A DNA stretch of 64,000 nucleotides from Obrimoposthia wandeli (taxonomy: Eukaryota): positions 1,364,001 through 1,428,000 of the forward strand of contig CDROCS010000506.1 in assembly GCA_977020255.1 (NCBI GenBank). The letters are read 5' to 3'. The position numbers were made by a program, and so were the translations under genes. This document shows positions 1-64,000 of this stretch, one piece after another (the stretch's first letter is position 1; the number at the start of each line of letters is the position of its first letter). The notes under the pieces were generated by a model. That model was not told the origin of the DNA and searched no databases. It worked only from the letters and a program-made list of their open reading frames with translations.

Positions 1-945
1 ACGGAAATAACGTGTATCAACTTTCACAATTACATCGCCTACTGAAACACCTTTCGCGTTATCACCGGTGATGCTAACCACTGTTGCGATTTCATCTACC
101 CCGACACCTGAAAATTCAAGTTCAATACCAACGTTTTCAGCTGAGATGCGTACGAATTCACGTACAGAAATTTGCTTGCCTGTTGCAATAACGAAATCGT
201 CAGCAACGTCTTGTTGTAACATCATCCACTGCATACGAACGTAGTCTTTAGCATGACCCCAATCACGTAACGCGTCCATGTTGCCAAGATATAAACATTG
301 CTCTAAACCTTGAGAAATATTGGTAATTGCGCGAGTAATTTTACGGGTTACAAATGTTTCACCACGGCGTGGTGATTCATGGTTAAACAGAATACCGTTA
401 CACGCATACATGCCGTAAGATTCACGGTAGTTTACCACAATCCAATAAGCATACATTTTTGCTACTGCATAAGGTGAACGCGGGTGGAATGGCGTTGTTT
501 CACGCTGTGGGATTTCTTGTACTTCACCGTAAAGTTCTGACGTAGAAGCTTGGTAGAATTTAGTCTTTTTCTCAAGACCTAAGAAACGAATTGCTTCAAG
601 TAGACGGAGAGTACCCATTGCATCAACATCAGCTGTGTATTCTGGACATTCAAAAGAAACTGCAACGTGTGACTGTGCGCCTAAGTTATATACTTCATCT
701 GGCTGTACATCTTTAATAATACGTGTAAGGTTTGAAGAATCAGTTAAGTCACCATAATGTAAGAAAAACTTCTGATTTTTTTCATGATTATCTTGATAGA
801 TATGATCAACACGTTCAGTGTTTAACGATGATGCACGACGTTTAATACCATGTACCTCATAGCCTTTTTCTAATAATAGTTCAGCTAAATATGAGCCATC
901 TTGGCCTGTTACACCTGTAATTAACGCGACTTTATTATTTTTCAT
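1..945 (-). CDS. gmd: GDP-mannose 4,6-dehydratase (partial, 3' end runs off window)
   Basis: Hand translation from ATG at 945: [37 protein letters not shown]...[10 protein letters not shown]...SPYAVAK...[17 protein letters not shown]; open to position 1. Absent from the ORF track because it has no stop in the window. Confidence 0.97.
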
Positions 946-1056
946 TTATAGACCTTTCATTTAAATTTTTACATTGTTGAATATATATAGCTTTATTTAA
1001 ATATTTTATTTAGATTACAAATCACACGAAAATTGCATTAAAAACACCGCTAGCAG

Positions 1057-1588
1057 CAGGTGAAAATCACGAAGCCTCCGCTCCCTGCAACACGGAAAAA
1101 TAATAAAGAACCCTATTCACTAAGGCTTGCGAGAACAAGTAAAAGATAGCTTTCATTCATCGCACACTTCATTCTTTTTCTTTTCACGCTAGCTTTAAAA
1201 CTTTTTTAATTTTTAAGCAGGCTCAAACTCATTTTCCTGATCCTTGCAAAACTTTCTGCTCGTTCATCTATTCTTATTCGTGAATTATCTTCTCTAAACG
1301 CTGTATTCAACGACCAATGCTTCGATTCTACCAGCCAATGAGAGCGTGTCGATTCCAATAGTGTTCTCGCATCTAACGCTTTAGAGCTAATATAAAATCT
1401 AATCGCAAGGTCATCTTTCCTGGCAGGTTCAATGTCTGTTGATCTTATCGAAACAACAATTGCCATACTTTTTAACTCTAGCCACTCAGATTCTAAATCG
1501 CCTAAAGCAGAGAAGTCTTCATTAACTAATGCCAACCTTGTTTCTTTTCTTCCTCGCGATATTTCTTGTATGCTATAAGAACTACCAT
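1057..1588 (-). mobile_element. ISAs1-family (H-repeat) remnant, 3' half only, pseudogenised
   Basis: ORF 1206-1535 has ISAs1 C-terminal motifs (RFYISS, TRSHWLVESKHWSLNTAFRED). After a premature TAA at 1206 the frame continues KSFKASVKRKRMKCAMNESYLLLVLASLSE. Candidate terminal IR CAGGTGAAAATCACGAA at 1057-1073. Truncated at 1588 by the IS3 end. Confidence 0.85.
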
Positions 1589-2926
<1,338 letters not shown>

Positions 2927-2930
2927 CGTC

Positions 2931-4146
2931 CACGGAAACAGCATGAAGAACACCGATTTCACAGGCTTCCAAGTACTTTACTTAAGTAGCTTTTATCCAT
3001 TACGCACTCCATTCTATTACGTATAATTCCGCTTTTAAATTCTTTTTCTTGTTTTAAAAGGTTCTGCTCGATCATCAACTCTGATTCTGCAAGCATCCTC
3101 TCTAAAAGCAACATAAAGCTGCCAATGCATTGATTCTACTAACCAGTGTGGTTTGCAACTCTTTTGCTCTTAAATCTTTAGAACCAATATAAAAACGCAA
3201 CGACACATCAGCCTCTACGGCATGTTCATTTTTGGCCTTATGTTGACCATTATGCCGATCGTTTTTAACGCTGATCAATCAAACTCTAAATCACCTAATA
3301 CTGATAAATCCTTGTTGATTAAAGCACAACCTGTTTCTAATCGACCGTGTAGCTTTATCATGACTAAGATGACTATCACCATCAAATGATTGTAACATTT
3401 TTGGATCGTAATAATCTTTAAATGCACGATGTAATTTATCTTAATTACCTTTCACTGCTAATAAATAGTCAGCGCTTTTATCAACTATTTTTTGCGCTAT
3501 TTTCTTTTGACAACCCATTGCATCAATAGTTATTAAACAACCTGCTATATCCAACATGTCTAGTAGCTTAGGGATCTCTGTTATTTCATTTGTTTCTCAT
3601 TAACTATATAGATACCTGATTACCCTAGAGATTTATTATAAGAGCCTCACACCGTTTACTATCAAACGGCTATTACTTGACCTTCAGTTAAATCATGGCA
3701 ATCTCGCATCCAATCAATAAAAGTTTTTGTAATACCTCGGTACTTATCATCCCCCTCACTCTAGCTATCGTATCTGCTTACGGAATTCCATCTTAAAAAT
3801 CACCATAAGTAGATAAGAAATCAAGTCGTGTTTCACCAAAATCAGAAATACCATCCCAATCATCTTGCCCGGAAATAACGGCACAAATTGTCAATAAAAT
3901 AATATCAGACAACTTATAGTTAACTTTACCATCGGGAATGACACTGAAATGCATAAAAGGATGTTTATCATTCATAATTAAGGTTCCAAATTTACGATGG
4001 AACCATTAGACAACACTGAAAACGATCTAGAAGCTGCTCCTATCATTAAACTCGATTAAAAAATCAACCGCTAATATTATGAACATTTCACTTTAGTCTA
4101 ACATCACGAAGCCTTATATCACTCGGATGTTCATGATATCTCCCTG
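2931..4146 (-). mobile_element. ISAs1-family element, near full length, multiply frameshifted
   Basis: N-terminus ORF 3793-3975 ([27 protein letters not shown]); middle ITIDAMGCQ...DYLLAVKGN at about 3430-3560; C-terminus LLKQEKEFKSGIIRNRMECVMDKSYLSKVLGSL* ends at 2959. 17-bp IRs CACGGAAACAGCATGAA (2931-2947) and TTCATGATATCTCCCTG (4130-4146) match at 13/17. Confidence 0.88.
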
Positions 4147-4156
4147 GTTTGCCCTG

Positions 4157-4957
4157 CTAACGGACAAGCTTTAAAATGAATTTTAACAAGGAAAAAATCA
4201 ATAAGAATGGCAAAATAAAAATATACAGTTTATTAAGCTTCAGTATCTTCGTATACATTTTTACCTCGCCTAACCTCATAGAAACTTTATTAGAGCTAAG
4301 CCCGCCTTGAGATAAAGGTTCTCGACCTAAAGAAGTTAAAGGTATATCAAAAAAGTACATATTATTATTGAAATAACTAAACCGTAAGAAGAAATCATGA
4401 TCTTCTGTATATCTCATAGTTTCATCAAAGCGAAATTTGAATGAATTCCTAAAAACAACGGAAGGTGTTGTGGCAAAGTTTTTAAACAAAACATTAATGA
4501 ATGTTATTTTTTTCAATACAACTTCACGTACTTTAACATTTACATTTATATCATTAAACTTTTTCACATTAATAGAACAAGAATGGCCTAAAATATCTAC
4601 ATTTGGATGTTTTTGAAATAAGCACAAAATAAATTCCAATTTTTGCTCATGGAAATAATCATCAGAATCTAAAAAAGCAATATATTGACCTGAAGACATT
4701 TCCATTCCAACATTTCGAGCCGAAGCAACACCATTATTTTCTTTATTTACTAACAAAAATGTTCTATTGCGTTTTGAATTACTCTGAATATATGACTCAA
4801 CGATTTCCCTAGAATTATCGGACGAACCATCATTAACGATGATAATTTCAACGCACTCATTAATCGTTTGATTAGAAATAGAATTTAAAGCTCTTTCAAT
4901 AGTCGCTTCAGAATTATACATCGGTATTACGACACTAAACTCAATGCTCTTAGTCAT
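4157..4957 (-). CDS. Glycosyltransferase family 2
   Basis: SVVIPMYN, VNDGSSD, ARNVG and FLDSDD GT-A motifs. Confidence 0.93.
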   Translation of the reverse strand: MTKSIEFSVVIPMYNSEATIERALNSISNQTINECVEIIIVNDGSSDNSREIVESYIQSNSKRNRTFLLVNKENNGVASARNVGMEMSSGQYIAFLDSDDYFHEQKLEFILCLFQKHPNVDILGHSCSINVKKFNDINVNVKVREVVLKKITFINVLFKNFATTPSVVFRNSFKFRFDETMRYTEDHDFFLRFSYFNNNMYFFDIPLTSLGREPLSQGGLSSNKVSMRLGEVKMYTKILKLNKLYIFILPFLLIFSLLKFILKLVR

Positions 4958-4996
4958 ACACTCATTACCCTTAAATACTTATAATTATAAGATTAT

Positions 4997-5935
4997 CTAT
5001 CCGCCAACCATATAATGATTCACGACACTCCTTTCTCCATTTATGCTTATAGACTGTGATGAAAATGAATATAACTTAGAAAGAGTAAACACTAGTAAAA
5101 TGCCACCAAGGAATACTCTATTGAACCTTATGTTTGGCAATGAACTTTTATCTAGTATAAGAGTAAAAAACAATAACCTATATCCAATAGGGATAAAAAG
5201 CAAAAGAAATGCAAATAAAATAGTTTTATAATTAAACTTTAACATGTACATCAAGAAAGCAACAAATAATGACTGAAGTATAAAAAAATAACTTTCTCTG
5301 TACAAAAAAACAGTCCCATATTTTAAATATTTAGCTAAAAACAAATAGTAAAATAAAGTTAAGAGCACGCCTAAATACAAGTACTGTTTTGGACTGAACT
5401 TTTTGTTTTTTAGGCTATTTATATAAGTAAACACTGCCGATTTGTGAAAGCCAAAACTAGCAATAACAGCCAAAAACTGGGAGTTGAAATAAAAATAAAC
5501 TATAGAAAAAATATGAATACTTAATGACTGCCTTAATGTAGAAAAATCTAAATTGATACCAATTAATGATATATAAAACACAACTAGGTATCCATTTTTC
5601 TTAGTTGCTATGTAATAGAGGCTAAAAAAAGCAAGAACACCATTAACATAATTTAAAGCATTGAAGCTAAAGCCAGAATCGCTAAACGAAGTAAACAACA
5701 ATACAAATGCAAAGTCAGAAAATGAAGAAAAAACTTCAATAAATGATAGGTTACGTTCATATATAGCTATGTAGAAGAAGGTATCAGCACCACTTCCCCC
5801 CTTAAAAGCGATCAGGCTAGAATATATAAATATTGAAAACGCACGGATTACGTTCTTTGTTATTAACCCCTTAATAAACTCCGCTAAGACTAAAAATACA
5901 CACGAAGTTAAAATTAAAATAAAAAAATAATTCAT
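4997..5935 (-). CDS. wzy: Polysaccharide polymerase (Wzy/EpsG-like membrane protein)
   Basis: Highly hydrophobic 312 aa with GxDxxxY, STLRQSLS and FHKSA motifs typical of EpsG-like polymerases; position in a wzx/wza-wzc locus. Confidence 0.75.
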   Translation of the reverse strand: MNYFFILILTSCVFLVLAEFIKGLITKNVIRAFSIFIYSSLIAFKGGSGADTFFYIAIYERNLSFIEVFSSFSDFAFVLLFTSFSDSGFSFNALNYVNGVLAFFSLYYIATKKNGYLVVFYISLIGINLDFSTLRQSLSIHIFSIVYFYFNSQFLAVIASFGFHKSAVFTYINSLKNKKFSPKQYLYLGVLLTLFYYLFLAKYLKYGTVFLYRESYFFILQSLFVAFLMYMLKFNYKTILFAFLLLFIPIGYRLLFFTLILDKSSLPNIRFNRVFLGGILLVFTLSKLYSFSSQSISINGERSVVNHYMVGG

Positions 5936-6711
5936 TTTAGATTATTTCTTGGTTTCAGTTTGAAATTTAACACTCCACCAATAAAATACTTAGTATAAAT
6001 TCTTAAATCATAAATAAACCGATCTTTTAAAGGTATTTGTATATTCAACTCATTTCTGAGGTTAATAACTTCATTCCTAACCTTAAGAATATGCTTAGGG
6101 TTAGTACTTACCCCAAGGTACTCCATATTTGAAACATCGACATCGACGTACAAAATATTTGAATCTTCGATTGCGTTTAATAAAAACTTAGTGTCGGCGG
6201 CTATTTTATAAGATGAATCAAATACAACATCACTTTTGAATAAAGATTTATGTTGGAATACTCCTTGGTGGCAGGGTAAAGCAGGTCTTCCATTCCTTAG
6301 GTCATCATGATCAATTTCTAAAAACTTCTTTAAGGGGGTATCGTTTTTATCAACTAATATCACGTTACCATAATATAATGTTCTAAACTCAGTATCACTT
6401 ATTATTTTTTGACACATTTCATTAAAACCAGGCGCTAGTAACTCATCACCCGCACCTAAAAACACAACCCAATCACCAGATATATATTTTGTCGATTTAT
6501 TCCAAGCATCATATATTCCACTATCCTTTTCAGATACCAAAGTATCAATTATATCTGCTTGTGAATGCAAATATTCAAGAGTCCCATCCGTAGAACCTCC
6601 ATCGATGATAATCCACTGCATATTACAAGAAAAAACACTACGAATAGAGTTAGCCGTTTTGATTACTTCATCTTTACAATTCAATGTCGATGTGATTATA
6701 GTTATTTTCAT
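5932..6711 (-). CDS. Glycosyltransferase family 2 (WcaE-like)
   Basis: IIIDGGSTDGT, SEKDSGIYDAWNK, FLGAGD, PCHQG motifs. Confidence 0.9.
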   Translation of the reverse strand: MKITIITSTLNCKDEVIKTANSIRSVFSCNMQWIIIDGGSTDGTLEYLHSQADIIDTLVSEKDSGIYDAWNKSTKYISGDWVVFLGAGDELLAPGFNEMCQKIISDTEFRTLYYGNVILVDKNDTPLKKFLEIDHDDLRNGRPALPCHQGVFQHKSLFKSDVVFDSSYKIAADTKFLLNAIEDSNILYVDVDVSNMEYLGVSTNPKHILKVRNEVINLRNELNIQIPLKDRFIYDLRIYTKYFIGGVLNFKLKPRNNLK

Positions 6712-7314
6712 TTATTCACTTATTTCTTTTATTAATCGGATAGGGTTGCCACCCCAGATTTGATTTGGTGGTATAGATTTTGAAACTAAAGAGCCTGCAC
6801 CAATGACACTATTACAACCTATTTCTACACCTTTTAATATGATACAGCCTGTACCAATAAAAACGTCATCTCCGATAATAACTGGTTTTGACTCACCGTT
6901 ATCATCTTTATCCAACCTCTTTAAGCGATCTAACGAGTGAAAATCGGTATCATAGATCTTACAATCGCCTCCGATAAAAACCCGATTTCCGATGAGTATA
7001 GAATTAGTACAAAATATTGCAGAATTAGATATACCAACACTATCTGAAATATTTAACGTCCCATTTTTAGTAACAACTATGGAAGAAAAAGACATGCCAC
7101 CGATGGGATTAGAAGCATAGCTAGAATTAATCGTGACATTGCTCCCCAAGGTAAGGGTACCAAAGTTTCTTAAAAAGATTTTTCCCTCTATTTTAAAATT
7201 TGGATGATAATTAACTTTAAATAATTTCAGAAAAAAAATATTGTAAGCATAATCTATTCTTTTGGAAAATTCTTTAAATAATCCAAAAGAAAATTTTATT
7301 ATATAAAAAATCAT
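6712..7314 (-). CDS. Hexapeptide-repeat (LbH) acyltransferase
   Basis: IYDTDFH, VIIGDDVFIGTGCIILKGVEIG, IWGGNP. Confidence 0.88.
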   Translation of the reverse strand: MIFYIIKFSFGLFKEFSKRIDYAYNIFFLKLFKVNYHPNFKIEGKIFLRNFGTLTLGSNVTINSSYASNPIGGMSFSSIVVTKNGTLNISDSVGISNSAIFCTNSILIGNRVFIGGDCKIYDTDFHSLDRLKRLDKDDNGESKPVIIGDDVFIGTGCIILKGVEIGCNSVIGAGSLVSKSIPPNQIWGGNPIRLIKEISE

Positions 7315-7317
7315 TAG

Positions 7318-7971
7318 TTATTTCTCTAGTATTTTTAATTGTTCGATATCTATTAGTGCACTCGAATTTTTCTTTAACCAGGATATATCTTTAGTCCACC
7401 ATTTGATTCTTAATAGATACTCAATCGTATCTTGGTCATATCGGTACTTTATTATCTTTGCAGGAACACCACCAACGATAGCATATGGAGGAATATCTTT
7501 AGTAACAATGGCACCAGCCATAACAATGGCTCCGTCACCAATTTTAACACCACCTATAATTAAAGATCTGTCACCTAACCAACAATCATTACCAATTATG
7601 GCTGGCTTAGAATCTGTTAGGAACTCGTTAAATAGTTGTTCTTTAACAAAGGATTCTCCCGCTTGACCCAATAATGAGTAAAAAATAGGGCTTGTTGTTG
7701 CAAATGGAATTGTATATGGGTGAGTACCAGTAATAACTTTCACATCAGGTCCAATTGAAGTAAATCGACCTATATTTCCTGATATTGTTGAACGAGGTCC
7801 TATATATGAACCTAATCCAAGGTTTCCATCAAAGTTACAATTCGGATGTAACTTATTAATACCACCAAATTTAGATCTTAAGCTAACGCAAGCTGATATA
7901 GAAAAGACAACTCGACTACGATACTTACACTTTAATATTAATACTTTAATAATACGCTTAATTAAATACAC
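7318..7971 (-). CDS. CatB/Vat-like LbH O-acetyltransferase
   Basis: IGRFTSIG, IGNDCWLG, VTKDIPPYAIVGGVPAKIIKYRY, WW motif. Confidence 0.88.
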   Translation of the reverse strand: MYLIKRIIKVLILKCKYRSRVVFSISACVSLRSKFGGINKLHPNCNFDGNLGLGSYIGPRSTISGNIGRFTSIGPDVKVITGTHPYTIPFATTSPIFYSLLGQAGESFVKEQLFNEFLTDSKPAIIGNDCWLGDRSLIIGGVKIGDGAIVMAGAIVTKDIPPYAIVGGVPAKIIKYRYDQDTIEYLLRIKWWTKDISWLKKNSSALIDIEQLKILEK

Positions 7972-7979
7972 TAGATGCT

Positions 7980-8855
7980 CTACTTGTTATTGACATAATC
8001 TAAAAGTTTGACATATAAAGCAAACATCAATAAAAAGTTATGTTTTTTTATTAATGATAATACGTTCCTTATCCCTCCCGCCTTTATACGCCGAGTTATT
8101 TCGCTATATAAAGTTCTGCTTTTTATGTAGCTTTCATATTTCCCACTTTCAAATATATTTATAGTATAAAGCCAATCCTTCTCTCTAGTCGGAATATTAC
8201 TACTTAGTGAGTTAAATTCTTGCTTATAAGAAAATAAAACTTTATCAATAAAAACAACTTTTTTTCCTTTAAGCAATCTTAGAATAAAATCCATATCTTC
8301 ATAATATGACAATTGTGGGTTAAAATAATCAAACCCAATCAATTTACTTTTATTAAATAATAAAGTTCCTGTACGAGTCATGAACTTATTCTTCCAAATT
8401 AACTCAATAGGATTATCAATAATCTCAGGCAACAAGGGCTCACAGAATCGACTACGGACCAATTCACATTCATTCTCAACTCGAAAATCACAACAAAAAA
8501 TTATTTCATTCTCTTTTTGGACAATAGCCTCAGAAAAACATTCAAGACAGTTATTGTCAATAATGTCATCACCATCAAGTAAAAAAACGTAATCATATTT
8601 TGACTCTTTAATCCCATCATTCCTAGCGCTTGATACACCTGAATTTTCTTTACTTATCACTCTGATACGGTCATCGACAATTTCATTAACAATTTCTAAG
8701 CTGCTATCTGTTGAACCATCGTTAATAATTAAAATCTCGAAGTTACTATACGTTTGGTTAAGGACTGAATTGATGGTATTTTTTATTGATAGCTCTTTAT
8801 TATAAAGAGGGATTACGACTGATATTTGAGGCTGACTCATAGGATCGATCACCAT
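7980..8855 (-). CDS. Glycosyltransferase family 2
   Basis: SVVIPLYNKE, INDGSTD, ARNDG, LLDGDD. Confidence 0.92.
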   Translation of the reverse strand: MVIDPMSQPQISVVIPLYNKELSIKNTINSVLNQTYSNFEILIINDGSTDSSLEIVNEIVDDRIRVISKENSGVSSARNDGIKESKYDYVFLLDGDDIIDNNCLECFSEAIVQKENEIIFCCDFRVENECELVRSRFCEPLLPEIIDNPIELIWKNKFMTRTGTLLFNKSKLIGFDYFNPQLSYYEDMDFILRLLKGKKVVFIDKVLFSYKQEFNSLSSNIPTREKDWLYTINIFESGKYESYIKSRTLYSEITRRIKAGGIRNVLSLIKKHNFLLMFALYVKLLDYVNNK

Positions 8856-8858
8856 AAA

Positions 8859-10076
8859 TTAGTTAACACTTAGCTTTAATGATATTAAATACACTCTAAA
8901 AATCATCGCAACATGAACAATTAAACTTAAAAAAGAAAACAAGATAATACCTAAATAAACATTGTTAAAATAACCGCCTACAGCATATGACAATATCGTT
9001 AGACTTAAAATCAAGATATTAAAATACAGCAACTCCTTTTGTTTTTCACCTATAACAAAAAGACTAAAGAATGGGGAGAATGATATTAAAGCAAACATGT
9101 AGGGTATTAGGCATTTTATTATATCTCCTGCTATTTTATATTCTTCACCAAACAAAAGCACTATAAAGAACTCAGAGAAAAAGTATGCAAGCACTGAAAT
9201 TACAAAGCCCATTATAATCGTTAATTTCAAATTTAAAAGTAAGTTATCTTTTGTTTTACTTCTATTATTGACAACGAGAGTAGTAAATAGCTGAGCTATC
9301 GTAGAAGAAAAAACTGAAATAGGACTTAATATTATCCTTAAACTAGCCCCATAAAACCCAGCCATTTCGCTAGAGTATAACTTTTCTATAATTATAGTTG
9401 GAGATCTAATAGTCAAAGAGTTAACCAGTTCTGCGACCATTTTCTGTAGAGGTAAATTCTTATACCTCTTTATGAACTGCCAGTGACCATTTAAGTTAAT
9501 GCTTTTAATTATAAAAAGTATACCTACGTTCCTTTGAATAAAGTACCAAAAGAAAAAGACAGATATAACAAAAAAACCATAGGCATTAATTTTGAGCATC
9601 ATTTCAGAGTTTAATAAATCATAAGTCGAATATAGAAAAAATATGGTCAGAGGGACTAAAAGCACAGCAAAACATTCCCAAATAGCAAGCTGTAATACCT
9701 TTTCATTAATTACAGCAAAGGTTCTGGCTAATACCTTAATCCCAGAAGAAAAAACAAAAATGCTAATCAATAGCGCATTATTTACTGATAAAATGGATAA
9801 AGAAAATAAAATGATTAAACTGGAAAGAAGAACATAAACCAGTACATTCCCGACAATAGAAGGACTATTATTTTTATCTTCATCAATATAAAGAGCTTGC
9901 TCATAAAATCCCGAACTCAAAATACTAATAACACCCGCGATGGATAAATAAACCATGTACTGACCGATTAGTTCAGGAGATACCACTTTAGTTACAAGAA
10001 GAAATCCAAGCATTGATAGCACTTGGGACAGGATATTGATAACTGTTATTGTGACTACATTGTTCAAAAAAAACAC
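8859..10076 (-). CDS. wzx: Oligosaccharide flippase
   Basis: About 12 hydrophobic segments, FIKRYKNLP and AGFYG motifs, polysaccharide-locus context. Confidence 0.82.
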   Translation of the reverse strand: MFFLNNVVTITVINILSQVLSMLGFLLVTKVVSPELIGQYMVYLSIAGVISILSSGFYEQALYIDEDKNNSPSIVGNVLVYVLLSSLIILFSLSILSVNNALLISIFVFSSGIKVLARTFAVINEKVLQLAIWECFAVLLVPLTIFFLYSTYDLLNSEMMLKINAYGFFVISVFFFWYFIQRNVGILFIIKSINLNGHWQFIKRYKNLPLQKMVAELVNSLTIRSPTIIIEKLYSSEMAGFYGASLRIILSPISVFSSTIAQLFTTLVVNNRSKTKDNLLLNLKLTIIMGFVISVLAYFFSEFFIVLLFGEEYKIAGDIIKCLIPYMFALISFSPFFSLFVIGEKQKELLYFNILILSLTILSYAVGGYFNNVYLGIILFSFLSLIVHVAMIFRVYLISLKLSVN

Positions 10077-10077
10077 C

Positions 10078-10764
10078 TTATAGTCTAGATTTTAGAAAAA
10101 AAGTCTTATTCTTCATTATTATTTCATGGCTCCAATTCCACCACTGTGACTCTTCTAAATCATTAATAACTTCATCGCTGAATCTTTTTTTCAAAAAACG
10201 AGCTGGGTTCCCAGCAACGATTGTATATTTTTCTACATCTTTTGTAACGATACTGCCAGCAGCAATCACAGCTCCCCGACCAATTTTCACCCCACTTAAT
10301 ATAACTGAATTAGAGCCAACCCAAACATCCTCTCCTATTTCAACATCGCCTTTACTTGACATATCAAGAGATACATTTCCATCAAACATATCACGAGACA
10401 TAAAATATATTGAGGCTCTGTCTAACCTATGATCACTATCTTGAATTGAAACATTCTGCCCAATAGCGGTAAAATTTCCAATTGTAATACGACTATTAAC
10501 TGAACTTAATATTGTTCCACTTCCAAAAATACAAACGTAGTCACCAATTAAAATGTTACCCATACAAACACATCTGTATAGTTTACATCTATTACCAACG
10601 CTATTAACGTATATATTTGATTCTACTATTTCAGTGCCTAATCCAATATCCCCACGTATTGATATATTGGATTTCAAATCAATTCTTCTTTGACTCAAGT
10701 TATAACGTAAATAGTAAAAAACTTTTTTACCTATTTTTCGAATAAAGTTCTTAACCATTATCAC
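10078..10764 (-). CDS. CatB/Vat-like LbH O-acetyltransferase
   Basis: IGNFTAIGQNV, IGEDVWVG, VTKDVEKYTIVAGNPARFLKKRF, QWW. Confidence 0.88.
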   Translation of the reverse strand: MIMVKNFIRKIGKKVFYYLRYNLSQRRIDLKSNISIRGDIGLGTEIVESNIYVNSVGNRCKLYRCVCMGNILIGDYVCIFGSGTILSSVNSRITIGNFTAIGQNVSIQDSDHRLDRASIYFMSRDMFDGNVSLDMSSKGDVEIGEDVWVGSNSVILSGVKIGRGAVIAAGSIVTKDVEKYTIVAGNPARFLKKRFSDEVINDLEESQWWNWSHEIIMKNKTFFLKSRL

Positions 10765-12317
10765 ATATCTCCATCAGTGTTAAAATTTGATAAATATAAA
10801 TCAACAATGCTTTCAACATCCTGCTTAGTTTCTAAACTAATATTGGTTTGATTAAGTGCATGCTTTTCACTTTCAACCATCAATTTTAAAAATGATATTT
10901 TTTTACCACATTCAGTGATTGTTTTTAAATATGCAGCTTGAGAATAAATATTTTCTTGTTTGTAATTCTTAAAATCATTAATCAACAATGGTAAATCTTC
11001 AAATGATTTTACTTTCGTTACATTATCTAACACTTCAAAATATGCATTACCAAACATAAGAGATGGCTTTCCACAGAATGATGCTTCGAACGCGCTGGTA
11101 CCAGACAAAGTAATAACCCCTTTAGATTTTAATATCCATGGTTTCGGATCATTATAACAATCTAAACGAACCAATCTAACATTTGTTAATTTTTTCAATT
11201 GTCTGTAAAAGCTTAATGGGCGCTCTCCAATCATTGCACCATGTTCTTTTATATAAAGTTTCCAACCAACGGGAAGAGCCTTAGATACGGCTTCAATAAC
11301 TGATAGCTCATTTGGATAAAATGGTGATTTATTAAGAGTTGTTGATTCTGGAATTAGATGCAAAGGAAAATATACATAAGGTTCATCTTTATCTATAATA
11401 TTCTCAAAAAAATCACTACGATGACTTAATAAATATCGTTCTCTACTAAACCATAATACAAAAAACAATATAGATTTCATCGGGTTTGCCAAAGTAGGAA
11501 CATTCTTATTCCTATACCAAATAGGTATAGTAGGCATCAGATACCTCACAGCTCCGATTAGTCTTTTAATGTCTTTAATTATTGAATTAGATTTCTTTTT
11601 TGCTGTATTATTTAATTTATAACTATCAGCCATTATACTTTCCTTTTTTGAGAAAGCATTGACCTCTTCAATATACGATTCATCTATTTCAGCATTGTAA
11701 TTAAAGTTGTATTTTTCTACAAAATAATCATCCGTTTTTCGGCCTAGGTTATAAGTCGGTAATAAAATATCATTATAACGACTAAACTCTATTGAAACAT
11801 ATTTAACACCATGTATATTACATATTCTATGTAATATACTGCGACCAATTTCAGATATATCTACATCACAGACCATATCATAATCATTCTTTTCCACTAA
11901 TTCAATTAAATATTCAAAAAGCAATTGTATCCAATATAGCTTTTGAATTTCTGACATTGGTTTAAAAAAGAAACGATAATGATATTGAGTTGTAAATAAC
12001 TGAGATGATATTTGCAATAAGGATAGTGGTATATTTTCACAATATTTTTCTTCAAGATATGTCAAATAATCATAATCAATATGAGTATCAATATTTTTTA
12101 AATTTTTTGTATATGTATCAAAAACACTTGAAAATGTATGTACTAGTGTTTCTTTATTCATTTCGATAAATGTTGTATAGCTAGGATCTTTTAATAAAAT
12201 CTCTGATGAATGAATAAATATAGCTTCTGTAGAATATCCTCTATCTAAAAATTCATTATTAATAAAGTTCATAGGATATGTGTAAGTTTCTTTACACACT
12301 AGCAATACTTTTTTCAT
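10761..12317 (-). CDS. Capsule_synth/KpsS-like protein, candidate nonulosonic-acid transferase
   Basis: C-terminal YVYFPLHLIPES, IKEHG, VITLSGTSAFEA motifs of the KpsS/Capsule_synth family; overlaps the pseI stop. Confidence 0.65.
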   Translation of the reverse strand: MKKVLLVCKETYTYPMNFINNEFLDRGYSTEAIFIHSSEILLKDPSYTTFIEMNKETLVHTFSSVFDTYTKNLKNIDTHIDYDYLTYLEEKYCENIPLSLLQISSQLFTTQYHYRFFFKPMSEIQKLYWIQLLFEYLIELVEKNDYDMVCDVDISEIGRSILHRICNIHGVKYVSIEFSRYNDILLPTYNLGRKTDDYFVEKYNFNYNAEIDESYIEEVNAFSKKESIMADSYKLNNTAKKKSNSIIKDIKRLIGAVRYLMPTIPIWYRNKNVPTLANPMKSILFFVLWFSRERYLLSHRSDFFENIIDKDEPYVYFPLHLIPESTTLNKSPFYPNELSVIEAVSKALPVGWKLYIKEHGAMIGERPLSFYRQLKKLTNVRLVRLDCYNDPKPWILKSKGVITLSGTSAFEASFCGKPSLMFGNAYFEVLDNVTKVKSFEDLPLLINDFKNYKQENIYSQAAYLKTITECGKKISFLKLMVESEKHALNQTNISLETKQDVESIVDLYLSNFNTDGDM

Positions 12318-13381
12318 ATTCGCGTCTTCTTTTTATATATTAACTTTTCACTTAGTGCTGTACCACATTGAATATTTTTAACGGCAGTACTACCAATTAC
12401 CTGCTCATAATATTTAGGAGCCAAGCCAAACCCAGGTCGAATGCTTCGTACATTATCCGCAGTAAATAATTCCCCTTCAGCAATGTCTTTTACCACGTAA
12501 AGAGAACGTCTGAACTTCACATTACCTTTTTCTGCATCTGTGCGTTCATAGTTAACCTTACCTAACGCTTGCCATGCGGTTTTACTGTCTTGACACAATT
12601 GCGCTAACTCTTTCGGCTCTAATGAAAACGTATCATCAACACCACCACCAGTTCTGTCTAATGTTACATGTTTTTCAATTAAACACGCACCAAGTACAAC
12701 CGATGCAACAGCAGTCGCATTATCAATAGTGTGGTCAGAAAGCCCTGACAATACATTGAATCGTGAAGATATGTCAGCTATCGTTCTTAAGTTATATTGG
12801 TCTGCTGGTGCCGGATAGCCACTTACGCAATGCAATACAACTAACTCTTTGCAACCATGCTTATAGGCTGTGTCAATAGCTTCTTGTATCTCTTCTTCAT
12901 TCGCCATGCCCGTCGACATAATCATCGGTTTACCCGTTTGTGCAACACGCGTAATTAAGGCTAAGTCAACCAGTTCAAATGAGGCTATTTTATACGCAGG
13001 GACATCTAATTTTTCAAGTAAATCAACAGCTGTAAAGTCAAATGGAGAACTAAATATCGTTATATCTAATTCTTTTGCCTTCTCAAATAAAGGTTTATGC
13101 CACTCCCATGGCATATGTGCGCCTTTATATAACTCATAAAGCGTTTGTCCATCCCATAGACCTCCTTTAATTTGGAAGTCTTGTTTATCGCAGTCAATTG
13201 TCAACGTATCATGAGTATACGTTTGTAATTTAATTGCATCCGCACCCGCCTTTTTAGCCTCCTCCATAATTTTAAAAGCGCGATTAATATCACCATTATG
13301 ATTAGCTGAAAGCTCTGCAATAATATACGGAGGGAAGTCTGGACCAATTTTACGGTCATTAATTGTAATATATGAATTCAT
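12314..13381 (-). CDS. pseI: Pseudaminic acid synthase (NeuB family)
   Basis: PYIIAELSANHNG, DAIKLQTY, KIASFE, GLSDHT, IEKH and C-terminal SAF domain (FRRSLYVV...RSIRPGFGL). Start set at ATG 13381, which overlaps the upstream TAA. Confidence 0.93.
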   Translation of the reverse strand: MNSYITINDRKIGPDFPPYIIAELSANHNGDINRAFKIMEEAKKAGADAIKLQTYTHDTLTIDCDKQDFQIKGGLWDGQTLYELYKGAHMPWEWHKPLFEKAKELDITIFSSPFDFTAVDLLEKLDVPAYKIASFELVDLALITRVAQTGKPMIMSTGMANEEEIQEAIDTAYKHGCKELVVLHCVSGYPAPADQYNLRTIADISSRFNVLSGLSDHTIDNATAVASVVLGACLIEKHVTLDRTGGGVDDTFSLEPKELAQLCQDSKTAWQALGKVNYERTDAEKGNVKFRRSLYVVKDIAEGELFTADNVRSIRPGFGLAPKYYEQVIGSTAVKNIQCGTALSEKLIYKKKTRI

Positions 13382-14028
13382 TATTCTTCTCTTGTTACTG
13401 TCACTGTATATTTTTTTCCATCTTGATAAAAATACGCAGGGAATCGATTTGGATCGCATACTCGAATCAAATTAAACTGTGATGCAATTGTACATGCAGG
13501 ATCTAATTCACTGTCTTCAGGTTTGCGCTGGCGATGATAAGGTGTTTTTTTATCTGTTATTTCTTGTGGCAATGCTTTGGTATTATCAATGTGTTCACAC
13601 GCCCAAGATATTAACGCGAGTTCAGCATTAAATAATAAATCATTAATCTCGTCATAGAGCTCAGAGCCAGTTAACGGTATTTTCTTTTTCTGCCAAACAT
13701 CACCCGTATCAACGCTGTCTTCAGCATTCAATAACGACAGTGTCAGCTCATTACGACCATTGACAATATCCCAAATATGGGGGCTCCAACCGCGTCCTTC
13801 AGGTAAATCACTCGCATGTAAAACCAACGTATAACGAAATTTAGCTCTATGCTCAGCTTTAATTATTTCTGAACACGAAATTAAGAATAAAATATCGCCG
13901 CTATTTTTCACTTCGCTGATACGGTTAATAAGCTCTATGTCATATATGCTATGATTCTCGTCAATCCAACGAGAAAGATAGTGATAAACAGGATGAGATG
14001 GATTCGAACATAAAAGTGTTATTTTCAT
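13381..14028 (-). CDS. Sugar N-formyltransferase (Fmt-like)
   Basis: LHASDLPEGRGWSP and VDTGD formyltransferase motifs, C-terminal LIRVCDPNRFPAYF; located between pseG and pseI. Confidence 0.85.
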   Translation of the reverse strand: MKITLLCSNPSHPVYHYLSRWIDENHSIYDIELINRISEVKNSGDILFLISCSEIIKAEHRAKFRYTLVLHASDLPEGRGWSPHIWDIVNGRNELTLSLLNAEDSVDTGDVWQKKKIPLTGSELYDEINDLLFNAELALISWACEHIDNTKALPQEITDKKTPYHRQRKPEDSELDPACTIASQFNLIRVCDPNRFPAYFYQDGKKYTVTVTREE

Positions 14029-14050
14029 TAAATTTTCATCATTTAATTAA

Positions 14051-15130
14051 TCATTGACATAGCTGCTCGATACGCTGAACAACACGCTTTGAACCCAAAC
14101 CATCACAGAGACTAAGGTTTACTTGCTTATACTCATCCCAACGTTCTAAAATACAATGATACGCAGGTAATAAGGTATTATTTAAATCGTTTAATTCGAC
14201 ACGTAATACCGCACCAACAGACTCTAATACAGCACATATTTGTTGTTGATTATCAGCCAAAGGGACTACGATTGAAGGTAACCCTAAACAAGCTCTCTCC
14301 CAAGAAGTTGAACCCGGCGCGCCAATCGATAAATCATGTTCGAGCATAAGCTCCGCCATCGTATGTGTAAACTCAATATGAGTGACCCAATCCTCTCGGC
14401 TCTGGCAAAATGCTTTCATTTTTTCGTAATGAGGAGAGCGCGTACTCAATAATACTGTTACTGATGGTTTCGATGGTAAACCCTCAAGACAGTGTAAAAC
14501 CTGTAAACTGGCGTTGGGGATATCAATGCCCCCCATACTAATTAACACCTTTGGCTTTTCAACATTTAGTTTTTTACCGGATGTTTGCGGCCTTAATTCA
14601 GCAAAACGTGGGGCTAATAGTGCAAATTGACAACCTGTTAACCGACGTTCAACTAGTGCAGTATTTTTAACGGTTAAAGTATACTCTGACGCTTCACGCG
14701 AAAAAGTTTGATCCAAAATAATATCAGCATGATGAACTCGAACGAGATCATCAATGGCCATAATATCGCACTGTAGTCGAGATTTAACTTGCTGCTCCCA
14801 TTGCTTATTGATCCCATAGTGGTCAATAATCATGAGGTCTACATTATCAATTAATTCAATGGTTTTTTCAGCATCTTCCTGTTCACTAACTTGTAACCAG
14901 GCTTTATAATCAGCGCTGTTTCTTGGTATCAAAGGAGATGAAGGTGATTGAAGTTTCATCACCTTAAATGACTGTTGAGAAATAAAGTCAGCCATATCAC
15001 CTTGCTGCTCTCGGCTAATAAAGCAGACATCATGTCCATTTTCTTTCAATGCTTTTGCTAAGACTAAGCACCGCATCACGTGGCCACTGCCAATATGAAT
15101 CGATGCATCAGCGCGAATAACGACTTTCAT
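14051..15130 (-). CDS. pseG: UDP-2,4-diacylamino-trideoxy-altropyranose hydrolase
   Basis: RADASIHIGSGHVMRCL, IIDHY, IDDL, ISMGG, GSTSWERACLGLP. Start set at ATG 15130. Confidence 0.92.
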   Translation of the reverse strand: MKVVIRADASIHIGSGHVMRCLVLAKALKENGHDVCFISREQQGDMADFISQQSFKVMKLQSPSSPLIPRNSADYKAWLQVSEQEDAEKTIELIDNVDLMIIDHYGINKQWEQQVKSRLQCDIMAIDDLVRVHHADIILDQTFSREASEYTLTVKNTALVERRLTGCQFALLAPRFAELRPQTSGKKLNVEKPKVLISMGGIDIPNASLQVLHCLEGLPSKPSVTVLLSTRSPHYEKMKAFCQSREDWVTHIEFTHTMAELMLEHDLSIGAPGSTSWERACLGLPSIVVPLADNQQQICAVLESVGAVLRVELNDLNNTLLPAYHCILERWDEYKQVNLSLCDGLGSKRVVQRIEQLCQ

Positions 15131-15918
15131 TACCAAGCTATCCACCCCCCATCCACATTTATATTTGTTCCATTTACAAATGAACTAGCTTGGCTTGCGA
15201 GAAATACAATAGGTCCTTTAATTTCTTCAGCTTTACCTACCCTACCCATTGGAACTTTATTTCCCAATAAAGTACTGAAAGCCAAGTTATTAGACTCAGA
15301 GTTCGGAAAAGGTCCTGGCGAAATAGCATTAAAACGAATACCTTGTTGGCCAAATTCACATGCACCATATTTAGTCCATTGGATAAGGGCCGCTTTTGCA
15401 GCACCGTAAAAGGGAGGATTAGAGCCTTCAGCACTTGCATACATATTCAAATCAGGACTAACACATCCATACATCGAAGCTATATTAATAATTGATGCAT
15501 AACCTTTATCTTGAACTGATTTTTTTAATAAAGATAAACAACATTGAAAGAGACTATTTGCAGATCTGACCGTAATATCATATGACAACATGAAATCTTC
15601 ATTATTTGAAGACTCAATAGTCCCACCTTTACCGTAATAAGCATTATTAACAATAACGTTCAAAGAACCTTCATAATTAGATAAAAATAATTTAATTTGC
15701 TCATCTTTCGTTACATCAAAATGTGCAGCTTTCGCATCATAGCCCAAATGCTGTAGATCAGAAACGAATGCATCTATATTATCTTTAGATCTTGAGTTAA
15801 CTAAAACTGTCGCGCCAGCTTCCCCTAGTCCTATACACATCTGTTTACCTAAATACCCAGTAGCCCCAGTGACTAACACTGACATACCAGCCATATCAAA
15901 TATTTTATTTTTCATCAT
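15130..15918 (-). CDS. SDR-family oxidoreductase (PtmA-like)
   Basis: VTGATGYLG, VNNAY, SMYG, YGAAK catalytic motif, VDGGW terminus. Confidence 0.9.
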   Translation of the reverse strand: MMKNKIFDMAGMSVLVTGATGYLGKQMCIGLGEAGATVLVNSRSKDNIDAFVSDLQHLGYDAKAAHFDVTKDEQIKLFLSNYEGSLNVIVNNAYYGKGGTIESSNNEDFMLSYDITVRSANSLFQCCLSLLKKSVQDKGYASIINIASMYGCVSPDLNMYASAEGSNPPFYGAAKAALIQWTKYGACEFGQQGIRFNAISPGPFPNSESNNLAFSTLLGNKVPMGRVGKAEEIKGPIVFLASQASSFVNGTNINVDGGWIAW

Positions 15919-17538
15919 TTATGACCACAAAGCAGGGTTAAGTAATCTATTATCAATTATATCTGGACGGTCGCTATCAATAACGTTTAATTCAGCCTCA
16001 GTAAATACATCAATTTTAATATCAATAATATTGTCTTTTAATTGACTGATATTTTCAGTTCCTAAAACTAGAGCGTCAACCCAAGATTTTGATTTAACGT
16101 ATTTAATTGCTAAAACTCTTATGTTTTCACACTTATACCGAATGCATATATCATTTAACCATTTCAAAATTAACTCTGATTTATCCCCTGCAATATTTAG
16201 CCAGATAGCACGATTATCAGTTAATAACAAACCTTGTAAAAATACACTTCTTACATGAATGGTTAGTTCTCTTTCTTCTTTTATTTTAATAATTTTAGGG
16301 ATCAATTCAAACCAACGATTATCTAAAATATTAAACGGTAGCTGAATAAAAGATACATCTGTATTTTCAAGCGCTAAAACCAATTCATCTGGTGATTGTA
16401 CTGATACGCCTAATCGCTGGATAACACCTTCTGACTTTATAGATAAAAGCGATTTTAAGACTTCACCATTATGGCTAATAAGATGTTCGGCCCTATGAAG
16501 CATTAATACATCAAGAGTATCTAGACCTAAGTTATGACAAGATTCAAGTACCGAATGACGCACAGACAAATCGATGAGTTCACGACTTGAATCGCCAGTT
16601 AGATGATTAAGTGGAGCTAGTTTAGTAATTATTTTAACTCTATTTTTCCAGCCATTACTTAACCATCTCCCAATTACTTGTTCACTATTACCATAAGCTC
16701 GAGCTGTATCTAAATAAGAAACACCTGAATGTACAGCTTCCGATAACATATTATTTGCCTGAATTTGACTAGGTTTCCCTTCCTTGTTATTTATTCCGTA
16801 ATCAAGTCCTAGTTGAACACAACCTAAAACTAATTCTGAAACTTCAGATGATACAAATAAATTATCTGCTGCTAATTTTTCTATCAACTCATACGTCGAA
16901 ATGGATTCAGGATTATTAATTCTACCAAAAAGTGACGTCATACGCATATAGTCATCAAAGCTATCAATAGTACATCGCAACGCAGAAAATTGATTACTAG
17001 TAAAAGCTCGGTAATACGTATCCCCATAATTTCTACGAATATAAGGTGTCACATGTTCTTGGTCAAACTGACTATCTGTATTTGAGTTTGCTTCTCTTAG
17101 CTTATCTAGTGTCGTAACTTCTAATGAAACGCCATATGGTAATCCCGACATTTCGCCATTAGCACAAACATAAACTGCTTTTTTTTGAATGAAAAATTCT
17201 ATCACATCATGAATAAAATTAGCATCCGGAAAAATATTATCGGCCGTTAATCTGACGATAACAGTCTCATCGGGATAATTAGTAAAAGCTGATATAAAAC
17301 GAGACAACACATTATCAAGATCCCCACGAAAGAAAGGGATTTCATTTTCATCAAGGATTCTACATAAGTGGTCATCAGTATGTTCCGTTGATGTGAGAAC
17401 TTTTACGTCATAGTTACTATTTTTTTTTGCTCGTTTAGCAGCAAGTACGGCTAATGGGTAACCCCCAATCGGCATCAAAACTTTTCCGGGTAAACGCGAA
17501 GAGTTCGTTCGAGCTTGAATCGCTACAACTACATTCAT
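15919..17538 (-). CDS. pseF: CMP-nonulosonate synthetase (SpsF/PseF-like) fused to an aldo-keto reductase
   Basis: N-terminal IQARTNSSRLPGKVL...VRLTADN...EHVTPYI; C-terminal LVLGCVQLGLDYG, LDTARAYG, IITKL, LMLHR, RSVFLQGLL. Confidence 0.85.
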   Translation of the reverse strand: MNVVVAIQARTNSSRLPGKVLMPIGGYPLAVLAAKRAKKNSNYDVKVLTSTEHTDDHLCRILDENEIPFFRGDLDNVLSRFISAFTNYPDETVIVRLTADNIFPDANFIHDVIEFFIQKKAVYVCANGEMSGLPYGVSLEVTTLDKLREANSNTDSQFDQEHVTPYIRRNYGDTYYRAFTSNQFSALRCTIDSFDDYMRMTSLFGRINNPESISTYELIEKLAADNLFVSSEVSELVLGCVQLGLDYGINNKEGKPSQIQANNMLSEAVHSGVSYLDTARAYGNSEQVIGRWLSNGWKNRVKIITKLAPLNHLTGDSSRELIDLSVRHSVLESCHNLGLDTLDVLMLHRAEHLISHNGEVLKSLLSIKSEGVIQRLGVSVQSPDELVLALENTDVSFIQLPFNILDNRWFELIPKIIKIKEERELTIHVRSVFLQGLLLTDNRAIWLNIAGDKSELILKWLNDICIRYKCENIRVLAIKYVKSKSWVDALVLGTENISQLKDNIIDIKIDVFTEAELNVIDSDRPDIIDNRLLNPALWS

Positions 17539-18692
17539 AATAGAATACGTGTTAACACAGCAACGACTTCATCTTGCTGTTGTACCGTCATTATATGGAA
17601 CAATGGTAATGATATCGCTTCTTGATAATAATGCTCTGAAGCAGGAAAATCACCGTGTTTAAAACCCATGTTTTTATAGTAAGGCTGCAGATGTACAGGA
17701 ATATAATGCAGGTTAACGCCTATACCATTTTCGCGTAATGCATTAAATACTTGAGGATGCGTCAGGTTAATTTTATCAAGCTGTAAACGGATCACATATA
17801 AATGTAAACCCGAGTATGTGTTATCTAACTGGAAAGGGATAACAACAGGTAGCTGAGCCAATAACGCATTATAACGCTTTGCTAAACGATGACGTGCAGC
17901 AACAAACTCAGCCAATCTCTGCATTTGCGATACACCCAGTGCTGCTTGTAACTCTGTCATGCGATAGTTAAAGCCAAGTTCAACCTGCTGATAATACCAA
18001 GCACCATCAGATTCGCCTTGCATCAATGCTGGGTCACGGGTAATACCATGACTACGAAACAGCGCCATTTTTTCCGCTAGATGATCACTATTAGTCAGTG
18101 CTGCACCGCCTTCCGCAGTAGTAACGATCTTAACCGGGTGGAAACTAAATACCGTGATATCAGAATATTGCCCAGCGCCAATTGTTGACTCTAAATAACG
18201 ACCACCAATAGCATGAGACGCGTCTTCGATGATGCTAAAACCATACTCGAGCGATAACGCATAGATAGCTTTCATATTACAAGGCTGGCCGCACAAGTGC
18301 ACTGCTACCAATACTTTAGGCAATTGCTGTTTTGTTTTAGCAATAACTAATTTTTTTTCTAATTCTATCGGGCACAGGTTATACGTCTGTGGATTGATAT
18401 CGACAAAATCTACTTTCGCACCACAGTATAATCCGCAGTTAGCGGATGCGACAAAAGTAACAGGTGTAGTCCAAAGAATATCATCCAGACCTAACCCCAA
18501 TGCTAAGCAAGCAATATGTAATGCAGAGGTTGCACTATTTACTGCTAACGCATGTTTAGCGCCAGTAAAATCGGTTAATGACTTTTCAAACGCCGGAACC
18601 TGAGGACCTTGCGTTAAAAAATCTGACTGTAGAACATCCACAACAGCAGTAATATCTGCCTGCGTTATTTCTTGCTTACCATATGGGATCAT
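17535..18692 (-). CDS. pseC: PLP-dependent sugar aminotransferase (DegT/DnrJ family)
   Basis: MIPYGKQ, LTQGP, NSATSALH, EDASHA, SFHPVK. Confidence 0.93.
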   Translation of the reverse strand: MIPYGKQEITQADITAVVDVLQSDFLTQGPQVPAFEKSLTDFTGAKHALAVNSATSALHIACLALGLGLDDILWTTPVTFVASANCGLYCGAKVDFVDINPQTYNLCPIELEKKLVIAKTKQQLPKVLVAVHLCGQPCNMKAIYALSLEYGFSIIEDASHAIGGRYLESTIGAGQYSDITVFSFHPVKIVTTAEGGAALTNSDHLAEKMALFRSHGITRDPALMQGESDGAWYYQQVELGFNYRMTELQAALGVSQMQRLAEFVAARHRLAKRYNALLAQLPVVIPFQLDNTYSGLHLYVIRLQLDKINLTHPQVFNALRENGIGVNLHYIPVHLQPYYKNMGFKHGDFPASEHYYQEAISLPLFHIMTVQQQDEVVAVLTRILL

Positions 18693-18700
18693 AATTTTAG

Positions 18701-19714
18701 TTATACCTTAAAGTTTGCATCAACATGTTCAACAATTAAGTCTCGTAAGCCTTCAACCGTTTCCCATTCTGTGTTAGTACCAGAATTATATTTAAAACCA
18801 AACGGTACTTTTGTTGCTTTATGATGATCAATATAATCTTGTTCTTGGTATGTGAATGATACTGATGGCAAAATTGCGTAATACGGGCCTAGATCAATGG
18901 TATTTAAAGAATCCGTATCCGTGATCATTTCTTCATGCAACTTTTCACCAGGGCGAATACCAACAACGCGTTGTTTACATTCAGGCGCAATCGCTTCAGC
19001 AACATCTAAAATTTTGTATGACGGGATCTTAGGAATGAATATTTCACCACCAATATGATTACCGATTGCAAACATAACTAAATTAACACCATCTTGTAAT
19101 GAGATGTTAAAACGTGTCATTTCTTCATGGGTGATCGGTAATAAACCTTCTTCTTTTTTATCCATGAAGAATGGAATCACAGAGCCACGAGAGCCCATCA
19201 CATTACCGTAACGTACAACACTAAATTTAATGTCTTTAGAACCTCGGATGTTATTTGCTGCTGCGAACAATTTATCCGATGCTAATTTAGTTGCGCCATA
19301 TAAATTAATCGGTGCACAGGCTTTATCAGTTGACAGTGCTACAACATCTTTAACTCCACAAGCCAGTGCGGCGTGAATTACATTTTCAGCGCCATCAATG
19401 TTTGTACGAATACATTCAGTTGGGTTATATTCAGCCGTATCAACTTGTTTAATTGCGGCAGCATGGATAATTACATCTACACCTTCACAGGCTTGCGTTA
19501 AACGATATTTATCGCGTACATCACCAATAAAAAAACGTAATTGTGGATAATCATACGCAGGATATTTTTGTTTAATCACGGATTGTTTTAATTCATCACG
19601 AGAGTAAATAATTATTTTTTTTACATCTGGATAACGATTTAAGATTGTTTCGATAAATTGCTTACCGAATGAACCAGTGCCACCAGTAATAAGTACTGTT
19701 TTGTTATTTAACAT
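18701..19714 (-). CDS. pseB: UDP-GlcNAc 4,6-dehydratase (inverting)
   Basis: ITGGTGSFG, YSRDELKQ, LSTDKAC, YGATKLASDK, RYGNV, RPGEKLHE. Confidence 0.95.
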   Translation of the reverse strand: MLNNKTVLITGGTGSFGKQFIETILNRYPDVKKIIIYSRDELKQSVIKQKYPAYDYPQLRFFIGDVRDKYRLTQACEGVDVIIHAAAIKQVDTAEYNPTECIRTNIDGAENVIHAALACGVKDVVALSTDKACAPINLYGATKLASDKLFAAANNIRGSKDIKFSVVRYGNVMGSRGSVIPFFMDKKEEGLLPITHEEMTRFNISLQDGVNLVMFAIGNHIGGEIFIPKIPSYKILDVAEAIAPECKQRVVGIRPGEKLHEEMITDTDSLNTIDLGPYYAILPSVSFTYQEQDYIDHHKATKVPFGFKYNSGTNTEWETVEGLRDLIVEHVDANFKV

Positions 19715-19786
19715 ATATTATCCATTTATTTATTATGTATTGTGAAGTGATCATGTTTTAAAATTGCATAGACCCAAAAGATAAAT

Positions 19787-21973
19787 CTAAGACTTATCAC
19801 TCTCGTAGCTATAATTATAATAACCATACCCATAAGACGCACTAGCCTTCTTCTCAACCGCATTCAGAATAAAGCCTTTTACTTCAACCCCTGCCATTTC
19901 AAAGCGATGACGTGCAACTTCAATTTCTTTCACTGTATTTTGGCCAAAGCGACCAACCATCAAGGTTGTTCCCGCAAGCGTACCTATAATACTTGGATCT
20001 GTCACTGCAAGTACAGGCGGCGTATCAATTAGCACTAGGTCATATTGACTTGATGCCCATTCAACAAAATCAGCAAAGCGCGGATGCATTAATAATTCTG
20101 AAGGGTTTGGGGGGATTTGACCACGCGTAATAACATCTAGATTTTCAATACCTGATTTTTTAATTACATCTTTAGTTTCTAACTTGCCAGAAAGTATTTC
20201 TGACAAACCGCGGTCCCATTCAAGATTGAAGTGTCGTTGTAAATAACCTTTACGCATATCACCATCAACAATCAGTACTTTTTGACCTGTTTTCGCAATA
20301 ACTGCCGCGAAGTTAACAGATACAAATGATTTACCAATACTAGGTGCTGGTCCAGAGATCATTACCACATTATTCTTCGCTTCCATCATAGCAAAGTGCA
20401 TGCTGGTGCGTAGACCACGTAATGCTTCAATTGATAGATCCGCAGGATTTGATTCTGCTAATAATGTTTCATGCAATTCAAGTTTTTTCTTACGCTTATT
20501 TTGTTTAAGCTTGGAATCCATCTCAGCCTGCCAATCAGACATTGGGATGCTTGCATAAACAGGCAAACCTAATGCTTCAATTTCATCTGGGTTTTCAACG
20601 CCTTTATGTAACGCCGCACGTACTAGCACAACTGCAACTGAGAGCATTGCACCTAATAATGTCACGACGACCACAATCAGTGATTTCTTCGGTTTAACGG
20701 CTTGATTATAAGCTTGTGCTGAATCTAAGATACGTACATTACCAACAGTACCAGCTTTCAAAATACTTAGCTCTTGAACCTTATTCAGCAGTTGAATATA
20801 AATCTGCTGATTAACTTCGACATCACGAGTCATACGCAGTACCGCACGTTGTGTTTTAGGTAGTTTTTGCACTTGTTTATTTAAACGTTCTTTTTCACCG
20901 AATAATACCTGACGTTTATCTAATAATGATTTGTAAGCAGGATGGTCTTTGGTGAATTTTTGGCTAATATCACTTTCTTTAAAAGTTAATTGATTTAACT
21001 GTGCTTCTAACGCAACCATTACTTTCAAGGTCGATTGCGCTTCTAAACCCAAATCGATCGAATCATTATCTTGACGAAAACGATTAAGGATGTCTTCGGC
21101 TGCAGTTAGCTCAGCCTTAATATTTGGTAAATGTCCTTGTAAAAACGCTAAACTTTTTTCTGCTTCTGCAGAGTTACGCTCTACATTTTGTAAAAAATAA
21201 TTTTGGCTCACATTATTCAAGATATTTTGAATTAAAACTTTATCTTCACCACTGAATGACAATTCCAAAATGCCAGTTTGCATACCGCGTTCACTCACCG
21301 ATAAACCAGCTTGTAACCATTGTATAGCATTGAATGAAGAGCGTTTCACAACAGAGAATTCATCCGACGTTTTACCCACTAATGCCTGTACAAATAAACG
21401 GTAACCATTGCTTTGAGCTAATTCACCTGTAACACCCGATAATACTTTACGCTCATCACCATCATATAATGAATAAGCACCTTTACTCGCATCATCAATA
21501 ATTAAACTAAATACAGGTGATGCATAACTTGGCATTTCAAAACGGCTAATAGTAATGTCATTTTTTTGGCCGCTCATACGTGCTAAACCTTTACCTATAT
21601 AAGGTAGATATTTAGGTGTAGCTAGCGTGGTTAAATTTAACTTTTCAACCGTTTGACTTAAGATCATCCGTGATTTAATGATCTCAACTTCGGTCGTTGC
21701 CGAAGACTCACTTGAAAACATATCCCCCATGTCACCAACAAGCGCTGACATACCCCTGTTTTTTTGTTCAACTTGAATTAACGCATCGGCTTTATATACT
21801 GGCGTTGCCAATAGCGCATAGCTAACACCAATTACCGCAAAGATAAAAGTAACGGCAATAATGCTCCAACGTGCATCGAGTAATATACCGAATAGTTTAC
21901 TTAAATCGATTTCGTCAGCGTCGCCGTTTGACTGCTGTGGTTTATCCGTTTGACTAAGAGTATTACTGCTCAT
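19787..21973 (-). CDS. wzc: BY-kinase / chain-length regulator
   Basis: Two TM segments, Walker A GPAPSIGKS, IDTPP, C-terminal YGYGYYNYSY tyrosine cluster. Confidence 0.96.
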   Translation of the reverse strand: MSSNTLSQTDKPQQSNGDADEIDLSKLFGILLDARWSIIAVTFIFAVIGVSYALLATPVYKADALIQVEQKNRGMSALVGDMGDMFSSESSATTEVEIIKSRMILSQTVEKLNLTTLATPKYLPYIGKGLARMSGQKNDITISRFEMPSYASPVFSLIIDDASKGAYSLYDGDERKVLSGVTGELAQSNGYRLFVQALVGKTSDEFSVVKRSSFNAIQWLQAGLSVSERGMQTGILELSFSGEDKVLIQNILNNVSQNYFLQNVERNSAEAEKSLAFLQGHLPNIKAELTAAEDILNRFRQDNDSIDLGLEAQSTLKVMVALEAQLNQLTFKESDISQKFTKDHPAYKSLLDKRQVLFGEKERLNKQVQKLPKTQRAVLRMTRDVEVNQQIYIQLLNKVQELSILKAGTVGNVRILDSAQAYNQAVKPKKSLIVVVVTLLGAMLSVAVVLVRAALHKGVENPDEIEALGLPVYASIPMSDWQAEMDSKLKQNKRKKKLELHETLLAESNPADLSIEALRGLRTSMHFAMMEAKNNVVMISGPAPSIGKSFVSVNFAAVIAKTGQKVLIVDGDMRKGYLQRHFNLEWDRGLSEILSGKLETKDVIKKSGIENLDVITRGQIPPNPSELLMHPRFADFVEWASSQYDLVLIDTPPVLAVTDPSIIGTLAGTTLMVGRFGQNTVKEIEVARHRFEMAGVEVKGFILNAVEKKASASYGYGYYNYSYESDKS

Positions 21974-22073
21974 AATTATTATCTAATTCCAATATTTAAA
22001 TTTAGCTAGTGTCTATTTACCCAGCTGCTTTAGCTTAGCTCTATCAACTTAACTTCTATTAACCTAATTGTTC

Positions 22074-22505
22074 TTAGCTTAACTTCAGCGCCCAAGTCTT
22101 TGCAGAAGCTTCAATGAGTTTGTAAGCATGATCGAACGCTTCTTTACTTTGGCGATACGGATCAGGAATATCTTGTTTTTGTAACCATTGGCTAAACAAC
22201 ATGGTTTTACCACGTGCTTCAGGGGCTATGTTAGTCACCGCATTGATATGACCTTGTTCCATCACTAAAATCAAATCAAACTCACGACATAATGCAGACG
22301 TTAATTGACGACCTTGATGGCCAATCAAACTAATGCCATTTTCTTCCGCTACCTGACAAGCCAGTTTATCCGCAGGCTTACCGACAAGTGCGCCAACACC
22401 AGCAGATTCAACATTTTTATTTGGCAATAACGATTTAAGTAAATACTCGCCAGATGGTGAGCGGCAAATATTCCCCACACACACAACTAAAATATTATTA
22501 AACAT
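22074..22505 (-). CDS. wzb: Low-molecular-weight protein tyrosine phosphatase
   Basis: CVGNICRS P-loop and IPDPY; ATG at 22505 overlaps the wza stop. Confidence 0.96.
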   Translation of the reverse strand: MFNNILVVCVGNICRSPSGEYLLKSLLPNKNVESAGVGALVGKPADKLACQVAEENGISLIGHQGRQLTSALCREFDLILVMEQGHINAVTNIAPEARGKTMLFSQWLQKQDIPDPYRQSKEAFDHAYKLIEASAKTWALKLS

Positions 22506-23713
22506 TACCAAGCCCTTACATTATTGATGCCTTCGGACAGTTGGTTAAATCCTGTTATTGTTGGTAATATCTGACCGATAACACGGTTCCAACGGGTAAT
22601 TGGTGCAGCTGTTACATAAACTATGTCATAAGGTTGTAATTCAAATTCTGTACCTATAACCAAGGCTGCGGCATTGCTTATATCGAGTTGATAAATGTCA
22701 GCAATAGTATTTGTACTGTCTTTTAATTCAGCTTTTGACTCAGTCGCCGATTCAGCATTGTCTATATCAACAGCACGGTTAGCACGTACAACAAAGATAC
22801 CGGTCGCATCTGCTGCTAACTGGTTAATACCGCCAACACTGCTTAATGCTTCCGTTAGGCTCATCCCTGCACGGTCAATTTTTAATAATTTAGGTTCGTT
22901 AACTTCACCCATGACAAATACTTTTTGGCCATCGTTACGTGGCACGTGAACAATATCACCCGGCATTAATAAACGGTTTTGAGTTAAATCACCACGTTGC
23001 ATCAAGGCGTATAACGACAGTGCTTGTTCGGAACCTTGACGAGTGAGAGTGACATTACGCCAATCAGCTTCTTCCGCTAAACCACCCGCACTGTTGATTG
23101 CATCAAGTACTGTTAGTGGCACGTTGGTAATAAACTGTTGACCAGGTTTATCTACTTCACCTGTTATGTAAGTTTTTTTAGAGCGGAATGCCGCAACATT
23201 GACGTCTACTTGTGGGGTTTCGATAAACTTGGCTAATTTTTTCGTTAACATAGCGCGAATTTCAACTACCGTTTTATCTGCAACTTGAACAAAGCCGATA
23301 TAAGGATAGAAAATGCTACCGTCTGCGTGTACCCAGTTACCTGATTCACTGGCACTGCGGTAAGAACCTGCTGGAATAGTTAATTCAGGGTGGTCCCAAA
23401 TGGTCACATTTAAAATATCACCGGCACCTACGCGGTATTCATACGCCGCTAGCTTGGCATCTAATGCAGGATTAACTTGTGCACTTTGGCGCGGCGCTTT
23501 ATAGGCCGCCATTTTGTCTGCAGTTAATGGATATAGATTAACGCGATCTAAAATATCAACATTTTCTGAACTATTACCGTTATTATTATCATTATTTTCA
23601 GATTTATCGTCTATATTTAAACTATCTACATTTAAATAGCTGCCAGGTACTGTACAACCGGCTAGTATTATAGGTAAGGCCGCAGCCACCAATAATTTTT
23701 TATAATGATTCAT
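22505..23713 (-). CDS. wza: Outer-membrane polysaccharide export lipoprotein
   Basis: Lipobox LAGC, YRVGAGDILNVTIWDHPEL, SLBB domains, C-terminal amphipathic helix. Confidence 0.96.
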   Translation of the reverse strand: MNHYKKLLVAAALPIILAGCTVPGSYLNVDSLNIDDKSENNDNNNGNSSENVDILDRVNLYPLTADKMAAYKAPRQSAQVNPALDAKLAAYEYRVGAGDILNVTIWDHPELTIPAGSYRSASESGNWVHADGSIFYPYIGFVQVADKTVVEIRAMLTKKLAKFIETPQVDVNVAAFRSKKTYITGEVDKPGQQFITNVPLTVLDAINSAGGLAEEADWRNVTLTRQGSEQALSLYALMQRGDLTQNRLLMPGDIVHVPRNDGQKVFVMGEVNEPKLLKIDRAGMSLTEALSSVGGINQLAADATGIFVVRANRAVDIDNAESATESKAELKDSTNTIADIYQLDISNAAALVIGTEFELQPYDIVYVTAAPITRWNRVIGQILPTITGFNQLSEGINNVRAW

Positions 23714-23819
23714 AGGATCCAGAGTTACATCTTTTAAGTGACGGGGTTATGACCCGATAATGGGGAGTAACTAAAATAAACAAAGTCATAAGATATTTGT
23801 AATATTTAAGTTAAAAAAA

Positions 23820-23831
23820 CACGCTACCGCC
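23820..23831 (-). promoter_or_regulatory. ops element (RfaH loading site, JUMPstart-like)
   Basis: Minus strand reads GGCGGTAGCGTG, a perfect ops consensus, about 107 nt upstream of wza. Confidence 0.92.
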
Positions 23832-24198
23832 CTAGGGTTGCAGTACCCCAAGACCGATAACTAATTACATTATAAAAATAATAAATAACTGTCCACATCA
23901 ATATAGAACTTTATAAACAGTGATTTATTATCTTTTTACTTTCCTATCCACTCTCAAAAACGCTGCAATATTCGCACAATAGCCAGCATTGATCAAGTAC
24001 TTAAGTTACCCCGTAATAGATACTCCATTGTTCATTATGTATAAATAACATAGTATAGTAAAAATAGTGTAATAGAATAATGTTGGCTTTTATGCCTAAT
24101 ACCTCGTTTAATCAAGTCTACTCAAAAAAATAAGCCCTAAGTATTAACCATCAAAGCACTTAAAACGTTTTTAATATGGTTACTTCCCCTTTAAAATC

Positions 24199-24238
24199 AA
24201 AAAAGCGCAGTCGATAATATAAAATATCAAACTGCGCT
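24199..24238 (-). terminator. Intrinsic terminator downstream of the trmB-like gene
   Basis: AGCGCAGT...ACTGCGCT stem followed by a T6 run on the minus strand. Confidence 0.65.
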
Positions 24239-24300
24239 AATTAAAATTGTAAGCCTATGTAAGCATCATTAGATTTAATCTAATAACTCATGCTAGTTAA

Positions 24301-25002
24301 TCATAAATTAGCCAACAACTGCCAAGAAGTCTGACCACTCGCCCAATATTTACGTTCAAATGGTGTCGTCGCTTCATCAGCGGTATAAGTCTGTAACTCA
24401 CTCCCCACTTTAGCTAATTCCAACGCACGCTGAAACTCTTGTAAATACAGTGGCCAGTTACTACGTAACTCCAGCTCACCACCCAAAGCAATAATAGATG
24501 GGAATACCGCAGCACCATGCCAACGACGTTGCAAGTGTTTCGCTTTCGGCCAAGGGTTCGGATACAAGATATAATGCTTGTGTAACTGCCAACCCGCATC
24601 AACCGCTAAACGCCACAGATCGTTCAAATCAACTTGGAATAAGTGATAAACCTGACCATCCACTTGATGCGCATGACGATGCTGTTCGTTACGATCTAAA
24701 CGGTCTGCCGACTTATCCATACCAAACACCAAACAGTCTGGGTGCAGCTGTGCAATTTTCGCCGTACTTTCCCCCACACCACAGCATGAATCAAAGATAA
24801 TCGGACGTGGATCAGCTGCAACAATCGCCTGCATCTGCGAAAATGCTTCAACCGTATGCTGACGGTACGGCTTACGGAATTTATGCGCTAAATGCTTTAG
24901 TACCACTTCGTCTAAGTGCTCGTTCAAGCCAGTTTGGTTAGTGGTGATCTCGCGAGAGTTACCCATAGCGTCGTCTTGTTCTGTTTGTTTTGATACGTTC
25001 AT
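24301..25002 (-). CDS. TrmB-like SAM-dependent methyltransferase (divergent)
   Basis: DSCCGVGES, GMDKS, YPNPWPKAKHLQRRW, LRSNW, TPFERKY resemble TrmB motifs; true start may be Met13. Confidence 0.7.
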   Translation of the reverse strand: MNVSKQTEQDDAMGNSREITTNQTGLNEHLDEVVLKHLAHKFRKPYRQHTVEAFSQMQAIVAADPRPIIFDSCCGVGESTAKIAQLHPDCLVFGMDKSADRLDRNEQHRHAHQVDGQVYHLFQVDLNDLWRLAVDAGWQLHKHYILYPNPWPKAKHLQRRWHGAAVFPSIIALGGELELRSNWPLYLQEFQRALELAKVGSELQTYTADEATTPFERKYWASGQTSWQLLANL

Positions 25003-25041
25003 GTCTTTTACCGAGTTTTTAAATATTTAGTGATTAGAGCG

Positions 25042-25156
25042 GACCCCCTCCCAACCTCCCCCTAAAGTTAAGGGGAGGAGTAAGAGAAAAACCAAATGCA
25101 GTCTGCACTTGGTTTTAGTCCCCTCCCTTTTCTTAGGGGAGGGCTAGGGTGGGGTC
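25042..25156. repeat. Bipartite palindromic repeat doublet, copy 1 (A unit - linker - inverted B unit)
   Basis: GACCCCCTCCCAACCTCCCCCTAAAGTTAAGGGGAGGAG...CCCTCCCTTTTCTTAGGGGAGGGCTAGGGTGGGGTC; linker hairpin ACCAAATGCAGTCTGCACTTGGT. Confidence 0.92.
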
Positions 25157-25186
25157 TTATTTATTGCCTTAAAAAGCTAAGAGCTC

Positions 25187-25975
25187 TTAACTTCTTAAAC
25201 CTACACCTTTACTGATCAAGCGATATACCAGTGTATATAACACTGCAATGAAACCGATAATGACAGCAAATGAATAGAATAATGGAATATTTTCAATACC
25301 GAGGAAACCATTACGGAACGCGCTGACCATATAGATAATCGGGTTGGCGTGTGAAATAGTTTCCCATACAGGCGGTAGTAATGACGTTGAGTAAAACACC
25401 CCACCTAAATAGGTCAATGGCGTTAATATAAACGTAGGGATAATTGAAATATCATCAAAGCTTTTAGCAAAGATGGCATTTAATAAACCCGCTAACGCGA
25501 ATAAAATCGACGTTAGTAATAACGTAGTGACGATCACTAATACACTGTTGATCTGTAGTGGCACAAAGAACAGCGATACGCAGGTAACAATAAAGCCCAC
25601 CAGCACACCACGTGCAACACCACCACCGACATAACCCGCAATAATGATATACGTAGGTACTGGCGATACTAACAGTTCTTCAATATTGCCTTGGAACTTC
25701 GCACTGTAAAACGACGACGCCACATTCGAATATGAATTGGTGATCACCGACATCATGATCAAACCAGGTACGATAAACGCCATATAACTAAAGCCATCCA
25801 TCTGCCCTACGCGAGAACCGATCAGATTACCGAATATCACAAAGTACAACGACATTGTAATAGCTGGCGGCACTAATGTTTGCACCCAAATACGGGTAAA
25901 ACGGGTGATCTCTTTATTTAAAATACTTTTAAACGCGATTAAATAATTCTGTTTCATTTTAACTAACCTATTCAA
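25187..25975 (-). CDS. yadH: ABC-2 transporter permease
   Basis: KEITRFTRIWVQTLVPP, FIVPGLIMMSVITNSYSNVASSF, PLTYLGGVFYS. Confidence 0.92.
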   Translation of the reverse strand: MNRLVKMKQNYLIAFKSILNKEITRFTRIWVQTLVPPAITMSLYFVIFGNLIGSRVGQMDGFSYMAFIVPGLIMMSVITNSYSNVASSFYSAKFQGNIEELLVSPVPTYIIIAGYVGGGVARGVLVGFIVTCVSLFFVPLQINSVLVIVTTLLLTSILFALAGLLNAIFAKSFDDISIIPTFILTPLTYLGGVFYSTSLLPPVWETISHANPIIYMVSAFRNGFLGIENIPLFYSFAVIIGFIAVLYTLVYRLISKGVGLRS

Positions 25976-25985
25976 GTGTAATACA

Positions 25986-26041
25986 GATCCCCTCCCAGCC
26001 TCTCCCTACTCTTTATTTATAAAAAGTAAAAAGGGGAGGAG
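25986..26041. repeat. Single A-type palindromic unit with enlarged loop (copy 2)
   Basis: GATCCCCTCCCAGCCTCTCCC-(TACTCTTTATTTATAAAAAGTAAAAA)-GGGGAGGAG, same ends as the A unit. Confidence 0.75.
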
Positions 26042-26091
26042 CAAGGCAAGGTCAAAACCTTACGCAGTCTTTGCTTCGGTCAAAATACATA

Positions 26092-26189
26092 ACGAATTCA
26101 TTAAAGAAAGAGAACTGTTGTTGGCAGGGATGCCAACCCAAGGCTACATGGATGTATTTACGCCGTGCTCTCGTCTTTAATCAATTCGT
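26092..26189. repeat. MITE-like long inverted repeat enclosing two GGA-loop hairpins
   Basis: ACGAATTCATTAAAGAAAGAGAAC versus the reverse complement of the right end ACGAATTGATTAAAGACGAGAGCAC; inner GTTGGCA-GGGA-TGCCAAC and TACA-TGGA-TGTA. Confidence 0.65.
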
Positions 26190-26205
26190 GGCTAAGCAGC
26201 AGCAA

Positions 26206-27132
26206 TTAAGCCTGCGCTTGACGCCCCTGCTCCACTATATCCATAAACAACGCTTCTAAACGATTCTCTTTATTACGGATACCCTGTACTTGAATATCCA
26301 TCGCCGCTAATTGTGCGAATAACGAATTCAAACCACGGCTCTTAGCCACGTCTACTTCTAAAGTATGATCATCCAATAATCGACAACTGTAACCGTCTAA
26401 TTCAGGCTTGATTAATTGGCTGTTAATATCAAGAAGGTAGGATTCACTATTAAGTTTCGATAACAGCGACTTCATCGAAGTATTCTCGATTAATAGGCCT
26501 TTATCAATAATGCCAATATTACGGCACAGCATTTCTGCTTCTTCTAAATAATGTGTCGTCAGGATAATCGTAATACCCTGCTCGTTCTTACGTTGCAAGA
26601 ACTCCCACATAGTACGGCGCAGTTCAATATCTACACCTGCTGTTGGTTCATCTAAAATAAGTAACTGTGGGTTATGTACTAACGCACGTGCGATCATTAA
26701 TCGGCGTTTCATACCACCCGATAAATTACGCGCTGCTTCATGGCGTTTATCCCATAATTCCAGCTGTTTTAGCAATGCTTCACAACGCACCAACGCTTCT
26801 TTACGTGGCACGCCGTAATAACCCGCTTGATTGACAATAATGTTTTCAATCTTCTCAAACGGATTAAAATTAAATTCTTGTGGTACTAAACCAATATGGC
26901 TCTTTGCCGCTTCAAGGTCAGTATCAATATCAAAACCGAAGATCTTAACTTGCCCTGCTGTTTTATTTACCAGTGAGCTCATCACGCCGATCGTTGTCGA
27001 TTTACCAGCACCATTAGGCCCTAGTAGCGCATAAAAATCGCCTTTAGCTACGGTTAGATCTATATTTTTTACCGCCTGAACTCCGCCAGAATACGTCTTC
27101 TGGAGCCCTTTTATTTCAAGTGCTAACGTCAT
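26206..27132 (-). CDS. yadG: ABC transporter ATP-binding protein
   Basis: GPNGAGKST, LSGGMKRR, ILDEPT, TTHYLEEAE. Confidence 0.93.
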   Translation of the reverse strand: MTLALEIKGLQKTYSGGVQAVKNIDLTVAKGDFYALLGPNGAGKSTTIGVMSSLVNKTAGQVKIFGFDIDTDLEAAKSHIGLVPQEFNFNPFEKIENIIVNQAGYYGVPRKEALVRCEALLKQLELWDKRHEAARNLSGGMKRRLMIARALVHNPQLLILDEPTAGVDIELRRTMWEFLQRKNEQGITIILTTHYLEEAEMLCRNIGIIDKGLLIENTSMKSLLSKLNSESYLLDINSQLIKPELDGYSCRLLDDHTLEVDVAKSRGLNSLFAQLAAMDIQVQGIRNKENRLEALFMDIVEQGRQAQA

Positions 27133-27215
27133 GTGATGGACAAATCCAGTAAAGAATGGGAGCTGAATTATACTGGAAAGTGGTAGAAATGCTAGTTAAA
27201 GACCCCCTTAGACAT

Positions 27216-27329
27216 GACCCCACCCTAGCCCTCCCCTTAAGTAAAGGGAGGGAACAAAGCCAAATGCATACTGCACTTATGTTAGTTCTTTCTCCTCCCC
27301 TTATTTTAGGGGGAGGCTGGGAGGGGGTC
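27216..27329. repeat. Bipartite palindromic repeat doublet, copy 3 (B - linker - inverted A)
   Basis: GACCCCACCCTAGCCCTCCCCTTAAGTAAAGGGAGGG...CCTCCCCTTATTTTAGGGGGAGGCTGGGAGGGGGTC; linker GCCAAATGCATACTGCACTT. Confidence 0.92.
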
Positions 27330-27376
27330 TATCTTAGGCGGTTAGGCAGGTTATGTCTTAGGCTTATTACTAGAAG

Positions 27377-27910
27377 TTAACCTTCTAACGGTACAACTTT
27401 ACCTACGTAAGGCAAGTTACGGTATTTTTGACCGTAATCGATACCATAACCAACAACGAATTCATCAGGGATCTCAAAACCAACCCAATCAACAGGCACT
27501 GCAACTTCACGACGAGAAGGCTTATCAAGTAACGTAGTGATAGTAATTGATTTAGGGTCGCGCAGTTCTAACATAGTCTTGATCTTGCTTAACGTGAAGC
27601 CCGTATCAATGATGTCTTCAACGATAAGTACATCTTTACCTTTAATGTCGCTATCTAAGTCTTTTAAGATACGTACATCACGGTTACTTTCCATTGAATT
27701 ACCGTAACTTGACGCTGTCATGAAATCTAATTCAACCGGTAAATTAATGTGACGACACAGATCCGACATATAAATAACCGAGCCACGTAATAAACAAACA
27801 ATGATTAGCGTATCAGTATCTTTATAATGTGTTTCAATTTGTGCCGCTAACTCTTTTACTTTTGCTTGCACGTCAGCTTCAGTGATCATCACTTCAACAG
27901 TGTGTTTCAT
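27377..27910 (-). CDS. hpt: Hypoxanthine phosphoribosyltransferase
   Basis: [33 protein letters not shown]. Confidence 0.97.
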
Positions 27911-28207
27911 ATTAACTTCTCCAAACGATTGCAGTACTGCAGGCAGTAATTACAATCAAAAATAGGGTTATCTTATAATTCAAGAATAACATCTCAAATA
28001 TATCTGCCCGTAGTTTAACAGCCCTGCGGCAATAATCTAAACTGTTTCATAAAAAATAGCCTTGTTTCACTCGTGCCGTGGTTGCTAATACAGCGGTAAA
28101 ACTGTGATTAGTTTCGCAGTACGGTTGAATTCAATATCAGCCTAGTGATAGCATTAACAATAATTTAACAAGTGAACGTCTTTTAGCAGATTTTCACGCA
28201 CTCTTGG

Positions 28208-28849
28208 ATGCTACAACATATGGAAATGCCTGCAGTAATAAGACGCCGAACCCGCCTCTCTCCCGAAGCACGTCGTGAACAATTGATGCAGTGTGCCATC
28301 GAAGTATTCTCTAAACGTGGCCTTGGCCGTGCTGGTCATGCAGAAATAGCCCAGTTAGCGCAAGTCTCAGTCGCCACGGTATTCAACTACTTCAGCAGCA
28401 GAGAACAACTGGTTGATAATGTCTTAATACAAATTGAAGATTTTTTCAGTAACATGGTGCGTAAGAACTTTATTGATATTAGCGAGCAGCAACCAAAAAG
28501 CGCCCACCAAGCCATTCATGATTATTTAGCCGATTTTGTCGATGCCGCAATCAACAATCCACAATTCACTTATATCTGGCTAGAGTGGAGTTCGTCTATT
28601 CGTGAAGATACCTGGCCACGTTATCTGGCTTTACTCGACAGCAATATTGCTATTATCAGTAACAAGATTGAACCCGCTATCGCATCAGGCGAAATAAATA
28701 CTTATTTAACCACCAAGGAGTTTGCTCGTAGTCTCTGTAATCAAGGTTACATGATCTTACAGTTGGTGAATCAACCAAAGGCAATGGACAGAGAAGGGAT
28801 TATTGCGTTTTTAGAGAAGTACGTAACGTCTGCGCTGGCTAAAAGATAG
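28208..28849 (+). CDS. litR: TetR-family regulator of the LitR/HapR/LuxR(Vh)/SmcR group
   Basis: RRRTRLSPEARREQL...AIEVFSKRGLGRAGHAEIA...VSVATVFNYF; divergent from hpt, as for Vibrio hapR/luxR. Confidence 0.8.
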   Translation: MLQHMEMPAVIRRRTRLSPEARREQLMQCAIEVFSKRGLGRAGHAEIAQLAQVSVATVFNYFSSREQLVDNVLIQIEDFFSNMVRKNFIDISEQQPKSAHQAIHDYLADFVDAAINNPQFTYIWLEWSSSIREDTWPRYLALLDSNIAIISNKIEPAIASGEINTYLTTKEFARSLCNQGYMILQLVNQPKAMDREGIIAFLEKYVTSALAKR

Positions 28850-28879
28850 AGAAGAGATGACCGCTCCCAGCCAAAGAAC

Positions 28880-28987
28880 GACCCCCTCCCAACCTCCCCC
28901 TAAAGTTAAGGGGAGGAGCAAGAGAAAAGTAAAACGATCGCTGTTTAATCCCCTCCCTTTTCTTAAGGGGAGGGTTAGGGTGGGGTC
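28880..28987. repeat. Bipartite palindromic repeat doublet, copy 4 (A - linker - inverted B)
   Basis: GACCCCCTCCCAACCTCCCCCTAAAGTTAAGGGGAGGAG...CCCTCCCTTTTCTTAAGGGGAGGGTTAGGGTGGGGTC between convergent litR and ubiX. Confidence 0.92.
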
Positions 28988-29015
28988 TGTCTAGGTCTGG
29001 TCGTCCGTCTAGCCT

Positions 29016-29636
29016 TTACCTTCCCCACCCAGCATAAATGTCCTGGTCCACCTCTAAATGGTCCAGAATACGTGCCACCATCAAATCAATTAAATCATCT
29101 AATGTTTTAGGCTTACGATAAAAACCCGGTGCAGCTGGCATGATAGTGACCCCTAAGCGCGATAACTTCAGCATGTTTTCTAAATGAATTGGTGACAGTG
29201 GCGTTTCACGTGGGATCAGCACTAACTGACCGCGCTCTTTTAATACCACATCCGCAGCACGTTGTAATAAGTTGGTCGACATACCTTGGGCAACAGCCGC
29301 GACGGTCCCCATGCTGCAAGGACAGATCACCATTTGTTTTGGCGCGCCTGAACCTGATGCGACAGGCGAGAACCAATCTTTACTGCTAGGTACCAACAAC
29401 TGCCCTGCTTTCGCTTGGTATTTATCGGTTAAAAATAATTGCAGTGATTTATTATCCGCAGGCCATTTTTCATCAGTCTCTGTTGCCATCACCACTTTTG
29501 CAGCATCCGACATCAACAAATGCACTTGTACATTCGCCGCTAATAATAATTCCAATAAACGTACCGCGTATTGTGAGCCTGATGCGCCACTGATACCCAA
29601 GGTAATACGTCTACTGAATTCTGTTTTAGTTTGCAT
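29016..29636 (-). CDS. ubiX: Flavin prenyltransferase
   Basis: [38 protein letters not shown]. Confidence 0.95.
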
Positions 29637-29699
29637 GGTGCTTATCGCCCTTGTTCATATAAATCACTATTACTCATTCTATTTATTCATTTAACTATT

Positions 29700-31118
29700 C
29701 TATAGCTGCGCTAGCAACTTATCATGAATACCAGCAAAGCCACCATTACTCATAATTAGTACATGACAAGGACCATCCTCAGCATGGGCTCGTTTACTGA
29801 TCTCGGCAATCAAGCTATCAATCTGCTGATGAATAACCGCTTTATCGTTATTACTAACACCAGAATAATTACCAACACACAATTCATCAGCAACAGGCTG
29901 TAGATTCCAATCTAGACCTTCAGGTTGGTATAACAACACATCATCAGCCACAGTTAACGATTGCGCTAACGCTTGCTGATGCGTGCCCATACGCATAGTG
30001 TTAGAACGAGGTTCCAATACTGCAATAATACGCTCACCACCCACAGCAGCACGTAACCCAGCTAATGTAGTGGTAATAGCGGTAGGATGATGGGCAAAGT
30101 CATCGTATACACGAATACCTTGAACATCACCTTTGACTTCCATGCGGCGTTTCGGGGTTTTAAACTCACCTAATCCTGCTATAGCTTGGTTTAATTCCAC
30201 ACCCGCATAATGCGCAGCGGCGATCGCCATCATACCGTTTTGCAAATTATGCTCGCCAATCAAATTCCACTTCACAGTGCCAGTTAATTCACCTTTGCAG
30301 TAAACTTCAAATTCACTCGCGTCTGCACGTAGTTTTTTAGCTTGCCAGTGACTATCATGATCATCCCGTCCTTCCTCACTTTCTAAAGACAAGCGCTGCA
30401 CTGGCGTCCAGCAACCTTGCGCTTTCACTTCATCCAATGCTGGTACGTTATCTGGCATCAAGATCAAGCCATTACCCGGTACGGTTCTAACAACGTGATG
30501 AAATTGGCGTTGAATAGCGGCTAAGTCAGGGAAGATATCAGCGTGATCATATTCCAAGTTATTCATGATCAGGGTATTGGGTTGGTAATGCACAAACTTA
30601 GAGCGCTTATCGAAAAAGGCAGTATCGTATTCATCGGCTTCAATAACAAAGAAATAACCGCCGCCTAAACGTGCTGATTCAGTAAAGTTCTGTGGTACGC
30701 CGCCGATTAGAAATCCAGGCTCGAGTCCAGCGTATTCTAATATCCACGCCACCATAGCAGCTGTAGTAGTCTTACCATGAGTACCCGACGCGGCAATCAC
30801 ATAACGGTGTTGTAATAAATGTTCTGATAGCCACTGCGGGCCTGAGGTATAAGCCAGTTTGCGATTAAGCATGTACTCGACACACGGATTACCACGTGAC
30901 ATGGCATTACCGACAATGACCATATCTGGCGCTGGATCAAGCTGGCTTGGATCATAGCCTTCAATTAACTCGATACCTTGCTGTTCTAGCTGGGTGCTCA
31001 TCGGCGGATAGACATTGGCATCCGACCCAGTGACTTTATAACCGAGCTGCTTAGCGAGTACCGCAATGCCCCCCATGAAAGTACCGCAAATACCGAGAAT
31101 ATGTATATGTTTAGACAT
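29700..31118 (-). CDS. mpl: Murein tripeptide ligase
   Basis: HILGICGTFMGG, GTHGKTTT, EADEYDTAFFDKRSKF, DDFAHHPTAI, EPRSNTM. Confidence 0.96.
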   Translation of the reverse strand: MSKHIHILGICGTFMGGIAVLAKQLGYKVTGSDANVYPPMSTQLEQQGIELIEGYDPSQLDPAPDMVIVGNAMSRGNPCVEYMLNRKLAYTSGPQWLSEHLLQHRYVIAASGTHGKTTTAAMVAWILEYAGLEPGFLIGGVPQNFTESARLGGGYFFVIEADEYDTAFFDKRSKFVHYQPNTLIMNNLEYDHADIFPDLAAIQRQFHHVVRTVPGNGLILMPDNVPALDEVKAQGCWTPVQRLSLESEEGRDDHDSHWQAKKLRADASEFEVYCKGELTGTVKWNLIGEHNLQNGMMAIAAAHYAGVELNQAIAGLGEFKTPKRRMEVKGDVQGIRVYDDFAHHPTAITTTLAGLRAAVGGERIIAVLEPRSNTMRMGTHQQALAQSLTVADDVLLYQPEGLDWNLQPVADELCVGNYSGVSNNDKAVIHQQIDSLIAEISKRAHAEDGPCHVLIMSNGGFAGIHDKLLAQL

Positions 31119-31122
31119 CAGA

Positions 31123-31887
31123 TTACCCTTTTGAACGAAATTTATGATGTACGCGATTGATCGTCACACCGATAATGACACCAAACAGCAATAACAACAG
31201 AAACAATAATAAAATAGATTTAGTGGCATCAAACTGGAAAATAGTGAAGGTTTTCAGCATCTCTTGATAACTAAAATGCAGTTGTAAAAAGCCTACCGGT
31301 TTATTCTGTAATTCGCCCGCCAGTATCGGTTTTAAATATACCCGCACACCTGTTGGAGCCTCATACTTTTTGTTGGCGATGAGCTGCCCGACATAATCTT
31401 CATCTGAAGAACTTAATAACTTACCATTTTCAGAAAAAATATGCAGACCAGTCACATACTGATTTTCGCTTACCTCATCCACCAGCTGCTGTAACTGTTT
31501 TCTACTCTTAATTCGAGTGCTCTTATCTTCGGAATCACGTTCAACAATCAGATTAGCCGCCATTTTAGTCGGATAATCTAATAATGAATGTACCAACATA
31601 TCCACTTGATTATAACGAGACGCGGTTACATTGTTATACAACGAGATGGCAATAAAAATAAACAAGGTACACAGACTTAATGCGATCAGTAATGAGGTTT
31701 GCCCTTTTAGAAATCGACTCCGGCGCTTAGACTTACTGTCCTTACTGTCCTTACTGTCCTTACTGTCTTTACTGTCTTTACTGTCTTTACTGTCTTTACT
31801 GTCAAAAGCTTTGCTCGCCTGTTGAGTCGCTAAATGCGGTTCATGTGGCACAAGCTCTGAGTCTACAGGCTTGTCATTATTCTTCAT
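31123..31887 (-). CDS. AhpA/YtjB (Smp)-like membrane protein with N-terminal (DSK)8 repeat
   Basis: Two TM segments flanking a periplasmic domain; divergent from serB, as ytjB/smp is. Start set at Met17 of the ORF track. Confidence 0.55.
   Translation of the reverse strand: MKNNDKPVDSELVPHEPHLATQQASKAFDSKDSKDSKDSKDSKDSKDSKDSKSKRRSRFLKGQTSLLIALSLCTLFIFIAISLYNNVTASRYNQVDMLVHSLLDYPTKMAANLIVERDSEDKSTRIKSRKQLQQLVDEVSENQYVTGLHIFSENGKLLSSSDEDYVGQLIANKKYEAPTGVRVYLKPILAGELQNKPVGFLQLHFSYQEMLKTFTIFQFDATKSILLLFLLLLLFGVIIGVTINRVHHKFRSKG
31732..31803. repeat. 9-bp coding VNTR, 8 units
   Basis: (CTTACTGTC)x4 then (TTTACTGTC)x4; encodes DSK x8 on the minus strand. Confidence 0.97.
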
Positions 31888-31998
31888 TTTAACCACAGCA
31901 AGATCCTTTCTGAATAGCGTAATTACGAATCGCAATTTTAAGGCTAATGCGTTATCTTTGCTAGTAGTAACCTATCGTTTACAAGGATTAGTAGCAAA

Positions 31999-33177
31999 AT
32001 GACCCAACTCGCTGAGACTTTATTTAGTAATACCCCGCCAATAGCATGGCCACAATTGTTAACTTTGCAAAGCTCTATACACAGTTCTGTAAATAGTACA
32101 AAAATAAACCAAGTCACATACAACCAAGGCCAATTTAATATTTCGGCGCAAGCACAGCAAGTAATGAACACTGATAGTAGCCATTATCTCACCTTAATAG
32201 GCACGACTATAACCAGTGATGCTTTACTCAATTTATTGTCTACATTAAGTTCATTGCAAGTATCTGCGCAGATTAGCGGTAATATTATTGTTTACCCACC
32301 AGCGCATTATCCATTACAGCTAACGACGGTCGATAGCCACGCTGTAACAAACAACAGCAACGCTGTAGCAAATAATACCAGTGCTACCCAAGGCGATATT
32401 GTGGTACTCGGCTTTACTGCATTAACAGACACACTCCAGCAACAGTTTAAAAATACCTTAGCGAGCTGGAGCAATGATTACCAGATTGATTATGCACTCA
32501 GTCAAACACTGCCAAGCTTAAGTCAGCCCGGTGTGGTATTAATGGATATGGATTCAACCACGATCCAGATTGAATGTATCGATGAAATAGCCAAGCTAGC
32601 CGGTGTAGGCGAGCAAGTCGCAGCCGTAACAGCGCAAGCGATGAATGGCGAATTAGATTTTTCCGAAAGCCTACGTTCACGCGTAGCGACATTGACCAAC
32701 TGCCCAGAATCGGTATTAACTCAAGTAGCGGATGCTATGCCCCTGATGCCTGGGTTAGAATTATTGATTGCAACCTTGCATCAAGCCAATTGGAAAGTAG
32801 CTATCGCCTCTGGCGGTTTTACTTATTTTGCCGACCGCTTACAAGCCGACCTTGGTTTTGATGCCGTTTATGCCAATGAACTGGAAATAATCGATGGCAC
32901 CTTAACGGGTAAAGTCATTGGCGGTATTGTTGATGCACAAGTCAAAGCAGATACCTTGCAAGCACTAGCACGACAATATCAAATAGCCCCACAACAAACG
33001 GTAGCGATTGGTGATGGCGCGAATGATTTGATCATGCTAAAAGCGGCAGCATTAGGCGTAGCAATACATGCTAAACCAATTGTTCAGCAGCAAGCGCAAG
33101 TGGCATTGAATCATCACGATCTGGAAGGTTTGGTCGGGTTGTTACAAGCAGCAAACTGTGTAGGCGCAAGCTGGTAA
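31999..33177 (+). CDS. serB: Phosphoserine phosphatase
   Basis: DMDST HAD motif I, IECIDEIA, ASGGF, GDGANDL. Confidence 0.95.
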   Translation: MTQLAETLFSNTPPIAWPQLLTLQSSIHSSVNSTKINQVTYNQGQFNISAQAQQVMNTDSSHYLTLIGTTITSDALLNLLSTLSSLQVSAQISGNIIVYPPAHYPLQLTTVDSHAVTNNSNAVANNTSATQGDIVVLGFTALTDTLQQQFKNTLASWSNDYQIDYALSQTLPSLSQPGVVLMDMDSTTIQIECIDEIAKLAGVGEQVAAVTAQAMNGELDFSESLRSRVATLTNCPESVLTQVADAMPLMPGLELLIATLHQANWKVAIASGGFTYFADRLQADLGFDAVYANELEIIDGTLTGKVIGGIVDAQVKADTLQALARQYQIAPQQTVAIGDGANDLIMLKAAALGVAIHAKPIVQQQAQVALNHHDLEGLVGLLQAANCVGASW

Positions 33178-33189
33178 TAATAGCAAGAG

Positions 33190-33234
33190 CAACATCGACA
33201 CCTAAATAGAACATTAAGCAAGGCATCGATGTTG
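33190..33234. terminator. Probable bidirectional terminator between convergent serB and the PilZ gene
   Basis: CAACATCGA...TCGATGTTG inverted repeat. Confidence 0.5.
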
Positions 33235-33245
33235 TTTATAGCGCA

Positions 33246-35618
33246 TTAATTCGTGCGTCGTAACCCCAATCGATACAAGAGTTCTTCAGACACATCAATC
33301 AAGTCAACAACACCGCGGACGCGCCACAGTTCATCTTCCAGTTTCTGCGCCCTGTGCATGGCATAATGACTGACGTAATTCAGTTCTTTTTCGATGAACT
33401 CCATATCAGGTCTGCCAGTGCGCGAGAGCATCACTTGCACGGCAAAAAATGCCCCTTTTTGTAAACTATGGCTAATAAATTGGCGGCGTTCATGTTCATC
33501 ACTAAAATCTTTCTCAAATTTACTTATCACTGTGGAATCACTTGCAGCGATGGTAATATAAAGCACTTGCTGCCAAGGACGATAAGTAGACTGTAAGCCC
33601 TCTAATGCGTCATCAAGTTCCTGCTTAATAGCTTTATCACCCAACAGAGGGTAAAGGTTATAAGGTGTTTCAGCTTGGCCAAAGAATTCAAATAAGGGTA
33701 ATAAGCTGTTCTCATTTTGGCTAATACCGATCCTATCGATCTGGTAGCTGGTATTTACCTTATGGATATACAAAGGTAGCGTCGATAAATGATGGCAATA
33801 CATATTGCGTAATGCGGCGGTAACACCTGGTGATTGGCTTGGCTCAGGCATACTCTTTAACTTATCTTTATTACTGCTAATTAATAAATTGAAAAACTTA
33901 CAACCAATATGACTTTCTTTATCCCCTGCAATCTGCAGATGTAACACTGTTTTCGCCTTATTACACCCCACTACACTGTAAGGTAGGTTGGCCAATGCTA
34001 CTTTTTTCGATAATTTTTGCAGCATAGGTAATTCAAGATAAATACGTTGCCCTATCTGTACATTCATTGCGGTTTCTAATTCAATTTGTAAACCTTCAGT
34101 AGAGAAATCATTACTCCAACCTTTAACACTCTGCTCGGTATCATTGGCAACAATGGCCGTTTTATAACTGAATCGGCTTTCTTTACGTAATTGCACATAC
34201 TTAAACTGACTTAATTGCGCGCTTTGTTCGGCAATAGGTAAGCGATATTGGTGTAACTGATTAAAGTCACTGCCCTGCTGCGCATACGCTTTATAATCAT
34301 TTAATACGTTTTCATTGGTGATGTCTTGCAGTAACCCCACCCAGCGAATATCTTGTAATGCCGCAAGGGCGTGCGAGCCAAGCGCTTGATGTTGGCTTTC
34401 CACTTCTAATAAATGTTTCTTTTCATCAAATACAGTCGGGTTCAATGACAGTTTAAATACCCGAAAATTAGGACGCTGACAGGCAAACGCTAAAAATAGG
34501 GCTTTAGAGCCAGATTTAGCCAAACTAAGTGCATCGGCGGCATAAAAGTAAATATGGCCATTCTGAGTATAATAAAAGCTGTAAATAGTCGTTTCAATGC
34601 GTTCATTACCTTGTAACAAGGTTTGCATCCAAGGGCTTTGCCAACAGGCTTCTAACTGACTTTTCGATTCTTCATTGACCCAATAGTCATAAACACCACG
34701 ATTATTTTCATTTAATAATAAATGACTCAATACCGGCTTATCAGCATTCGATACATACAGGGGTAAACCAGACATACGCGGTAAGAAGAATTGTTCGTAA
34801 CCCTTAACAACCACATTCTCTTCCTGAAAACGCACATTAACTTTGTATTTACTCTTGTTCTGCGTGATCAAGGTCGTGATAAAGGTGTCTAATTCTATAC
34901 TGTCATCAATCCGCATCAAACGTAGATAATCAAACTTCTCTTCTTCATCAATACCCATAAGCTTGTAAGCAAAGAAGTCGCGCAGTAAATGATTGGCATA
35001 TTCTTGGCGTAAACTGGAAAAATTCACATTAACAAGGCTGCCGACGGCGATGTCACTGTCTTTATGTACTTTAACTTTAATGCCGCTGGTTGATATATCC
35101 GACGTCATGGCATCAATAAGGCGTTCACCGATACGCATTTTTACCCCAGAGCTGTAATGCATACGCTCTTCGTTACGGATAAAATAAGATGCATACTGTA
35201 CTGGCTCAACAGCAAAATCAGCGGCAGGATCCAGCACAACAACATCACGTTCAGCGACGGATTTACCGCGTTCACTGACTTGGTAAGCTTGGACTTCTTC
35301 GTAAACGCCAAGCGTGTAATGACCTTGGCGTTCTACCAACAGGGTTTCTAATAATTTAATCGCGGTCGGCATCATATGATGCAAGATGCCATCGTACTCA
35401 TATGGGATCACCCCACTATTGGTACGCTGGCGAAAATCAAGAATACGGCGTGTCGGCGTAGAAAGACGCTTGACCTCCATCTTGATTAAAAATCGGGTAC
35501 TCTTGCTTTCACCTTCCGTCAGCTGTTCGAATAAGCGATTAAAGTCAGGCTCGTAGTACAAGATTGTTAATTTTTTAATTACGTCGGCGTAATTAGATAA
35601 ATCCATGTTGGCGTTCAC
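33246..35618 (-). CDS. Tandem PilZ-domain protein
   Basis: Two RxxxR/DxSxxG pairs (RNEER...DISTSG; RKESR...DFSTEG). Confidence 0.82.
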   Translation of the reverse strand: MNANMDLSNYADVIKKLTILYYEPDFNRLFEQLTEGESKSTRFLIKMEVKRLSTPTRRILDFRQRTNSGVIPYEYDGILHHMMPTAIKLLETLLVERQGHYTLGVYEEVQAYQVSERGKSVAERDVVVLDPAADFAVEPVQYASYFIRNEERMHYSSGVKMRIGERLIDAMTSDISTSGIKVKVHKDSDIAVGSLVNVNFSSLRQEYANHLLRDFFAYKLMGIDEEEKFDYLRLMRIDDSIELDTFITTLITQNKSKYKVNVRFQEENVVVKGYEQFFLPRMSGLPLYVSNADKPVLSHLLLNENNRGVYDYWVNEESKSQLEACWQSPWMQTLLQGNERIETTIYSFYYTQNGHIYFYAADALSLAKSGSKALFLAFACQRPNFRVFKLSLNPTVFDEKKHLLEVESQHQALGSHALAALQDIRWVGLLQDITNENVLNDYKAYAQQGSDFNQLHQYRLPIAEQSAQLSQFKYVQLRKESRFSYKTAIVANDTEQSVKGWSNDFSTEGLQIELETAMNVQIGQRIYLELPMLQKLSKKVALANLPYSVVGCNKAKTVLHLQIAGDKESHIGCKFFNLLISSNKDKLKSMPEPSQSPGVTAALRNMYCHHLSTLPLYIHKVNTSYQIDRIGISQNENSLLPLFEFFGQAETPYNLYPLLGDKAIKQELDDALEGLQSTYRPWQQVLYITIAASDSTVISKFEKDFSDEHERRQFISHSLQKGAFFAVQVMLSRTGRPDMEFIEKELNYVSHYAMHRAQKLEDELWRVRGVVDLIDVSEELLYRLGLRRTN

Positions 35619-35885
35619 TGCTTAAGTTTGAAAATGAATAAACGGTTACGATTAGCTAAAGCGCTATTACAGTTAAGTACTATTACGCTTAAACATAATA
35701 CTACTAAATATCTACAATATACCTACAAATACCGTCAATAAATCACTAATAACCTTAAGCTAAGCAAAATAAATGCCATTTAACAAAGTATTTTATTTAT
35801 TTTTAAATGATGATCACTTTTTATCGCTTATCGACTTATCAGCTCCGGTTAATAGCTAATTTTCCTCTGGTCCTAAATAGAAAGT

Positions 35886-35918
35886 AAAAAGCCCGTAATA
35901 TCACTATCACAGGCTTTT
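35886..35918 (-). terminator. Probable ettA terminator
   Basis: AAAAAGCC...GGCTTTT imperfect hairpin 60 nt past the stop. Confidence 0.5.
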
Positions 35919-35977
35919 AATCTTAATTAATCATTGTTGTTATGCCAGACATACTGACAACAACTGCTGACAACGTA

Positions 35978-37648
35978 TTAGCTAATACGTTTGTACTTAA
36001 TACGATGTGGTTGCGTCGCTTCTGCGCCTAAGGTTTTCTTCAACCAACCTTCGTAATCCGTGTAGTTACCTTCATAGAAGTTAACTTTACCTTCATCACG
36101 GTAATCCAGGATATGCGTCGCAATACGATCAAGGAACCAACGGTCATGAGAAATAACCATGGCACAACCAGGGAACTCTAGAATTGCTTCTTCAAGTGCA
36201 CGTAGTGTCTCGATATCCAAGTCATTGGTTGGCTCATCCAGTAGGATAACGTTGCCGCCAGACTGTAGTAATTTCGCAAGGTGTAAACGACCACGCTCAC
36301 CACCAGACAATTGACCAACACGTTTTTGCTGATCTGTGCCTTTGAAGTTAAAGCGGCTGCAATAAGCACGTGATGACATTTCAGTATTACCGACTTTGAT
36401 CGTATCTAAGCCGTCTGACAATTCTTGCCATACTGTGTTTTCGCCATTCATGTGATCACGGAACTGATCAACACTTGCTAACTGCACTGATGCACCAACT
36501 GAAACAGTACCTGAATCTGGAGACTCAGTACCATCTAGCATTTTGAATAGGGTTGATTTACCTGCACCATTGGGACCGATAATACCAACGATAGCGCCTT
36601 TTGGCATAGAGAATGATAGATCGTCAATTAATACACGACCGTCATACGCTTTACCTAGATGTTCAACGTCAATAACTTTGTCACCTAAACGCTCACCCGG
36701 TGGGATGAACAGTTCATTGGTTTCGTTACGACGTTGATAATCAGATTGGTTAAGCTCTTCAAAACGCGCCATACGTGCTTTGCTTTTCGCTTGACGACCT
36801 TTTGGATTTGAACGAACCCATTCAAGTTCTTTCTCAATCGATTTTTTACGTGCGCTTTCTTGCGACGATTCTTGCGCTAGACGCTCATCTTTCTGCTCTA
36901 ACCAAGAAGAGTAGTTACCTTCCCATGGAATACCTTCACCACGGTCAAGCTCTAAGATCCAACCGGCTACGTTATCAAGGAAATATCTATCATGCGTAAT
37001 CGCAACAACAGTACCTTCATAATCAAGTAGGAAACGTTCTAACCAAGCTACAGATTCAGCATCCAAATGGTTGGTTGGTTCATCTAGTAATAACATGTCT
37101 GGTTTTTCAAGTAACAGACGACAGATAGCAACACGACGACGTTCACCACCCGATAGGAGTTTAATTTTCTTGTCCCATTCAGGTAAACGTAATGCATCTG
37201 CAGCACGTTCTAGTTGGTTTTCGATGTTGTGACCATCGTGTGCTTGAATAATAGCTTCAAACTTTTCTTGTTTCTTCGCAAGCTTGTCAAAATCTGCATC
37301 CGGTTCAGCGTAATCAGCATAAACTTGATCAAGACCTGCCATTGCTTCTTTTAGTTCTGAAATGGCTTCTTCAACAACTTCACGTACTGTCTTTTCTAGA
37401 TCCAGTACTGGTTCTTGCGGTAAGTAACCAATTTTAGTGCCCGCTAATGGACGCGCTTCACCTTCGAAGTCTTTATCAACACCAGCCATGATACGTAGTA
37501 AGCTTGATTTACCAGAACCATTTAGACCCAGTACGCCAATCTTAGCACCAGGGTAAAAACTAAGTGAAATGTCTTTAAGAATTTGACGCTTCGGTGGCAC
37601 GATTTTGCCAACACGATGCATCGAATAGATAAACTGAGGACCAGCCAT
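35978..37648 (-). CDS. ettA: ABC-F energy-dependent translational throttle protein
   Basis: QFIYSMHRVGKIVPPKRQILKDISLSFYPGAKIG, two ABC domains, WLEQKDERL linker. Start set at ATG 37648. Confidence 0.97.
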   Translation of the reverse strand: MAGPQFIYSMHRVGKIVPPKRQILKDISLSFYPGAKIGVLGLNGSGKSSLLRIMAGVDKDFEGEARPLAGTKIGYLPQEPVLDLEKTVREVVEEAISELKEAMAGLDQVYADYAEPDADFDKLAKKQEKFEAIIQAHDGHNIENQLERAADALRLPEWDKKIKLLSGGERRRVAICRLLLEKPDMLLLDEPTNHLDAESVAWLERFLLDYEGTVVAITHDRYFLDNVAGWILELDRGEGIPWEGNYSSWLEQKDERLAQESSQESARKKSIEKELEWVRSNPKGRQAKSKARMARFEELNQSDYQRRNETNELFIPPGERLGDKVIDVEHLGKAYDGRVLIDDLSFSMPKGAIVGIIGPNGAGKSTLFKMLDGTESPDSGTVSVGASVQLASVDQFRDHMNGENTVWQELSDGLDTIKVGNTEMSSRAYCSRFNFKGTDQQKRVGQLSGGERGRLHLAKLLQSGGNVILLDEPTNDLDIETLRALEEAILEFPGCAMVISHDRWFLDRIATHILDYRDEGKVNFYEGNYTDYEGWLKKTLGAEATQPHRIKYKRIS

Positions 37649-37744
37649 TATGTTCTCTTTTCGCAAGGAATATGAATGTCGATAAGTGTAAACCTTGGCA
37701 GAGGTTGATACAAGGAAAAGAGCGAGCAGAACTAGACATAGAGC

Positions 37745-37881
37745 GACCCCACCCCAACCCTCCCCTCAAAAAAGGGAGGGAGCTAAAACAGCAACAAGCC
37801 AATTTGACCGCTACACTCAATTAGTAATGAAGTCTATCTCTGCTCCTCCCCTTAACTTTAGGGGGAGGCTGGGAGGGGGTC
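37745..37881. repeat. Bipartite palindromic repeat doublet, copy 5 (upstream of DUF559 gene)
   Basis: GACCCCACCCCAACCCTCCCCTCAAAAAAGGGAGGG...CCTCCCCTTAACTTTAGGGGGAGGCTGGGAGGGGGTC. Confidence 0.92.
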
Positions 37882-37918
37882 TGTCTAATCTTATTCGACC
37901 ATTACACGGAGGTAATAT

Positions 37919-38296
37919 TTGAGCACGAACATAAGAATCTACAATACCAACAAAAACACAAAATTACGCCAATCATTACGTTGCGATATGCCAGAAGCAG
38001 AGAAACAATTGTGGCAACGAATTCGTAAAAAACAGCTAGGGATGAAATTCCGTCGCCAACACGGTATCGGTAGATACATAGCGGATTTCTACTGTTCAGA
38101 ACATAAATTGGTTATCGAACTAGATGGTGATAGTCATGACTCTTTAGAAGCTCAGACTTATGATCAAGAAAGAAATATGTTCATGCAGGAAGTTGGGTTA
38201 GAGGTATTACGATTTACTAATAGAGAAGTGTTTAAAAATATTGAAGGTGTATTACAACAAATTGAAGATCAAGTAAAAAGAGCGACCCCACCCTAA
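37919..38296 (+). CDS. DUF559-family (Vsr-like) endonuclease-domain protein
   Basis: LR-x-x-M-x-x-AE-x-x-LW, FRRQHGIGRYIADF, VIELDGDSH, RN-x-FM-x-x-x-G-x-x-VLRF-x-N pattern; RBS GGAGGT just upstream of TTG start. Confidence 0.9.
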   Translation: MSTNIRIYNTNKNTKLRQSLRCDMPEAEKQLWQRIRKKQLGMKFRRQHGIGRYIADFYCSEHKLVIELDGDSHDSLEAQTYDQERNMFMQEVGLEVLRFTNREVFKNIEGVLQQIEDQVKRATPP

Positions 38297-38403
38297 CCCT
38301 CCCCTTCAAAAAGGGAGGGGACAGAGCCAAATGCAGACTGCACTTGTTTTCGTTCTTGCTCTTGCCCCTCCCCTTAACTTTAGGGGGAGGTTGGGAGGGG
38401 GTC
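38284..38403. repeat. Bipartite palindromic repeat doublet, copy 6 (overlaps DUF559 stop)
   Basis: GACCCCACCCTAACCCTCCCCTTCAAAAAGGGAGGGG-GCCAAATGCAGACTGCACTTG-CCTCCCCTTAACTTTAGGGGGAGGTTGGGAGGGGGTC; TAA at 38294-38296 lies inside the unit. Confidence 0.93.
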
Positions 38404-38435
38404 AGCTCTGCCCTAAGAGGGGTCTTTCTTAACTC

Positions 38436-39149
38436 TTAGTCTTTAATTAACACAGACTCTAATGCCATTACGATCATGTCATTGAACGTTAATTGACGTT
38501 CTTCTGCAGTCGTTACTTCACCCGTACGGATGTGATCAGATACAGTACAGATACAGATAGCATTTGCGCCGAATTCAGCTGCAACGCCGTATAGACCAGC
38601 CGCTTCCATTTCTACGCCTAGTACACCTAGTTTTTCCATCGTATCGAATAGTTCTGGTTTCGGTGTATAGAATAAATCTGCAGAGAAGATGTTACCTACT
38701 TTCGCATCGATACCACATGCTTTAGCAGCGCGTGTTACTTTGCTTAGTAGTTCCCATGATGCGATAGCAGCGAAATCATAACCGTCGAAACGTGCGCGGT
38801 TAACAGCTGAGTCTGTACATGCACCCATGCCGATCACAACGTCACGAACTTTAACGTCAGTGCTGATCGCGCCACAGCTACCAACACGGATAAGGTTTTT
38901 AACACCGTATTCAGTGATTAGCTCTTTTGCATAGATAGAACAAGATGGGATACCCATACCTGAACCCATTACAGAAACACGTGTACCTTTGTAAGTACCA
39001 GTGAAACCGAACATGTTACGCACGTCGTTCACTTGTTTAACGTCTTCTAAAAATGTTTCTGCGATGTATTTAGCGCGTAGCGGATCACCTGGGAATAGTA
39101 CCGTTTCAGCGAAATCACCTTGTTCTGCATTAATATGTGGAGTAGCCAT
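38436..39149 (-). CDS. deoD: Purine nucleoside phosphorylase
   Basis: [36 protein letters not shown]. Confidence 0.98.
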
Positions 39150-39263
39150 TATATTGTTACCTTTTATGTTTTGATTATGCCCAGCATTCTGTAGCTGAGC
39201 ATGATTGTTTAGTATTTATTACGTACTATTTATTTAGTACTACTTATTTGGTAATGCGTGCTT

Positions 39264-40478
39264 TTATAAAAAGCTCGTACCGTATTCTAGTTTTGGCAAA
39301 CCATGGTAAGCCGCAATTGACTGACCAATGTCTGCAAACGTATCACGTAAACCTAATGGTCCTTTTGGCACATTGTGGCCATAAAAGATCACTGGAATAT
39401 GTTCACGGGTATGATCTGTGCCAGGTGCTGTTGGGTCACAACCATGATCGGCTGTTAACACCACAACATCACCTTCATCTAATATTGCTAGCAGCTCAGG
39501 TAAACGAGTATCGAAATACTCTAGTCCTTTCGCATAACCAGCAACATCACGACGATGACCCCATGAAGAATCAAAATCAACAAAGTTAGTGAATACGATC
39601 GTCTGATCACCCGCTTGTTTAACTTGTTCTAACGTCAGATCAAATAATGCTTCAAGACCTGTCGCTTTAACTTTCTTGGTAATACCTTGCTGTGCGTAGA
39701 TATCAGCAATTTTACCGACACTCACAACTTCACCGCCAGATTCCGCCATGCGATCTAATAATGTTGGTGCCGGTGGTAGCAGTGAATAATCACGACGGTT
39801 ACCAGTACGGGCAAAATCACTCTTATCATTACCGATAAATGGACGCGCAATAACACGACCAATATTGTACGGTTCTAATAATTCACGGGCTAATTCACAC
39901 AACTTCAACAAGCGCTCTAAACCAAAGCTTTCTTCGTGACAAGCAATTTGGAATACACTGTCTGCCGAGGTATAGAAAATTGGTTTGCCAGAAGCCATGT
40001 GCTCCTCGCCCATCAAGTCTAAGATCTCAGTACCAGAAGAATGGCAGTTACCTAAATAACCTGGTAAGTCTGCTTGTTCTACTAGTTGATCCAATAATTC
40101 TTGTGGGAAGCTGTTTTCCAGATCAGAGAAATAACCCCAATCAAACAGTACTGGTACGCCAGCAATTTCCCAATGCCCACTCGGAGTATCTTTACCCGTT
40201 GATAGCTCTTGAGCATAACCGTATGCGCCAATCACTTCAGCATTTGCATCCAAGCCAGCAGGGAACGAACCCACGCTGTCAGCACATGCATGCGCAAGAC
40301 CAAGTTTTGTTAAGTTAGGAATATGCAGCGGGCCTTCACGACCTATATCTGCTTTACCTTCAGCACACCACTGGGCGATATGCCCGAAAGTATTGCTGCC
40401 TACATCACCAAATTTATCCGCATCGGCCGAAGCACCAATGCCCAATGAATCCAACATTAATATAATTGTACGTTTCAT
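39264..40478 (-). CDS. deoB: Phosphopentomutase
   Basis: [38 protein letters not shown]. Confidence 0.98.
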
Positions 40479-40574
40479 AATTCTGACCTATTTTTTTAAT
40501 TCTATTTATCGATGTCTATTATTTATAGTAAAATTGTTAAGTAAAAATGACTAAGTAAAAAACACTACTAAACA

Positions 40575-41906
40575 TTAGACATCAGAAAGTCGAATTTGTT
40601 GATAAACATCTGCGCTTGCTGCAGGTTGCGTATCGCCGATATGAATTGATTTCAAGATCTCAGCTTGTGCAGCATCAAACTGTGCTTCACTACGCGCATG
40701 TACCATTGCCACTGGTGTGTGTGCATCTAATTTCTGACCTAGTGCGGCAATATCAGATAAACCAACGGCATAATCAATTTGGTCGGTAGCAACACGACGA
40801 CCACCGCCCATAGCTACAACAGCCATACCAAAACCACGGGTATCCATTGTAGTCAAGAAACCTGTTTGCGTAGCAAATACCGGACGAATTATGTCTGTTT
40901 TTGGTAAGTGTAGGTCATAGTTGTCAACAAAATCTGCTGGACCGCCTAAACCTGTCACCATAATGCCAAACAATTCAGCTGCTTTACCGTTATCTAATAC
41001 GGCTTGTAATTTATTTCGTGCATCATCAACATCAGTCGCTAAGTTTGCCGATACTAACATTTCTACACATAACGCCATCGTCACTGCAAGTAAACGTGGG
41101 TTACGGTATTCACCTGTTAAGAAACGCACTGCTTCACGCACTTCTACTGCATTACCCGCACTGCTGGCTAATACTTGGTTCATATCAGTAATCAGTGCCG
41201 ATGTTTTACAGCCTGCGCCATTAGCAACAGACACAATGCTTTTAGCCAGTTCAACAGATTGTTCATGGGTTGGCATAAATGCACCACTACCCGATTTAAC
41301 ATCCATTACTAACGCATCAAGACCAGCGGCTAATTTTTTCGATAAGATAGAAGCTGTGATCAGTGAAATAGATTCAACTGTCGCAGTAATATCACGAACG
41401 CCATAAAAGCGTTTATCAGCAGGTGCTAGATTTGCAGATTGACCAACAATAGCTACACCGCTGTCTTTAACCACTTGACGGAATTGCGCATTATCAACTG
41501 TCGTTTGGTAACCCGGAATAGCATCAAGTTTATCTAATGTACCACCAGTATGACCCAAGCCGCGGCCAGAGATCATCGGTACAAAACCACCACATGCAGC
41601 AACCATAGGACCAAGCATCAGTGAAATAACATCACCAACACCACCGGTTGAATGTTTATCAACGATAGGACCATTGAGTTGCATCGCATCCCAATTTAGG
41701 ACATCACCCGAATCACGCATCGCCGTTGTGATCGCAATACGTTCAGGCATGGTCATATCATTAAAATACGTAGCCATTGCAAAGGCAGCAATTTGGCCTT
41801 CCGAAATGCTGTTATCAGCAATACCATTAACAAAATATTCTATTTCAGCACGACTTAATTCTTCACCATTACGTTTACGGCGAATGATTTCTTGCGGTAT
41901 AAACAT
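40575..41906 (-). CDS. deoA: Thymidine phosphorylase
   Basis: [39 protein letters not shown]. Confidence 0.98.
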
Positions 41907-42095
41907 AATCATCTACTCCTTGAATCAGAAAAGCGACGCCTTAAAACGGGAGCGCTTCGTTTAAATACAGAAAATAAGGATCGAATAAGCACATATCGGA
42001 TTGATTAAGTCTGTTGTTATGATCAACATACAACCTAATCAATACTAAATATTTTGTTTGTGGATATTGCTCTATCGAACCAGAGAGTTAGATAA

Positions 42096-42869
42096 TTAGT
42101 AACCGCTGCTATCTGCAGGCTTTTCTGCTAATTCAAGCTCAGCTAATAAGTTAGCAAGTAGGCTTGACGCACCGAAACGGAATTTTGCTGGAGAAACCCA
42201 GTCTTTACCTAGAATTGATTCAGCTAATGCAAGGTATTCACCTGCTTGCTCAGCATTTTTAACGCCACCAGCTGGTTTGAAACCAACATCTGTGTTTTTC
42301 TCGCTGATCACCGTAAGCATGATTTTAGCAAATTCTAGCGTTGCATTAACAGGCACTTTACCTGTTGATGTTTTAATGAAGTCTGCACCTGCATCAATTG
42401 AGATTTCACTCGCTTGACGGATTAATGCTTCTGTTTTAAGTTCGCCAGTTTCAACGATCACTTTAAGTTGCACGTTAGCAGGACATGCTGCTTTACAGGC
42501 TTTCACTAATTCGAAACCAACTTCCGCATTACCAGCCATCAGTGCGCGGTATGGGAATACAACGTCAACTTCATCTGCGCCGTAGGCAACAGCCGCTTTT
42601 GTTTCAGCTACTGCGATAGCAACATCATCATTACCGTGTGGGAAGTTCGTTACTGTCGCGATTTTTACCGTTTCAGCGCCGATTGCATTCAATGTTTTAC
42701 GGGCGATAGGAACAAAGCGAGGGTAAATACAAACAGCAGCGGTATTACCTGCAGCACTTTTTGCTTTATGACACAGTTCAATGACTTTTGCATCTGTATC
42801 ATCATCGTTAAGTGTTGTTAGGTCCATCATGCTTAATGCACGTTGCGCTGCTACTTTAAAGTTACTCAT
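42096..42869 (-). CDS. deoC: Deoxyribose-phosphate aldolase
   Basis: [40 protein letters not shown]. Confidence 0.98.
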
Positions 42870-43073
42870 ATTAAGTCTCCAGATTATATTTAAAATATAG
42901 TGTTTAAAAAACCAATAGAAAAATCGCAGTAATTAAGATAATTACTACCGGTAGTTATTCTGGATGTGTATTAATAAAGAAGTGCTCACCTTAATATAAC
43001 TAAGGTAAATAAGTGACGTATAAATGATTAATGCTCATATTAAAATCAACGCTAATATAAACTTAATCTAACG

Positions 43074-43183
43074 ATCAACATAACTATCTTTAAGACAAAT
43101 ATCCATGAAGAATAACTATGCGGACTTGGTTCCGTGAAGACTTGATATGACTATCAATTAATATCCCTATAACCGCGTTAATA
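43074..43183. repeat. 110-bp conserved non-coding element, copy upstream of deoC
   Basis: 107/110 identical to 45040-45149; three ANGGA motifs on the minus strand. Confidence 0.9.
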
Positions 43184-43294
43184 CAACGAACCAGAGCTGT
43201 ATATTAAGCAAAAGCTTAAAGGCCAAAGGTCAGAAATATTTAACGAAAAACACCAAAAGTACTTCATGTGCAATTGGTTTAAACTACAGTGTTA

Positions 43295-43322
43295 AAGTTA
43301 CGCTAAGTGACAAAGAAATCAA
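43295..43322 (-). promoter_or_regulatory. Candidate sigma70 promoter, duplicated at about 45254-45278
   Basis: TTGATT-16 nt-TAACTT here and TTGATT-16 nt-TACCCT in the paralogous region, within a second conserved block (AACGAAAAACACCAAAAGTAC...). Confidence 0.35.
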
Positions 43323-43425
43323 GCAATAAATGCCGCTATAACGGTCGTACTTCTCACTATGTGCAATTAAACGACAATAAAACAACATATTAAATGTATG
43401 CCTATGTAAGCATGCTATTTAACTC

Positions 43426-43487
43426 AAAAATGCCCAACACTGCGATTAACATGGTCGATTAAACCTATCTACAAACAGTGTCGAGCA
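43426..43487 (-). terminator. Probable terminator after nupC (downstream copy)
   Basis: 12-bp stem UGCUCGACACUG/CAGUGUUGGGCA with G-U pairs, long loop, followed by U5. Confidence 0.45.
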
Positions 43488-43544
43488 ATACCTACTATCT
43501 TATGTCACGGCGACTACACCGCTACATCGCTAGCCCCTATATCA

Positions 43545-44768
43545 CTAACCTAAAAATAAACCAGCCAAGGTTGCACTCATTAAGTTAGCTAAAGAAGCCG
43601 CTAATACCGCTTTCATCCCCATGCTCGCAATGTCAGCACGACGTGATGGCGCTAAGCTACCTAAACCACCGAGCAAGATCGCAATAGATGAGAAGTTAGC
43701 AAAACCACACAGCGCGAAAGAAATAATGATTTGCGTATGCTCAGATAGCTCGTTATTTTTAATGTAGCTAACGAAATCGAGGAAAGCAACGAACTCATTC
43801 ACTACGAGTTTTTGACCAATGAAACTACCCGCAGCAACCGCTTCGTGCCACGGCACACCGATCACAAATGCCAATGGCGAGAACACCCAACCTAAGATCA
43901 TTTGAATGGTTAATTCAGGCATATCAAACCAAGCACCGATACCACCAGTGATACCATTTGCGAGAGCAATCAGACCAACGAATGCAATTAACATTGCACC
44001 TACGTTAAGCGCTAACATCATACCTGAAGACGCACCCGCAGCAGCTGCGTCAAGCACGTTAACCGGCTTGTCGTCATTGTCGTCGTCAAGATCATCCAGC
44101 GATATCTTTGGTGTTTCTGTTTCTGGCTTAATAATTTTAGCCATTAATAGGCCACCTGGCGCCGCCATGAATGACGCAGCAACCAAGTACTCAATCTTAA
44201 TACCAAGGCCAGCATAACCCGCAAGGACAGAACCAGCGATAGACGCAAGGCCACCAACCATCACCGCAAATAGCTCTGATTTAGTCATTGATTTAATGAA
44301 TGGACGCACAACAAGTGGCGCTTCAGTTTGACCCACAAAAATATTAGCAGTGGCAGAAAGTGATTCCGCACGACTGGTGCCTAATAATTTCTGTAAACCA
44401 CCACCGATGAAGTTAATCACCATGCTCATAATACCGAGGTAGTATAAAACTGCGATTAATGATGAGAAGAACACGATCACAGGCAATACGTTGATCGCGA
44501 AAATGAAGCCTACTTTGAATCTGGCTAAGTCACCAAATAAGAATTGAATACCTTCATTACCATAAGCAATGACGTTTGCTACGCCAGTAGAGAGACTTTG
44601 TAGTAACTCTTTACCCGGAGGGAAGTATAAAATGAACGCACCAATAATAACCTGAATAGCGAATGCGCCACCCACAGTGCGTAAGTTAATTGCTTTTCTG
44701 TTGTCCGATAATAGCAGCGCTAAACCGAGTAGCGCGAAAACGCCTACAATACCCATTACAAAATTCAT
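43545..44768 (-). CDS. nupC: NupC/CNT-family nucleoside:cation symporter (copy 1)
   Basis: [26 protein letters not shown]. Confidence 0.95.
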
Positions 44769-45039
44769 CAAGAATCGTCTCCAAATTTATTGGCTTTTTA
44801 TAAGCCAATGTTTATAAACCATTGATTAAATTTGTTATAAAACAATAATTCAATCACCGTAATTAACATTTTTATAGTTATGACTAAGCGTTAATTACTT
44901 GCGGTAGCTATTCTGGATAAATTCAAATAAAGAAATACCGACGCACCGTTGCAATCTAAGGTAAATAGATCACGTACGAAGATAAATAGATGACATATAA
45001 ATGACGAATACTTAGAGTAAAAGAAGCATTAATCTCACT

Positions 45040-45149
45040 ATCAACATAACTATCTTTAAGATAAATATCCATGAAGAATAACTATGCGGACTTGGTTCCT
45101 TGAAGACTTGATATGACTATCAATTAACATCCCTATAACCGCGTTAATA
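45040..45149. repeat. 110-bp conserved non-coding element, copy upstream of nupC copy 1
   Basis: 107/110 identical to 43074-43183. Confidence 0.9.
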
Positions 45150-45487
45150 GTACTTATCTAGCCACCTAAATTGAGGTTTAAAGAGTCCGTACTACTTAAC
45201 GAAAAACACCAAAAGTACATCATGTACAAACGGTCTTCATTACCTAGTTAAGGGTACGCTCAGTGACAAGTAAATCAAGTTGTAAATGTTCTCAGAACCG
45301 ACCCAGATCGCACTCCAAGAAAATAGATAAGCATAAAAAGCGAGATTAAATAAATATTAAATAAGGGGATGAGTAAATATTCTATTTTTTGTATTTGAGG
45401 CAATAACGATGCCGCGCATTACGCAGATAAAAATGCCAATAACGGCTCTAGTAATAACTCTAATAACAACAGTATTTTATCCAGATC

Positions 45488-45529
45488 AAAAAAATGCCCA
45501 CAAACTGCTTTTATACAATTTGTGGGCAT
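45488..45529 (-). terminator. Intrinsic terminator after nupC copy 2
   Basis: ATGCCCACAAA...TTTGTGGGCAT stem followed by T7 on the minus strand. Confidence 0.8.
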
Positions 45530-45590
45530 CATCTATTTTATAACCGTCATGATAACGGTTAATACATTATCGCTATTTTAGCTAAACATA

Positions 45591-46814
45591 TTAAGCTAGG
45601 AATAGACCCGCTAATGCAGCACTCATTAAGTTAGCTAGAGAAGCAGCAAGAACCGCTTTCATACCCATGCTTGCAATGTCTGCACGGCGTGTTGGTGCTA
45701 AGCTACCTAAACCACCTAATAGAATCGCAATAGATGAGAAGTTAGCAAAACCACATAACGCAAACGAGATGATGATTTGTGTATGCTCAGAAAGTTCGTT
45801 ATTTTTGATGTAGCTAACGAAGTCTAAGAAAGCAACAAATTCATTCACAACTAGTTTTTGACCAATGAAGCTACCAGCAGCAACCGCTTCGTGCCATGGC
45901 ACACCGATGACGAATGCAAGTGGTGAGAACACCCAACCTAAGATCATTTGGATCGTTAGTTCAGGCATATCGAACCAAGCACCGATACCACCAGTGATAC
46001 CATTTGCTAATGCGATTAGACCAACGAATGCAATTAACATTGCACCAACGTTAAGTGCTAGCATCATACCTGAAGAAGCACCCGCAGCAGCAGCATCTAG
46101 TACGTTTGCTGGTTTTTCTTCATCACTGTCGTCAAGATCATCAAGTGTAACTTTTGGCGTTTCAGTTTCAGGTTTAATGATTTTAGCCATTAATAGACCA
46201 CCCGGTGCAGCCATAAATGACGCAGCAACCAAGTACTCAATTTTAATACCAAGACCCGCATAACCAGCTAGAACTGAACCAGCGATAGACGCAAGACCAC
46301 CCACCATCACAGCAAATAGCTCTGATTTAGTCATTGATTTAATAAACGGACGCACAACAAGTGGTGCTTCAGTTTGACCAACAAAGATATTTGCAGTTGC
46401 AGAAAGTGATTCAGCACGACTAGTGCCTAATAGTTTCTGTAAGCCACCACCGATAAAGTTAATCACTACGCTCATTACACCGATATAGTATAAAACAGCG
46501 ATTAATGATGAGAAGAACACGATTACTGGCAATACGTTAATAGCAAAGATGAAACCAACTTTGAATTTCGCTAAATCACCAAATAAGAATTGAATACCTT
46601 CATTACCATAAGCAATGACGTTAGCAACACCAGTCGAAAGACCTTGTAGTAACTCTTTGCCTGGAGGGAAGTATAAAATAAACGCGCCAACAATAACCTG
46701 GATAGCAAAAGCGCCACCAACAGTGCGAAGGTTAATCGCTTTTCTGTTATCCGATAACAGTACAGCTAAACCAAGTAGAACGAAAACGCCTACAATACCC
46801 ATTACAAAATTCAT
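45591..46814 (-). CDS. nupC: NupC/CNT-family nucleoside:cation symporter (copy 2)
   Basis: Same motifs as copy 1; about 18 amino-acid differences over 407 aa by manual comparison. Confidence 0.95.
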
Positions 46815-47031
46815 CAGGAATAATCTCCAAGTTTCGCTTCAGAAGTGTTTCTATAGTTGCGCCATAATCAAAATAGTCCATTAAAGTGTAATGAATAGTA
46901 AATTTACAACTTAATCATTGATTATGACAATTGGCGCGATTATAACTGTTATTAGCCACTTGTTAAGTGCTTGAGATCAGACCTCATAAAAAAGTTTCTA
47001 AAAAGTTCACTTTATTGGCAAAAGTATTCAT

Positions 47032-47799
47032 TTAAGACCGGAATAGCTCAAAAAACGAGCTTAGATTGGTTTTTACAATTACTTTTTCTGACTCGGGTCT
47101 TAATTTAACGAGCTCCTGTAACACTTCTGTAATGTTCGCAGGTTCATTTCGACCGCCTTGATAGCCCTTTATAGGCATATCTGGCGAGTCTGTTTCTAAT
47201 AATAATGACGCTAAAGGTAATTCACTGATTGCTTGCCGTGTTTTTCCTGCTCTTGGATAAGTAATAACCCCACCAATACCTAATTTAAAGCCGAGCTTGA
47301 TATACTGCATACCTAATTGCGTACTGCCACTAAAGCCATGGATCACACCACCACGGGGTAATTTCACCTGCTGGAGTAACTGAATCAATTCATTGTGGGC
47401 TTTACGGCAATGCAAAATAACCGGTAACTCATATTGCTTCGCTAACAATAATTGCTGCTTACAAATGTGCAGTTGTTGCTCGAATGGGAAATCAACCATT
47501 TTATCTAGCCCAAACTCCCCTACTGCAACAACATGTTTTTCTGTTGCTAAATACGCATCGAGTAACTGCAAATGGCTGTTATCAAAAGTAGCTAAAAAAT
47601 AAGGGTGAATACCAAGTGCCGCATAAATGCCAGCGTGCTGGTTTGCTAATGCCAATACCGATTGCCAATTGTGCGCACCAATACCAGGTACTAAAAAATG
47701 ATGTACCCCCTTGGCTTTCGCTCGAGCCAATACATCGATACGATCAAGATCAAAGTCTGTAAAATCTAAATGGCAATGGCTGTCGACAAGTTCAATCAC
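47032..47799 (-). CDS. TatD-family metal-dependent nuclease (YjjV-like)
   Basis: DSHCH, GEFGLD, LHCR, HGFSG, LETDSPD; next to nupC/deo. Confidence 0.92.
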   Translation of the reverse strand: MIELVDSHCHLDFTDFDLDRIDVLARAKAKGVHHFLVPGIGAHNWQSVLALANQHAGIYAALGIHPYFLATFDNSHLQLLDAYLATEKHVVAVGEFGLDKMVDFPFEQQLHICKQQLLLAKQYELPVILHCRKAHNELIQLLQQVKLPRGGVIHGFSGSTQLGMQYIKLGFKLGIGGVITYPRAGKTRQAISELPLASLLLETDSPDMPIKGYQGGRNEPANITEVLQELVKLRPESEKVIVKTNLSSFFELFRS

Positions 47800-47908
47800 G
47801 AAAGACTCCGGTTTTTAAGGCCTCATAGAAAGGCTGAAATAAAGAGATAGTGTAAGTTGCCGCATAATTTGATTTAATAGCAGGCTTAATCATTAATGAA
47901 TAACCGTT

Positions 47909-48952
47909 ATGGAATGGTGCATGTCTAAAAAACTCTTTGCTTTGTCGGCTCAATATTTAAAAAAAGCCATGCCGCTGATGATCAAATATCAAATTCCGAC
48001 AACGCCAACCAATTACGCGCTGTGGTATCACTATGTATCAGATAATAATAGTGCATTACAAAAACAGCTGGATGATAAGATCGCACAGCACGGAACTTGT
48101 ACTCCAGCGGCGACCGAAGAACTCTACCAACGTTTTATCGTCGACAAACGCGAACAAGAAATAACGCAACTACGTTCTGAACTCGACACCATGACTAATG
48201 ACTTAAGCAGCTCGCTACACGATACGCTTAACGATACCAATGAGTTTGATCGGATGTTGAATAAATGCTTAAACGAATTATCCGATGTCGAAGCAGATGG
48301 CTTTTCGATAGAGAAAACACTGTCCGCAGTACGAGAATTGGTTAAAGAGTCTCATGATGTGCGCTCATCAACACGCCACTTCAAAAGTCAATTACATGAA
48401 GCTCAAGCTGAAATCGCGCAATTACGTGAGACTTTATCAGAAACCCAACATGATGCAATGCATGACGCTCTAACCGGCCTGCTCAATCGTCGGGTATTCA
48501 ATAAAGAAATTGAGACCTTCTGTAGTAATCCCAGCTTAAGCCGTAATTTCTCTATTTTGATGATTGATATTGATAATTTCAAAGCATTTAATGATGACTT
48601 TGGTCACCAATTGGGCGACCAAGTATTGAAAGTTATTGCCAAGCGTATTGCCGATAGCTGCCAAGAAGGTGAACAAGTATTCCGTTATGGCGGTGAAGAG
48701 TTTGTGCTGATTTTACCGAACAAAACATTCACTACCGCCCGTCAAAATGCCGAATCTATTCGCCGTGCAATCGAGCGATTAAGCATTCGCGATAAACGTT
48801 CAGGTAAGCGAATCGATAATATTACCGTGTCTATCGGTGTGAGTGAAAATATCCCCCGTGATAGCAGCAGTGACATCCTAACGCGCGCTGATCTACAACT
48901 CTATGAAGCAAAGCGTCTTGGCCGTAATCGAGTCATGCCAATGCAGCGCTAA
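47909..48952 (+). CDS. Cytoplasmic diguanylate cyclase (GGDEF)
   Basis: DALTGLLNRR, DIDNFKAFNDDFGHQLGD, RYGGEEF; N-terminal helical region; likely start Met5. Confidence 0.92.
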   Translation: MEWCMSKKLFALSAQYLKKAMPLMIKYQIPTTPTNYALWYHYVSDNNSALQKQLDDKIAQHGTCTPAATEELYQRFIVDKREQEITQLRSELDTMTNDLSSSLHDTLNDTNEFDRMLNKCLNELSDVEADGFSIEKTLSAVRELVKESHDVRSSTRHFKSQLHEAQAEIAQLRETLSETQHDAMHDALTGLLNRRVFNKEIETFCSNPSLSRNFSILMIDIDNFKAFNDDFGHQLGDQVLKVIAKRIADSCQEGEQVFRYGGEEFVLILPNKTFTTARQNAESIRRAIERLSIRDKRSGKRIDNITVSIGVSENIPRDSSSDILTRADLQLYEAKRLGRNRVMPMQR

Positions 48953-49007
48953 TAACAGCTGACATTCACTAGTACTTAAATCAAATAAGCATAACTCAAT
49001 AAATAAC

Positions 49008-49034
49008 AATGCCGGCTCAATTGAAGCCGGCATT
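49008..49034. terminator. Bidirectional terminator between GGDEF and RND genes
   Basis: AATGCCGGCT...AGCCGGCATT inverted repeat. Confidence 0.7.
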
Positions 49035-49115
49035 ACTTACTATTAATAACGAACAACGACTGCGTTATATAGCGCCATGTATTTCGCTGTCGTTATTGAG
49101 ATCTCGATATTAAGC

Positions 49116-52100
49116 TTATAAGTTCGTCACCAGCTTCGCTTGGTTTTTAATATCTTGCGAACGATAGAACAAGCTATATAACACAGGGACGACACCTAAG
49201 GTTAATACCGTACCAACCGCCATACCAAAAATCATCACAATAGCCATAGAATACCAGAACTCTCCGCCCCAAATAGCTAATGGAATAAGACCAAGAATAG
49301 TCGTCAGCGTAGTCATTAAAATAGGTCTTAGACGTGCTTTACCTGCTTCAATTAGCGCTTCGTTAACCAGCATATCGGCTTTACGGTTAGTCTCAATCTG
49401 ATCGATAAGCACAATACCATTATTAATAATAACCCCCGCTAGACTGAACATCCCTAACATCGCAGGGAAAGTAAAATATGCGCCCGTGACGGTTAATCCA
49501 AAAACAGCGCCAATCAGTGATAAAGGTATGGTCATTAAGATCACCGCTGGACGGCGGAATGAATTTAACTGCAATACTAACAATAAAGCGATTACGGCAA
49601 AACAATGTGGCATATAAGCAAATAACGCACTGCTCGCTTCATCCGCACCACGTAACTCACCACCTAAACGGAGACGGTAACCCGGCGGTAAATCAAGCTG
49701 CGCTAATGTCGGTTGCATGAGCTTATGTAATTCACTTGCTTGCAGTTGACGATGCTTCGCACTGATAATTAAAGTACGTTGCTGATCTTCTCGGCGAATG
49801 ATCGCGGGCTCACTCTCACCACCAAAATTAGCCACCTGAATCAAAGGAACGGTTACGCCACTTTGCCCTGACGTGACTTCAACACTGCGTAGCTTATCAA
49901 AATCATTACGTGATTGATTACCCCGCATTAATACAGGAATAACCCGATCACCATCGCGGTAATCAGTGACTTTATAACCATCAAAGAAACCATTTAGCGA
50001 CAGGGCAATATCACGGCTACTGACGCCAGCACGACGCGCGCGATCCTGATCCACTTCGACCAAGATCTTCGGGATATTATTCTCCCAATCATTGGTAATA
50101 CCGACAACACCATTTATATCGGCAAAACCAGCCATTAACAATTGTGCTCGTTGCTGCAATAACTCGCCATCAGGTCCTTGTAGTTTATATTCAACTAACC
50201 CTAACTCACTACCGCCTAACCACATGCGCTTAGCTTGACCTGTTGCTTCAGGTAACTGTTGCTGAATATAATTATTAGTTTTTTCTATCATCACCAACGC
50301 AGAGTCAAGATCACGAGTATTCACCACCACAAAGGCTTTATTCGATGCGCGATCAACTGGTGCTAATGCCAAGAAGAAACGCGGTCCACCGTCACCTATA
50401 TAAGCAATGTGACTAGTGACATCTGGATTTTCTTTCTCGTCATTTAACCAAGCTAAAAATCGATGGGTGACTTTATCTGTTTCCGCCGTCGGCGTACCAG
50501 CAGGCAAGTTCAAATAAACCAAATACTGATTACGCTCTGAACCCGGCATAAACTGTACGGTAATAAATTTAAAGCCGTAAACCGCGACAAACAATAACAC
50601 TACCATCGTGGCCATAAAGCTCACGCGGTAGTTAAGTAATACCTTTAAGATACTTCCGTACCATTGATTAACAACGATAACCCAGTTCGGCATCGCCGTT
50701 TTTTTAGTGGCTTTTGCAGAGAAGAACCACACACACATCAAAGGTGTAACCAATAGGCTAAGTAACCAAGATGACAACAGTGCAATAATGATCACTTGTG
50801 ATAATGAGCGTAAATATTCACCCGCAACATCCTGCGCCAACATCAGAGGCATGAAAGCCAAGATTGTCGTTAATGAAGACGTTAACAGCGGAATAGCTAA
50901 GGTTTTACTCGCTGCCAATGCGGCCGCTTCACGTTTCATCCCTTGGATAATACGCGTATTAATATTTTCAGCTATCACAATGCCGTTATCAACTAATAAG
51001 CCCAGCGATACAATAATTGCAGCGATAGACATACGTTGTAAGGATACATCCCATATTTGCATGCCAATAAACGACAGCATCATGGTCAAAGGTACAATCG
51101 TCCCGACGATCATGCCCATTCTGAAACCTAGAAACAGCATCACCACCGCTAAGACAATAGCCACGGTTTGAAATAGATTTGATGTCGCCAATGAAATAGC
51201 CGTCGCTACTTTATCGGGTTGGAAGGTCGCCAATTCAAAGTGTAAACCAGCGGGAAGTAACTGCTGTTCTAAAGCGACGAATTCACTGATCTCAACGCCA
51301 AAACTGTCACTGGTGATCCCTGACAGCATCGACACCGCTAATATGATGCTCGGCTTACCGTTATAATAAACGGGGGTATTTTGCGGCTCAACATAACCAC
51401 GGCGTACCGAAAGTAAATCGCGTAGGTAAATATTTTGGCCACTTTCAGGCTCTAATATCACTAAATTTTCAATATCAGCTAAAGCTTCAAAATTACCACT
51501 GGGTTCAATTGTCAGCTCCAGCTTACCGGTATTAATTTTACCGCCCGGTAAAACAATATTTTGATTTTGTAGCGCTGCCACAAGCTGACCTGGAGAAACG
51601 CCTAATCGGCTCATCGCATCCGTATCAGGCTCTAACCAAATACGTTCGTCTTGAACACCGTAGATATCAACTTGTGATACCGTTGCCAAGGCACTAATAC
51701 GATCCTGAATAGATTCTGAAACCAAATCCAATTCATGTAATGAGTAATCTTCACCATAAAGTGCAATGGTGGCAGATGCAACACGGCCAAATTCATCATT
51801 CACCATCGGGCCGATTGTCCCTTCAGGTAGCGAGCCTTTTAGGTCATTCATGCGATTACGTAGATTGTCCCAAATAGGCTGCAAATCAAAGTGTTCATCG
51901 GCAACAGTCACCTTAATTTGCGTATAACCAGTACGAACTAACGATTTTAACTCGCTAACTTCAGGGATCTGTTTAGCTTCACGTTCTATCGGTTTGGTTA
52001 GCAGACGCTCGATACGCTCAGGTGACATGCCCGGGATCTGTGCAACAACAACAGCCGTTCTCACCAAGATTTCAGGATCTTCTTTACTCGGGGCGTTAAA

Positions 52101-52190
52101 AAATGACGCACTGCCGATAATAATGATTAGCACTAATAATAATTGAGTAAAGCGATTATTTTTTAATGCAAATAAGGTTAACTTATCCAT
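49116..52190 (-). CDS. RND efflux permease (AcrB/AcrD/AcrF family)
   Basis: 1024 aa, GLLVDNGIV, NNGIVLID, RLRPILMTT. Confidence 0.93.
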   Translation of the reverse strand: MDKLTLFALKNNRFTQLLLVLIIIIGSASFFNAPSKEDPEILVRTAVVVAQIPGMSPERIERLLTKPIEREAKQIPEVSELKSLVRTGYTQIKVTVADEHFDLQPIWDNLRNRMNDLKGSLPEGTIGPMVNDEFGRVASATIALYGEDYSLHELDLVSESIQDRISALATVSQVDIYGVQDERIWLEPDTDAMSRLGVSPGQLVAALQNQNIVLPGGKINTGKLELTIEPSGNFEALADIENLVILEPESGQNIYLRDLLSVRRGYVEPQNTPVYYNGKPSIILAVSMLSGITSDSFGVEISEFVALEQQLLPAGLHFELATFQPDKVATAISLATSNLFQTVAIVLAVVMLFLGFRMGMIVGTIVPLTMMLSFIGMQIWDVSLQRMSIAAIIVSLGLLVDNGIVIAENINTRIIQGMKREAAALAASKTLAIPLLTSSLTTILAFMPLMLAQDVAGEYLRSLSQVIIIALLSSWLLSLLVTPLMCVWFFSAKATKKTAMPNWVIVVNQWYGSILKVLLNYRVSFMATMVVLLFVAVYGFKFITVQFMPGSERNQYLVYLNLPAGTPTAETDKVTHRFLAWLNDEKENPDVTSHIAYIGDGGPRFFLALAPVDRASNKAFVVVNTRDLDSALVMIEKTNNYIQQQLPEATGQAKRMWLGGSELGLVEYKLQGPDGELLQQRAQLLMAGFADINGVVGITNDWENNIPKILVEVDQDRARRAGVSSRDIALSLNGFFDGYKVTDYRDGDRVIPVLMRGNQSRNDFDKLRSVEVTSGQSGVTVPLIQVANFGGESEPAIIRREDQQRTLIISAKHRQLQASELHKLMQPTLAQLDLPPGYRLRLGGELRGADEASSALFAYMPHCFAVIALLLVLQLNSFRRPAVILMTIPLSLIGAVFGLTVTGAYFTFPAMLGMFSLAGVIINNGIVLIDQIETNRKADMLVNEALIEAGKARLRPILMTTLTTILGLIPLAIWGGEFWYSMAIVMIFGMAVGTVLTLGVVPVLYSLFYRSQDIKNQAKLVTNL

Positions 52191-52199
52191 ATCGAATTC

Positions 52200-53291
52200 C
52201 TAATTTGCTTGCCATAAAGTGACCGCCATACCATCACGTAAGAAAGGTATACCCGCGACTACAATCGCTTCATTCTCATTAATACCCGTGTACACTTCGA
52301 TATTATTCGCACGGATATGACCTACTTTTACGTTACGCTGTTCTAATACCATGGTTTGTTCATTAATCACATATAACAACGCATCTTGAGAGCCTTCACC
52401 CGCCATTGAATGGGTAAAGTCTAACGCTGTTAATGGCACCAAATAAGCAGGAACACTGCTGTTACTTACGGTGAACTTAACCGAACCTGACATGCCATTA
52501 CGTAACTTATCACTGCTTAGGTTTAAGCGAATAGTCACCGGAAATGCATTACCGTTTTCAACACGAGAACCAATTTCACTGACTTCACCAGGAAACATTT
52601 GATCTTGTAATGCAGAAACTGACACTGTTACAGCCTGCTGGTAGTTAATATTACCTATCATAGATTCAGGTAATAACACTTCAACTTCATATGCATCACC
52701 GTCAATTAATTCTATGACTTCTTGGCCATTCGATACCTTGGAGAAGTTATCAACACTCACAGCTGCAATTTGGCCATCAAACGGAGAGCGTAAAATAGTA
52801 CGTTGTAATTCTAATTTCGCGCGGGCTAAATCCGCTTCAATGACTTTCACTTGTTGCTGCGCCGCTTCAGCGTTATTGCTTAGTTGTTCAAGTTCAGCTA
52901 GAGAAATAATACCTTCAGGTAAGCGGGTCGCACGTTGTAATTGATCGTTCGCTGCTTTTGCAGAAGCGCGTGATGAACCTAACGATGCTTGGGTTTTATT
53001 TAATGCCACAGTAAAATCTGAATCATCGAGTTGCGCCAGTGGCTGTCCAGTCACGACCAGATCACCTTTGCTTACATAAATATCTTGCAGTACGCCATTG
53101 ACGCGAAAGCTAAGACTTGATTGCTCTGCACTGCGAATCTGTCCCGATATCTCTCGATAAATAGACCCCGTAGACTCTGTCACACGTTGGTACTTAACTG
53201 CTTTAGGTAACTCAACAGTTGCTGTCTCTGGCGCTTTACTGCACCCGGATAACAATAATATAGCTGTTAATAACAGCGTTAATTTAGACAT
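52200..53291 (-). CDS. RND periplasmic adaptor (MFP), lipoprotein
   Basis: Lipobox LSGC, LSFRVNG, RSPFDG, adjacent to the RND gene. Confidence 0.92.
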   Translation of the reverse strand: MSKLTLLLTAILLLSGCSKAPETATVELPKAVKYQRVTESTGSIYREISGQIRSAEQSSLSFRVNGVLQDIYVSKGDLVVTGQPLAQLDDSDFTVALNKTQASLGSSRASAKAANDQLQRATRLPEGIISLAELEQLSNNAEAAQQQVKVIEADLARAKLELQRTILRSPFDGQIAAVSVDNFSKVSNGQEVIELIDGDAYEVEVLLPESMIGNINYQQAVTVSVSALQDQMFPGEVSEIGSRVENGNAFPVTIRLNLSSDKLRNGMSGSVKFTVSNSSVPAYLVPLTALDFTHSMAGEGSQDALLYVINEQTMVLEQRNVKVGHIRANNIEVYTGINENEAIVVAGIPFLRDGMAVTLWQAN

Positions 53292-53454
53292 GATTCAACC
53301 TCAGAGATATACCTAAACAGTTTGAATAAACTATTTTATTTAAAATGGAATTGTTTATTTAAGATAGAATGAATTACTGAAATATAATATAGTTCTTTAT
53401 TTTCAGTAATTTAACCACCTACAAGTCGCTAATATACCCTGATAAGATCACAAA

Positions 53455-53498
53455 GGGCAAGTACCAAAACCATGAATAACGGTTTCGAATACTTGCCC
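53455..53498 (-). terminator. Probable ptrB terminator
   Basis: GGGCAAGTA...TACTTGCCC with inner AAACC/GGTTT pairing. Confidence 0.6.
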
Positions 53499-53590
53499 AA
53501 ATTATTTTATAACTTTGTCTAACTTAACTTTCTCTAACTTAACTTTGCAGCTCTGGCTAAGTTAACTTTACTGTTCTCTATAAATTAACC

Positions 53591-55663
53591 TTATAGCTTG
53601 GTCGATTGAGCTAAATCCAACATGAAAGCATACTCTTTCGCTGTGTCATGATAATGCTCAAAGCGTCCAGACTTACCACCGTGCCCAGTTTCCATATCTG
53701 TGTGCAGCAGTAATACATTGTCATCGGTTTTCAACTCGCGCAGTTTAGCAACCCACTTTGCAGGTTCCCAATATTGCACTTGCGAGTCATGTAAACCAGT
53801 GGTAACCAATAAGTGAGGATACGCTTGCGCCACAACTTGGTCATAAGGGCTATAAGACAGCATGTAATGGTAGTATTCCGCTTCATTAGGATTACCCCAC
53901 TCGTCATACTCCCCCGTTGTCAGCGGTATTGATTCATCAAGCATGGTACTCACGACATCAACAAAAGGTACTGCTGCAACAACACCATGATATAACTCAG
54001 GTGCAATATTAATCACCGTCCCCATCAATAAACCGCCAGCAGATCCGCCCATCGCATAAACACGTTTAGGATCAGCATAACCTTGTGCGAGTAAACCTTT
54101 GGTAACAGCGGTAAAATCCGTGAAGGTATTCATTTTATTCAATAGTTTACCGTCTTCATACCAGCCGCGACCTAATTCTTCGCCACCACGAATATGGGCA
54201 ATAGCATAGACAAAGCCACGGTCGAGTAGACTCAATAATGAAGCACTGAAATATGGGTCAATACTCGAACCATACGAGCCATATGCATATTGCAATATTG
54301 GGTTGGCGTTGGTTTTTGAGAATAACGCTTTCTTATATACCAATGAGACAGGCACTTCAACGCCATCTTCAGCTGCAATCCAAATGCGTTCACTCTGGTA
54401 ATCTTGCGCACAAAAATCACCAACAACCGTTTGCTGTTTCAAAATTTCACGCTCACCACTATCAAGATTTAACTGATAGGTTGAAGTTGGCGTGGTTAAA
54501 CTTGAATAGCCATAACGCAATTTATCCGTATCCGGATCTGGATTTGTGCCTAGCCATGCCGTATAAGTCGGGTCATCAAATTTAATGATAGTATCGGCAT
54601 TCGTCTGCCAGTTTATTTGACGTAAGAAAGTTAAACCTTGCTCACGCTCCTCAACAACAAGCCAATCACGGAACAACTCATAACTTTCTAACAGTACATT
54701 ATCACGCGCAGGAATAACTGTTTGCCATTGGTTGGTATCTGCGATTGTAGCTAATGTAGCAGACATCAAAGCAAAGTTTTTACCGGTTTTGTTACTCTGA
54801 ATATAAAACTGCTGGCGATAATGATCGACACTGTATTCATGGCCACGTTCGCGAGCAAGCAATAGTGTAAACGCTTCTGTCGGCTTATCCGCAGGTAAGG
54901 TATGTACTTCACTGGTCATGGTGCTGCTTAGCGACAACATGATGTACTCATCTGAGGTAGACTTATAGATGTCAGTGTAGAAGGTATCGTCAGACTCTTC
55001 ATAAACCAGTACATCAGTGCTGATATCAGTACCCAATTGATGACGGTAAACCTGATAAGGCAATAACGTAGTCGGGTGTTTTTTTACATAAAATAACGTC
55101 TTGCTGTCATTTGCCCACACCACAGACTCAGTATCTTCGATCTCTTCAGGGTATGCTTCACCAGTCGCAAGATTAAGGAAGCGTAATCGATATTGACGTC
55201 GACTCACAGTATCTTCAGAAAAAGCCAATACCTGATGATCTGGGCTTATCGCTAATTCACCGAGCTGATAATACTGATGGTCTTTGGCACGTTCATTGGC
55301 GTCAAGCAATACCAGCCATGATGCTCCCTCACTATCCTTACGCCAATGATATACCGGATACTCTTTACCTTCTGAAAAGCTCGTTTTGTACCAATAGCCT
55401 TTTTTAAGATAAGGCACTGATGCATCTTCTTGTTTTACCCGCGCCACCATCTCATCAAACAATTCAGTTTCTAATGGTGCTAATGGTGATAACACAGACT
55501 TGGTATAGCTGTTTTCTTGCTCTAGATAGCTTAAAACCTGTTTATTCTTACGTTCATCATCACGCAGCCAAAAGTAATCATCTTGGCGAGTATGTTGATG
55601 AATAGTCATTGAATGCGTTTGCTTCATCGCAACGGGTGCAGTAGTAGAGAGATCCATTTTCAC
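53591..55663 (-). CDS. ptrB: Oligopeptidase B (S9A)
   Basis: DDYFWLRD, GGSAGG nucleophile, DSQVQYWEPAKW, GHGGKSGRF. Confidence 0.95.
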   Translation of the reverse strand: MKMDLSTTAPVAMKQTHSMTIHQHTRQDDYFWLRDDERKNKQVLSYLEQENSYTKSVLSPLAPLETELFDEMVARVKQEDASVPYLKKGYWYKTSFSEGKEYPVYHWRKDSEGASWLVLLDANERAKDHQYYQLGELAISPDHQVLAFSEDTVSRRQYRLRFLNLATGEAYPEEIEDTESVVWANDSKTLFYVKKHPTTLLPYQVYRHQLGTDISTDVLVYEESDDTFYTDIYKSTSDEYIMLSLSSTMTSEVHTLPADKPTEAFTLLLARERGHEYSVDHYRQQFYIQSNKTGKNFALMSATLATIADTNQWQTVIPARDNVLLESYELFRDWLVVEEREQGLTFLRQINWQTNADTIIKFDDPTYTAWLGTNPDPDTDKLRYGYSSLTTPTSTYQLNLDSGEREILKQQTVVGDFCAQDYQSERIWIAAEDGVEVPVSLVYKKALFSKTNANPILQYAYGSYGSSIDPYFSASLLSLLDRGFVYAIAHIRGGEELGRGWYEDGKLLNKMNTFTDFTAVTKGLLAQGYADPKRVYAMGGSAGGLLMGTVINIAPELYHGVVAAVPFVDVVSTMLDESIPLTTGEYDEWGNPNEAEYYHYMLSYSPYDQVVAQAYPHLLVTTGLHDSQVQYWEPAKWVAKLRELKTDDNVLLLHTDMETGHGGKSGRFEHYHDTAKEYAFMLDLAQSTKL

Positions 55664-55791
55664 AAGAAGATGTCCTATAAATTAATTAAAGAGGTGTGCC
55701 TTATTTATACCCAAGTATTTATGACTAAGTACGCATTACATTAAATAAACGTTCATTTACCTAAGGTGATGAATATTAATATCCCAGATGC

Positions 55792-55816
55792 AAAAAAGGA
55801 GCGCAAGCGCTCCTTT
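55792..55816 (-). terminator. deaD terminator
   Basis: AAAGGAGCG-CAAG-CGCTCCTTT with A-tract. Confidence 0.85.
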
Positions 55817-55868
55817 CATATATTTAACTATTTATTTAACTATTAACAATTAATTGTTAATGAGCTAA

Positions 55869-57716
55869 TTAGTCACGACGTGGACGACGTGGACGACGTT
55901 CTTCGCCACCAGTTGATTCACGACGTTGACCACGATGACCGCGGTCAGCAGAAGGACGTTCGCCTTCACCAGATGGACGGCTACGTTCTTGACGACCTTC
56001 AGCTGCAACACCTTCAAGTTTGCTCATGCGTAATGCTTTGTTACAAACATAAACTTGTTGTAGTTGTTGTAACTGCTCGCTTGGCATACCTTTTGGTAAT
56101 TCAATTGTTGAGTAGTCATCATGTAGACGGATACCACCGATGTTACGGCTGTTGATATTCGCTTCATTAGCAATAGCGCCAACGATGTTCTTAACTTGAA
56201 CACCATCAGTACGACCAACTTCGATACGGAAAACTTCCATTTCAGCAGCTGGACGACGTTCGCCACGCTCAGAACGCTCACCACGTTCTGGACGGTCGCT
56301 ACGCTCACGGCGTTCGCCACGGTCGTTACGATCGCGACGTTCACCACGGTCTTCTACTTCACGGAAGCTACGTTCACGACGTGGTGCTTCAGGAGGTAGT
56401 ACTAATGGTTTTTCTTTCTGAGCCATAAATAATAACGCAGAAGCAAGGTCTAGTTCGCTAACTTCTAACTCTTCAGACAATTGTGCTGTTAAGTTTTTGT
56501 AGAAATCTAGGTTTTCGTCACCAGAAAGCATTTTAACAATGTCATCACGGAAAGATGCGATACGTTTTTTCGTAACATCATCACGTGAAGGTAGTTCCAT
56601 CATTGTTAATGGCTGACGTGTAGCACGTTCGATCGCTTTTAATAAACGACGTTCGCGTGGTGCTGCGAATAAAATTGCAGTACCTTTACGTCCAGCACGG
56701 CCTGTACGACCAATACGGTGAACGTATGATTCTGTATCAGTTGGGATATCGTAGTTGATTACTAAATCAATACGTGGAACATCAAGACCACGTGCAGCAA
56801 CATCTGTTGCGATAACGATATCTAACTGGCCACTCTTCAAACGGCTTACAGTGCGCTCACGCATTGCTTGGTTTAAATCACCGTTTAGTGCAGCTGCAGA
56901 ATAACCGCGAGCTTCTAATTTCTCAGCAAGTTCAACAGTCATTGTTTTAGTACGAGCAAAGATGATCACACCATCGTAGTCTTCAGTTTCAAGAATACGT
57001 GTTAGGCCGTCAAGTTTTGCTTGTAAACCACCAATGATTAGACATTTTTGTTCAATGTTTTCAACAGTTGATGTTTTAGTAGCAATTTTAACTGAAGTAG
57101 GTTCAGTCATAAAACGTTTAGTAATACGACGAATTTCTTCAGGCATAGTTGCTGAGAATAACGCCATTTGACGTTTTTCAGGTGTTTTAGACAGAATTGA
57201 TTCTACATCATCAATGAAGCCCATACGTAGCATTTCATCAGCTTCATCAAGTACTAATGCTTTAATACCAGAAAGATCAAGCGTACCACGGTTGATGTGA
57301 TCAATCACACGACCAGGTGTACCAACAATTACTTGTGGGTTACGTTTCAGTGCTTTTAACTGAATCGGGTAGCTTTGACCGCCGTAGATAGGTAGAACAT
57401 GGAATCCACGCATATGACGTGAGTATGCTTGGAATGCTTCAGCAACTTGAATCGCTAACTCACGAGTTGGTGCTAATACCAAAATCTGTGGTTTAGTCAG
57501 TGATGTATCAATGTTGCTCAATAATGGTAATGCAAACGCAGCTGTTTTACCCGTACCAGTCTGTGCCATACCTAGCACATCACCACCATTTTGTAGTAAT
57601 GGAATACATTCAGCTTGAATTGGTGAAGGTGTTTCATAACCTAGATCATTCAACGCTTTTAAGATTGGTTCAGGTAAGTTTAAATCAGTAAATTGTACGG
57701 GTGATGTATCAGACAT
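55869..57716 (-). CDS. deaD: DEAD-box RNA helicase DeaD/CsdA
   Basis: [29 protein letters not shown], DbpA RNA-binding domain, Arg/Glu-rich tail. Confidence 0.96.
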
Positions 57717-58002
57717 TCACGGGCCTCAGGTAGACGGGTCTTTGAATAAAGCTATATCAATTATAGCTCCACATATAGTATTTCGTGCGCAAAATTAGTG
57801 GTCTTTTGCTCAAAGTCTCTTGATGAGCGGAGCCACATAAAAAGGCTGACGTAGTGTACATCATTTAAAAATAAAAATCCCAATATATGGGACCTAAATC
57901 ACAAAAAATCACGAAAAACTTAAATAATTAAAAAGTATTACTATAAATCAATGGTTTAAATTTAACAAAAAAAAGCAGTTCACAAGTAGAAATAACTACT
58001 CC

Positions 58003-58038
58003 AAAAAAAACCTCACCTCTTAAGAGGTAAAGTTTTTT
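58003..58038 (-). terminator. Probable prfC terminator
   Basis: ACCTC-TTAA-GAGGT stem flanked by A and T tracts. Confidence 0.6.
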
Positions 58039-58062
58039 ACTCGTTTCACTGCTCTATATTAA

Positions 58063-59649
58063 TTAGTGCTCGCGTGTTTCGCGGAAAGTAACGTCTGGGT
58101 AGCGCTCTTGTGCTAAACGTAAATTCACCATAGTTGGCGCGATATACGTCAAGTTATTACCGCCATCTAAGGCAATATTATCCCAAGCTTTCTTTTTGAA
58201 TTCTTCTAACTTGCGTGGATCAGGGCAATCAACCCAACGTGCAGTCGCAACGCTGATACCTTCATAAATAGCATCCACTTTATATTCAGTACGTAAACGA
58301 TGCACAACTACATCAAACTGTAGCACACCAACCGCACCAACGATTAAATCATTTGAGCGTTGCGGACGAAACACTTGCACAGCACCTTCTTCAGATAATT
58401 GAATCAAGCCTTTTTGCAATTGCTTTTGTTTAAGTGGATCTTTCAAACGAATACGACGGAACATTTCTGGTGCGAAGTTAGGAATACCAGAGAATTTAAG
58501 TGCTTCACCCTGGGTAAACGTATCACCAATTTGGATCGTACCATGGTTATGTAAACCAATAATATCACCAGGATAGGCTTCTTCTGTTTGCGTTCGGTCA
58601 CCAGCCATAAAGGTCACGGCATCTGAAATACTCACGTCTTTATTTAGACGTACGTGTTTCATCTTCATGCCTTTACTGTATTTACCTGAGCAAACACGCA
58701 TAAAAGCAATACGGTCACGATGCTTTGGATCCATATTTGCTTGGATCTTAAACACAAAACCAGAGAAGCTTTCATCATTTGGTTCTACAGTACGCACATC
58801 AGATTCACGAGATTGTGGCGTTGGTGCCCACTCAGCTAAACCATCAAGAACATGATCAACACCGAAGTTACCTAAGGCAGTACCAAAGAATACCGGCGTT
58901 AATTCGCCCGCCATGAATAGATCATAATCGAATTCATTCGCAGCGCCCTTAACAAGCTCCATCTCTTCACGTAATTGCTCGGCATAATCACCAAGTGCTT
59001 CGTCAAGTTCAGGGTTGTTAATGCCTTTAATCACACGGCTATCTTGGATCATATGACCCTGACCGCTGTTATACATGACTACTTCGTCACGTAAGATATG
59101 GTAAATACCTTTTAGTTCTTTACCCATGCCGATCGGCCAAGTAATGGGTGCACATGCAATTTTTAATACTTCTTCAACTTCATCCATCAAATCAATTGGA
59201 TCGCGAATATCACGGTCAATTTTATTCATGAAAGTAATAATTGGCGTATCACGTAGACGTGTTACTTCCATTAACTTAACAGTACGTGCTTCTACACCTT
59301 TTGCACAGTCAATGACCATGAGGCATGAATCTACAGCCGTTAGGGTACGGTAAGTATCTTCCGAGAAATCTTCATGTCCTGGCGTATCCAGTAAGTTAAC
59401 CAGACAGTCGCGGTACGGGAACTGCATTACCGATGTTGTCACCGAAATACCACGTTCTTTTTCCATTTCCATCCAGTCAGATTTAGCATGCTGACCCGAT
59501 TTTTTACCTTTTACAGTACCGGCTTTTTGTAATGCGTTCCCGAATAAAAGTACTTTTTCGGTAATGGTTGTTTTACCAGCATCGGGATGCGAGATAATCG
59601 CAAAAGTACGTCTTTTCGACACCTCTTGCTCAAGAATGCTATTTGACAT
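58063..59649 (-). CDS. prfC: Peptide chain release factor 3
   Basis: [28 protein letters not shown]. Confidence 0.98.
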
Positions 59650-59729
59650 GAATGAGTCTTCTCATTGGGTTAAATCTAATGGGCGCTATTTTCGCTGAAA
59701 TAACGATAAGACACAAGGTCGAGCTGCAA

Positions 59730-61454
59730 TTAATAGTTGGCAATTTCAGTTAATGCTTCATGCAATGTCGGACTAAAAGAAGTCACGCCACCAATAGGCT
59801 TCACACCCGCTCTTGCTAAGGTTTTTAATGGTTGAAATTGCAGGTCGCAGAAGATAACTTGTGTATTGTAAATCTGGCATTGCTTAATAAACTGTTCCAT
59901 TGCTGCTAAACCGCCAGCATCAAGTAATGGCACCGCATCTAAATATAGAACAAAACCATCAACCTCATCTGTCTTATCCGCCAATTCTGAAAATACTCGG
60001 TCGGCTGCTGCAAAAAATAACGGTCCATTAATTTTAAATACTCGCCAGCCAGGCGGAATATCAGCCGTTACAATGCGTTTATTATTGGTAATATCGGTGA
60101 CCTTGACCATTTCGGCTATTTCTTTCATAAACAATACCGCCGCAAGCAACATGCCAGCGGTAATGGCAAGTACCATATCGAATAGAATTGTAAATGAGAA
60201 ACAAATGACGAATACCCAAATATCACTTTTCGGTGCAGTTTTTAATAAATGTCGTGCTTTAGCTGCTTCACTCATATTCCAAGCGACAGCGAGTAATAAC
60301 GCAGCCATCGAAGGCATAGGTAAATACGCCAGTAATGGCGTTAATAACACTAAACTAGCCAGTACAACGAGACTATGAATAACAGCTGAAATCGGCGTTT
60401 TAGCCCCCGCTTTCACATTCGCAGCAGAACGTTTGATCGCAGCAGTGGCAGTTATACCACCAAAAAATGGCACGACTATATTACCGATCCCCTGTCCCAG
60501 TAACTCACTATTGGCGCTATGCCTTTTTCCTGTCATACCATCAAGTGCAACTGCACACAATAATGACTCAATAGCCCCTAACATCGCGATCGCAAATGCA
60601 GCAGGTAATAGATCGGAAACTAACTTCCAACTTAATATTAACGGTTCGCCATTAACGCCCGTTTGCGACCAAGGCCACTCGAACGTAGGTAAGAATGGTG
60701 GGATCCCTGCCCCTTGGCTACCATCAGGTAATAAATAATGGAAACGGCTACCAATAGTCGCAATATCCATGCCCATATTATTTAATGTCACAGCCAATAT
60801 GCTGCCTAAAATAATGGCTGGTAAATGCGCTGGCACTACCGTTTTTAATTTTGGCCAAAGCAGCATGATAAGCAGGGTGAAAGATGCAACAGCAACACTG
60901 GGTAGGTGTAACTGCGGTAATGCATTAACGATGACTGCCAGTTTATCCCAGTAATGCTCTGGCATCGCTTCTATAGGTAGCGCAAAAAAATCTTTAAATT
61001 GTAATGTGGCAATAACCACAGCAATACCACCTGTAAAACCTAAAGTAACAGCCTCTGGAATATACTCAATGAAACGGCCCAGACGTAATACCGCCATGAT
61101 AACCAAAAGTAAACCAGACATCATCGTAGCTAACAGTAAGCCACCAAAGCCATACTGCTGGACGATAGGATACAAAATAACAACAAATGCCGCCGTAGGA
61201 CCTGAAATACTATAGCGACTACCGCCAGATATGGCGATAACGATACCACCGATAATAACAGTGTAAAGTCCGTATTGCGGGGCAACGCCGCTGGCGATAG
61301 CAAACGCGATGGCTAAAGGAATAGCAATGATACCAACCGTGATACCAGCTAATAAATCTTTTCCGAATTTAGCCTTAGTATAGTCAGAGCGACCAACCGA
61401 CTCACGTAATGCATGTGCAATACGTAACGAAAAAAGATGAGCCCTTTGCTGCAT
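59730..61454 (-). CDS. dauA: SulP-family transporter (DauA/YchM-like) with STAS domain
   Basis: DLLAGITVGIIAIPLA, SISGPTAAF, ESLLCAV, INGPLFFAAA. Confidence 0.88.
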   Translation of the reverse strand: MQQRAHLFSLRIAHALRESVGRSDYTKAKFGKDLLAGITVGIIAIPLAIAFAIASGVAPQYGLYTVIIGGIVIAISGGSRYSISGPTAAFVVILYPIVQQYGFGGLLLATMMSGLLLVIMAVLRLGRFIEYIPEAVTLGFTGGIAVVIATLQFKDFFALPIEAMPEHYWDKLAVIVNALPQLHLPSVAVASFTLLIMLLWPKLKTVVPAHLPAIILGSILAVTLNNMGMDIATIGSRFHYLLPDGSQGAGIPPFLPTFEWPWSQTGVNGEPLILSWKLVSDLLPAAFAIAMLGAIESLLCAVALDGMTGKRHSANSELLGQGIGNIVVPFFGGITATAAIKRSAANVKAGAKTPISAVIHSLVVLASLVLLTPLLAYLPMPSMAALLLAVAWNMSEAAKARHLLKTAPKSDIWVFVICFSFTILFDMVLAITAGMLLAAVLFMKEIAEMVKVTDITNNKRIVTADIPPGWRVFKINGPLFFAAADRVFSELADKTDEVDGFVLYLDAVPLLDAGGLAAMEQFIKQCQIYNTQVIFCDLQFQPLKTLARAGVKPIGGVTSFSPTLHEALTEIANY

Positions 61455-61469
61455 TCTACCGCCTTAAAG

Positions 61470-61485
61470 TGTTAATTAGATCACG
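61470..61485. promoter_or_regulatory. CRP-like site
   Basis: TGTTA-N6-TCACG (8/10 to TGTGA-N6-TCACA) just upstream of dauA. Confidence 0.45.
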
Positions 61486-61591
61486 CAATTATAATCATCT
61501 TGCTAACAGATACAATCAAGGTCAGCGCATTTAGCGACAAAATAGTCGTTTGCTTGATTCACATCAGAATTGCCGACTAATTGTCTAAATT

Positions 61592-61607
61592 TGTGTTTAT
61601 GATCACA
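61592..61607. promoter_or_regulatory. CRP-like site
   Basis: TGTGT-N6-TCACA (9/10) with AT-rich flanks in the dauA/ppaC divergent region. Confidence 0.6.
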
Positions 61608-61768
61608 TTATAAATGCGATGTTATACTTAAATAATGCAGAATAGTCGATAGAAAAGCGTAAATAACCCGAGGAAATAATGCCAAGATCGACCAGATAAG
61701 GTTGCACAGCTTAAGCGAGATCACTATTATGTCCGTTAATCCATAAACCTATAATTAATTTGGAAGCA

Positions 61769-62689
61769 ATGATGTTAGTACTAGGACACACAAACCCTGA
61801 TTGTGACAGCTTAGCCGGCTCAATCTCTCTATCTGCATTTTTAACAAAACGCGATGGCAAAACAGTAACACCAATCATGCAAGGCGAACCTAATGCTGAA
61901 GGTCTTTTCCTGCTTGAACAAGCTGGTCTAGCGTGCCCTGAAATCCGTACATCAATTGCTGGTGAAGAAGTTTGGATCATTGATTACTCTGACTTCAACC
62001 AAGCACCAAAAGATGCACGCCAAGCAACAATTCGCGGTATCGTTGATCACCACAAACTAGGTGATTTCGAAACTGACGAACAACTTGAAGCTTGGATCTG
62101 GCCTTGTGGCTGTTCAAACACGATTGTTTACAACATGTATAAGATCCATAACATCGAAATAGACCAGAAAGTAGCGGTAATGATGTTAGGTGCTATCTTG
62201 AGTGACACAGTTCACTTCAACTCGCCAACATGTACACAAATCGATATTGATGCAGCACACGAACTTGCTAAAATCGCTGGTATTGATGATATTAATGCAT
62301 TCGTTACAGCACAGTTTGCAGCAAAGTCAGATATCGCAGCAGTGCCTTCTGAAGAACTTATCTTACGCGACCTTAAAGTATATACGATTGGCAAAAAAGA
62401 CTTCTCGATTGCACAAGTAGAGATCACGAACATTGATGCAGCGCTATCACGTAAAGAAGAACTACAAGCTGAACTTGTTAAGTATAAAGCTGAATTTGGT
62501 TACCACACAGCCTTAGTGTTATTAACAGATATCACTAACCTGAACTCTATCGCTTTAATCGAAAGTGAAGAAAGCGCATTAGTAGCAGAGACACTAGGCG
62601 GTACTTTTGTTGGTGAACTTATCGACTTACCGAATGTTGTAAGCCGTAAGAAACAAGTATTACCACCACTACAAACACAATTTAAATAA
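61769..62689 (+). CDS. ppaC: Mn-dependent (family II) inorganic pyrophosphatase
   Basis: GHTNPDCDS, IDYSD, VDHH, ILSDT, RDLK, SRKKQVLP. Confidence 0.93.
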   Translation: MMLVLGHTNPDCDSLAGSISLSAFLTKRDGKTVTPIMQGEPNAEGLFLLEQAGLACPEIRTSIAGEEVWIIDYSDFNQAPKDARQATIRGIVDHHKLGDFETDEQLEAWIWPCGCSNTIVYNMYKIHNIEIDQKVAVMMLGAILSDTVHFNSPTCTQIDIDAAHELAKIAGIDDINAFVTAQFAAKSDIAAVPSEELILRDLKVYTIGKKDFSIAQVEITNIDAALSRKEELQAELVKYKAEFGYHTALVLLTDITNLNSIALIESEESALVAETLGGTFVGELIDLPNVVSRKKQVLPPLQTQFK

Positions 62690-62755
62690 GTCGTCATCGA
62701 CCACTTATTACCTCGAATAAAAGGCTGCTAGTCTAATATTTTAGGGATGAATACT

Positions 62756-62782
62756 AAAAAGGGAGCTAATTAGCTCCCTTTT
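62756..62782. terminator. Bidirectional terminator between ppaC and the acyl-CoA synthetase gene
   Basis: Perfect palindrome AAAAGGGAGCTAATTAGCTCCCTTTT. Confidence 0.88.
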
Positions 62783-62836
62783 CTATATTTAGATATTCAT
62801 GACTAATCATCAACAGAATCTGTAATTTCGTTTTAT

Positions 62837-64000
62837 TTAGTGTTCATTTTTATCACTGTTATACATCTCATCAATGTCTTTCTTATATTCACTTTCAATC
62901 ACTTTACGACGTAATTTTAATGTTGGCGTGATCTCACCTTTTTTCATACAGAATTCGCGATTAAGTAGTTTGAATTTTTTTACTTTTTCAAAATTAGCTA
63001 ATTCACTTTGCAGATCTTGTAAGCGTTTTTCGAACATAGTAACAATATGACTATGACGTAGCAGCTCCGCTTTACTTGAGAATTGTAAGTTAATCGAATT
63101 TGCATATTCTTCTAACGCTTCAAATGACGGCACTATTAAGGCGCTAACAAAATGACGGGAATCGGCAACAATAGCGACCTGATCGATAAAGTGATCTTTA
63201 TTTAACGTGCCTTCAACCAACTGTGGAGCAATATATTTGCCATTCGAGGTTTTCATTAACTCTTTAATACGTTCCGTCATCACCACTTCACCATTGGCTA
63301 AAATTTTACCCGCATCACCGGTTTTCAACCAACCATCGATAAAGTTCTTTGCGGTTTCTTCAGGCATCTTGTAATAGCCCTTCATTACCGTATCACTGCG
63401 CACTAATATTTCATTATCAGCACCAATTTTAACTTCCATATCTGGTAATGGTAAGCCAATTGAACCAAAGTCATAACCAGTACCACGATGACAGCAAACC
63501 GTCGCCGTTGTTTCCGTCATCCCATAACCCGCTTGTATTTGAATACCAATAGATTGAAAGAACTGGTTAATATCCGGGTCAACTTTAGCACCGCCACAAG
63601 GTAAAAATCGCGTATTACCGCCAAGAATCCCGCGTAGTTTCGAGAAGATAAGCTTGTCAGCAAGTTTATGTTGCTGAGCTAATAAAAACGATGGCTGTTG
63701 GTTATTATGAATAAGCTTAAAATGGCTTAGACCGACTCTTGTAGCCCAGCTAAACAGCGCTTTTTTAACTTTAGATGCAGACGCTAAACGACTATGGATC
63801 GTGCTATATATTTTTTCGTATAACCGCGGTACAGCAACCAATAATGTTGGTTTCACTTCGGCAATAACATCGATAATTAATTTCGGGTTTTCAAGGTGCA
63901 CATTGGTCGCACCACAATGCATCAGATAAAAAGACCAGCTACGTTCAAGGACATGACTCAAAGGTAAAAAGGCAATTGAAGTATCCGCTTCAGATACATC
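62837..64000 (-). CDS. Long-chain fatty acyl-CoA synthetase, AMP-binding family (partial, 5' end outside window)
   Basis: FLPLSHVLER, AVPRLYEK, GYGMTET, GWLKTGDAG, TPTLKLRR; frame open to 64000. Confidence 0.9.
   Translation of the reverse strand, partial: DVSEADTSIAFLPLSHVLERSWSFYLMHCGATNVHLENPKLIIDVIAEVKPTLLVAVPRLYEKIYSTIHSRLASASKVKKALFSWATRVGLSHFKLIHNNQQPSFLLAQQHKLADKLIFSKLRGILGGNTRFLPCGGAKVDPDINQFFQSIGIQIQAGYGMTETTATVCCHRGTGYDFGSIGLPLPDMEVKIGADNEILVRSDTVMKGYYKMPEETAKNFIDGWLKTGDAGKILANGEVVMTERIKELMKTSNGKYIAPQLVEGTLNKDHFIDQVAIVADSRHFVSALIVPSFEALEEYANSINLQFSSKAELLRHSHIVTMFEKRLQDLQSELANFEKVKKFKLLNREFCMKKGEITPTLKLRRKVIESEYKKDIDEMYNSDKNEH

What the first reader, a model, noticed from the sequence alone, without database searches (positions are those of the whole stretch)
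15130..17538. PseF fused to an aldo-keto reductase plus an adjacent SDR: possible redox epimerase pair making a non-canonical nonulosonic acid
Seen: the CMP-synthetase carries a full C-terminal AKR domain with Asp/Tyr/Lys/His tetrad-like residues (LDTA, AYG, ITKL, LHR), followed directly by an SDR with an intact YxxxK. Neither is needed for canonical Pse synthesis. Known: in Acinetobacter capsule loci, extra oxidoreductases beside nonulosonate genes accompany epimeric sugars (8-epi-legionaminic, acinetaminic, 8-epi-pseudaminic acids). Inference: oxidation and re-reduction of a CMP-sugar hydroxyl (e.g. C8), channelled by the fusion. Combined with the formyltransferase, this could give a formylated epimer that I do not recall being described.
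Basis: partly seen in the sequence, partly recalled or inferred. Interest (0 to 1): 0.72.

Follow-up and report, generated by a model that had tools for sequence, protein, structure and literature searches.

The report
Pseudaminic acid 8-epimerase module (EpaA/EpaB type)
A capsule gene cluster of a marine-type bacterium carries, in place of the usual pseudaminic-acid activating enzyme, a fused activating-enzyme/reductase and a partner dehydrogenase. These have the same build as the EpaA/EpaB pair shown in 2025 to turn pseudaminic acid into its 8-epimer, so this is a new example of a recently described system, not a new kind.

Summary
ORF 15919-17538 (-) encodes a 539-aa protein with an N-terminal CTP_transf_3 cytidylyltransferase and a complete C-terminal aldo-keto reductase, whose D277/Y282/K306/H348 tetrad is invariant in 62 homologues. 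ORF 15130-15918 (-) follows with no gap and is a classical SDR with an intact Ser-Tyr-Lys set.

The two genes lie in one translationally coupled operon: wza-wzb-wzc-pseB-pseC-fusion-SDR-pseG-formyltransferase-like-pseI. I found no other cytidylyltransferase in the 64-kb window.

The same architecture is published:
- EpaA (542 aa) and EpaB (262 aa), carried on A. baumannii prophages, convert Pse5Ac7Ac to 8-epi-Pse5Ac7Ac. This was shown by NMR (PMC12053666).
- A 2026 preprint reports K locus KL264, where epaC-epaD replace psaC (PseF).

I found the operon order pseB-pseC-fusion-SDR-pseG-(pseH or formyltransferase)-pseI in dozens of species. A PseF-like gene lay within 10 kb in only 2 of 48 such loci.

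Three cautions apply. The system is already known. The transferase domain is SpsF-type, not a PseF orthologue. The product here, probably CMP-8-epi-Pse, possibly 7-N-formylated, is inferred and not shown. I could not retrieve the EpaA/EpaB sequences for a direct comparison.

The parts
19787..23713 (-). wza (22505-23713), wzb (22074-22511) and wzc (19787-21973): capsule export and tyrosine-kinase genes at the head of the locus
   Evidence: NCBIfam: Wzc PRK11519 at E 3.4e-269; polysaccharide export protein PRK15078 at E 1.4e-178. Wzb is assigned from blastp matches of 42-49% to the small ORF between wza and wzc in loci L002, L012 and L018; the corresponding gene in L081 and L099 carries Pfam LMWPc.
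18701..19714 (-). pseB (UDP-GlcNAc 4,6-dehydratase, inverting)
   Evidence: NCBIfam TIGR03589 at 543 bits, cut-off 408
17535..18692 (-). pseC (aminotransferase)
   Evidence: NCBIfam TIGR03588 at 548 bits, cut-off 423. Its stop overlaps the fusion start by ATGA.
16846..17538 (-). N-terminal cytidylyltransferase domain of the fusion (residues 1-231). It is SpsF/COG1861-type and sits in the PseF slot.
   Evidence: Pfam CTP_transf_3 at E 1.1e-20. PDB 6oew at E 4.7e-23 and TM 0.84. No TIGR03584 hit. Invariant residues in 62 homologues: Q8, R10, S13, R15, P17, K19, D100, N101, E161-P165 and D192.
15973..16833 (-). C-terminal aldo-keto reductase domain of the fusion (residues 236-522)
   Evidence: Pfam Aldo_ket_red at E 1.2e-32 with near-full model coverage. 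Tetrad D277/Y282/K306/H348 invariant. Foldseek matches AKR11, Tas, AKRtyl and DepB-type barrels.
15130..15918 (-). EpaB/EpaD-like classical SDR (262 aa)
   Evidence: Pfam adh_short_C2 at E 3.8e-38. R43, S148, Y171 and K175 are conserved in at least 95% of 75 family members. It is 52.5% identical to the SDR that follows the fusion in an Acinetobacter K locus.
14051..15145 (-). pseG (UDP-sugar hydrolase); the likely true start is the ATG at 15130
   Evidence: NCBIfam TIGR03590 at 288 bits, cut-off 154. Junction TAATG.
13381..14028 (-). Formyltransferase-like protein (215 aa) in the pseH slot
   Evidence: Pfam Formyl_trans_N at E 2.5e-6, a partial match. NCBIfam fmt and ArnA-FT matches near E 1e-13. 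PDB 1zgh at E 1.5e-12. Homologues occupy the same slot in 7 of the 48 fusion loci; an eighth locus, L039, has a 30%-identical relative elsewhere. The His and Asp of the catalytic motifs are kept; the Asn two residues before the His is Val.
12314..13459 (-). pseI (pseudaminic acid synthase); the likely true start is the ATG at 13381
   Evidence: NCBIfam TIGR03586 at 527 bits, cut-off 340, matching from residue 43. The alignment to Acinetobacter PsaF begins at residue 27. Junction TAATG.
4157..12317 (-). Rest of the capsule unit genes: a 518-aa protein with no family match, three hexapeptide acyltransferases, a Wzx-like flippase, GT2 glycosyltransferases and a 312-aa protein with no family match
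   Evidence: The closest relative locus L105 is syntenic here.

Best explanation
The 539-aa fusion and the 262-aa SDR are an EpaA/EpaB-type (EpaC/EpaD-type) module built into a Wza-Wzb-Wzc capsule locus.

Proposed pathway:
- PseB, PseC, the formyltransferase-like enzyme (in place of PseH), PseG and PseI make a pseudaminic acid, probably Pse5Ac7Fo.
- One of the two NAD(P)-dependent oxidoreductases oxidises the C8 hydroxyl to a ketone. I favour the SDR for this step.
- The other returns hydride from the opposite face. I favour the AKR, as in the DepA/DepB epimerisation of deoxynivalenol. The result is the D-glycero-L-manno 8-epimer.
- The SpsF-type cytidylyltransferase domain fused to the AKR supplies the CMP activation that PseF normally provides. 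The locus has no PseF.
- The product would be CMP-8-epi-pseudaminic acid (probably 5-N-acetyl-7-N-formyl) for incorporation into capsule.

Shown here: domain architecture, catalytic residues, operon structure, absence of another cytidylyltransferase in the window, and strong conservation of this operon across species.

Shown by others, on same-architecture proteins: conversion of Pse to 8ePse.

Inferred: that this pair has the same stereochemical outcome, which enzyme oxidises and which reduces, the stage at which epimerisation occurs, and the formyl group.
For: - Architecture and catalytic residues.
- Published function of a pair with the same architecture and almost the same lengths: EpaA 542 aa and EpaB 262 aa, proven by NMR (PMC12053666).
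- An Acinetobacter K locus that fits this description was retrieved (L081/L082). The window proteins are 44.8% and 52.5% identical to its pair.
- Context, among 48 full-length fusion loci from species-representative genomes:
  - an SDR of this family lies beside the fusion in 45 and about 5 kb away in one more;
  - at least 2 pse genes lie within about 10 kb in 40, and all four in 30.
- A PseF-like ORF was found in only 2 of the 48 loci and nowhere in the 64-kb window.
- Genes are translationally coupled.
- Precedent for a dedicated transferase plus oxidase plus SDR reductase in C8 epimerisation: ElaABC for 8-epi-legionaminic acid (PMC13656337).
- Foldseek places the AKR domain near DepB-type AKRs. 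From my own knowledge, DepB is the stereo-inverting reductase in a two-enzyme epimerisation.
Against: - I could not retrieve EpaA or EpaB, so identity to the characterised proteins is unmeasured. The link runs through architecture and through the figures the preprint gives for EpaC/EpaD.
- At about 45% identity the stereochemical outcome need not be the same. The preprint itself leaves '8ePse5Ac7Ac or a novel isomer' open for KL264.
- In my tree the window lies in a Vibrio/Pseudoalteromonas/Kangiella clade, separate from the Acinetobacter K-locus clade. The position of EpaA in that tree is unknown.
- I found no organism with an in-locus module whose nonulosonate stereochemistry is known.
It could encode a canonical PseF, and I could not read it.
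- The formyltransferase-like protein lacks the canonical Asn of the N-x-H motif and is N-terminally short, so its acyl donor is uncertain.
Confidence: 0.65

Rival explanations
1. Same module, different outcome. The pair epimerises another position or yields another isomer (for example at C4, the only other free secondary hydroxyl of Pse). The product would then be a nonulosonate that is neither Pse nor 8ePse.
For: [quoted passage not shown] The window lies in a clade distinct from the Acinetobacter K-locus proteins. Identity to those proteins is only about 45%.
Against: The only experimental result for this architecture is C8 epimerisation. The related SDR AciE and the ElaABC system also act at C8. 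The catalytic and many other residues are invariant across the whole family, which suggests one conserved reaction.
Confidence: 0.17
2. The stage of epimerisation differs from the reader's model. The hydroxyl is inverted before CMP activation, either on free Pse or on the open-chain 2,4-diamino-2,4,6-trideoxy-L-altrose released by PseG (its C5 becomes C8). The fused transferase would then be a synthetase specific for 8ePse. This is a rival to the mechanism only, not to the identity of the module.
For: Both known 8-epimer modules bring their own transferase: ElaB replaces the usual legionaminic transferase, and EpaA carries one although its host has PsaC. A specialised transferase is needed only if the ordinary one rejects the 8-epimer. 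Its catalytic motifs are invariant. AKRs commonly act on open-chain sugars; this last point is from my own knowledge.
Against: Structural modelling of ElaA and ElaC places CMP-Leg and CMP-8-keto-Leg in the active sites. In A. baumannii, which has an active PsaC, 8ePse replaced Pse. That is easier to explain if CMP-Pse is the substrate.
Confidence: 0.45
3. The capsule contains ordinary pseudaminic acid. The transferase domain is simply an alternative PseF, and the AKR and SDR serve another role, such as a side-chain or acyl modification or a salvage reaction, or none.
For: No structural data exist for this organism. Pse (L-glycero-L-manno) derivatives, including Pse5Ac7Fo, are the forms reported from marine bacteria such as Pseudoalteromonas distincta.
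Against: Canonical Pse synthesis needs no redox step after PseC (established pathway). Two intact oxidoreductases are conserved next to each other, and translationally coupled within the pse operon, in dozens of species. A pair of the same architecture changes C8 in vivo.
Confidence: 0.1

Closest known systems
EpaA/EpaB of Acinetobacter baumannii prophages (Sharar et al., Commun Biol 2025; PMC12053666)
   Same: Same two-gene layout on one strand. The first gene is an N-terminal CTP_transf_3 plus C-terminal Aldo_ket_red fusion (542 aa there, 539 aa here). The second is an adh_short_C2 SDR of 262 aa in both. Both systems work alongside Pse biosynthesis genes.
   Different: EpaA/EpaB sit on prophages far from the K locus and act in trans in hosts that keep PsaC (PseF). 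Here the pair is chromosomal, lies inside the pse operon between pseC and pseG, and no PseF is present. Direct sequence identity could not be measured.
EpaC/EpaD of A. baumannii KL264 (bioRxiv 10.64898/2026.07.20.739706)
   Same: The pair replaces psaC (PseF) inside the psa module. The order is psaA-psaB-fusion-SDR-psaD-(acyltransferase)-psaF. The product is not determined experimentally in either case.
   Different: The window proteins are only 44.8% (fusion) and 52.5% (SDR) identical to the Acinetobacter K-locus pair that fits this description (L081). They lie in a different clade. The Acinetobacter locus has a PseH acetyltransferase where the window has a formyltransferase-like gene. The capsule export genes are co-directional here and divergent in Acinetobacter.
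ElaA/ElaB/ElaC, 8-epi-legionaminic acid module of KL49 (PMC13656337)
   Same: A dedicated cytidylyltransferase plus an oxidase plus an SDR reductase that together invert C8 of a 5,7-diacetamido nonulosonate through a keto intermediate.
   Different: The oxidase there is a Gfo/Idh/MocA enzyme, not an AKR. There are three separate proteins and no fusion. The substrate is legionaminic acid, not pseudaminic acid.
PseF (TIGR03584), the canonical CMP-pseudaminic acid synthetase
   Same: Same Pfam superfamily (CTP_transf_3), same position in the operon, and presumably the same CMP-transfer chemistry.
   Different: The domain does not hit the PseF equivalog model. It is closest to the SpsF-type Leptospira cytidylyltransferase 6oew, and it is fused to an AKR.
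DepA/DepB epimerisation of deoxynivalenol (from my own knowledge; DepB structure 8hwn appears among the Foldseek hits)
   Same: An AKR acts as the NADPH-dependent, stereo-inverting reductase of a ketone made by a separate dehydrogenase.
   Different: Unrelated substrate. The oxidase is a PQQ enzyme. Sequence identity is about 18%.

Membership tests
EpaA/EpaB-type 8-epipseudaminic acid module | First protein is an N-terminal CTP_transf_3 plus C-terminal Aldo_ket_red fusion of about 540 aa | tested here: met
   Pfam. Length 539 aa. Published description of EpaA read.
EpaA/EpaB-type 8-epipseudaminic acid module | Second protein is an adh_short_C2 SDR of about 262 aa, immediately downstream on the same strand | tested here: met
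   262 aa, with no gap after the fusion stop codon.
EpaA/EpaB-type 8-epipseudaminic acid module | Significant sequence identity to EpaA (SBS22546.1) and EpaB (SBS22545.1) themselves | not testable with these tools
   The sequences could not be retrieved: phage records, IMG/VR, plasmids and the word searches. Indirect evidence: 44.8% and 52.5% identity to an Acinetobacter K-locus pair that fits EpaC/EpaD, which the preprint puts at 42.5% and 56.7% to EpaA/EpaB.
EpaA/EpaB-type 8-epipseudaminic acid module | Occurs with genes that supply pseudaminic acid | tested here: met
   pseB, pseC, pseG and pseI all score above the NCBIfam equivalog cut-offs in the same operon.
EpaA/EpaB-type 8-epipseudaminic acid module | The product is the D-glycero-L-manno (8-epi) isomer | not testable with these tools
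   Needs NMR of the capsule sugar or an enzymatic assay.
EpaC/EpaD-type in-locus variant | The pair replaces PseF/PsaC between pseC and pseG, and no separate PseF is in the locus | tested here: met
   Gene order. An HMM of the transferase domain and a PseF-like query find no other cytidylyltransferase in the 64-kb window.
PseF (NCBIfam TIGR03584 equivalog) | Scores above the equivalog cut-off of 205.7 bits | tested here: not met
   No hit at E<=1e-3. As a control, the PseF-like ORF in L025 reaches 108 bits.
CMP-sugar synthetase fold (CTP_transf_3) | N-terminal Arg/Lys phosphate-binding loop and conserved acidic motifs | tested here: met
   R10, S13, R15, K19, D100, N101 and D192 are invariant in 62 sequences. 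Fold match to 6oew at TM 0.84. Assignment of these residues to catalytic roles is by analogy.
Aldo-keto reductase superfamily | Catalytic tetrad Asp-Tyr-Lys-His on a TIM barrel | tested here: met
   D277, Y282, K306 and H348 are invariant. The barrel is predicted at high confidence and matches AKR structures.
Classical SDR | Gly-rich dinucleotide motif, NNAG-type motif and catalytic Ser-Tyr-Lys | tested here: met
   G18/G21/G24, N91-N92-A93, S148, Y171 and K175. R43 is conserved after strand 2, which suggests NADP(H); that is an inference. The Ser-Tyr spacing is unusually long at 23 residues.
ElaABC (8-epi-legionaminic acid) system | Gfo/Idh/MocA oxidase ElaA | tested here: not met
   No Gfo/Idh/MocA family was among the Pfam or NCBIfam matches of the locus proteins scanned. 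The second oxidoreductase is an AKR. The system is an analogue, not a member.

The most novel reading that the evidence does not exclude
Three linked claims:
- The locus makes CMP-5-N-acetyl-7-N-formyl-8-epipseudaminic acid, a derivative I did not find described.
- The fused SpsF-type domain is a synthetase dedicated to the 8-epimer.
- The operon pseB-pseC-fusion-SDR-pseG-(pseH or formyltransferase)-pseI occurs, without PseF, in dozens of species across several phyla. So 8-epi-Pse, so far reported only from A. baumannii, would be a widespread capsule and O-antigen sugar, and many genome-based 'pseudaminic acid' calls would be wrong. The prophage epaA-epaB pair would be an excised copy of such an operon core.
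Probability: 0.35. Interest if true: 0.6.

Novelty: new member of a known kind. Interest (0 to 1): 0.4.

Why it matters
Nonulosonic acid stereochemistry decides how capsules are recognised by antibodies, by phage depolymerases and by host lectins.

If this module inverts C8 as EpaA/EpaB do, two things follow:
- Genome-based typing that calls 'Pse' from pseB, pseC, pseG and pseI alone would mislabel every locus of this type.
- 8-epi-Pse would be far more common than the two A. baumannii capsule types in which it has been reported.

The loss of PseF in these operons also makes one question testable: is the fused transferase specific for the 8-epimer? The answer would settle whether epimerisation comes before or after CMP activation.

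For this window alone, the finding is an additional, well-supported example of a system described in 2025-2026. It carries a formyltransferase-like gene that may add a new N-acyl variant.

Tried and rejected
Attempts to obtain EpaA/EpaB for a direct comparison, all unsuccessful:
- tblastn against phage records and plasmids.
- Two IMG/VR scans using different motifs.
- Word searches seeded with an Acinetobacter homologue and with the Acinetobacter K-locus SDR. Only the best 120 hits are listed, and these were all closer relatives than EpaA/EpaB would be.
- A cluster look-up of Acinetobacter hits.
- Two 542-aa candidates, P0078 and P0041, which turned out to be ordinary in-locus metagenomic copies.

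Other checks that led nowhere or were rejected:
- Chance adjacency of generic oxidoreductases: rejected on operon coupling and conserved synteny.
- A fusion created by a frameshift or assembly error: rejected, because the fusion is conserved as one ORF and folds as one confident two-domain model.
- The stand-alone AKR+SDR pairs in Rhizomicrobium and related genomes (L047-L080): in the one locus I scanned (L058) they sit beside patatin and thioesterase genes, not glycan genes. I excluded them from the statistics as a probable paralogous system.
- I looked for a strain with both this locus type and a determined nonulosonate structure. Pseudoalteromonas sp. Bsw20308 has the module, but I found no structure for it. 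The P. distincta KMM 638 structure, Pse5Ac7Fo, could not be tied to a genome.
- PHROGs gave only generic AKR and FabG-like families.
- Sequencing-run search: one run holds the locus, probably the source sample, and the organism name is coded. I did not lay reads.


Full report
**What is there.** On the minus strand the window carries a capsule locus. It starts with wza (22505-23713), wzb (22074-22511) and wzc (19787-21973). A pseudaminic-acid operon follows:
- pseB (18701-19714), TIGR03589 at 543 bits.
- pseC (17535-18692), TIGR03588 at 548 bits.
- A 539-aa ORF (15919-17538).
- A 262-aa ORF (15130-15918).
- pseG (14051-15145), TIGR03590 at 288 bits.
- A 215-aa formyltransferase-like ORF (13381-14028).
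- pseI (12314-13459), TIGR03586 at 527 bits.

Downstream lie a 518-aa protein with no family match, three hexapeptide acyltransferases, a Wzx-like protein and GT2 glycosyltransferases.

- The 539-aa protein has CTP_transf_3 at residues 5-231 (E 1.1e-20) and Aldo_ket_red at residues 236-522 over almost the whole model (E 1.2e-32).
All four are invariant in alignments of 14 and 62 homologues.
- The 262-aa protein is a classical SDR (adh_short_C2, E 3.8e-38). In an alignment of 75 SDRs found beside such fusions or AKRs, the glycine-rich motif, R43, N91-N92-A93, S148, Y171 and K175 are conserved in at least 95% of sequences. The Ser-Tyr spacing is unusually long at 23 residues.
- The gene junctions show translational coupling. 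pseC and the fusion overlap by ATGA. The fusion stop is followed at once by the SDR ATG. The SDR/pseG and formyltransferase/pseI junctions are both TAATG.
- AlphaFold2 models the fusion as one confident two-domain protein, with pLDDT 94.4 and pTM 0.87.

**One correction to the title.** The transferase domain is not a PseF orthologue. It gives no hit to the PseF equivalog TIGR03584. Its closest solved relative is the SpsF-type Leptospira cytidylyltransferase 6oew (E 4.7e-23; TM 0.84). It does, however, sit exactly where PseF (PsaC) sits in canonical loci. An HMM of this domain and a PseF-like query found no other cytidylyltransferase in the 64-kb window. Its phosphate-loop and acidic motifs (R10, S13, R15, K19, D100, N101, D192) are invariant in the family. 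It is therefore the only visible candidate for CMP activation in this locus.

**This is a known system.**
- Sharar et al. (Commun Biol 2025, PMC12053666) identified EpaA and EpaB on A. baumannii prophages. EpaA is 542 aa, with an N-terminal CTP_transf_3 and a C-terminal Aldo_ket_red. EpaB is 262 aa, adh_short_C2, and 41.5% identical to AciE.
- They showed by complementation and NMR that the pair converts Pse5Ac7Ac into 8-epi-Pse5Ac7Ac.
- A July 2026 preprint (10.64898/2026.07.20.739706) describes K locus KL264. [quoted passage not shown] - I retrieved an Acinetobacter K locus that fits this description (L081/L082). Its order is fkpA-wzc-wzb-wza, then gna-psaA-psaB-fusion(540 aa)-SDR(266 aa)-psaD-psaE-psaF.
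- The window fusion is 44.8% identical to that fusion, and the window SDR is 52.5% identical to that SDR.
- I could not obtain EpaA or EpaB themselves. The link to the characterised proteins therefore rests on architecture, length, context and the preprint's figures.

**How widespread and how conserved.**
- The word search found more than 2,400 relatives. The best 120 all carry both domains at 44-66% identity. They come from Vibrio, Pseudoalteromonas, Kangiella, Marinobacter, Halomonas, Acinetobacter, Pseudomonas, Chlorobium and Gallionellaceae. NCBI names them only 'aldo/keto reductase'.
- Of the 80 loci fetched, 48 hold a full-length fusion.
- By my reading of the listing, an SDR of this family lies beside the fusion in 45 of the 48 and about 5 kb away in one more (L062). 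The script missed four of these because long high-GC ORFs hid the SDR start.
- At least two pse genes lie within about 10 kb in 40 loci, and all four (pseB, pseC, pseG, pseI) in 30.
- The usual order is pseB-pseC-fusion-SDR-pseG-X-pseI. X is a PseH-type GNAT in 19 loci, or a PseH domain fused to PseG. X is a homologue of the window's formyltransferase-like protein in 7 loci; an eighth locus, L039, has a more distant relative elsewhere.
- A PseF-like ORF exists in only two of the 48 loci, L025 and L022.
- A few genomes, such as Bordetella genomosp. 13 (L023), carry the fusion+SDR pair alone among unrelated genes. This resembles the prophage pair, which acts in trans.
- The closest relative of the window fusion (P0001, 66%) sits in a locus syntenic with the window's, but with a PseG-PseH fusion instead of the formyltransferase-like gene (L105). 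The window locus therefore looks like an N-acyl variant of a shared capsule type.
- In a maximum-likelihood tree the window groups with the Vibrio, Pseudoalteromonas and Kangiella proteins (support 99), and the Colwellia MAG protein joins this group at lower support (91). This clade is apart from the Acinetobacter K-locus/Pseudomonas clade.

**Mechanism.**
- Canonical Pse synthesis has no redox step after PseC; this is the established pathway of PseB, C, H, G, I and F.
- Two intact NAD(P)-dependent oxidoreductases inside the operon are best explained as an oxidation/re-reduction epimerase.
- The 8-epi-legionaminic system is a precedent. ElaB is a dedicated CTP-transferase, ElaA (Gfo/Idh/MocA) oxidises C8, and the SDR ElaC returns the hydride from the other face. 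These steps were modelled on CMP-sugars (PMC13656337).
- Pse has only two free secondary hydroxyls, at C4 and C8. The one experiment on this architecture gives the C8 epimer.
- I therefore take C8 inversion as most likely.
- I tentatively assign the SDR as the dehydrogenase and the AKR as the ketoreductase. AKRs usually reduce with NADPH, and the fold search places the domain near DepB-type AKRs. From my own knowledge, DepB is the stereo-inverting reductase in deoxynivalenol epimerisation. The assignment is inference and could be the reverse.
- Both 8-epimer modules bring their own transferase, even where the host has PsaC. This argues that the transferase must be specific for the epimer, which would place epimerisation before activation. 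The reported replacement of Pse by 8ePse in a PsaC-positive host argues the other way.

**The formyltransferase-like gene.**
- It matches Formyl_trans_N only partially (E 2.5e-6), and fmt and ArnA-FT models at about 1e-13. Its best solved relative is 1zgh.
- It keeps the His of the H-x-S/T-x-L-P-x-G-R-G motif and the downstream Asp. The Asn two residues before the His is Val, and the N-terminus is short.
- It occupies the PseH slot, so it would acylate the hexose 4-amino group, which becomes N7 of Pse.
- Pse5Ac7Fo is a known natural sugar, found in P. distincta KMM 638 and P. aeruginosa. A Pse formyltransferase, PseJ, has been reported.
- A formylated 8-epimer did not appear in the library I searched.

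**Limits.**
- The organism name is coded. From the homologues, it is probably a marine gammaproteobacterium near Vibrionaceae.
A canonical PseF could lie there, and I could not read that region.
- No structural chemistry exists for any organism with the in-locus module.

**Verdict.** This is a new member of a known kind. The added points of interest are the consistent loss of PseF, the breadth of the family, and the formyltransferase-like partner.

Noticed in passing
window 10761-12317 (-): A 518-aa protein directly after pseI has no Pfam or NCBIfam match. It is conserved in the same position in L021 (52% identical) and in L105 (522 aa). It is a candidate nonulosonate transferase or polymerase specific to this capsule type.
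   Followed up: partly
window 13381-14028 (-): The formyltransferase-like protein in the pseH slot keeps the catalytic His and Asp but has Val where canonical formyltransferases have the Asn of N-x-H. It also lacks about 35-40 N-terminal residues of the fold. The same features are conserved in its homologues in other fusion loci.
   Followed up: partly
window 6712-7314, 7318-7971, 10078-10764 (-): Three separate hexapeptide-repeat acyltransferases (Vat/WbbJ-like) lie in one capsule locus. This suggests heavy O-acylation of the repeat unit.
   Followed up: no
L023:9977-12380 (Bordetella genomosp. 13): The fusion+SDR pair stands alone between CoA-transferase, HMGL-like, TctC and DUF72 genes, with no pse genes within 10 kb. 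It is a chromosomal counterpart of the trans-acting prophage pair.
   Followed up: partly
L047-L080 (Rhizomicrobium and other Alphaproteobacteria): A stand-alone AKR about 40% identical to the fusion's AKR domain is followed by an SDR about 40% identical to the window's in 31 of 32 loci. In the one locus scanned (L058), the pair sits beside thioesterase and patatin-like genes rather than glycan genes. It is probably a paralogous AKR+SDR pair with another substrate.
   Followed up: partly
L106:11459-15620 (Vibrio sp. 1262-1): This locus has the module plus pseG, a PseH GNAT, a 225-aa Formyl_trans_C_2 protein and a PIG-L deacetylase around pseI. That suggests deacetylation and re-acylation of one amino group.
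   Followed up: no
L045:10001-11620 (Colwelliaceae bacterium BS250): The transferase (227 aa) and AKR (318 aa) parts are separate ORFs here. This is either a natural split version or a frameshift.
   Followed up: no
window 1-4150: Only a few short ORFs of 96-109 aa lie here, and there are no Rfam matches. The stretch at the end of the capsule locus is unusually gene-poor.
   Followed up: no

Follow-up and report, generated by a model that had tools for sequence, protein, structure and literature searches.

A DUF559 nuclease gene paired with BoxC/PIT/TMECO triplex-motif repeats in Moritella and across bacterial phyla

Intergenic, multi-copy repeats known as BoxC, PIT elements or TMECO (Bachellier, 1990s; Hoyne and Maher, 2000; Holder et al., 2015, PMC4666352) are found in Proteobacteria and Cyanobacteria and share a C-stem, a loop, a G-stem, a 3-nt loop, and a second G-stem mirroring the first. 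The E. coli version forms a stable triplex in vitro, and its two types (second loop TTA versus another triplet) always combine in inverted pairs, although no stable triplex was found in vivo by DMS footprinting (PMC4666352). No mobility function, no transposase, and no consistent flanking gene was ever found for the motif (PMC4666352), and its origin has been unexplained for about 25 years. In the REP/REPIN-RAYT systems (Nunvar, 2010; Bertels and Rainey, 2011; Ton-Hoang, 2012), short palindromic repeats with a GTAG tag are dispersed as inverted doublets in intergenic DNA, and a usually single-copy, mostly vertically inherited HUH Y1 (IS200/IS605-like) transposase gene is bracketed by inverted units of the same repeat, the variants of which differ between lineages. 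REPINs decay after RAYT loss. DUF559 (PF04480) is a very large family with solved structures (e.g., PDB 3HRL from Neisseria) and no assigned function, and its relatives by fold include the repair nickase Vsr (PDB 1VSR/1CW0) and the EDxHD homing endonuclease I-Bth0305I (PDB 3R3P). One member, YcjD (b1289), is encoded by E. coli K-12, and its function is equally unknown. Here, we describe a DUF559 gene bracketed by triplex-motif repeats in a 64,000-nt stretch of DNA (the window; GCA_977020255.1, contig CDROCS010000506.1, positions 1,364,001 to 1,428,000, from an assembly filed under Obrimoposthia wandeli), which is Moritella DNA, and we compare its arrangement with these systems.

A DUF559 gene between two triplex-motif doublets

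The arrangement reported in the preliminary description, a lone DUF559 gene between ettA and deoD flanked by same-orientation copies of a palindromic doublet, was confirmed. The ORF (37919-38296, plus strand; 125 aa) has a TTG start preceded at 5 nt by a Shine-Dalgarno-like GGAGGT (37908-37913), and an alternative ATG lies at 37989, but homologues align from residue 6-7 onward. The product matched the Pfam DUF559 profile over positions 3-108 of 109 (E = 5.1e-35; 120.1 bits against a curated cutoff of 20.6), and the only other Pfam matches were MTES_1575 and DUF2726. In the AlphaFold model (pLDDT, 82), the best Foldseek matches were 3HRL (E = 3e-6; TM, 0.89 on the target), the I-Bth0305I catalytic domain 3R3P (E = 4e-4), PvuRts1I, and Vsr (1VSR), indicating a Vsr-type fold, and the sequence itself matched 3HRL with an E value of 5e-28. 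The acidic and His residues E67, D69, H73, and D82 were invariant in 20 sequences. Endonuclease activity was not assayed, and no published activity for a stand-alone DUF559 protein was found. In contrast to I-Bth0305I and Vsr, the gene is free-standing, with no intron or intein host, no NUMOD or other DNA-binding module, and no partner cytosine methyltransferase, and its flanks are repeats rather than a split host gene.

The upstream doublet (37745-37881, plus strand) consists of a left unit (37745-37780; C-tail, TAA linker, and hairpin; TMECO type-A-like), a linker, and a right unit (37845-37881; hairpin, CTG, and G-tail; type-B-like), the G-tail of which ends 37 nt before the DUF559 start. 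The downstream doublet (38284-38403, plus strand; left unit 38284-38319, right unit 38367-38403) has the same orientation, and its left unit encodes the last residues (ATPP) and the stop codon of the ORF. The left units, compared at 37740-37780 and 38279-38319, are 93% identical, and the right units, compared at 37841-37881 and 38363-38403, are 95% identical. A short remnant repeating the end of the G-tail (…GAGGGGTC) follows the downstream doublet at 38404-38424 (plus strand) and is absent from the M. marina alleles. A 20-nt pattern for the unit gave 12 overlapping matches (11 units) in the window, against none in 100 dinucleotide shuffles, in agreement with the 11 units counted previously. 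Besides the two flanking doublets, these comprise solo doublets at 25042-25156 (minus strand; in an intergenic gap), 27216-27329 (plus strand; in an intergenic gap), and 28880-28987 (minus strand; between convergent genes), together with a single decayed unit at 25986-26045 (plus strand) with a long loop and no partner. Repeats fill four consecutive intergenic gaps at 25-29 kb. The linker of the downstream doublet belongs to the same subfamily as that of the solo doublet at 27 kb. Look-ups of the exact proteins of genes at 27-29 kb found nothing.

The five doublets could be aligned in register, and each is an inverted pair of two different unit types, one with a TAA/TTA loop and one with a CTG/TTG loop, as the earlier B-linker-A reading held and as stated for E. 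coli (PMC4666352). The earlier resemblance to BoxC was likewise correct, but the unit is not a plain hairpin: its G- or C-rich tail, joined to the hairpin by a 3-nt linker, is the mirror image of the hairpin arm, so that a single strand could fold into a three-stranded helix. Across lineages, the tail mirrors arm 1 in 135 of 168 locus-distinct units (shuffle mean, 40.6; maximum, 59 in 10,000 shuffles), and six arm classes each pair with their own mirrored tail. All 10 intact units in the window passed a triplex-motif detector that gave no hits in block-shuffled DNA. The exact TMECO pattern, CCCTCNCCC-N3-6-GGGNGAGGG-N3-GGGNGAGGG, is absent from the Moritella units, whose stems are 8 nt (GGGGAGGG or GGGGGAGG) without the GAG core rather than the 9-nt GGGNGAGGG of E. 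coli, and whose type-B loop is CTG/TTG rather than CCG; the doublets also carry a further conserved TAGAGC-like extension at both ends. The repeat is therefore a sequence variant of the described class. Triplex formation was not measured, and ViennaRNA, which has no triplex terms, predicted only hairpins and a long imperfect hairpin for the doublet. A G-quadruplex as the selected structure is weakened by widespread variants with C-runs of 5,1,1,5, which cannot form a quadruplex within one unit but keep perfect mirror symmetry, and Holder et al. also excluded a quadruplex for TMECO. An integron cassette (attC) reading was rejected, since the units begin with GACCCC and end with GGGGTC without a GTTRRRY core, and the neighbours are ettA and deoD, with no integrase. 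A search of the whole window against Rfam at gathering thresholds gave no match. An nhmmer profile of the ten window units was too loose and was replaced by structural detectors, and a covariance model was not built, because MAFFT mis-aligned the 3′ arm where loop lengths vary.

Association of DUF559 genes with the motif across bacteria

Enrichment of the motif in the flanks of DUF559 genes across bacteria had been proposed in advance as a test of the partnership, and the outcome was favourable. Among 80 loci chosen by two peptide motifs only and examined with the same triplex-motif detector, 52 of 76 have a G-oriented unit ending within 150 nt upstream of the gene (median, 33 nt), 44 of 75 have a C-oriented unit at the stop codon (median, +1 nt), and 66 of 80 have at least one of the two, with both sides detected in 30; the background of 0.094 units per kb gives 0.007 expected per side. 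The loci come from Gammaproteobacteria, Cyanobacteria, Patescibacteria, Planctomycetota, Nitrospirota, Nitrospinota, Bdellovibrionota, and Geobacteraceae, although they sample one DUF559 clade (43-66% identity to the query) rather than the whole family. Units more than 600 bp from the gene occur at 34 of 72 loci, with 114 C-G doublets in all. The bracketing of the gene by inverted units and the dispersal of inverted doublets in intergenic DNA are thus shared with the REP/REPIN-RAYT systems, whereas the enzyme here is not an HUH Y1 transposase and the DNA element is a mirror-repeat triplex motif. The protein tree could not be labelled by arm class, because the 7-mer labels were out of register, and no co-evolution claim is made. 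Plasmids and phages rarely carry close relatives (50 of 72,556 and 5 of 50,697 records, respectively), and they are thus not the obvious vehicles.

The same geometry, found with the published TMECO pattern, occurs in Enterobacter asburiae, and it is decayed at E. coli ycjD and GA-rich at the Neisseria gene of PDB 3HRL; the exact pattern is present next to DUF559 in E. asburiae and E. coli. YcjD is 41% identical to the window protein, and the ycjD stop codon lies in a decayed C-unit with a TMECO unit about 170 nt downstream, but there is no upstream unit. The gene is a dispensable cassette that alternates with eefRABCD at a fixed site, and the ycjD region is present in 3375 of 5426 complete E. 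coli genomes. A correlation between repeat count and gene presence had also been named as a test, and published TMECO counts follow ycjD: 13-30 in phylogroups A/B1/C, which carry it, against 1-2 in B2, 10-11 in E, 13 in D, and 6-7 in F, which carry eefRABCD instead. This comparison is confounded by phylogeny and rests on very few independent evolutionary events, and phylogroups D, E, and F keep 6-13 TMECOs without ycjD. Salmonella and Klebsiella aerogenes are TMECO-poor. In the literature searched (DUF559, COG2852, ycjD, BoxC, TMECO, and intrastrand triplexes), which did not extend to subscription journals, no paper linked the protein, or any other gene, to the repeat; the repeat class is already described, and it is the link to DUF559 that appears new.

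Allelic variation and selection in Moritella

A check of relatives for a gene-less ettA-deoD site holding one doublet had been proposed as a further test, and such a site was found: among close Moritella relatives with identical DeoD protein, the site has no repeat, one doublet (the M. marina ATCC 15381 allele), or doublet-gene-doublet. Two M. marina genomes with identical EttA protein differ in whether they carry the gene, and repeat arrays next to the gene are amplified in M. marina (4 left halves and 5 right halves). However, the solo doublet at 28880-28987 is conserved at the orthologous site in two M. marina genomes, including one without the DUF559 gene at ettA-deoD; solo doublets are old, and no recent transposition is therefore visible in Moritella. 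The gene is under purifying selection (dN/dS, 0.10), but its dS of 0.86 is 3-10 times that of the neighbouring genes (0.09-0.32). Synteny is maintained in Moritella lineages, Nitrospira, Oceanimonas, and Pseudanabaena, whereas presence/absence variation within M. marina, paralogues within some genomes, and the inflated dS point the other way, so that single-copy, vertical inheritance as in RAYT was neither upheld nor contradicted by these data. With respect to a homing endonuclease gene, alleles without the gene and with one doublet or no repeat exist, but cleavage was not examined, leaving this assignment undecided; the paralogous copies at different loci within one genome (our loci L054/L068 and L021/L030) bear on the same question.

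Possible roles of DUF559 at the repeats

The earlier proposal of a REP/RAYT-like system, in which the nuclease recognises and nicks the hairpins and spreads or maintains the repeat family, is partly supported by our analysis. In our preferred model, held at about even confidence, the DUF559 protein is the dedicated partner nuclease of the motif, its gene sitting between two inverted units with their tails facing it in a compact module that recurs across phyla. The Vsr-fold nuclease would recognise the folded or extruded unit, or the mismatched type-A/type-B stem that a doublet forms in single-stranded DNA, and would nick next to that structure, and recombinational repair would then copy, convert, amplify, or delete repeat units and the gene cassette itself. 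This would maintain the repeat family much as RAYT maintains REPINs, but with PD-(D/E)XK hydrolytic chemistry followed by host repair instead of covalent HUH/tyrosine chemistry, and the direct doublets flanking the gene would also make it easy to lose, and to regain, by recombination. Our data establish the repeat anatomy and mirror covariation, the cross-phylum association with fixed geometry, the allelic states, purifying selection, and an intact nuclease fold, whereas binding, nicking, and any role in spreading the repeats are inferred. There is no biochemical or genetic evidence that any DUF559 protein acts on this motif, and the protein is only a catalytic domain without an obvious specificity module. 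Whole genomes were not scanned, so a second enzyme elsewhere, such as a RAYT, is not excluded. A bolder possibility, which we consider slightly less likely than not, is that stand-alone DUF559 proteins, including YcjD and the protein of 3HRL, are the long-missing enzymes that generate, maintain, or move BoxC/PIT/TMECO repeats, a second REP/RAYT-like partnership mechanistically unrelated to the first, in which a Vsr-fold nickase reads a three-stranded DNA fold and the module has spread between bacterial phyla.

A rival reading that fits most of the same data, although we regard it as doubtful, is that DUF559 is a selfish, homing-type gene using the doublets only as landing pads and homology arms, cutting a solo doublet or a tail-to-tail junction and being copied in by repair without any part in creating or spreading the repeats. 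In its favour, the nearest characterised structural relative is the catalytic domain of a homing endonuclease, gene-less alleles with one doublet exist within a single species, paralogous copies occur as described above, and the elevated dS is expected if the cassette is repeatedly replaced from divergent donors. In E. coli, the ycjD cassette replaced eefRABCD, and did so again in ST69 and ST182 (PMC12817139), and a duplicated 3′ end of ycjD lies downstream of the gene in K-12. However, the usually single-copy gene keeps one chromosomal position over deep divergence (Moritella lineages down to 62% protein identity, Nitrospira, and Oceanimonas), only the two inner units are present in Patescibacteria and Nitrospira, with no outer partners that would mark a split doublet, and the protein lacks an extra DNA-binding domain such as NUMOD. 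This reading also does not explain why genomes and lineages with the gene hold more repeats.

It is unlikely that DUF559 is a host-serving, structure-specific repair nuclease that removes or processes triplex or hairpin structures stalling replication, with the flanking units hitch-hiking with the gene or autoregulating it. Vsr, the founding member of the family, is a repair nickase, the gene shows strong purifying selection and appears vertically inherited at fixed loci in several genera, and triplex motifs are linked to local genomic instability and block polymerases in vitro (PMC4666352). Nevertheless, a trans-acting repair enzyme has no need for its own gene to be bracketed by its substrates in one fixed geometry across phyla, the gene is dispensable within a species while the repeats stay, and the patchy distribution and the mixing of phyla in the protein tree point to module transfer rather than a housekeeping role. 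That the adjacency has no functional meaning, the repeats being spread by another enzyme (e.g., a RAYT-type Y1 transposase elsewhere) or by replication slippage and accumulating in permissive gaps or serving DUF559 as terminators or regulatory RNA, is very unlikely, because, although the units are hairpins placed at gene ends and fill many intergenic gaps, the correctly oriented motif at 66 of 80 independent loci, the involvement of the same gene family in small-genome Patescibacteria, Cyanobacteria, and Enterobacteria, the absence of an Rfam match, and the lack of promoter or terminator activity of PIT elements and of a nearby transposase in earlier experiments (PMC4666352) all speak against it.

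Collectively, a specific, cross-phylum pairing of DUF559 with a repeat known since the 1990s offers a candidate function for the protein and a candidate origin for the repeat, and it is directly testable in E. coli K-12, with ycjD and its 23 TMECO sites. It would be a natural case of a nuclease tied to a non-B DNA structure, and it would give REPIN-RAYT biology an independent second example with different chemistry.

The DUF559 locus and the triplex-motif repeat in Moritella

The region comprises ettA (35978-37666, minus strand), a 125-aa ORF at 37919-38296 (plus strand), and deoD (38436-39149, minus strand). The ORF matched the Pfam family DUF559 with an E-value of 5e-35, and its closest relative was a Moritella marina protein at 83% identity, indicating that the window is Moritella DNA. 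The ORF is flanked by two elements of 137 and 120 bp (37745-37881 and 38284-38403) lying in the same orientation, whose left ends are 93% identical to each other and whose right ends are 95% identical. A 20-nt unit pattern gave 12 overlapping matches in the window, compared with 0 in shuffled sequences. These resolved into five full elements and one decayed unit, and four of these loci fill consecutive intergenic gaps at 25-29 kb. The stop codon of the ORF lies inside the left unit of the downstream element. The preliminary description of a DUF559 gene bracketed by direct copies of a palindromic repeat doublet was accurate. Other repeats in the window were a perfect tandem duplication of 82 bp at 2428-2591, two runs with a 9-nt period at 31723-31803 and 55893-56360 (CTTACTGTC in about nine copies and a degenerate ACGNCGTTC-like run, respectively), both probably in-frame coding repeats, and a segmental duplication at 43063-45891 in the nupC/deoC area with a 2046-bp (and nearby 1966-bp) offset, including a 121-nt stretch at 96% identity and a 300-nt stretch at 85%.

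Each element is an inverted pair of two related but distinct units. Written on the C-rich strand, a unit consists of a tail, a 3-nt linker, arm 1, a loop, and arm 2, in which the tail is the mirror image of arm 1 rather than its complement. When the interrupting T shifts within arm 1 between lineages, the interrupting T or A in the tail shifts with it. Across 168 locus-distinct units, 135 were mirrored, whereas shuffling the tails among units gave a mean of 40.6 and never more than 59 in 10,000 trials. Relatedness inflates such counts, but the class-by-class match, in which six arm classes each carry their own mirrored tail, does not depend on it. Mirror symmetry next to a hairpin is the signature of an intrastrand triple helix, and variants with C-runs of 5,1,1,5 retain this symmetry although they cannot form a quadruplex within one unit.

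The motif belongs to a known class, BoxC, later named PIT element and then TMECO (Holder et al. 2015, PMC4666352). The E. coli consensus has the same block structure, occurs as a TTA-loop type and a second type that are always combined in inverted pairs, and forms a stable triplex in vitro according to CD and NMR. The Moritella units are a sequence variant with 8-nt stems and TAA/TTA and CTG/TTG loops. The authors of that study stated that they found no consistent flanking gene and never any transposase or integrase, and they summarized earlier work by Maher's group as having found no promoter or terminator activity; DUF559 is not mentioned. The repeat class and the protein family are both known, whereas we did not find their pairing in any searchable paper, in a search that excluded most subscription journals and so does not rule out a prior description, and the key repeat paper explicitly reports the absence of such a partner.

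Association of the triplex motif with DUF559 genes across bacteria

An alignment of homologues showed that many end in TPP, NPL, or PPP, and one Cellvibrio protein reads through into NPLPTSP, a translation of the repeat itself. Whether DUF559 genes are enriched for such repeats in their flanks had been proposed at the outset as a test of the pairing, and we examined it in 80 loci from one genome per species, selected by two peptide motifs inside the protein, independently of the flanks. In most loci, a hairpin followed by a G-tail ends shortly before the start codon, and a C-tail followed by a hairpin sits at or over the stop codon. Using a detector that requires the full triplex architecture and finds nothing in block-shuffled DNA, 52 of 76 evaluable loci had the upstream unit (median distance, 33 nt) and 44 of 75 had the downstream unit (median, +1 nt from the stop); 30 loci had both, and 66 of 80 had at least one, compared with a background of 0.094 units per kb, or about 0.007 expected per side. 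Several of the 14 negative loci showed decayed units by eye. The loci span Gammaproteobacteria, Cyanobacteria, several Patescibacteria lineages, Planctomycetota, Nitrospirota, Nitrospinota, Bdellovibrionota, and Geobacteraceae. In 34 of 72 loci, further units lie more than 600 bp from the gene, mostly as inverted doublets.

Variation was also evident among the fetched loci (L numbers). In Aliivibrio (L003, L005, L007, L008, and L011), the triplex units have unusually long hairpin loops of about 40 nt and form regular arrays with about 50-nt tail-to-tail spacers. One DUF559 clade sits inside type I restriction-modification operons (L010, L016, L024, L004, L044, L028, L041, L049, L062, L073, and L081, around position 10000 or the match), where it follows an hsdS-like C-terminus (…LLTGKRRV or …YYRDLLLSFP, sometimes itself ending inside a repeat unit) and precedes an hsdR-like N-terminus; in the protein tree, a starred clade joins Cyanobacteria with Acinetobacter and Moraxellaceae. 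At L059:10001-11086 and L020:10001-10660, the DUF559 reading frame runs on well beyond its usual end, which may reflect a fusion with, or read-through into, the downstream restriction-modification gene. A contig labelled as a Borreliella garinii MAG (L048) is nearly identical, in gene and repeats, to a Thiothrix locus (L046) and is probably mis-binned.

The pattern also holds in the organisms where the motif was first defined. In Enterobacter asburiae, the stop codon of the DUF559 gene lies in the loop of a type-B TMECO unit, which is followed at once by an inverted type-A unit, and both match the pattern of Holder et al. E. coli K-12 YcjD, 41% identical to the window protein, ends in a decayed unit and has a TMECO about 170 nt downstream. 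Between ycjD and fabI (L084:8290-8480), about 45 nt of the 3′ end of ycjD is repeated roughly 100 nt downstream and is followed by a decayed triplex-like stretch, resembling the remnant of a second cassette end. The Neisseria gonorrhoeae gene whose product is PDB 3HRL (L099:1330-2050) lies between direct repeats of about 100 bp, each holding a GA-rich mirror unit (CCCTCTCCC, loop, GGGAGAGAG, 3 nt, GAGAGAGGG); this record is filed as a plasmid in PLSDB but is 2.17 Mb long, which is chromosome size.

Allelic dynamics and repeat abundance

A check of relatives for an empty ettA-deoD site holding one doublet had been proposed at the outset, and a look-up of the window's DeoD protein returned close relatives with three alleles at ettA-deoD: a site with no repeat and a bidirectional terminator; a site with exactly one doublet and no gene (M. 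marina ATCC 15381); and the doublet-gene-doublet form (the window, a M. marina MAG, and two deeper lineages). The one-doublet allele equals the full allele minus the gene and one doublet, which is what recombination between the direct right-hand units would leave. The M. marina strain and the M. marina MAG have identical EttA protein, indicating a polymorphism within a species. In the MAG, the doublet upstream of DUF559 (L001:5309-5973) has expanded into four tandem left halves (unit plus linker, about 91-104 bp period) followed by five tandem right halves (57 bp period), suggesting local amplification of half-elements next to the gene. Between the window and the MAG, DUF559 has a dN of 0.084 and a dS of 0.86, whereas the dS of its neighbours is 0.089 for deoD, 0.18 for deoB, and 0.32 for ettA. 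The protein is therefore under purifying selection, but the cassette is much older than its surroundings, as expected if alleles are exchanged by recombination. By contrast, the solo doublet at 28880-28987 sits at the same site in both M. marina genomes; solo copies are thus old and outlast loss of the local gene. The ATCC 15381 genome (L092:20068-20897) also carries a HigB-toxin-like gene and a 149-aa partner between the Mur-ligase-family gene and the flavoprotein gene, both absent at that site in the MAG (L093) and in the window. Elsewhere, the DUF559 gene is syntenic within Nitrospira, Oceanimonas, and Pseudanabaena, and some genomes hold diverged paralogues at separate loci, each with its own units.

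Correlation of repeat count with gene presence was a further test proposed in advance, and it was examined with the TMECO counts for 56 E. coli genomes in Table S7 of Holder et al. A 2026 survey shows that ycjD occupies the fabI-sapF site in phylogroups A, B1, and C, plus ST69 and ST182, whereas phylogroups B2, D, E, F, and G carry eefRABCD there instead (PMC12817139). We confirmed that 3375 of 5426 complete genomes hold the ycjD region and that O157:H7 does not. With strains assigned to phylogroups by us, the ycjD lineages (A, B1, and C) have 13-30 TMECOs, compared with 1-2 in B2, 10-11 in E, 13 in D, and 6-7 in F. This fits the hypothesis, although it rests on very few independent events. 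YcjD homologues are common in Enterobacter asburiae and E. cloacae, which are TMECO-rich, whereas no Salmonella name appeared among the top 120 hits, and Salmonella is TMECO-free according to Holder et al.; the named fraction of that list is small, so this is only a hint.

Predicted nuclease fold and interpretation of the proposed partnership

The AlphaFold model of the protein (pLDDT 82) matched 3HRL, the catalytic domain of the homing endonuclease I-Bth0305I, PvuRts1I, and Vsr, while a sequence search of solved structures found only 3HRL. E67, D69, H73, and D82 are invariant in the alignment, and there is no additional DNA-binding domain.

Our data establish the association between the gene and the motif, its geometry, and its breadth, whereas action of the nuclease on the motif is our inference. 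The preliminary interpretation, in which the nuclease nicks these hairpins as the partner of the repeat family in a REP/RAYT-like system, is therefore supported only in part. The main rival is a homing-type selfish gene that merely exploits doublets, and the dS excess, the gene-less alleles, and the E. coli cassette replacements fit that reading equally well; the two readings are not exclusive. We favour a REP/RAYT-like partnership, in which nicking at a folded or extruded unit would drive repair-mediated copying, conversion, amplification, and deletion of units and of the cassette. A type-A/type-B doublet folded as a single strand forms a long stem (-32 kcal/mol, z -4) that, by base-by-base reading, carries fixed T:G and other mismatches. 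T:G is the lesion that Vsr recognises, and this could, speculatively, explain why the two types are always paired.
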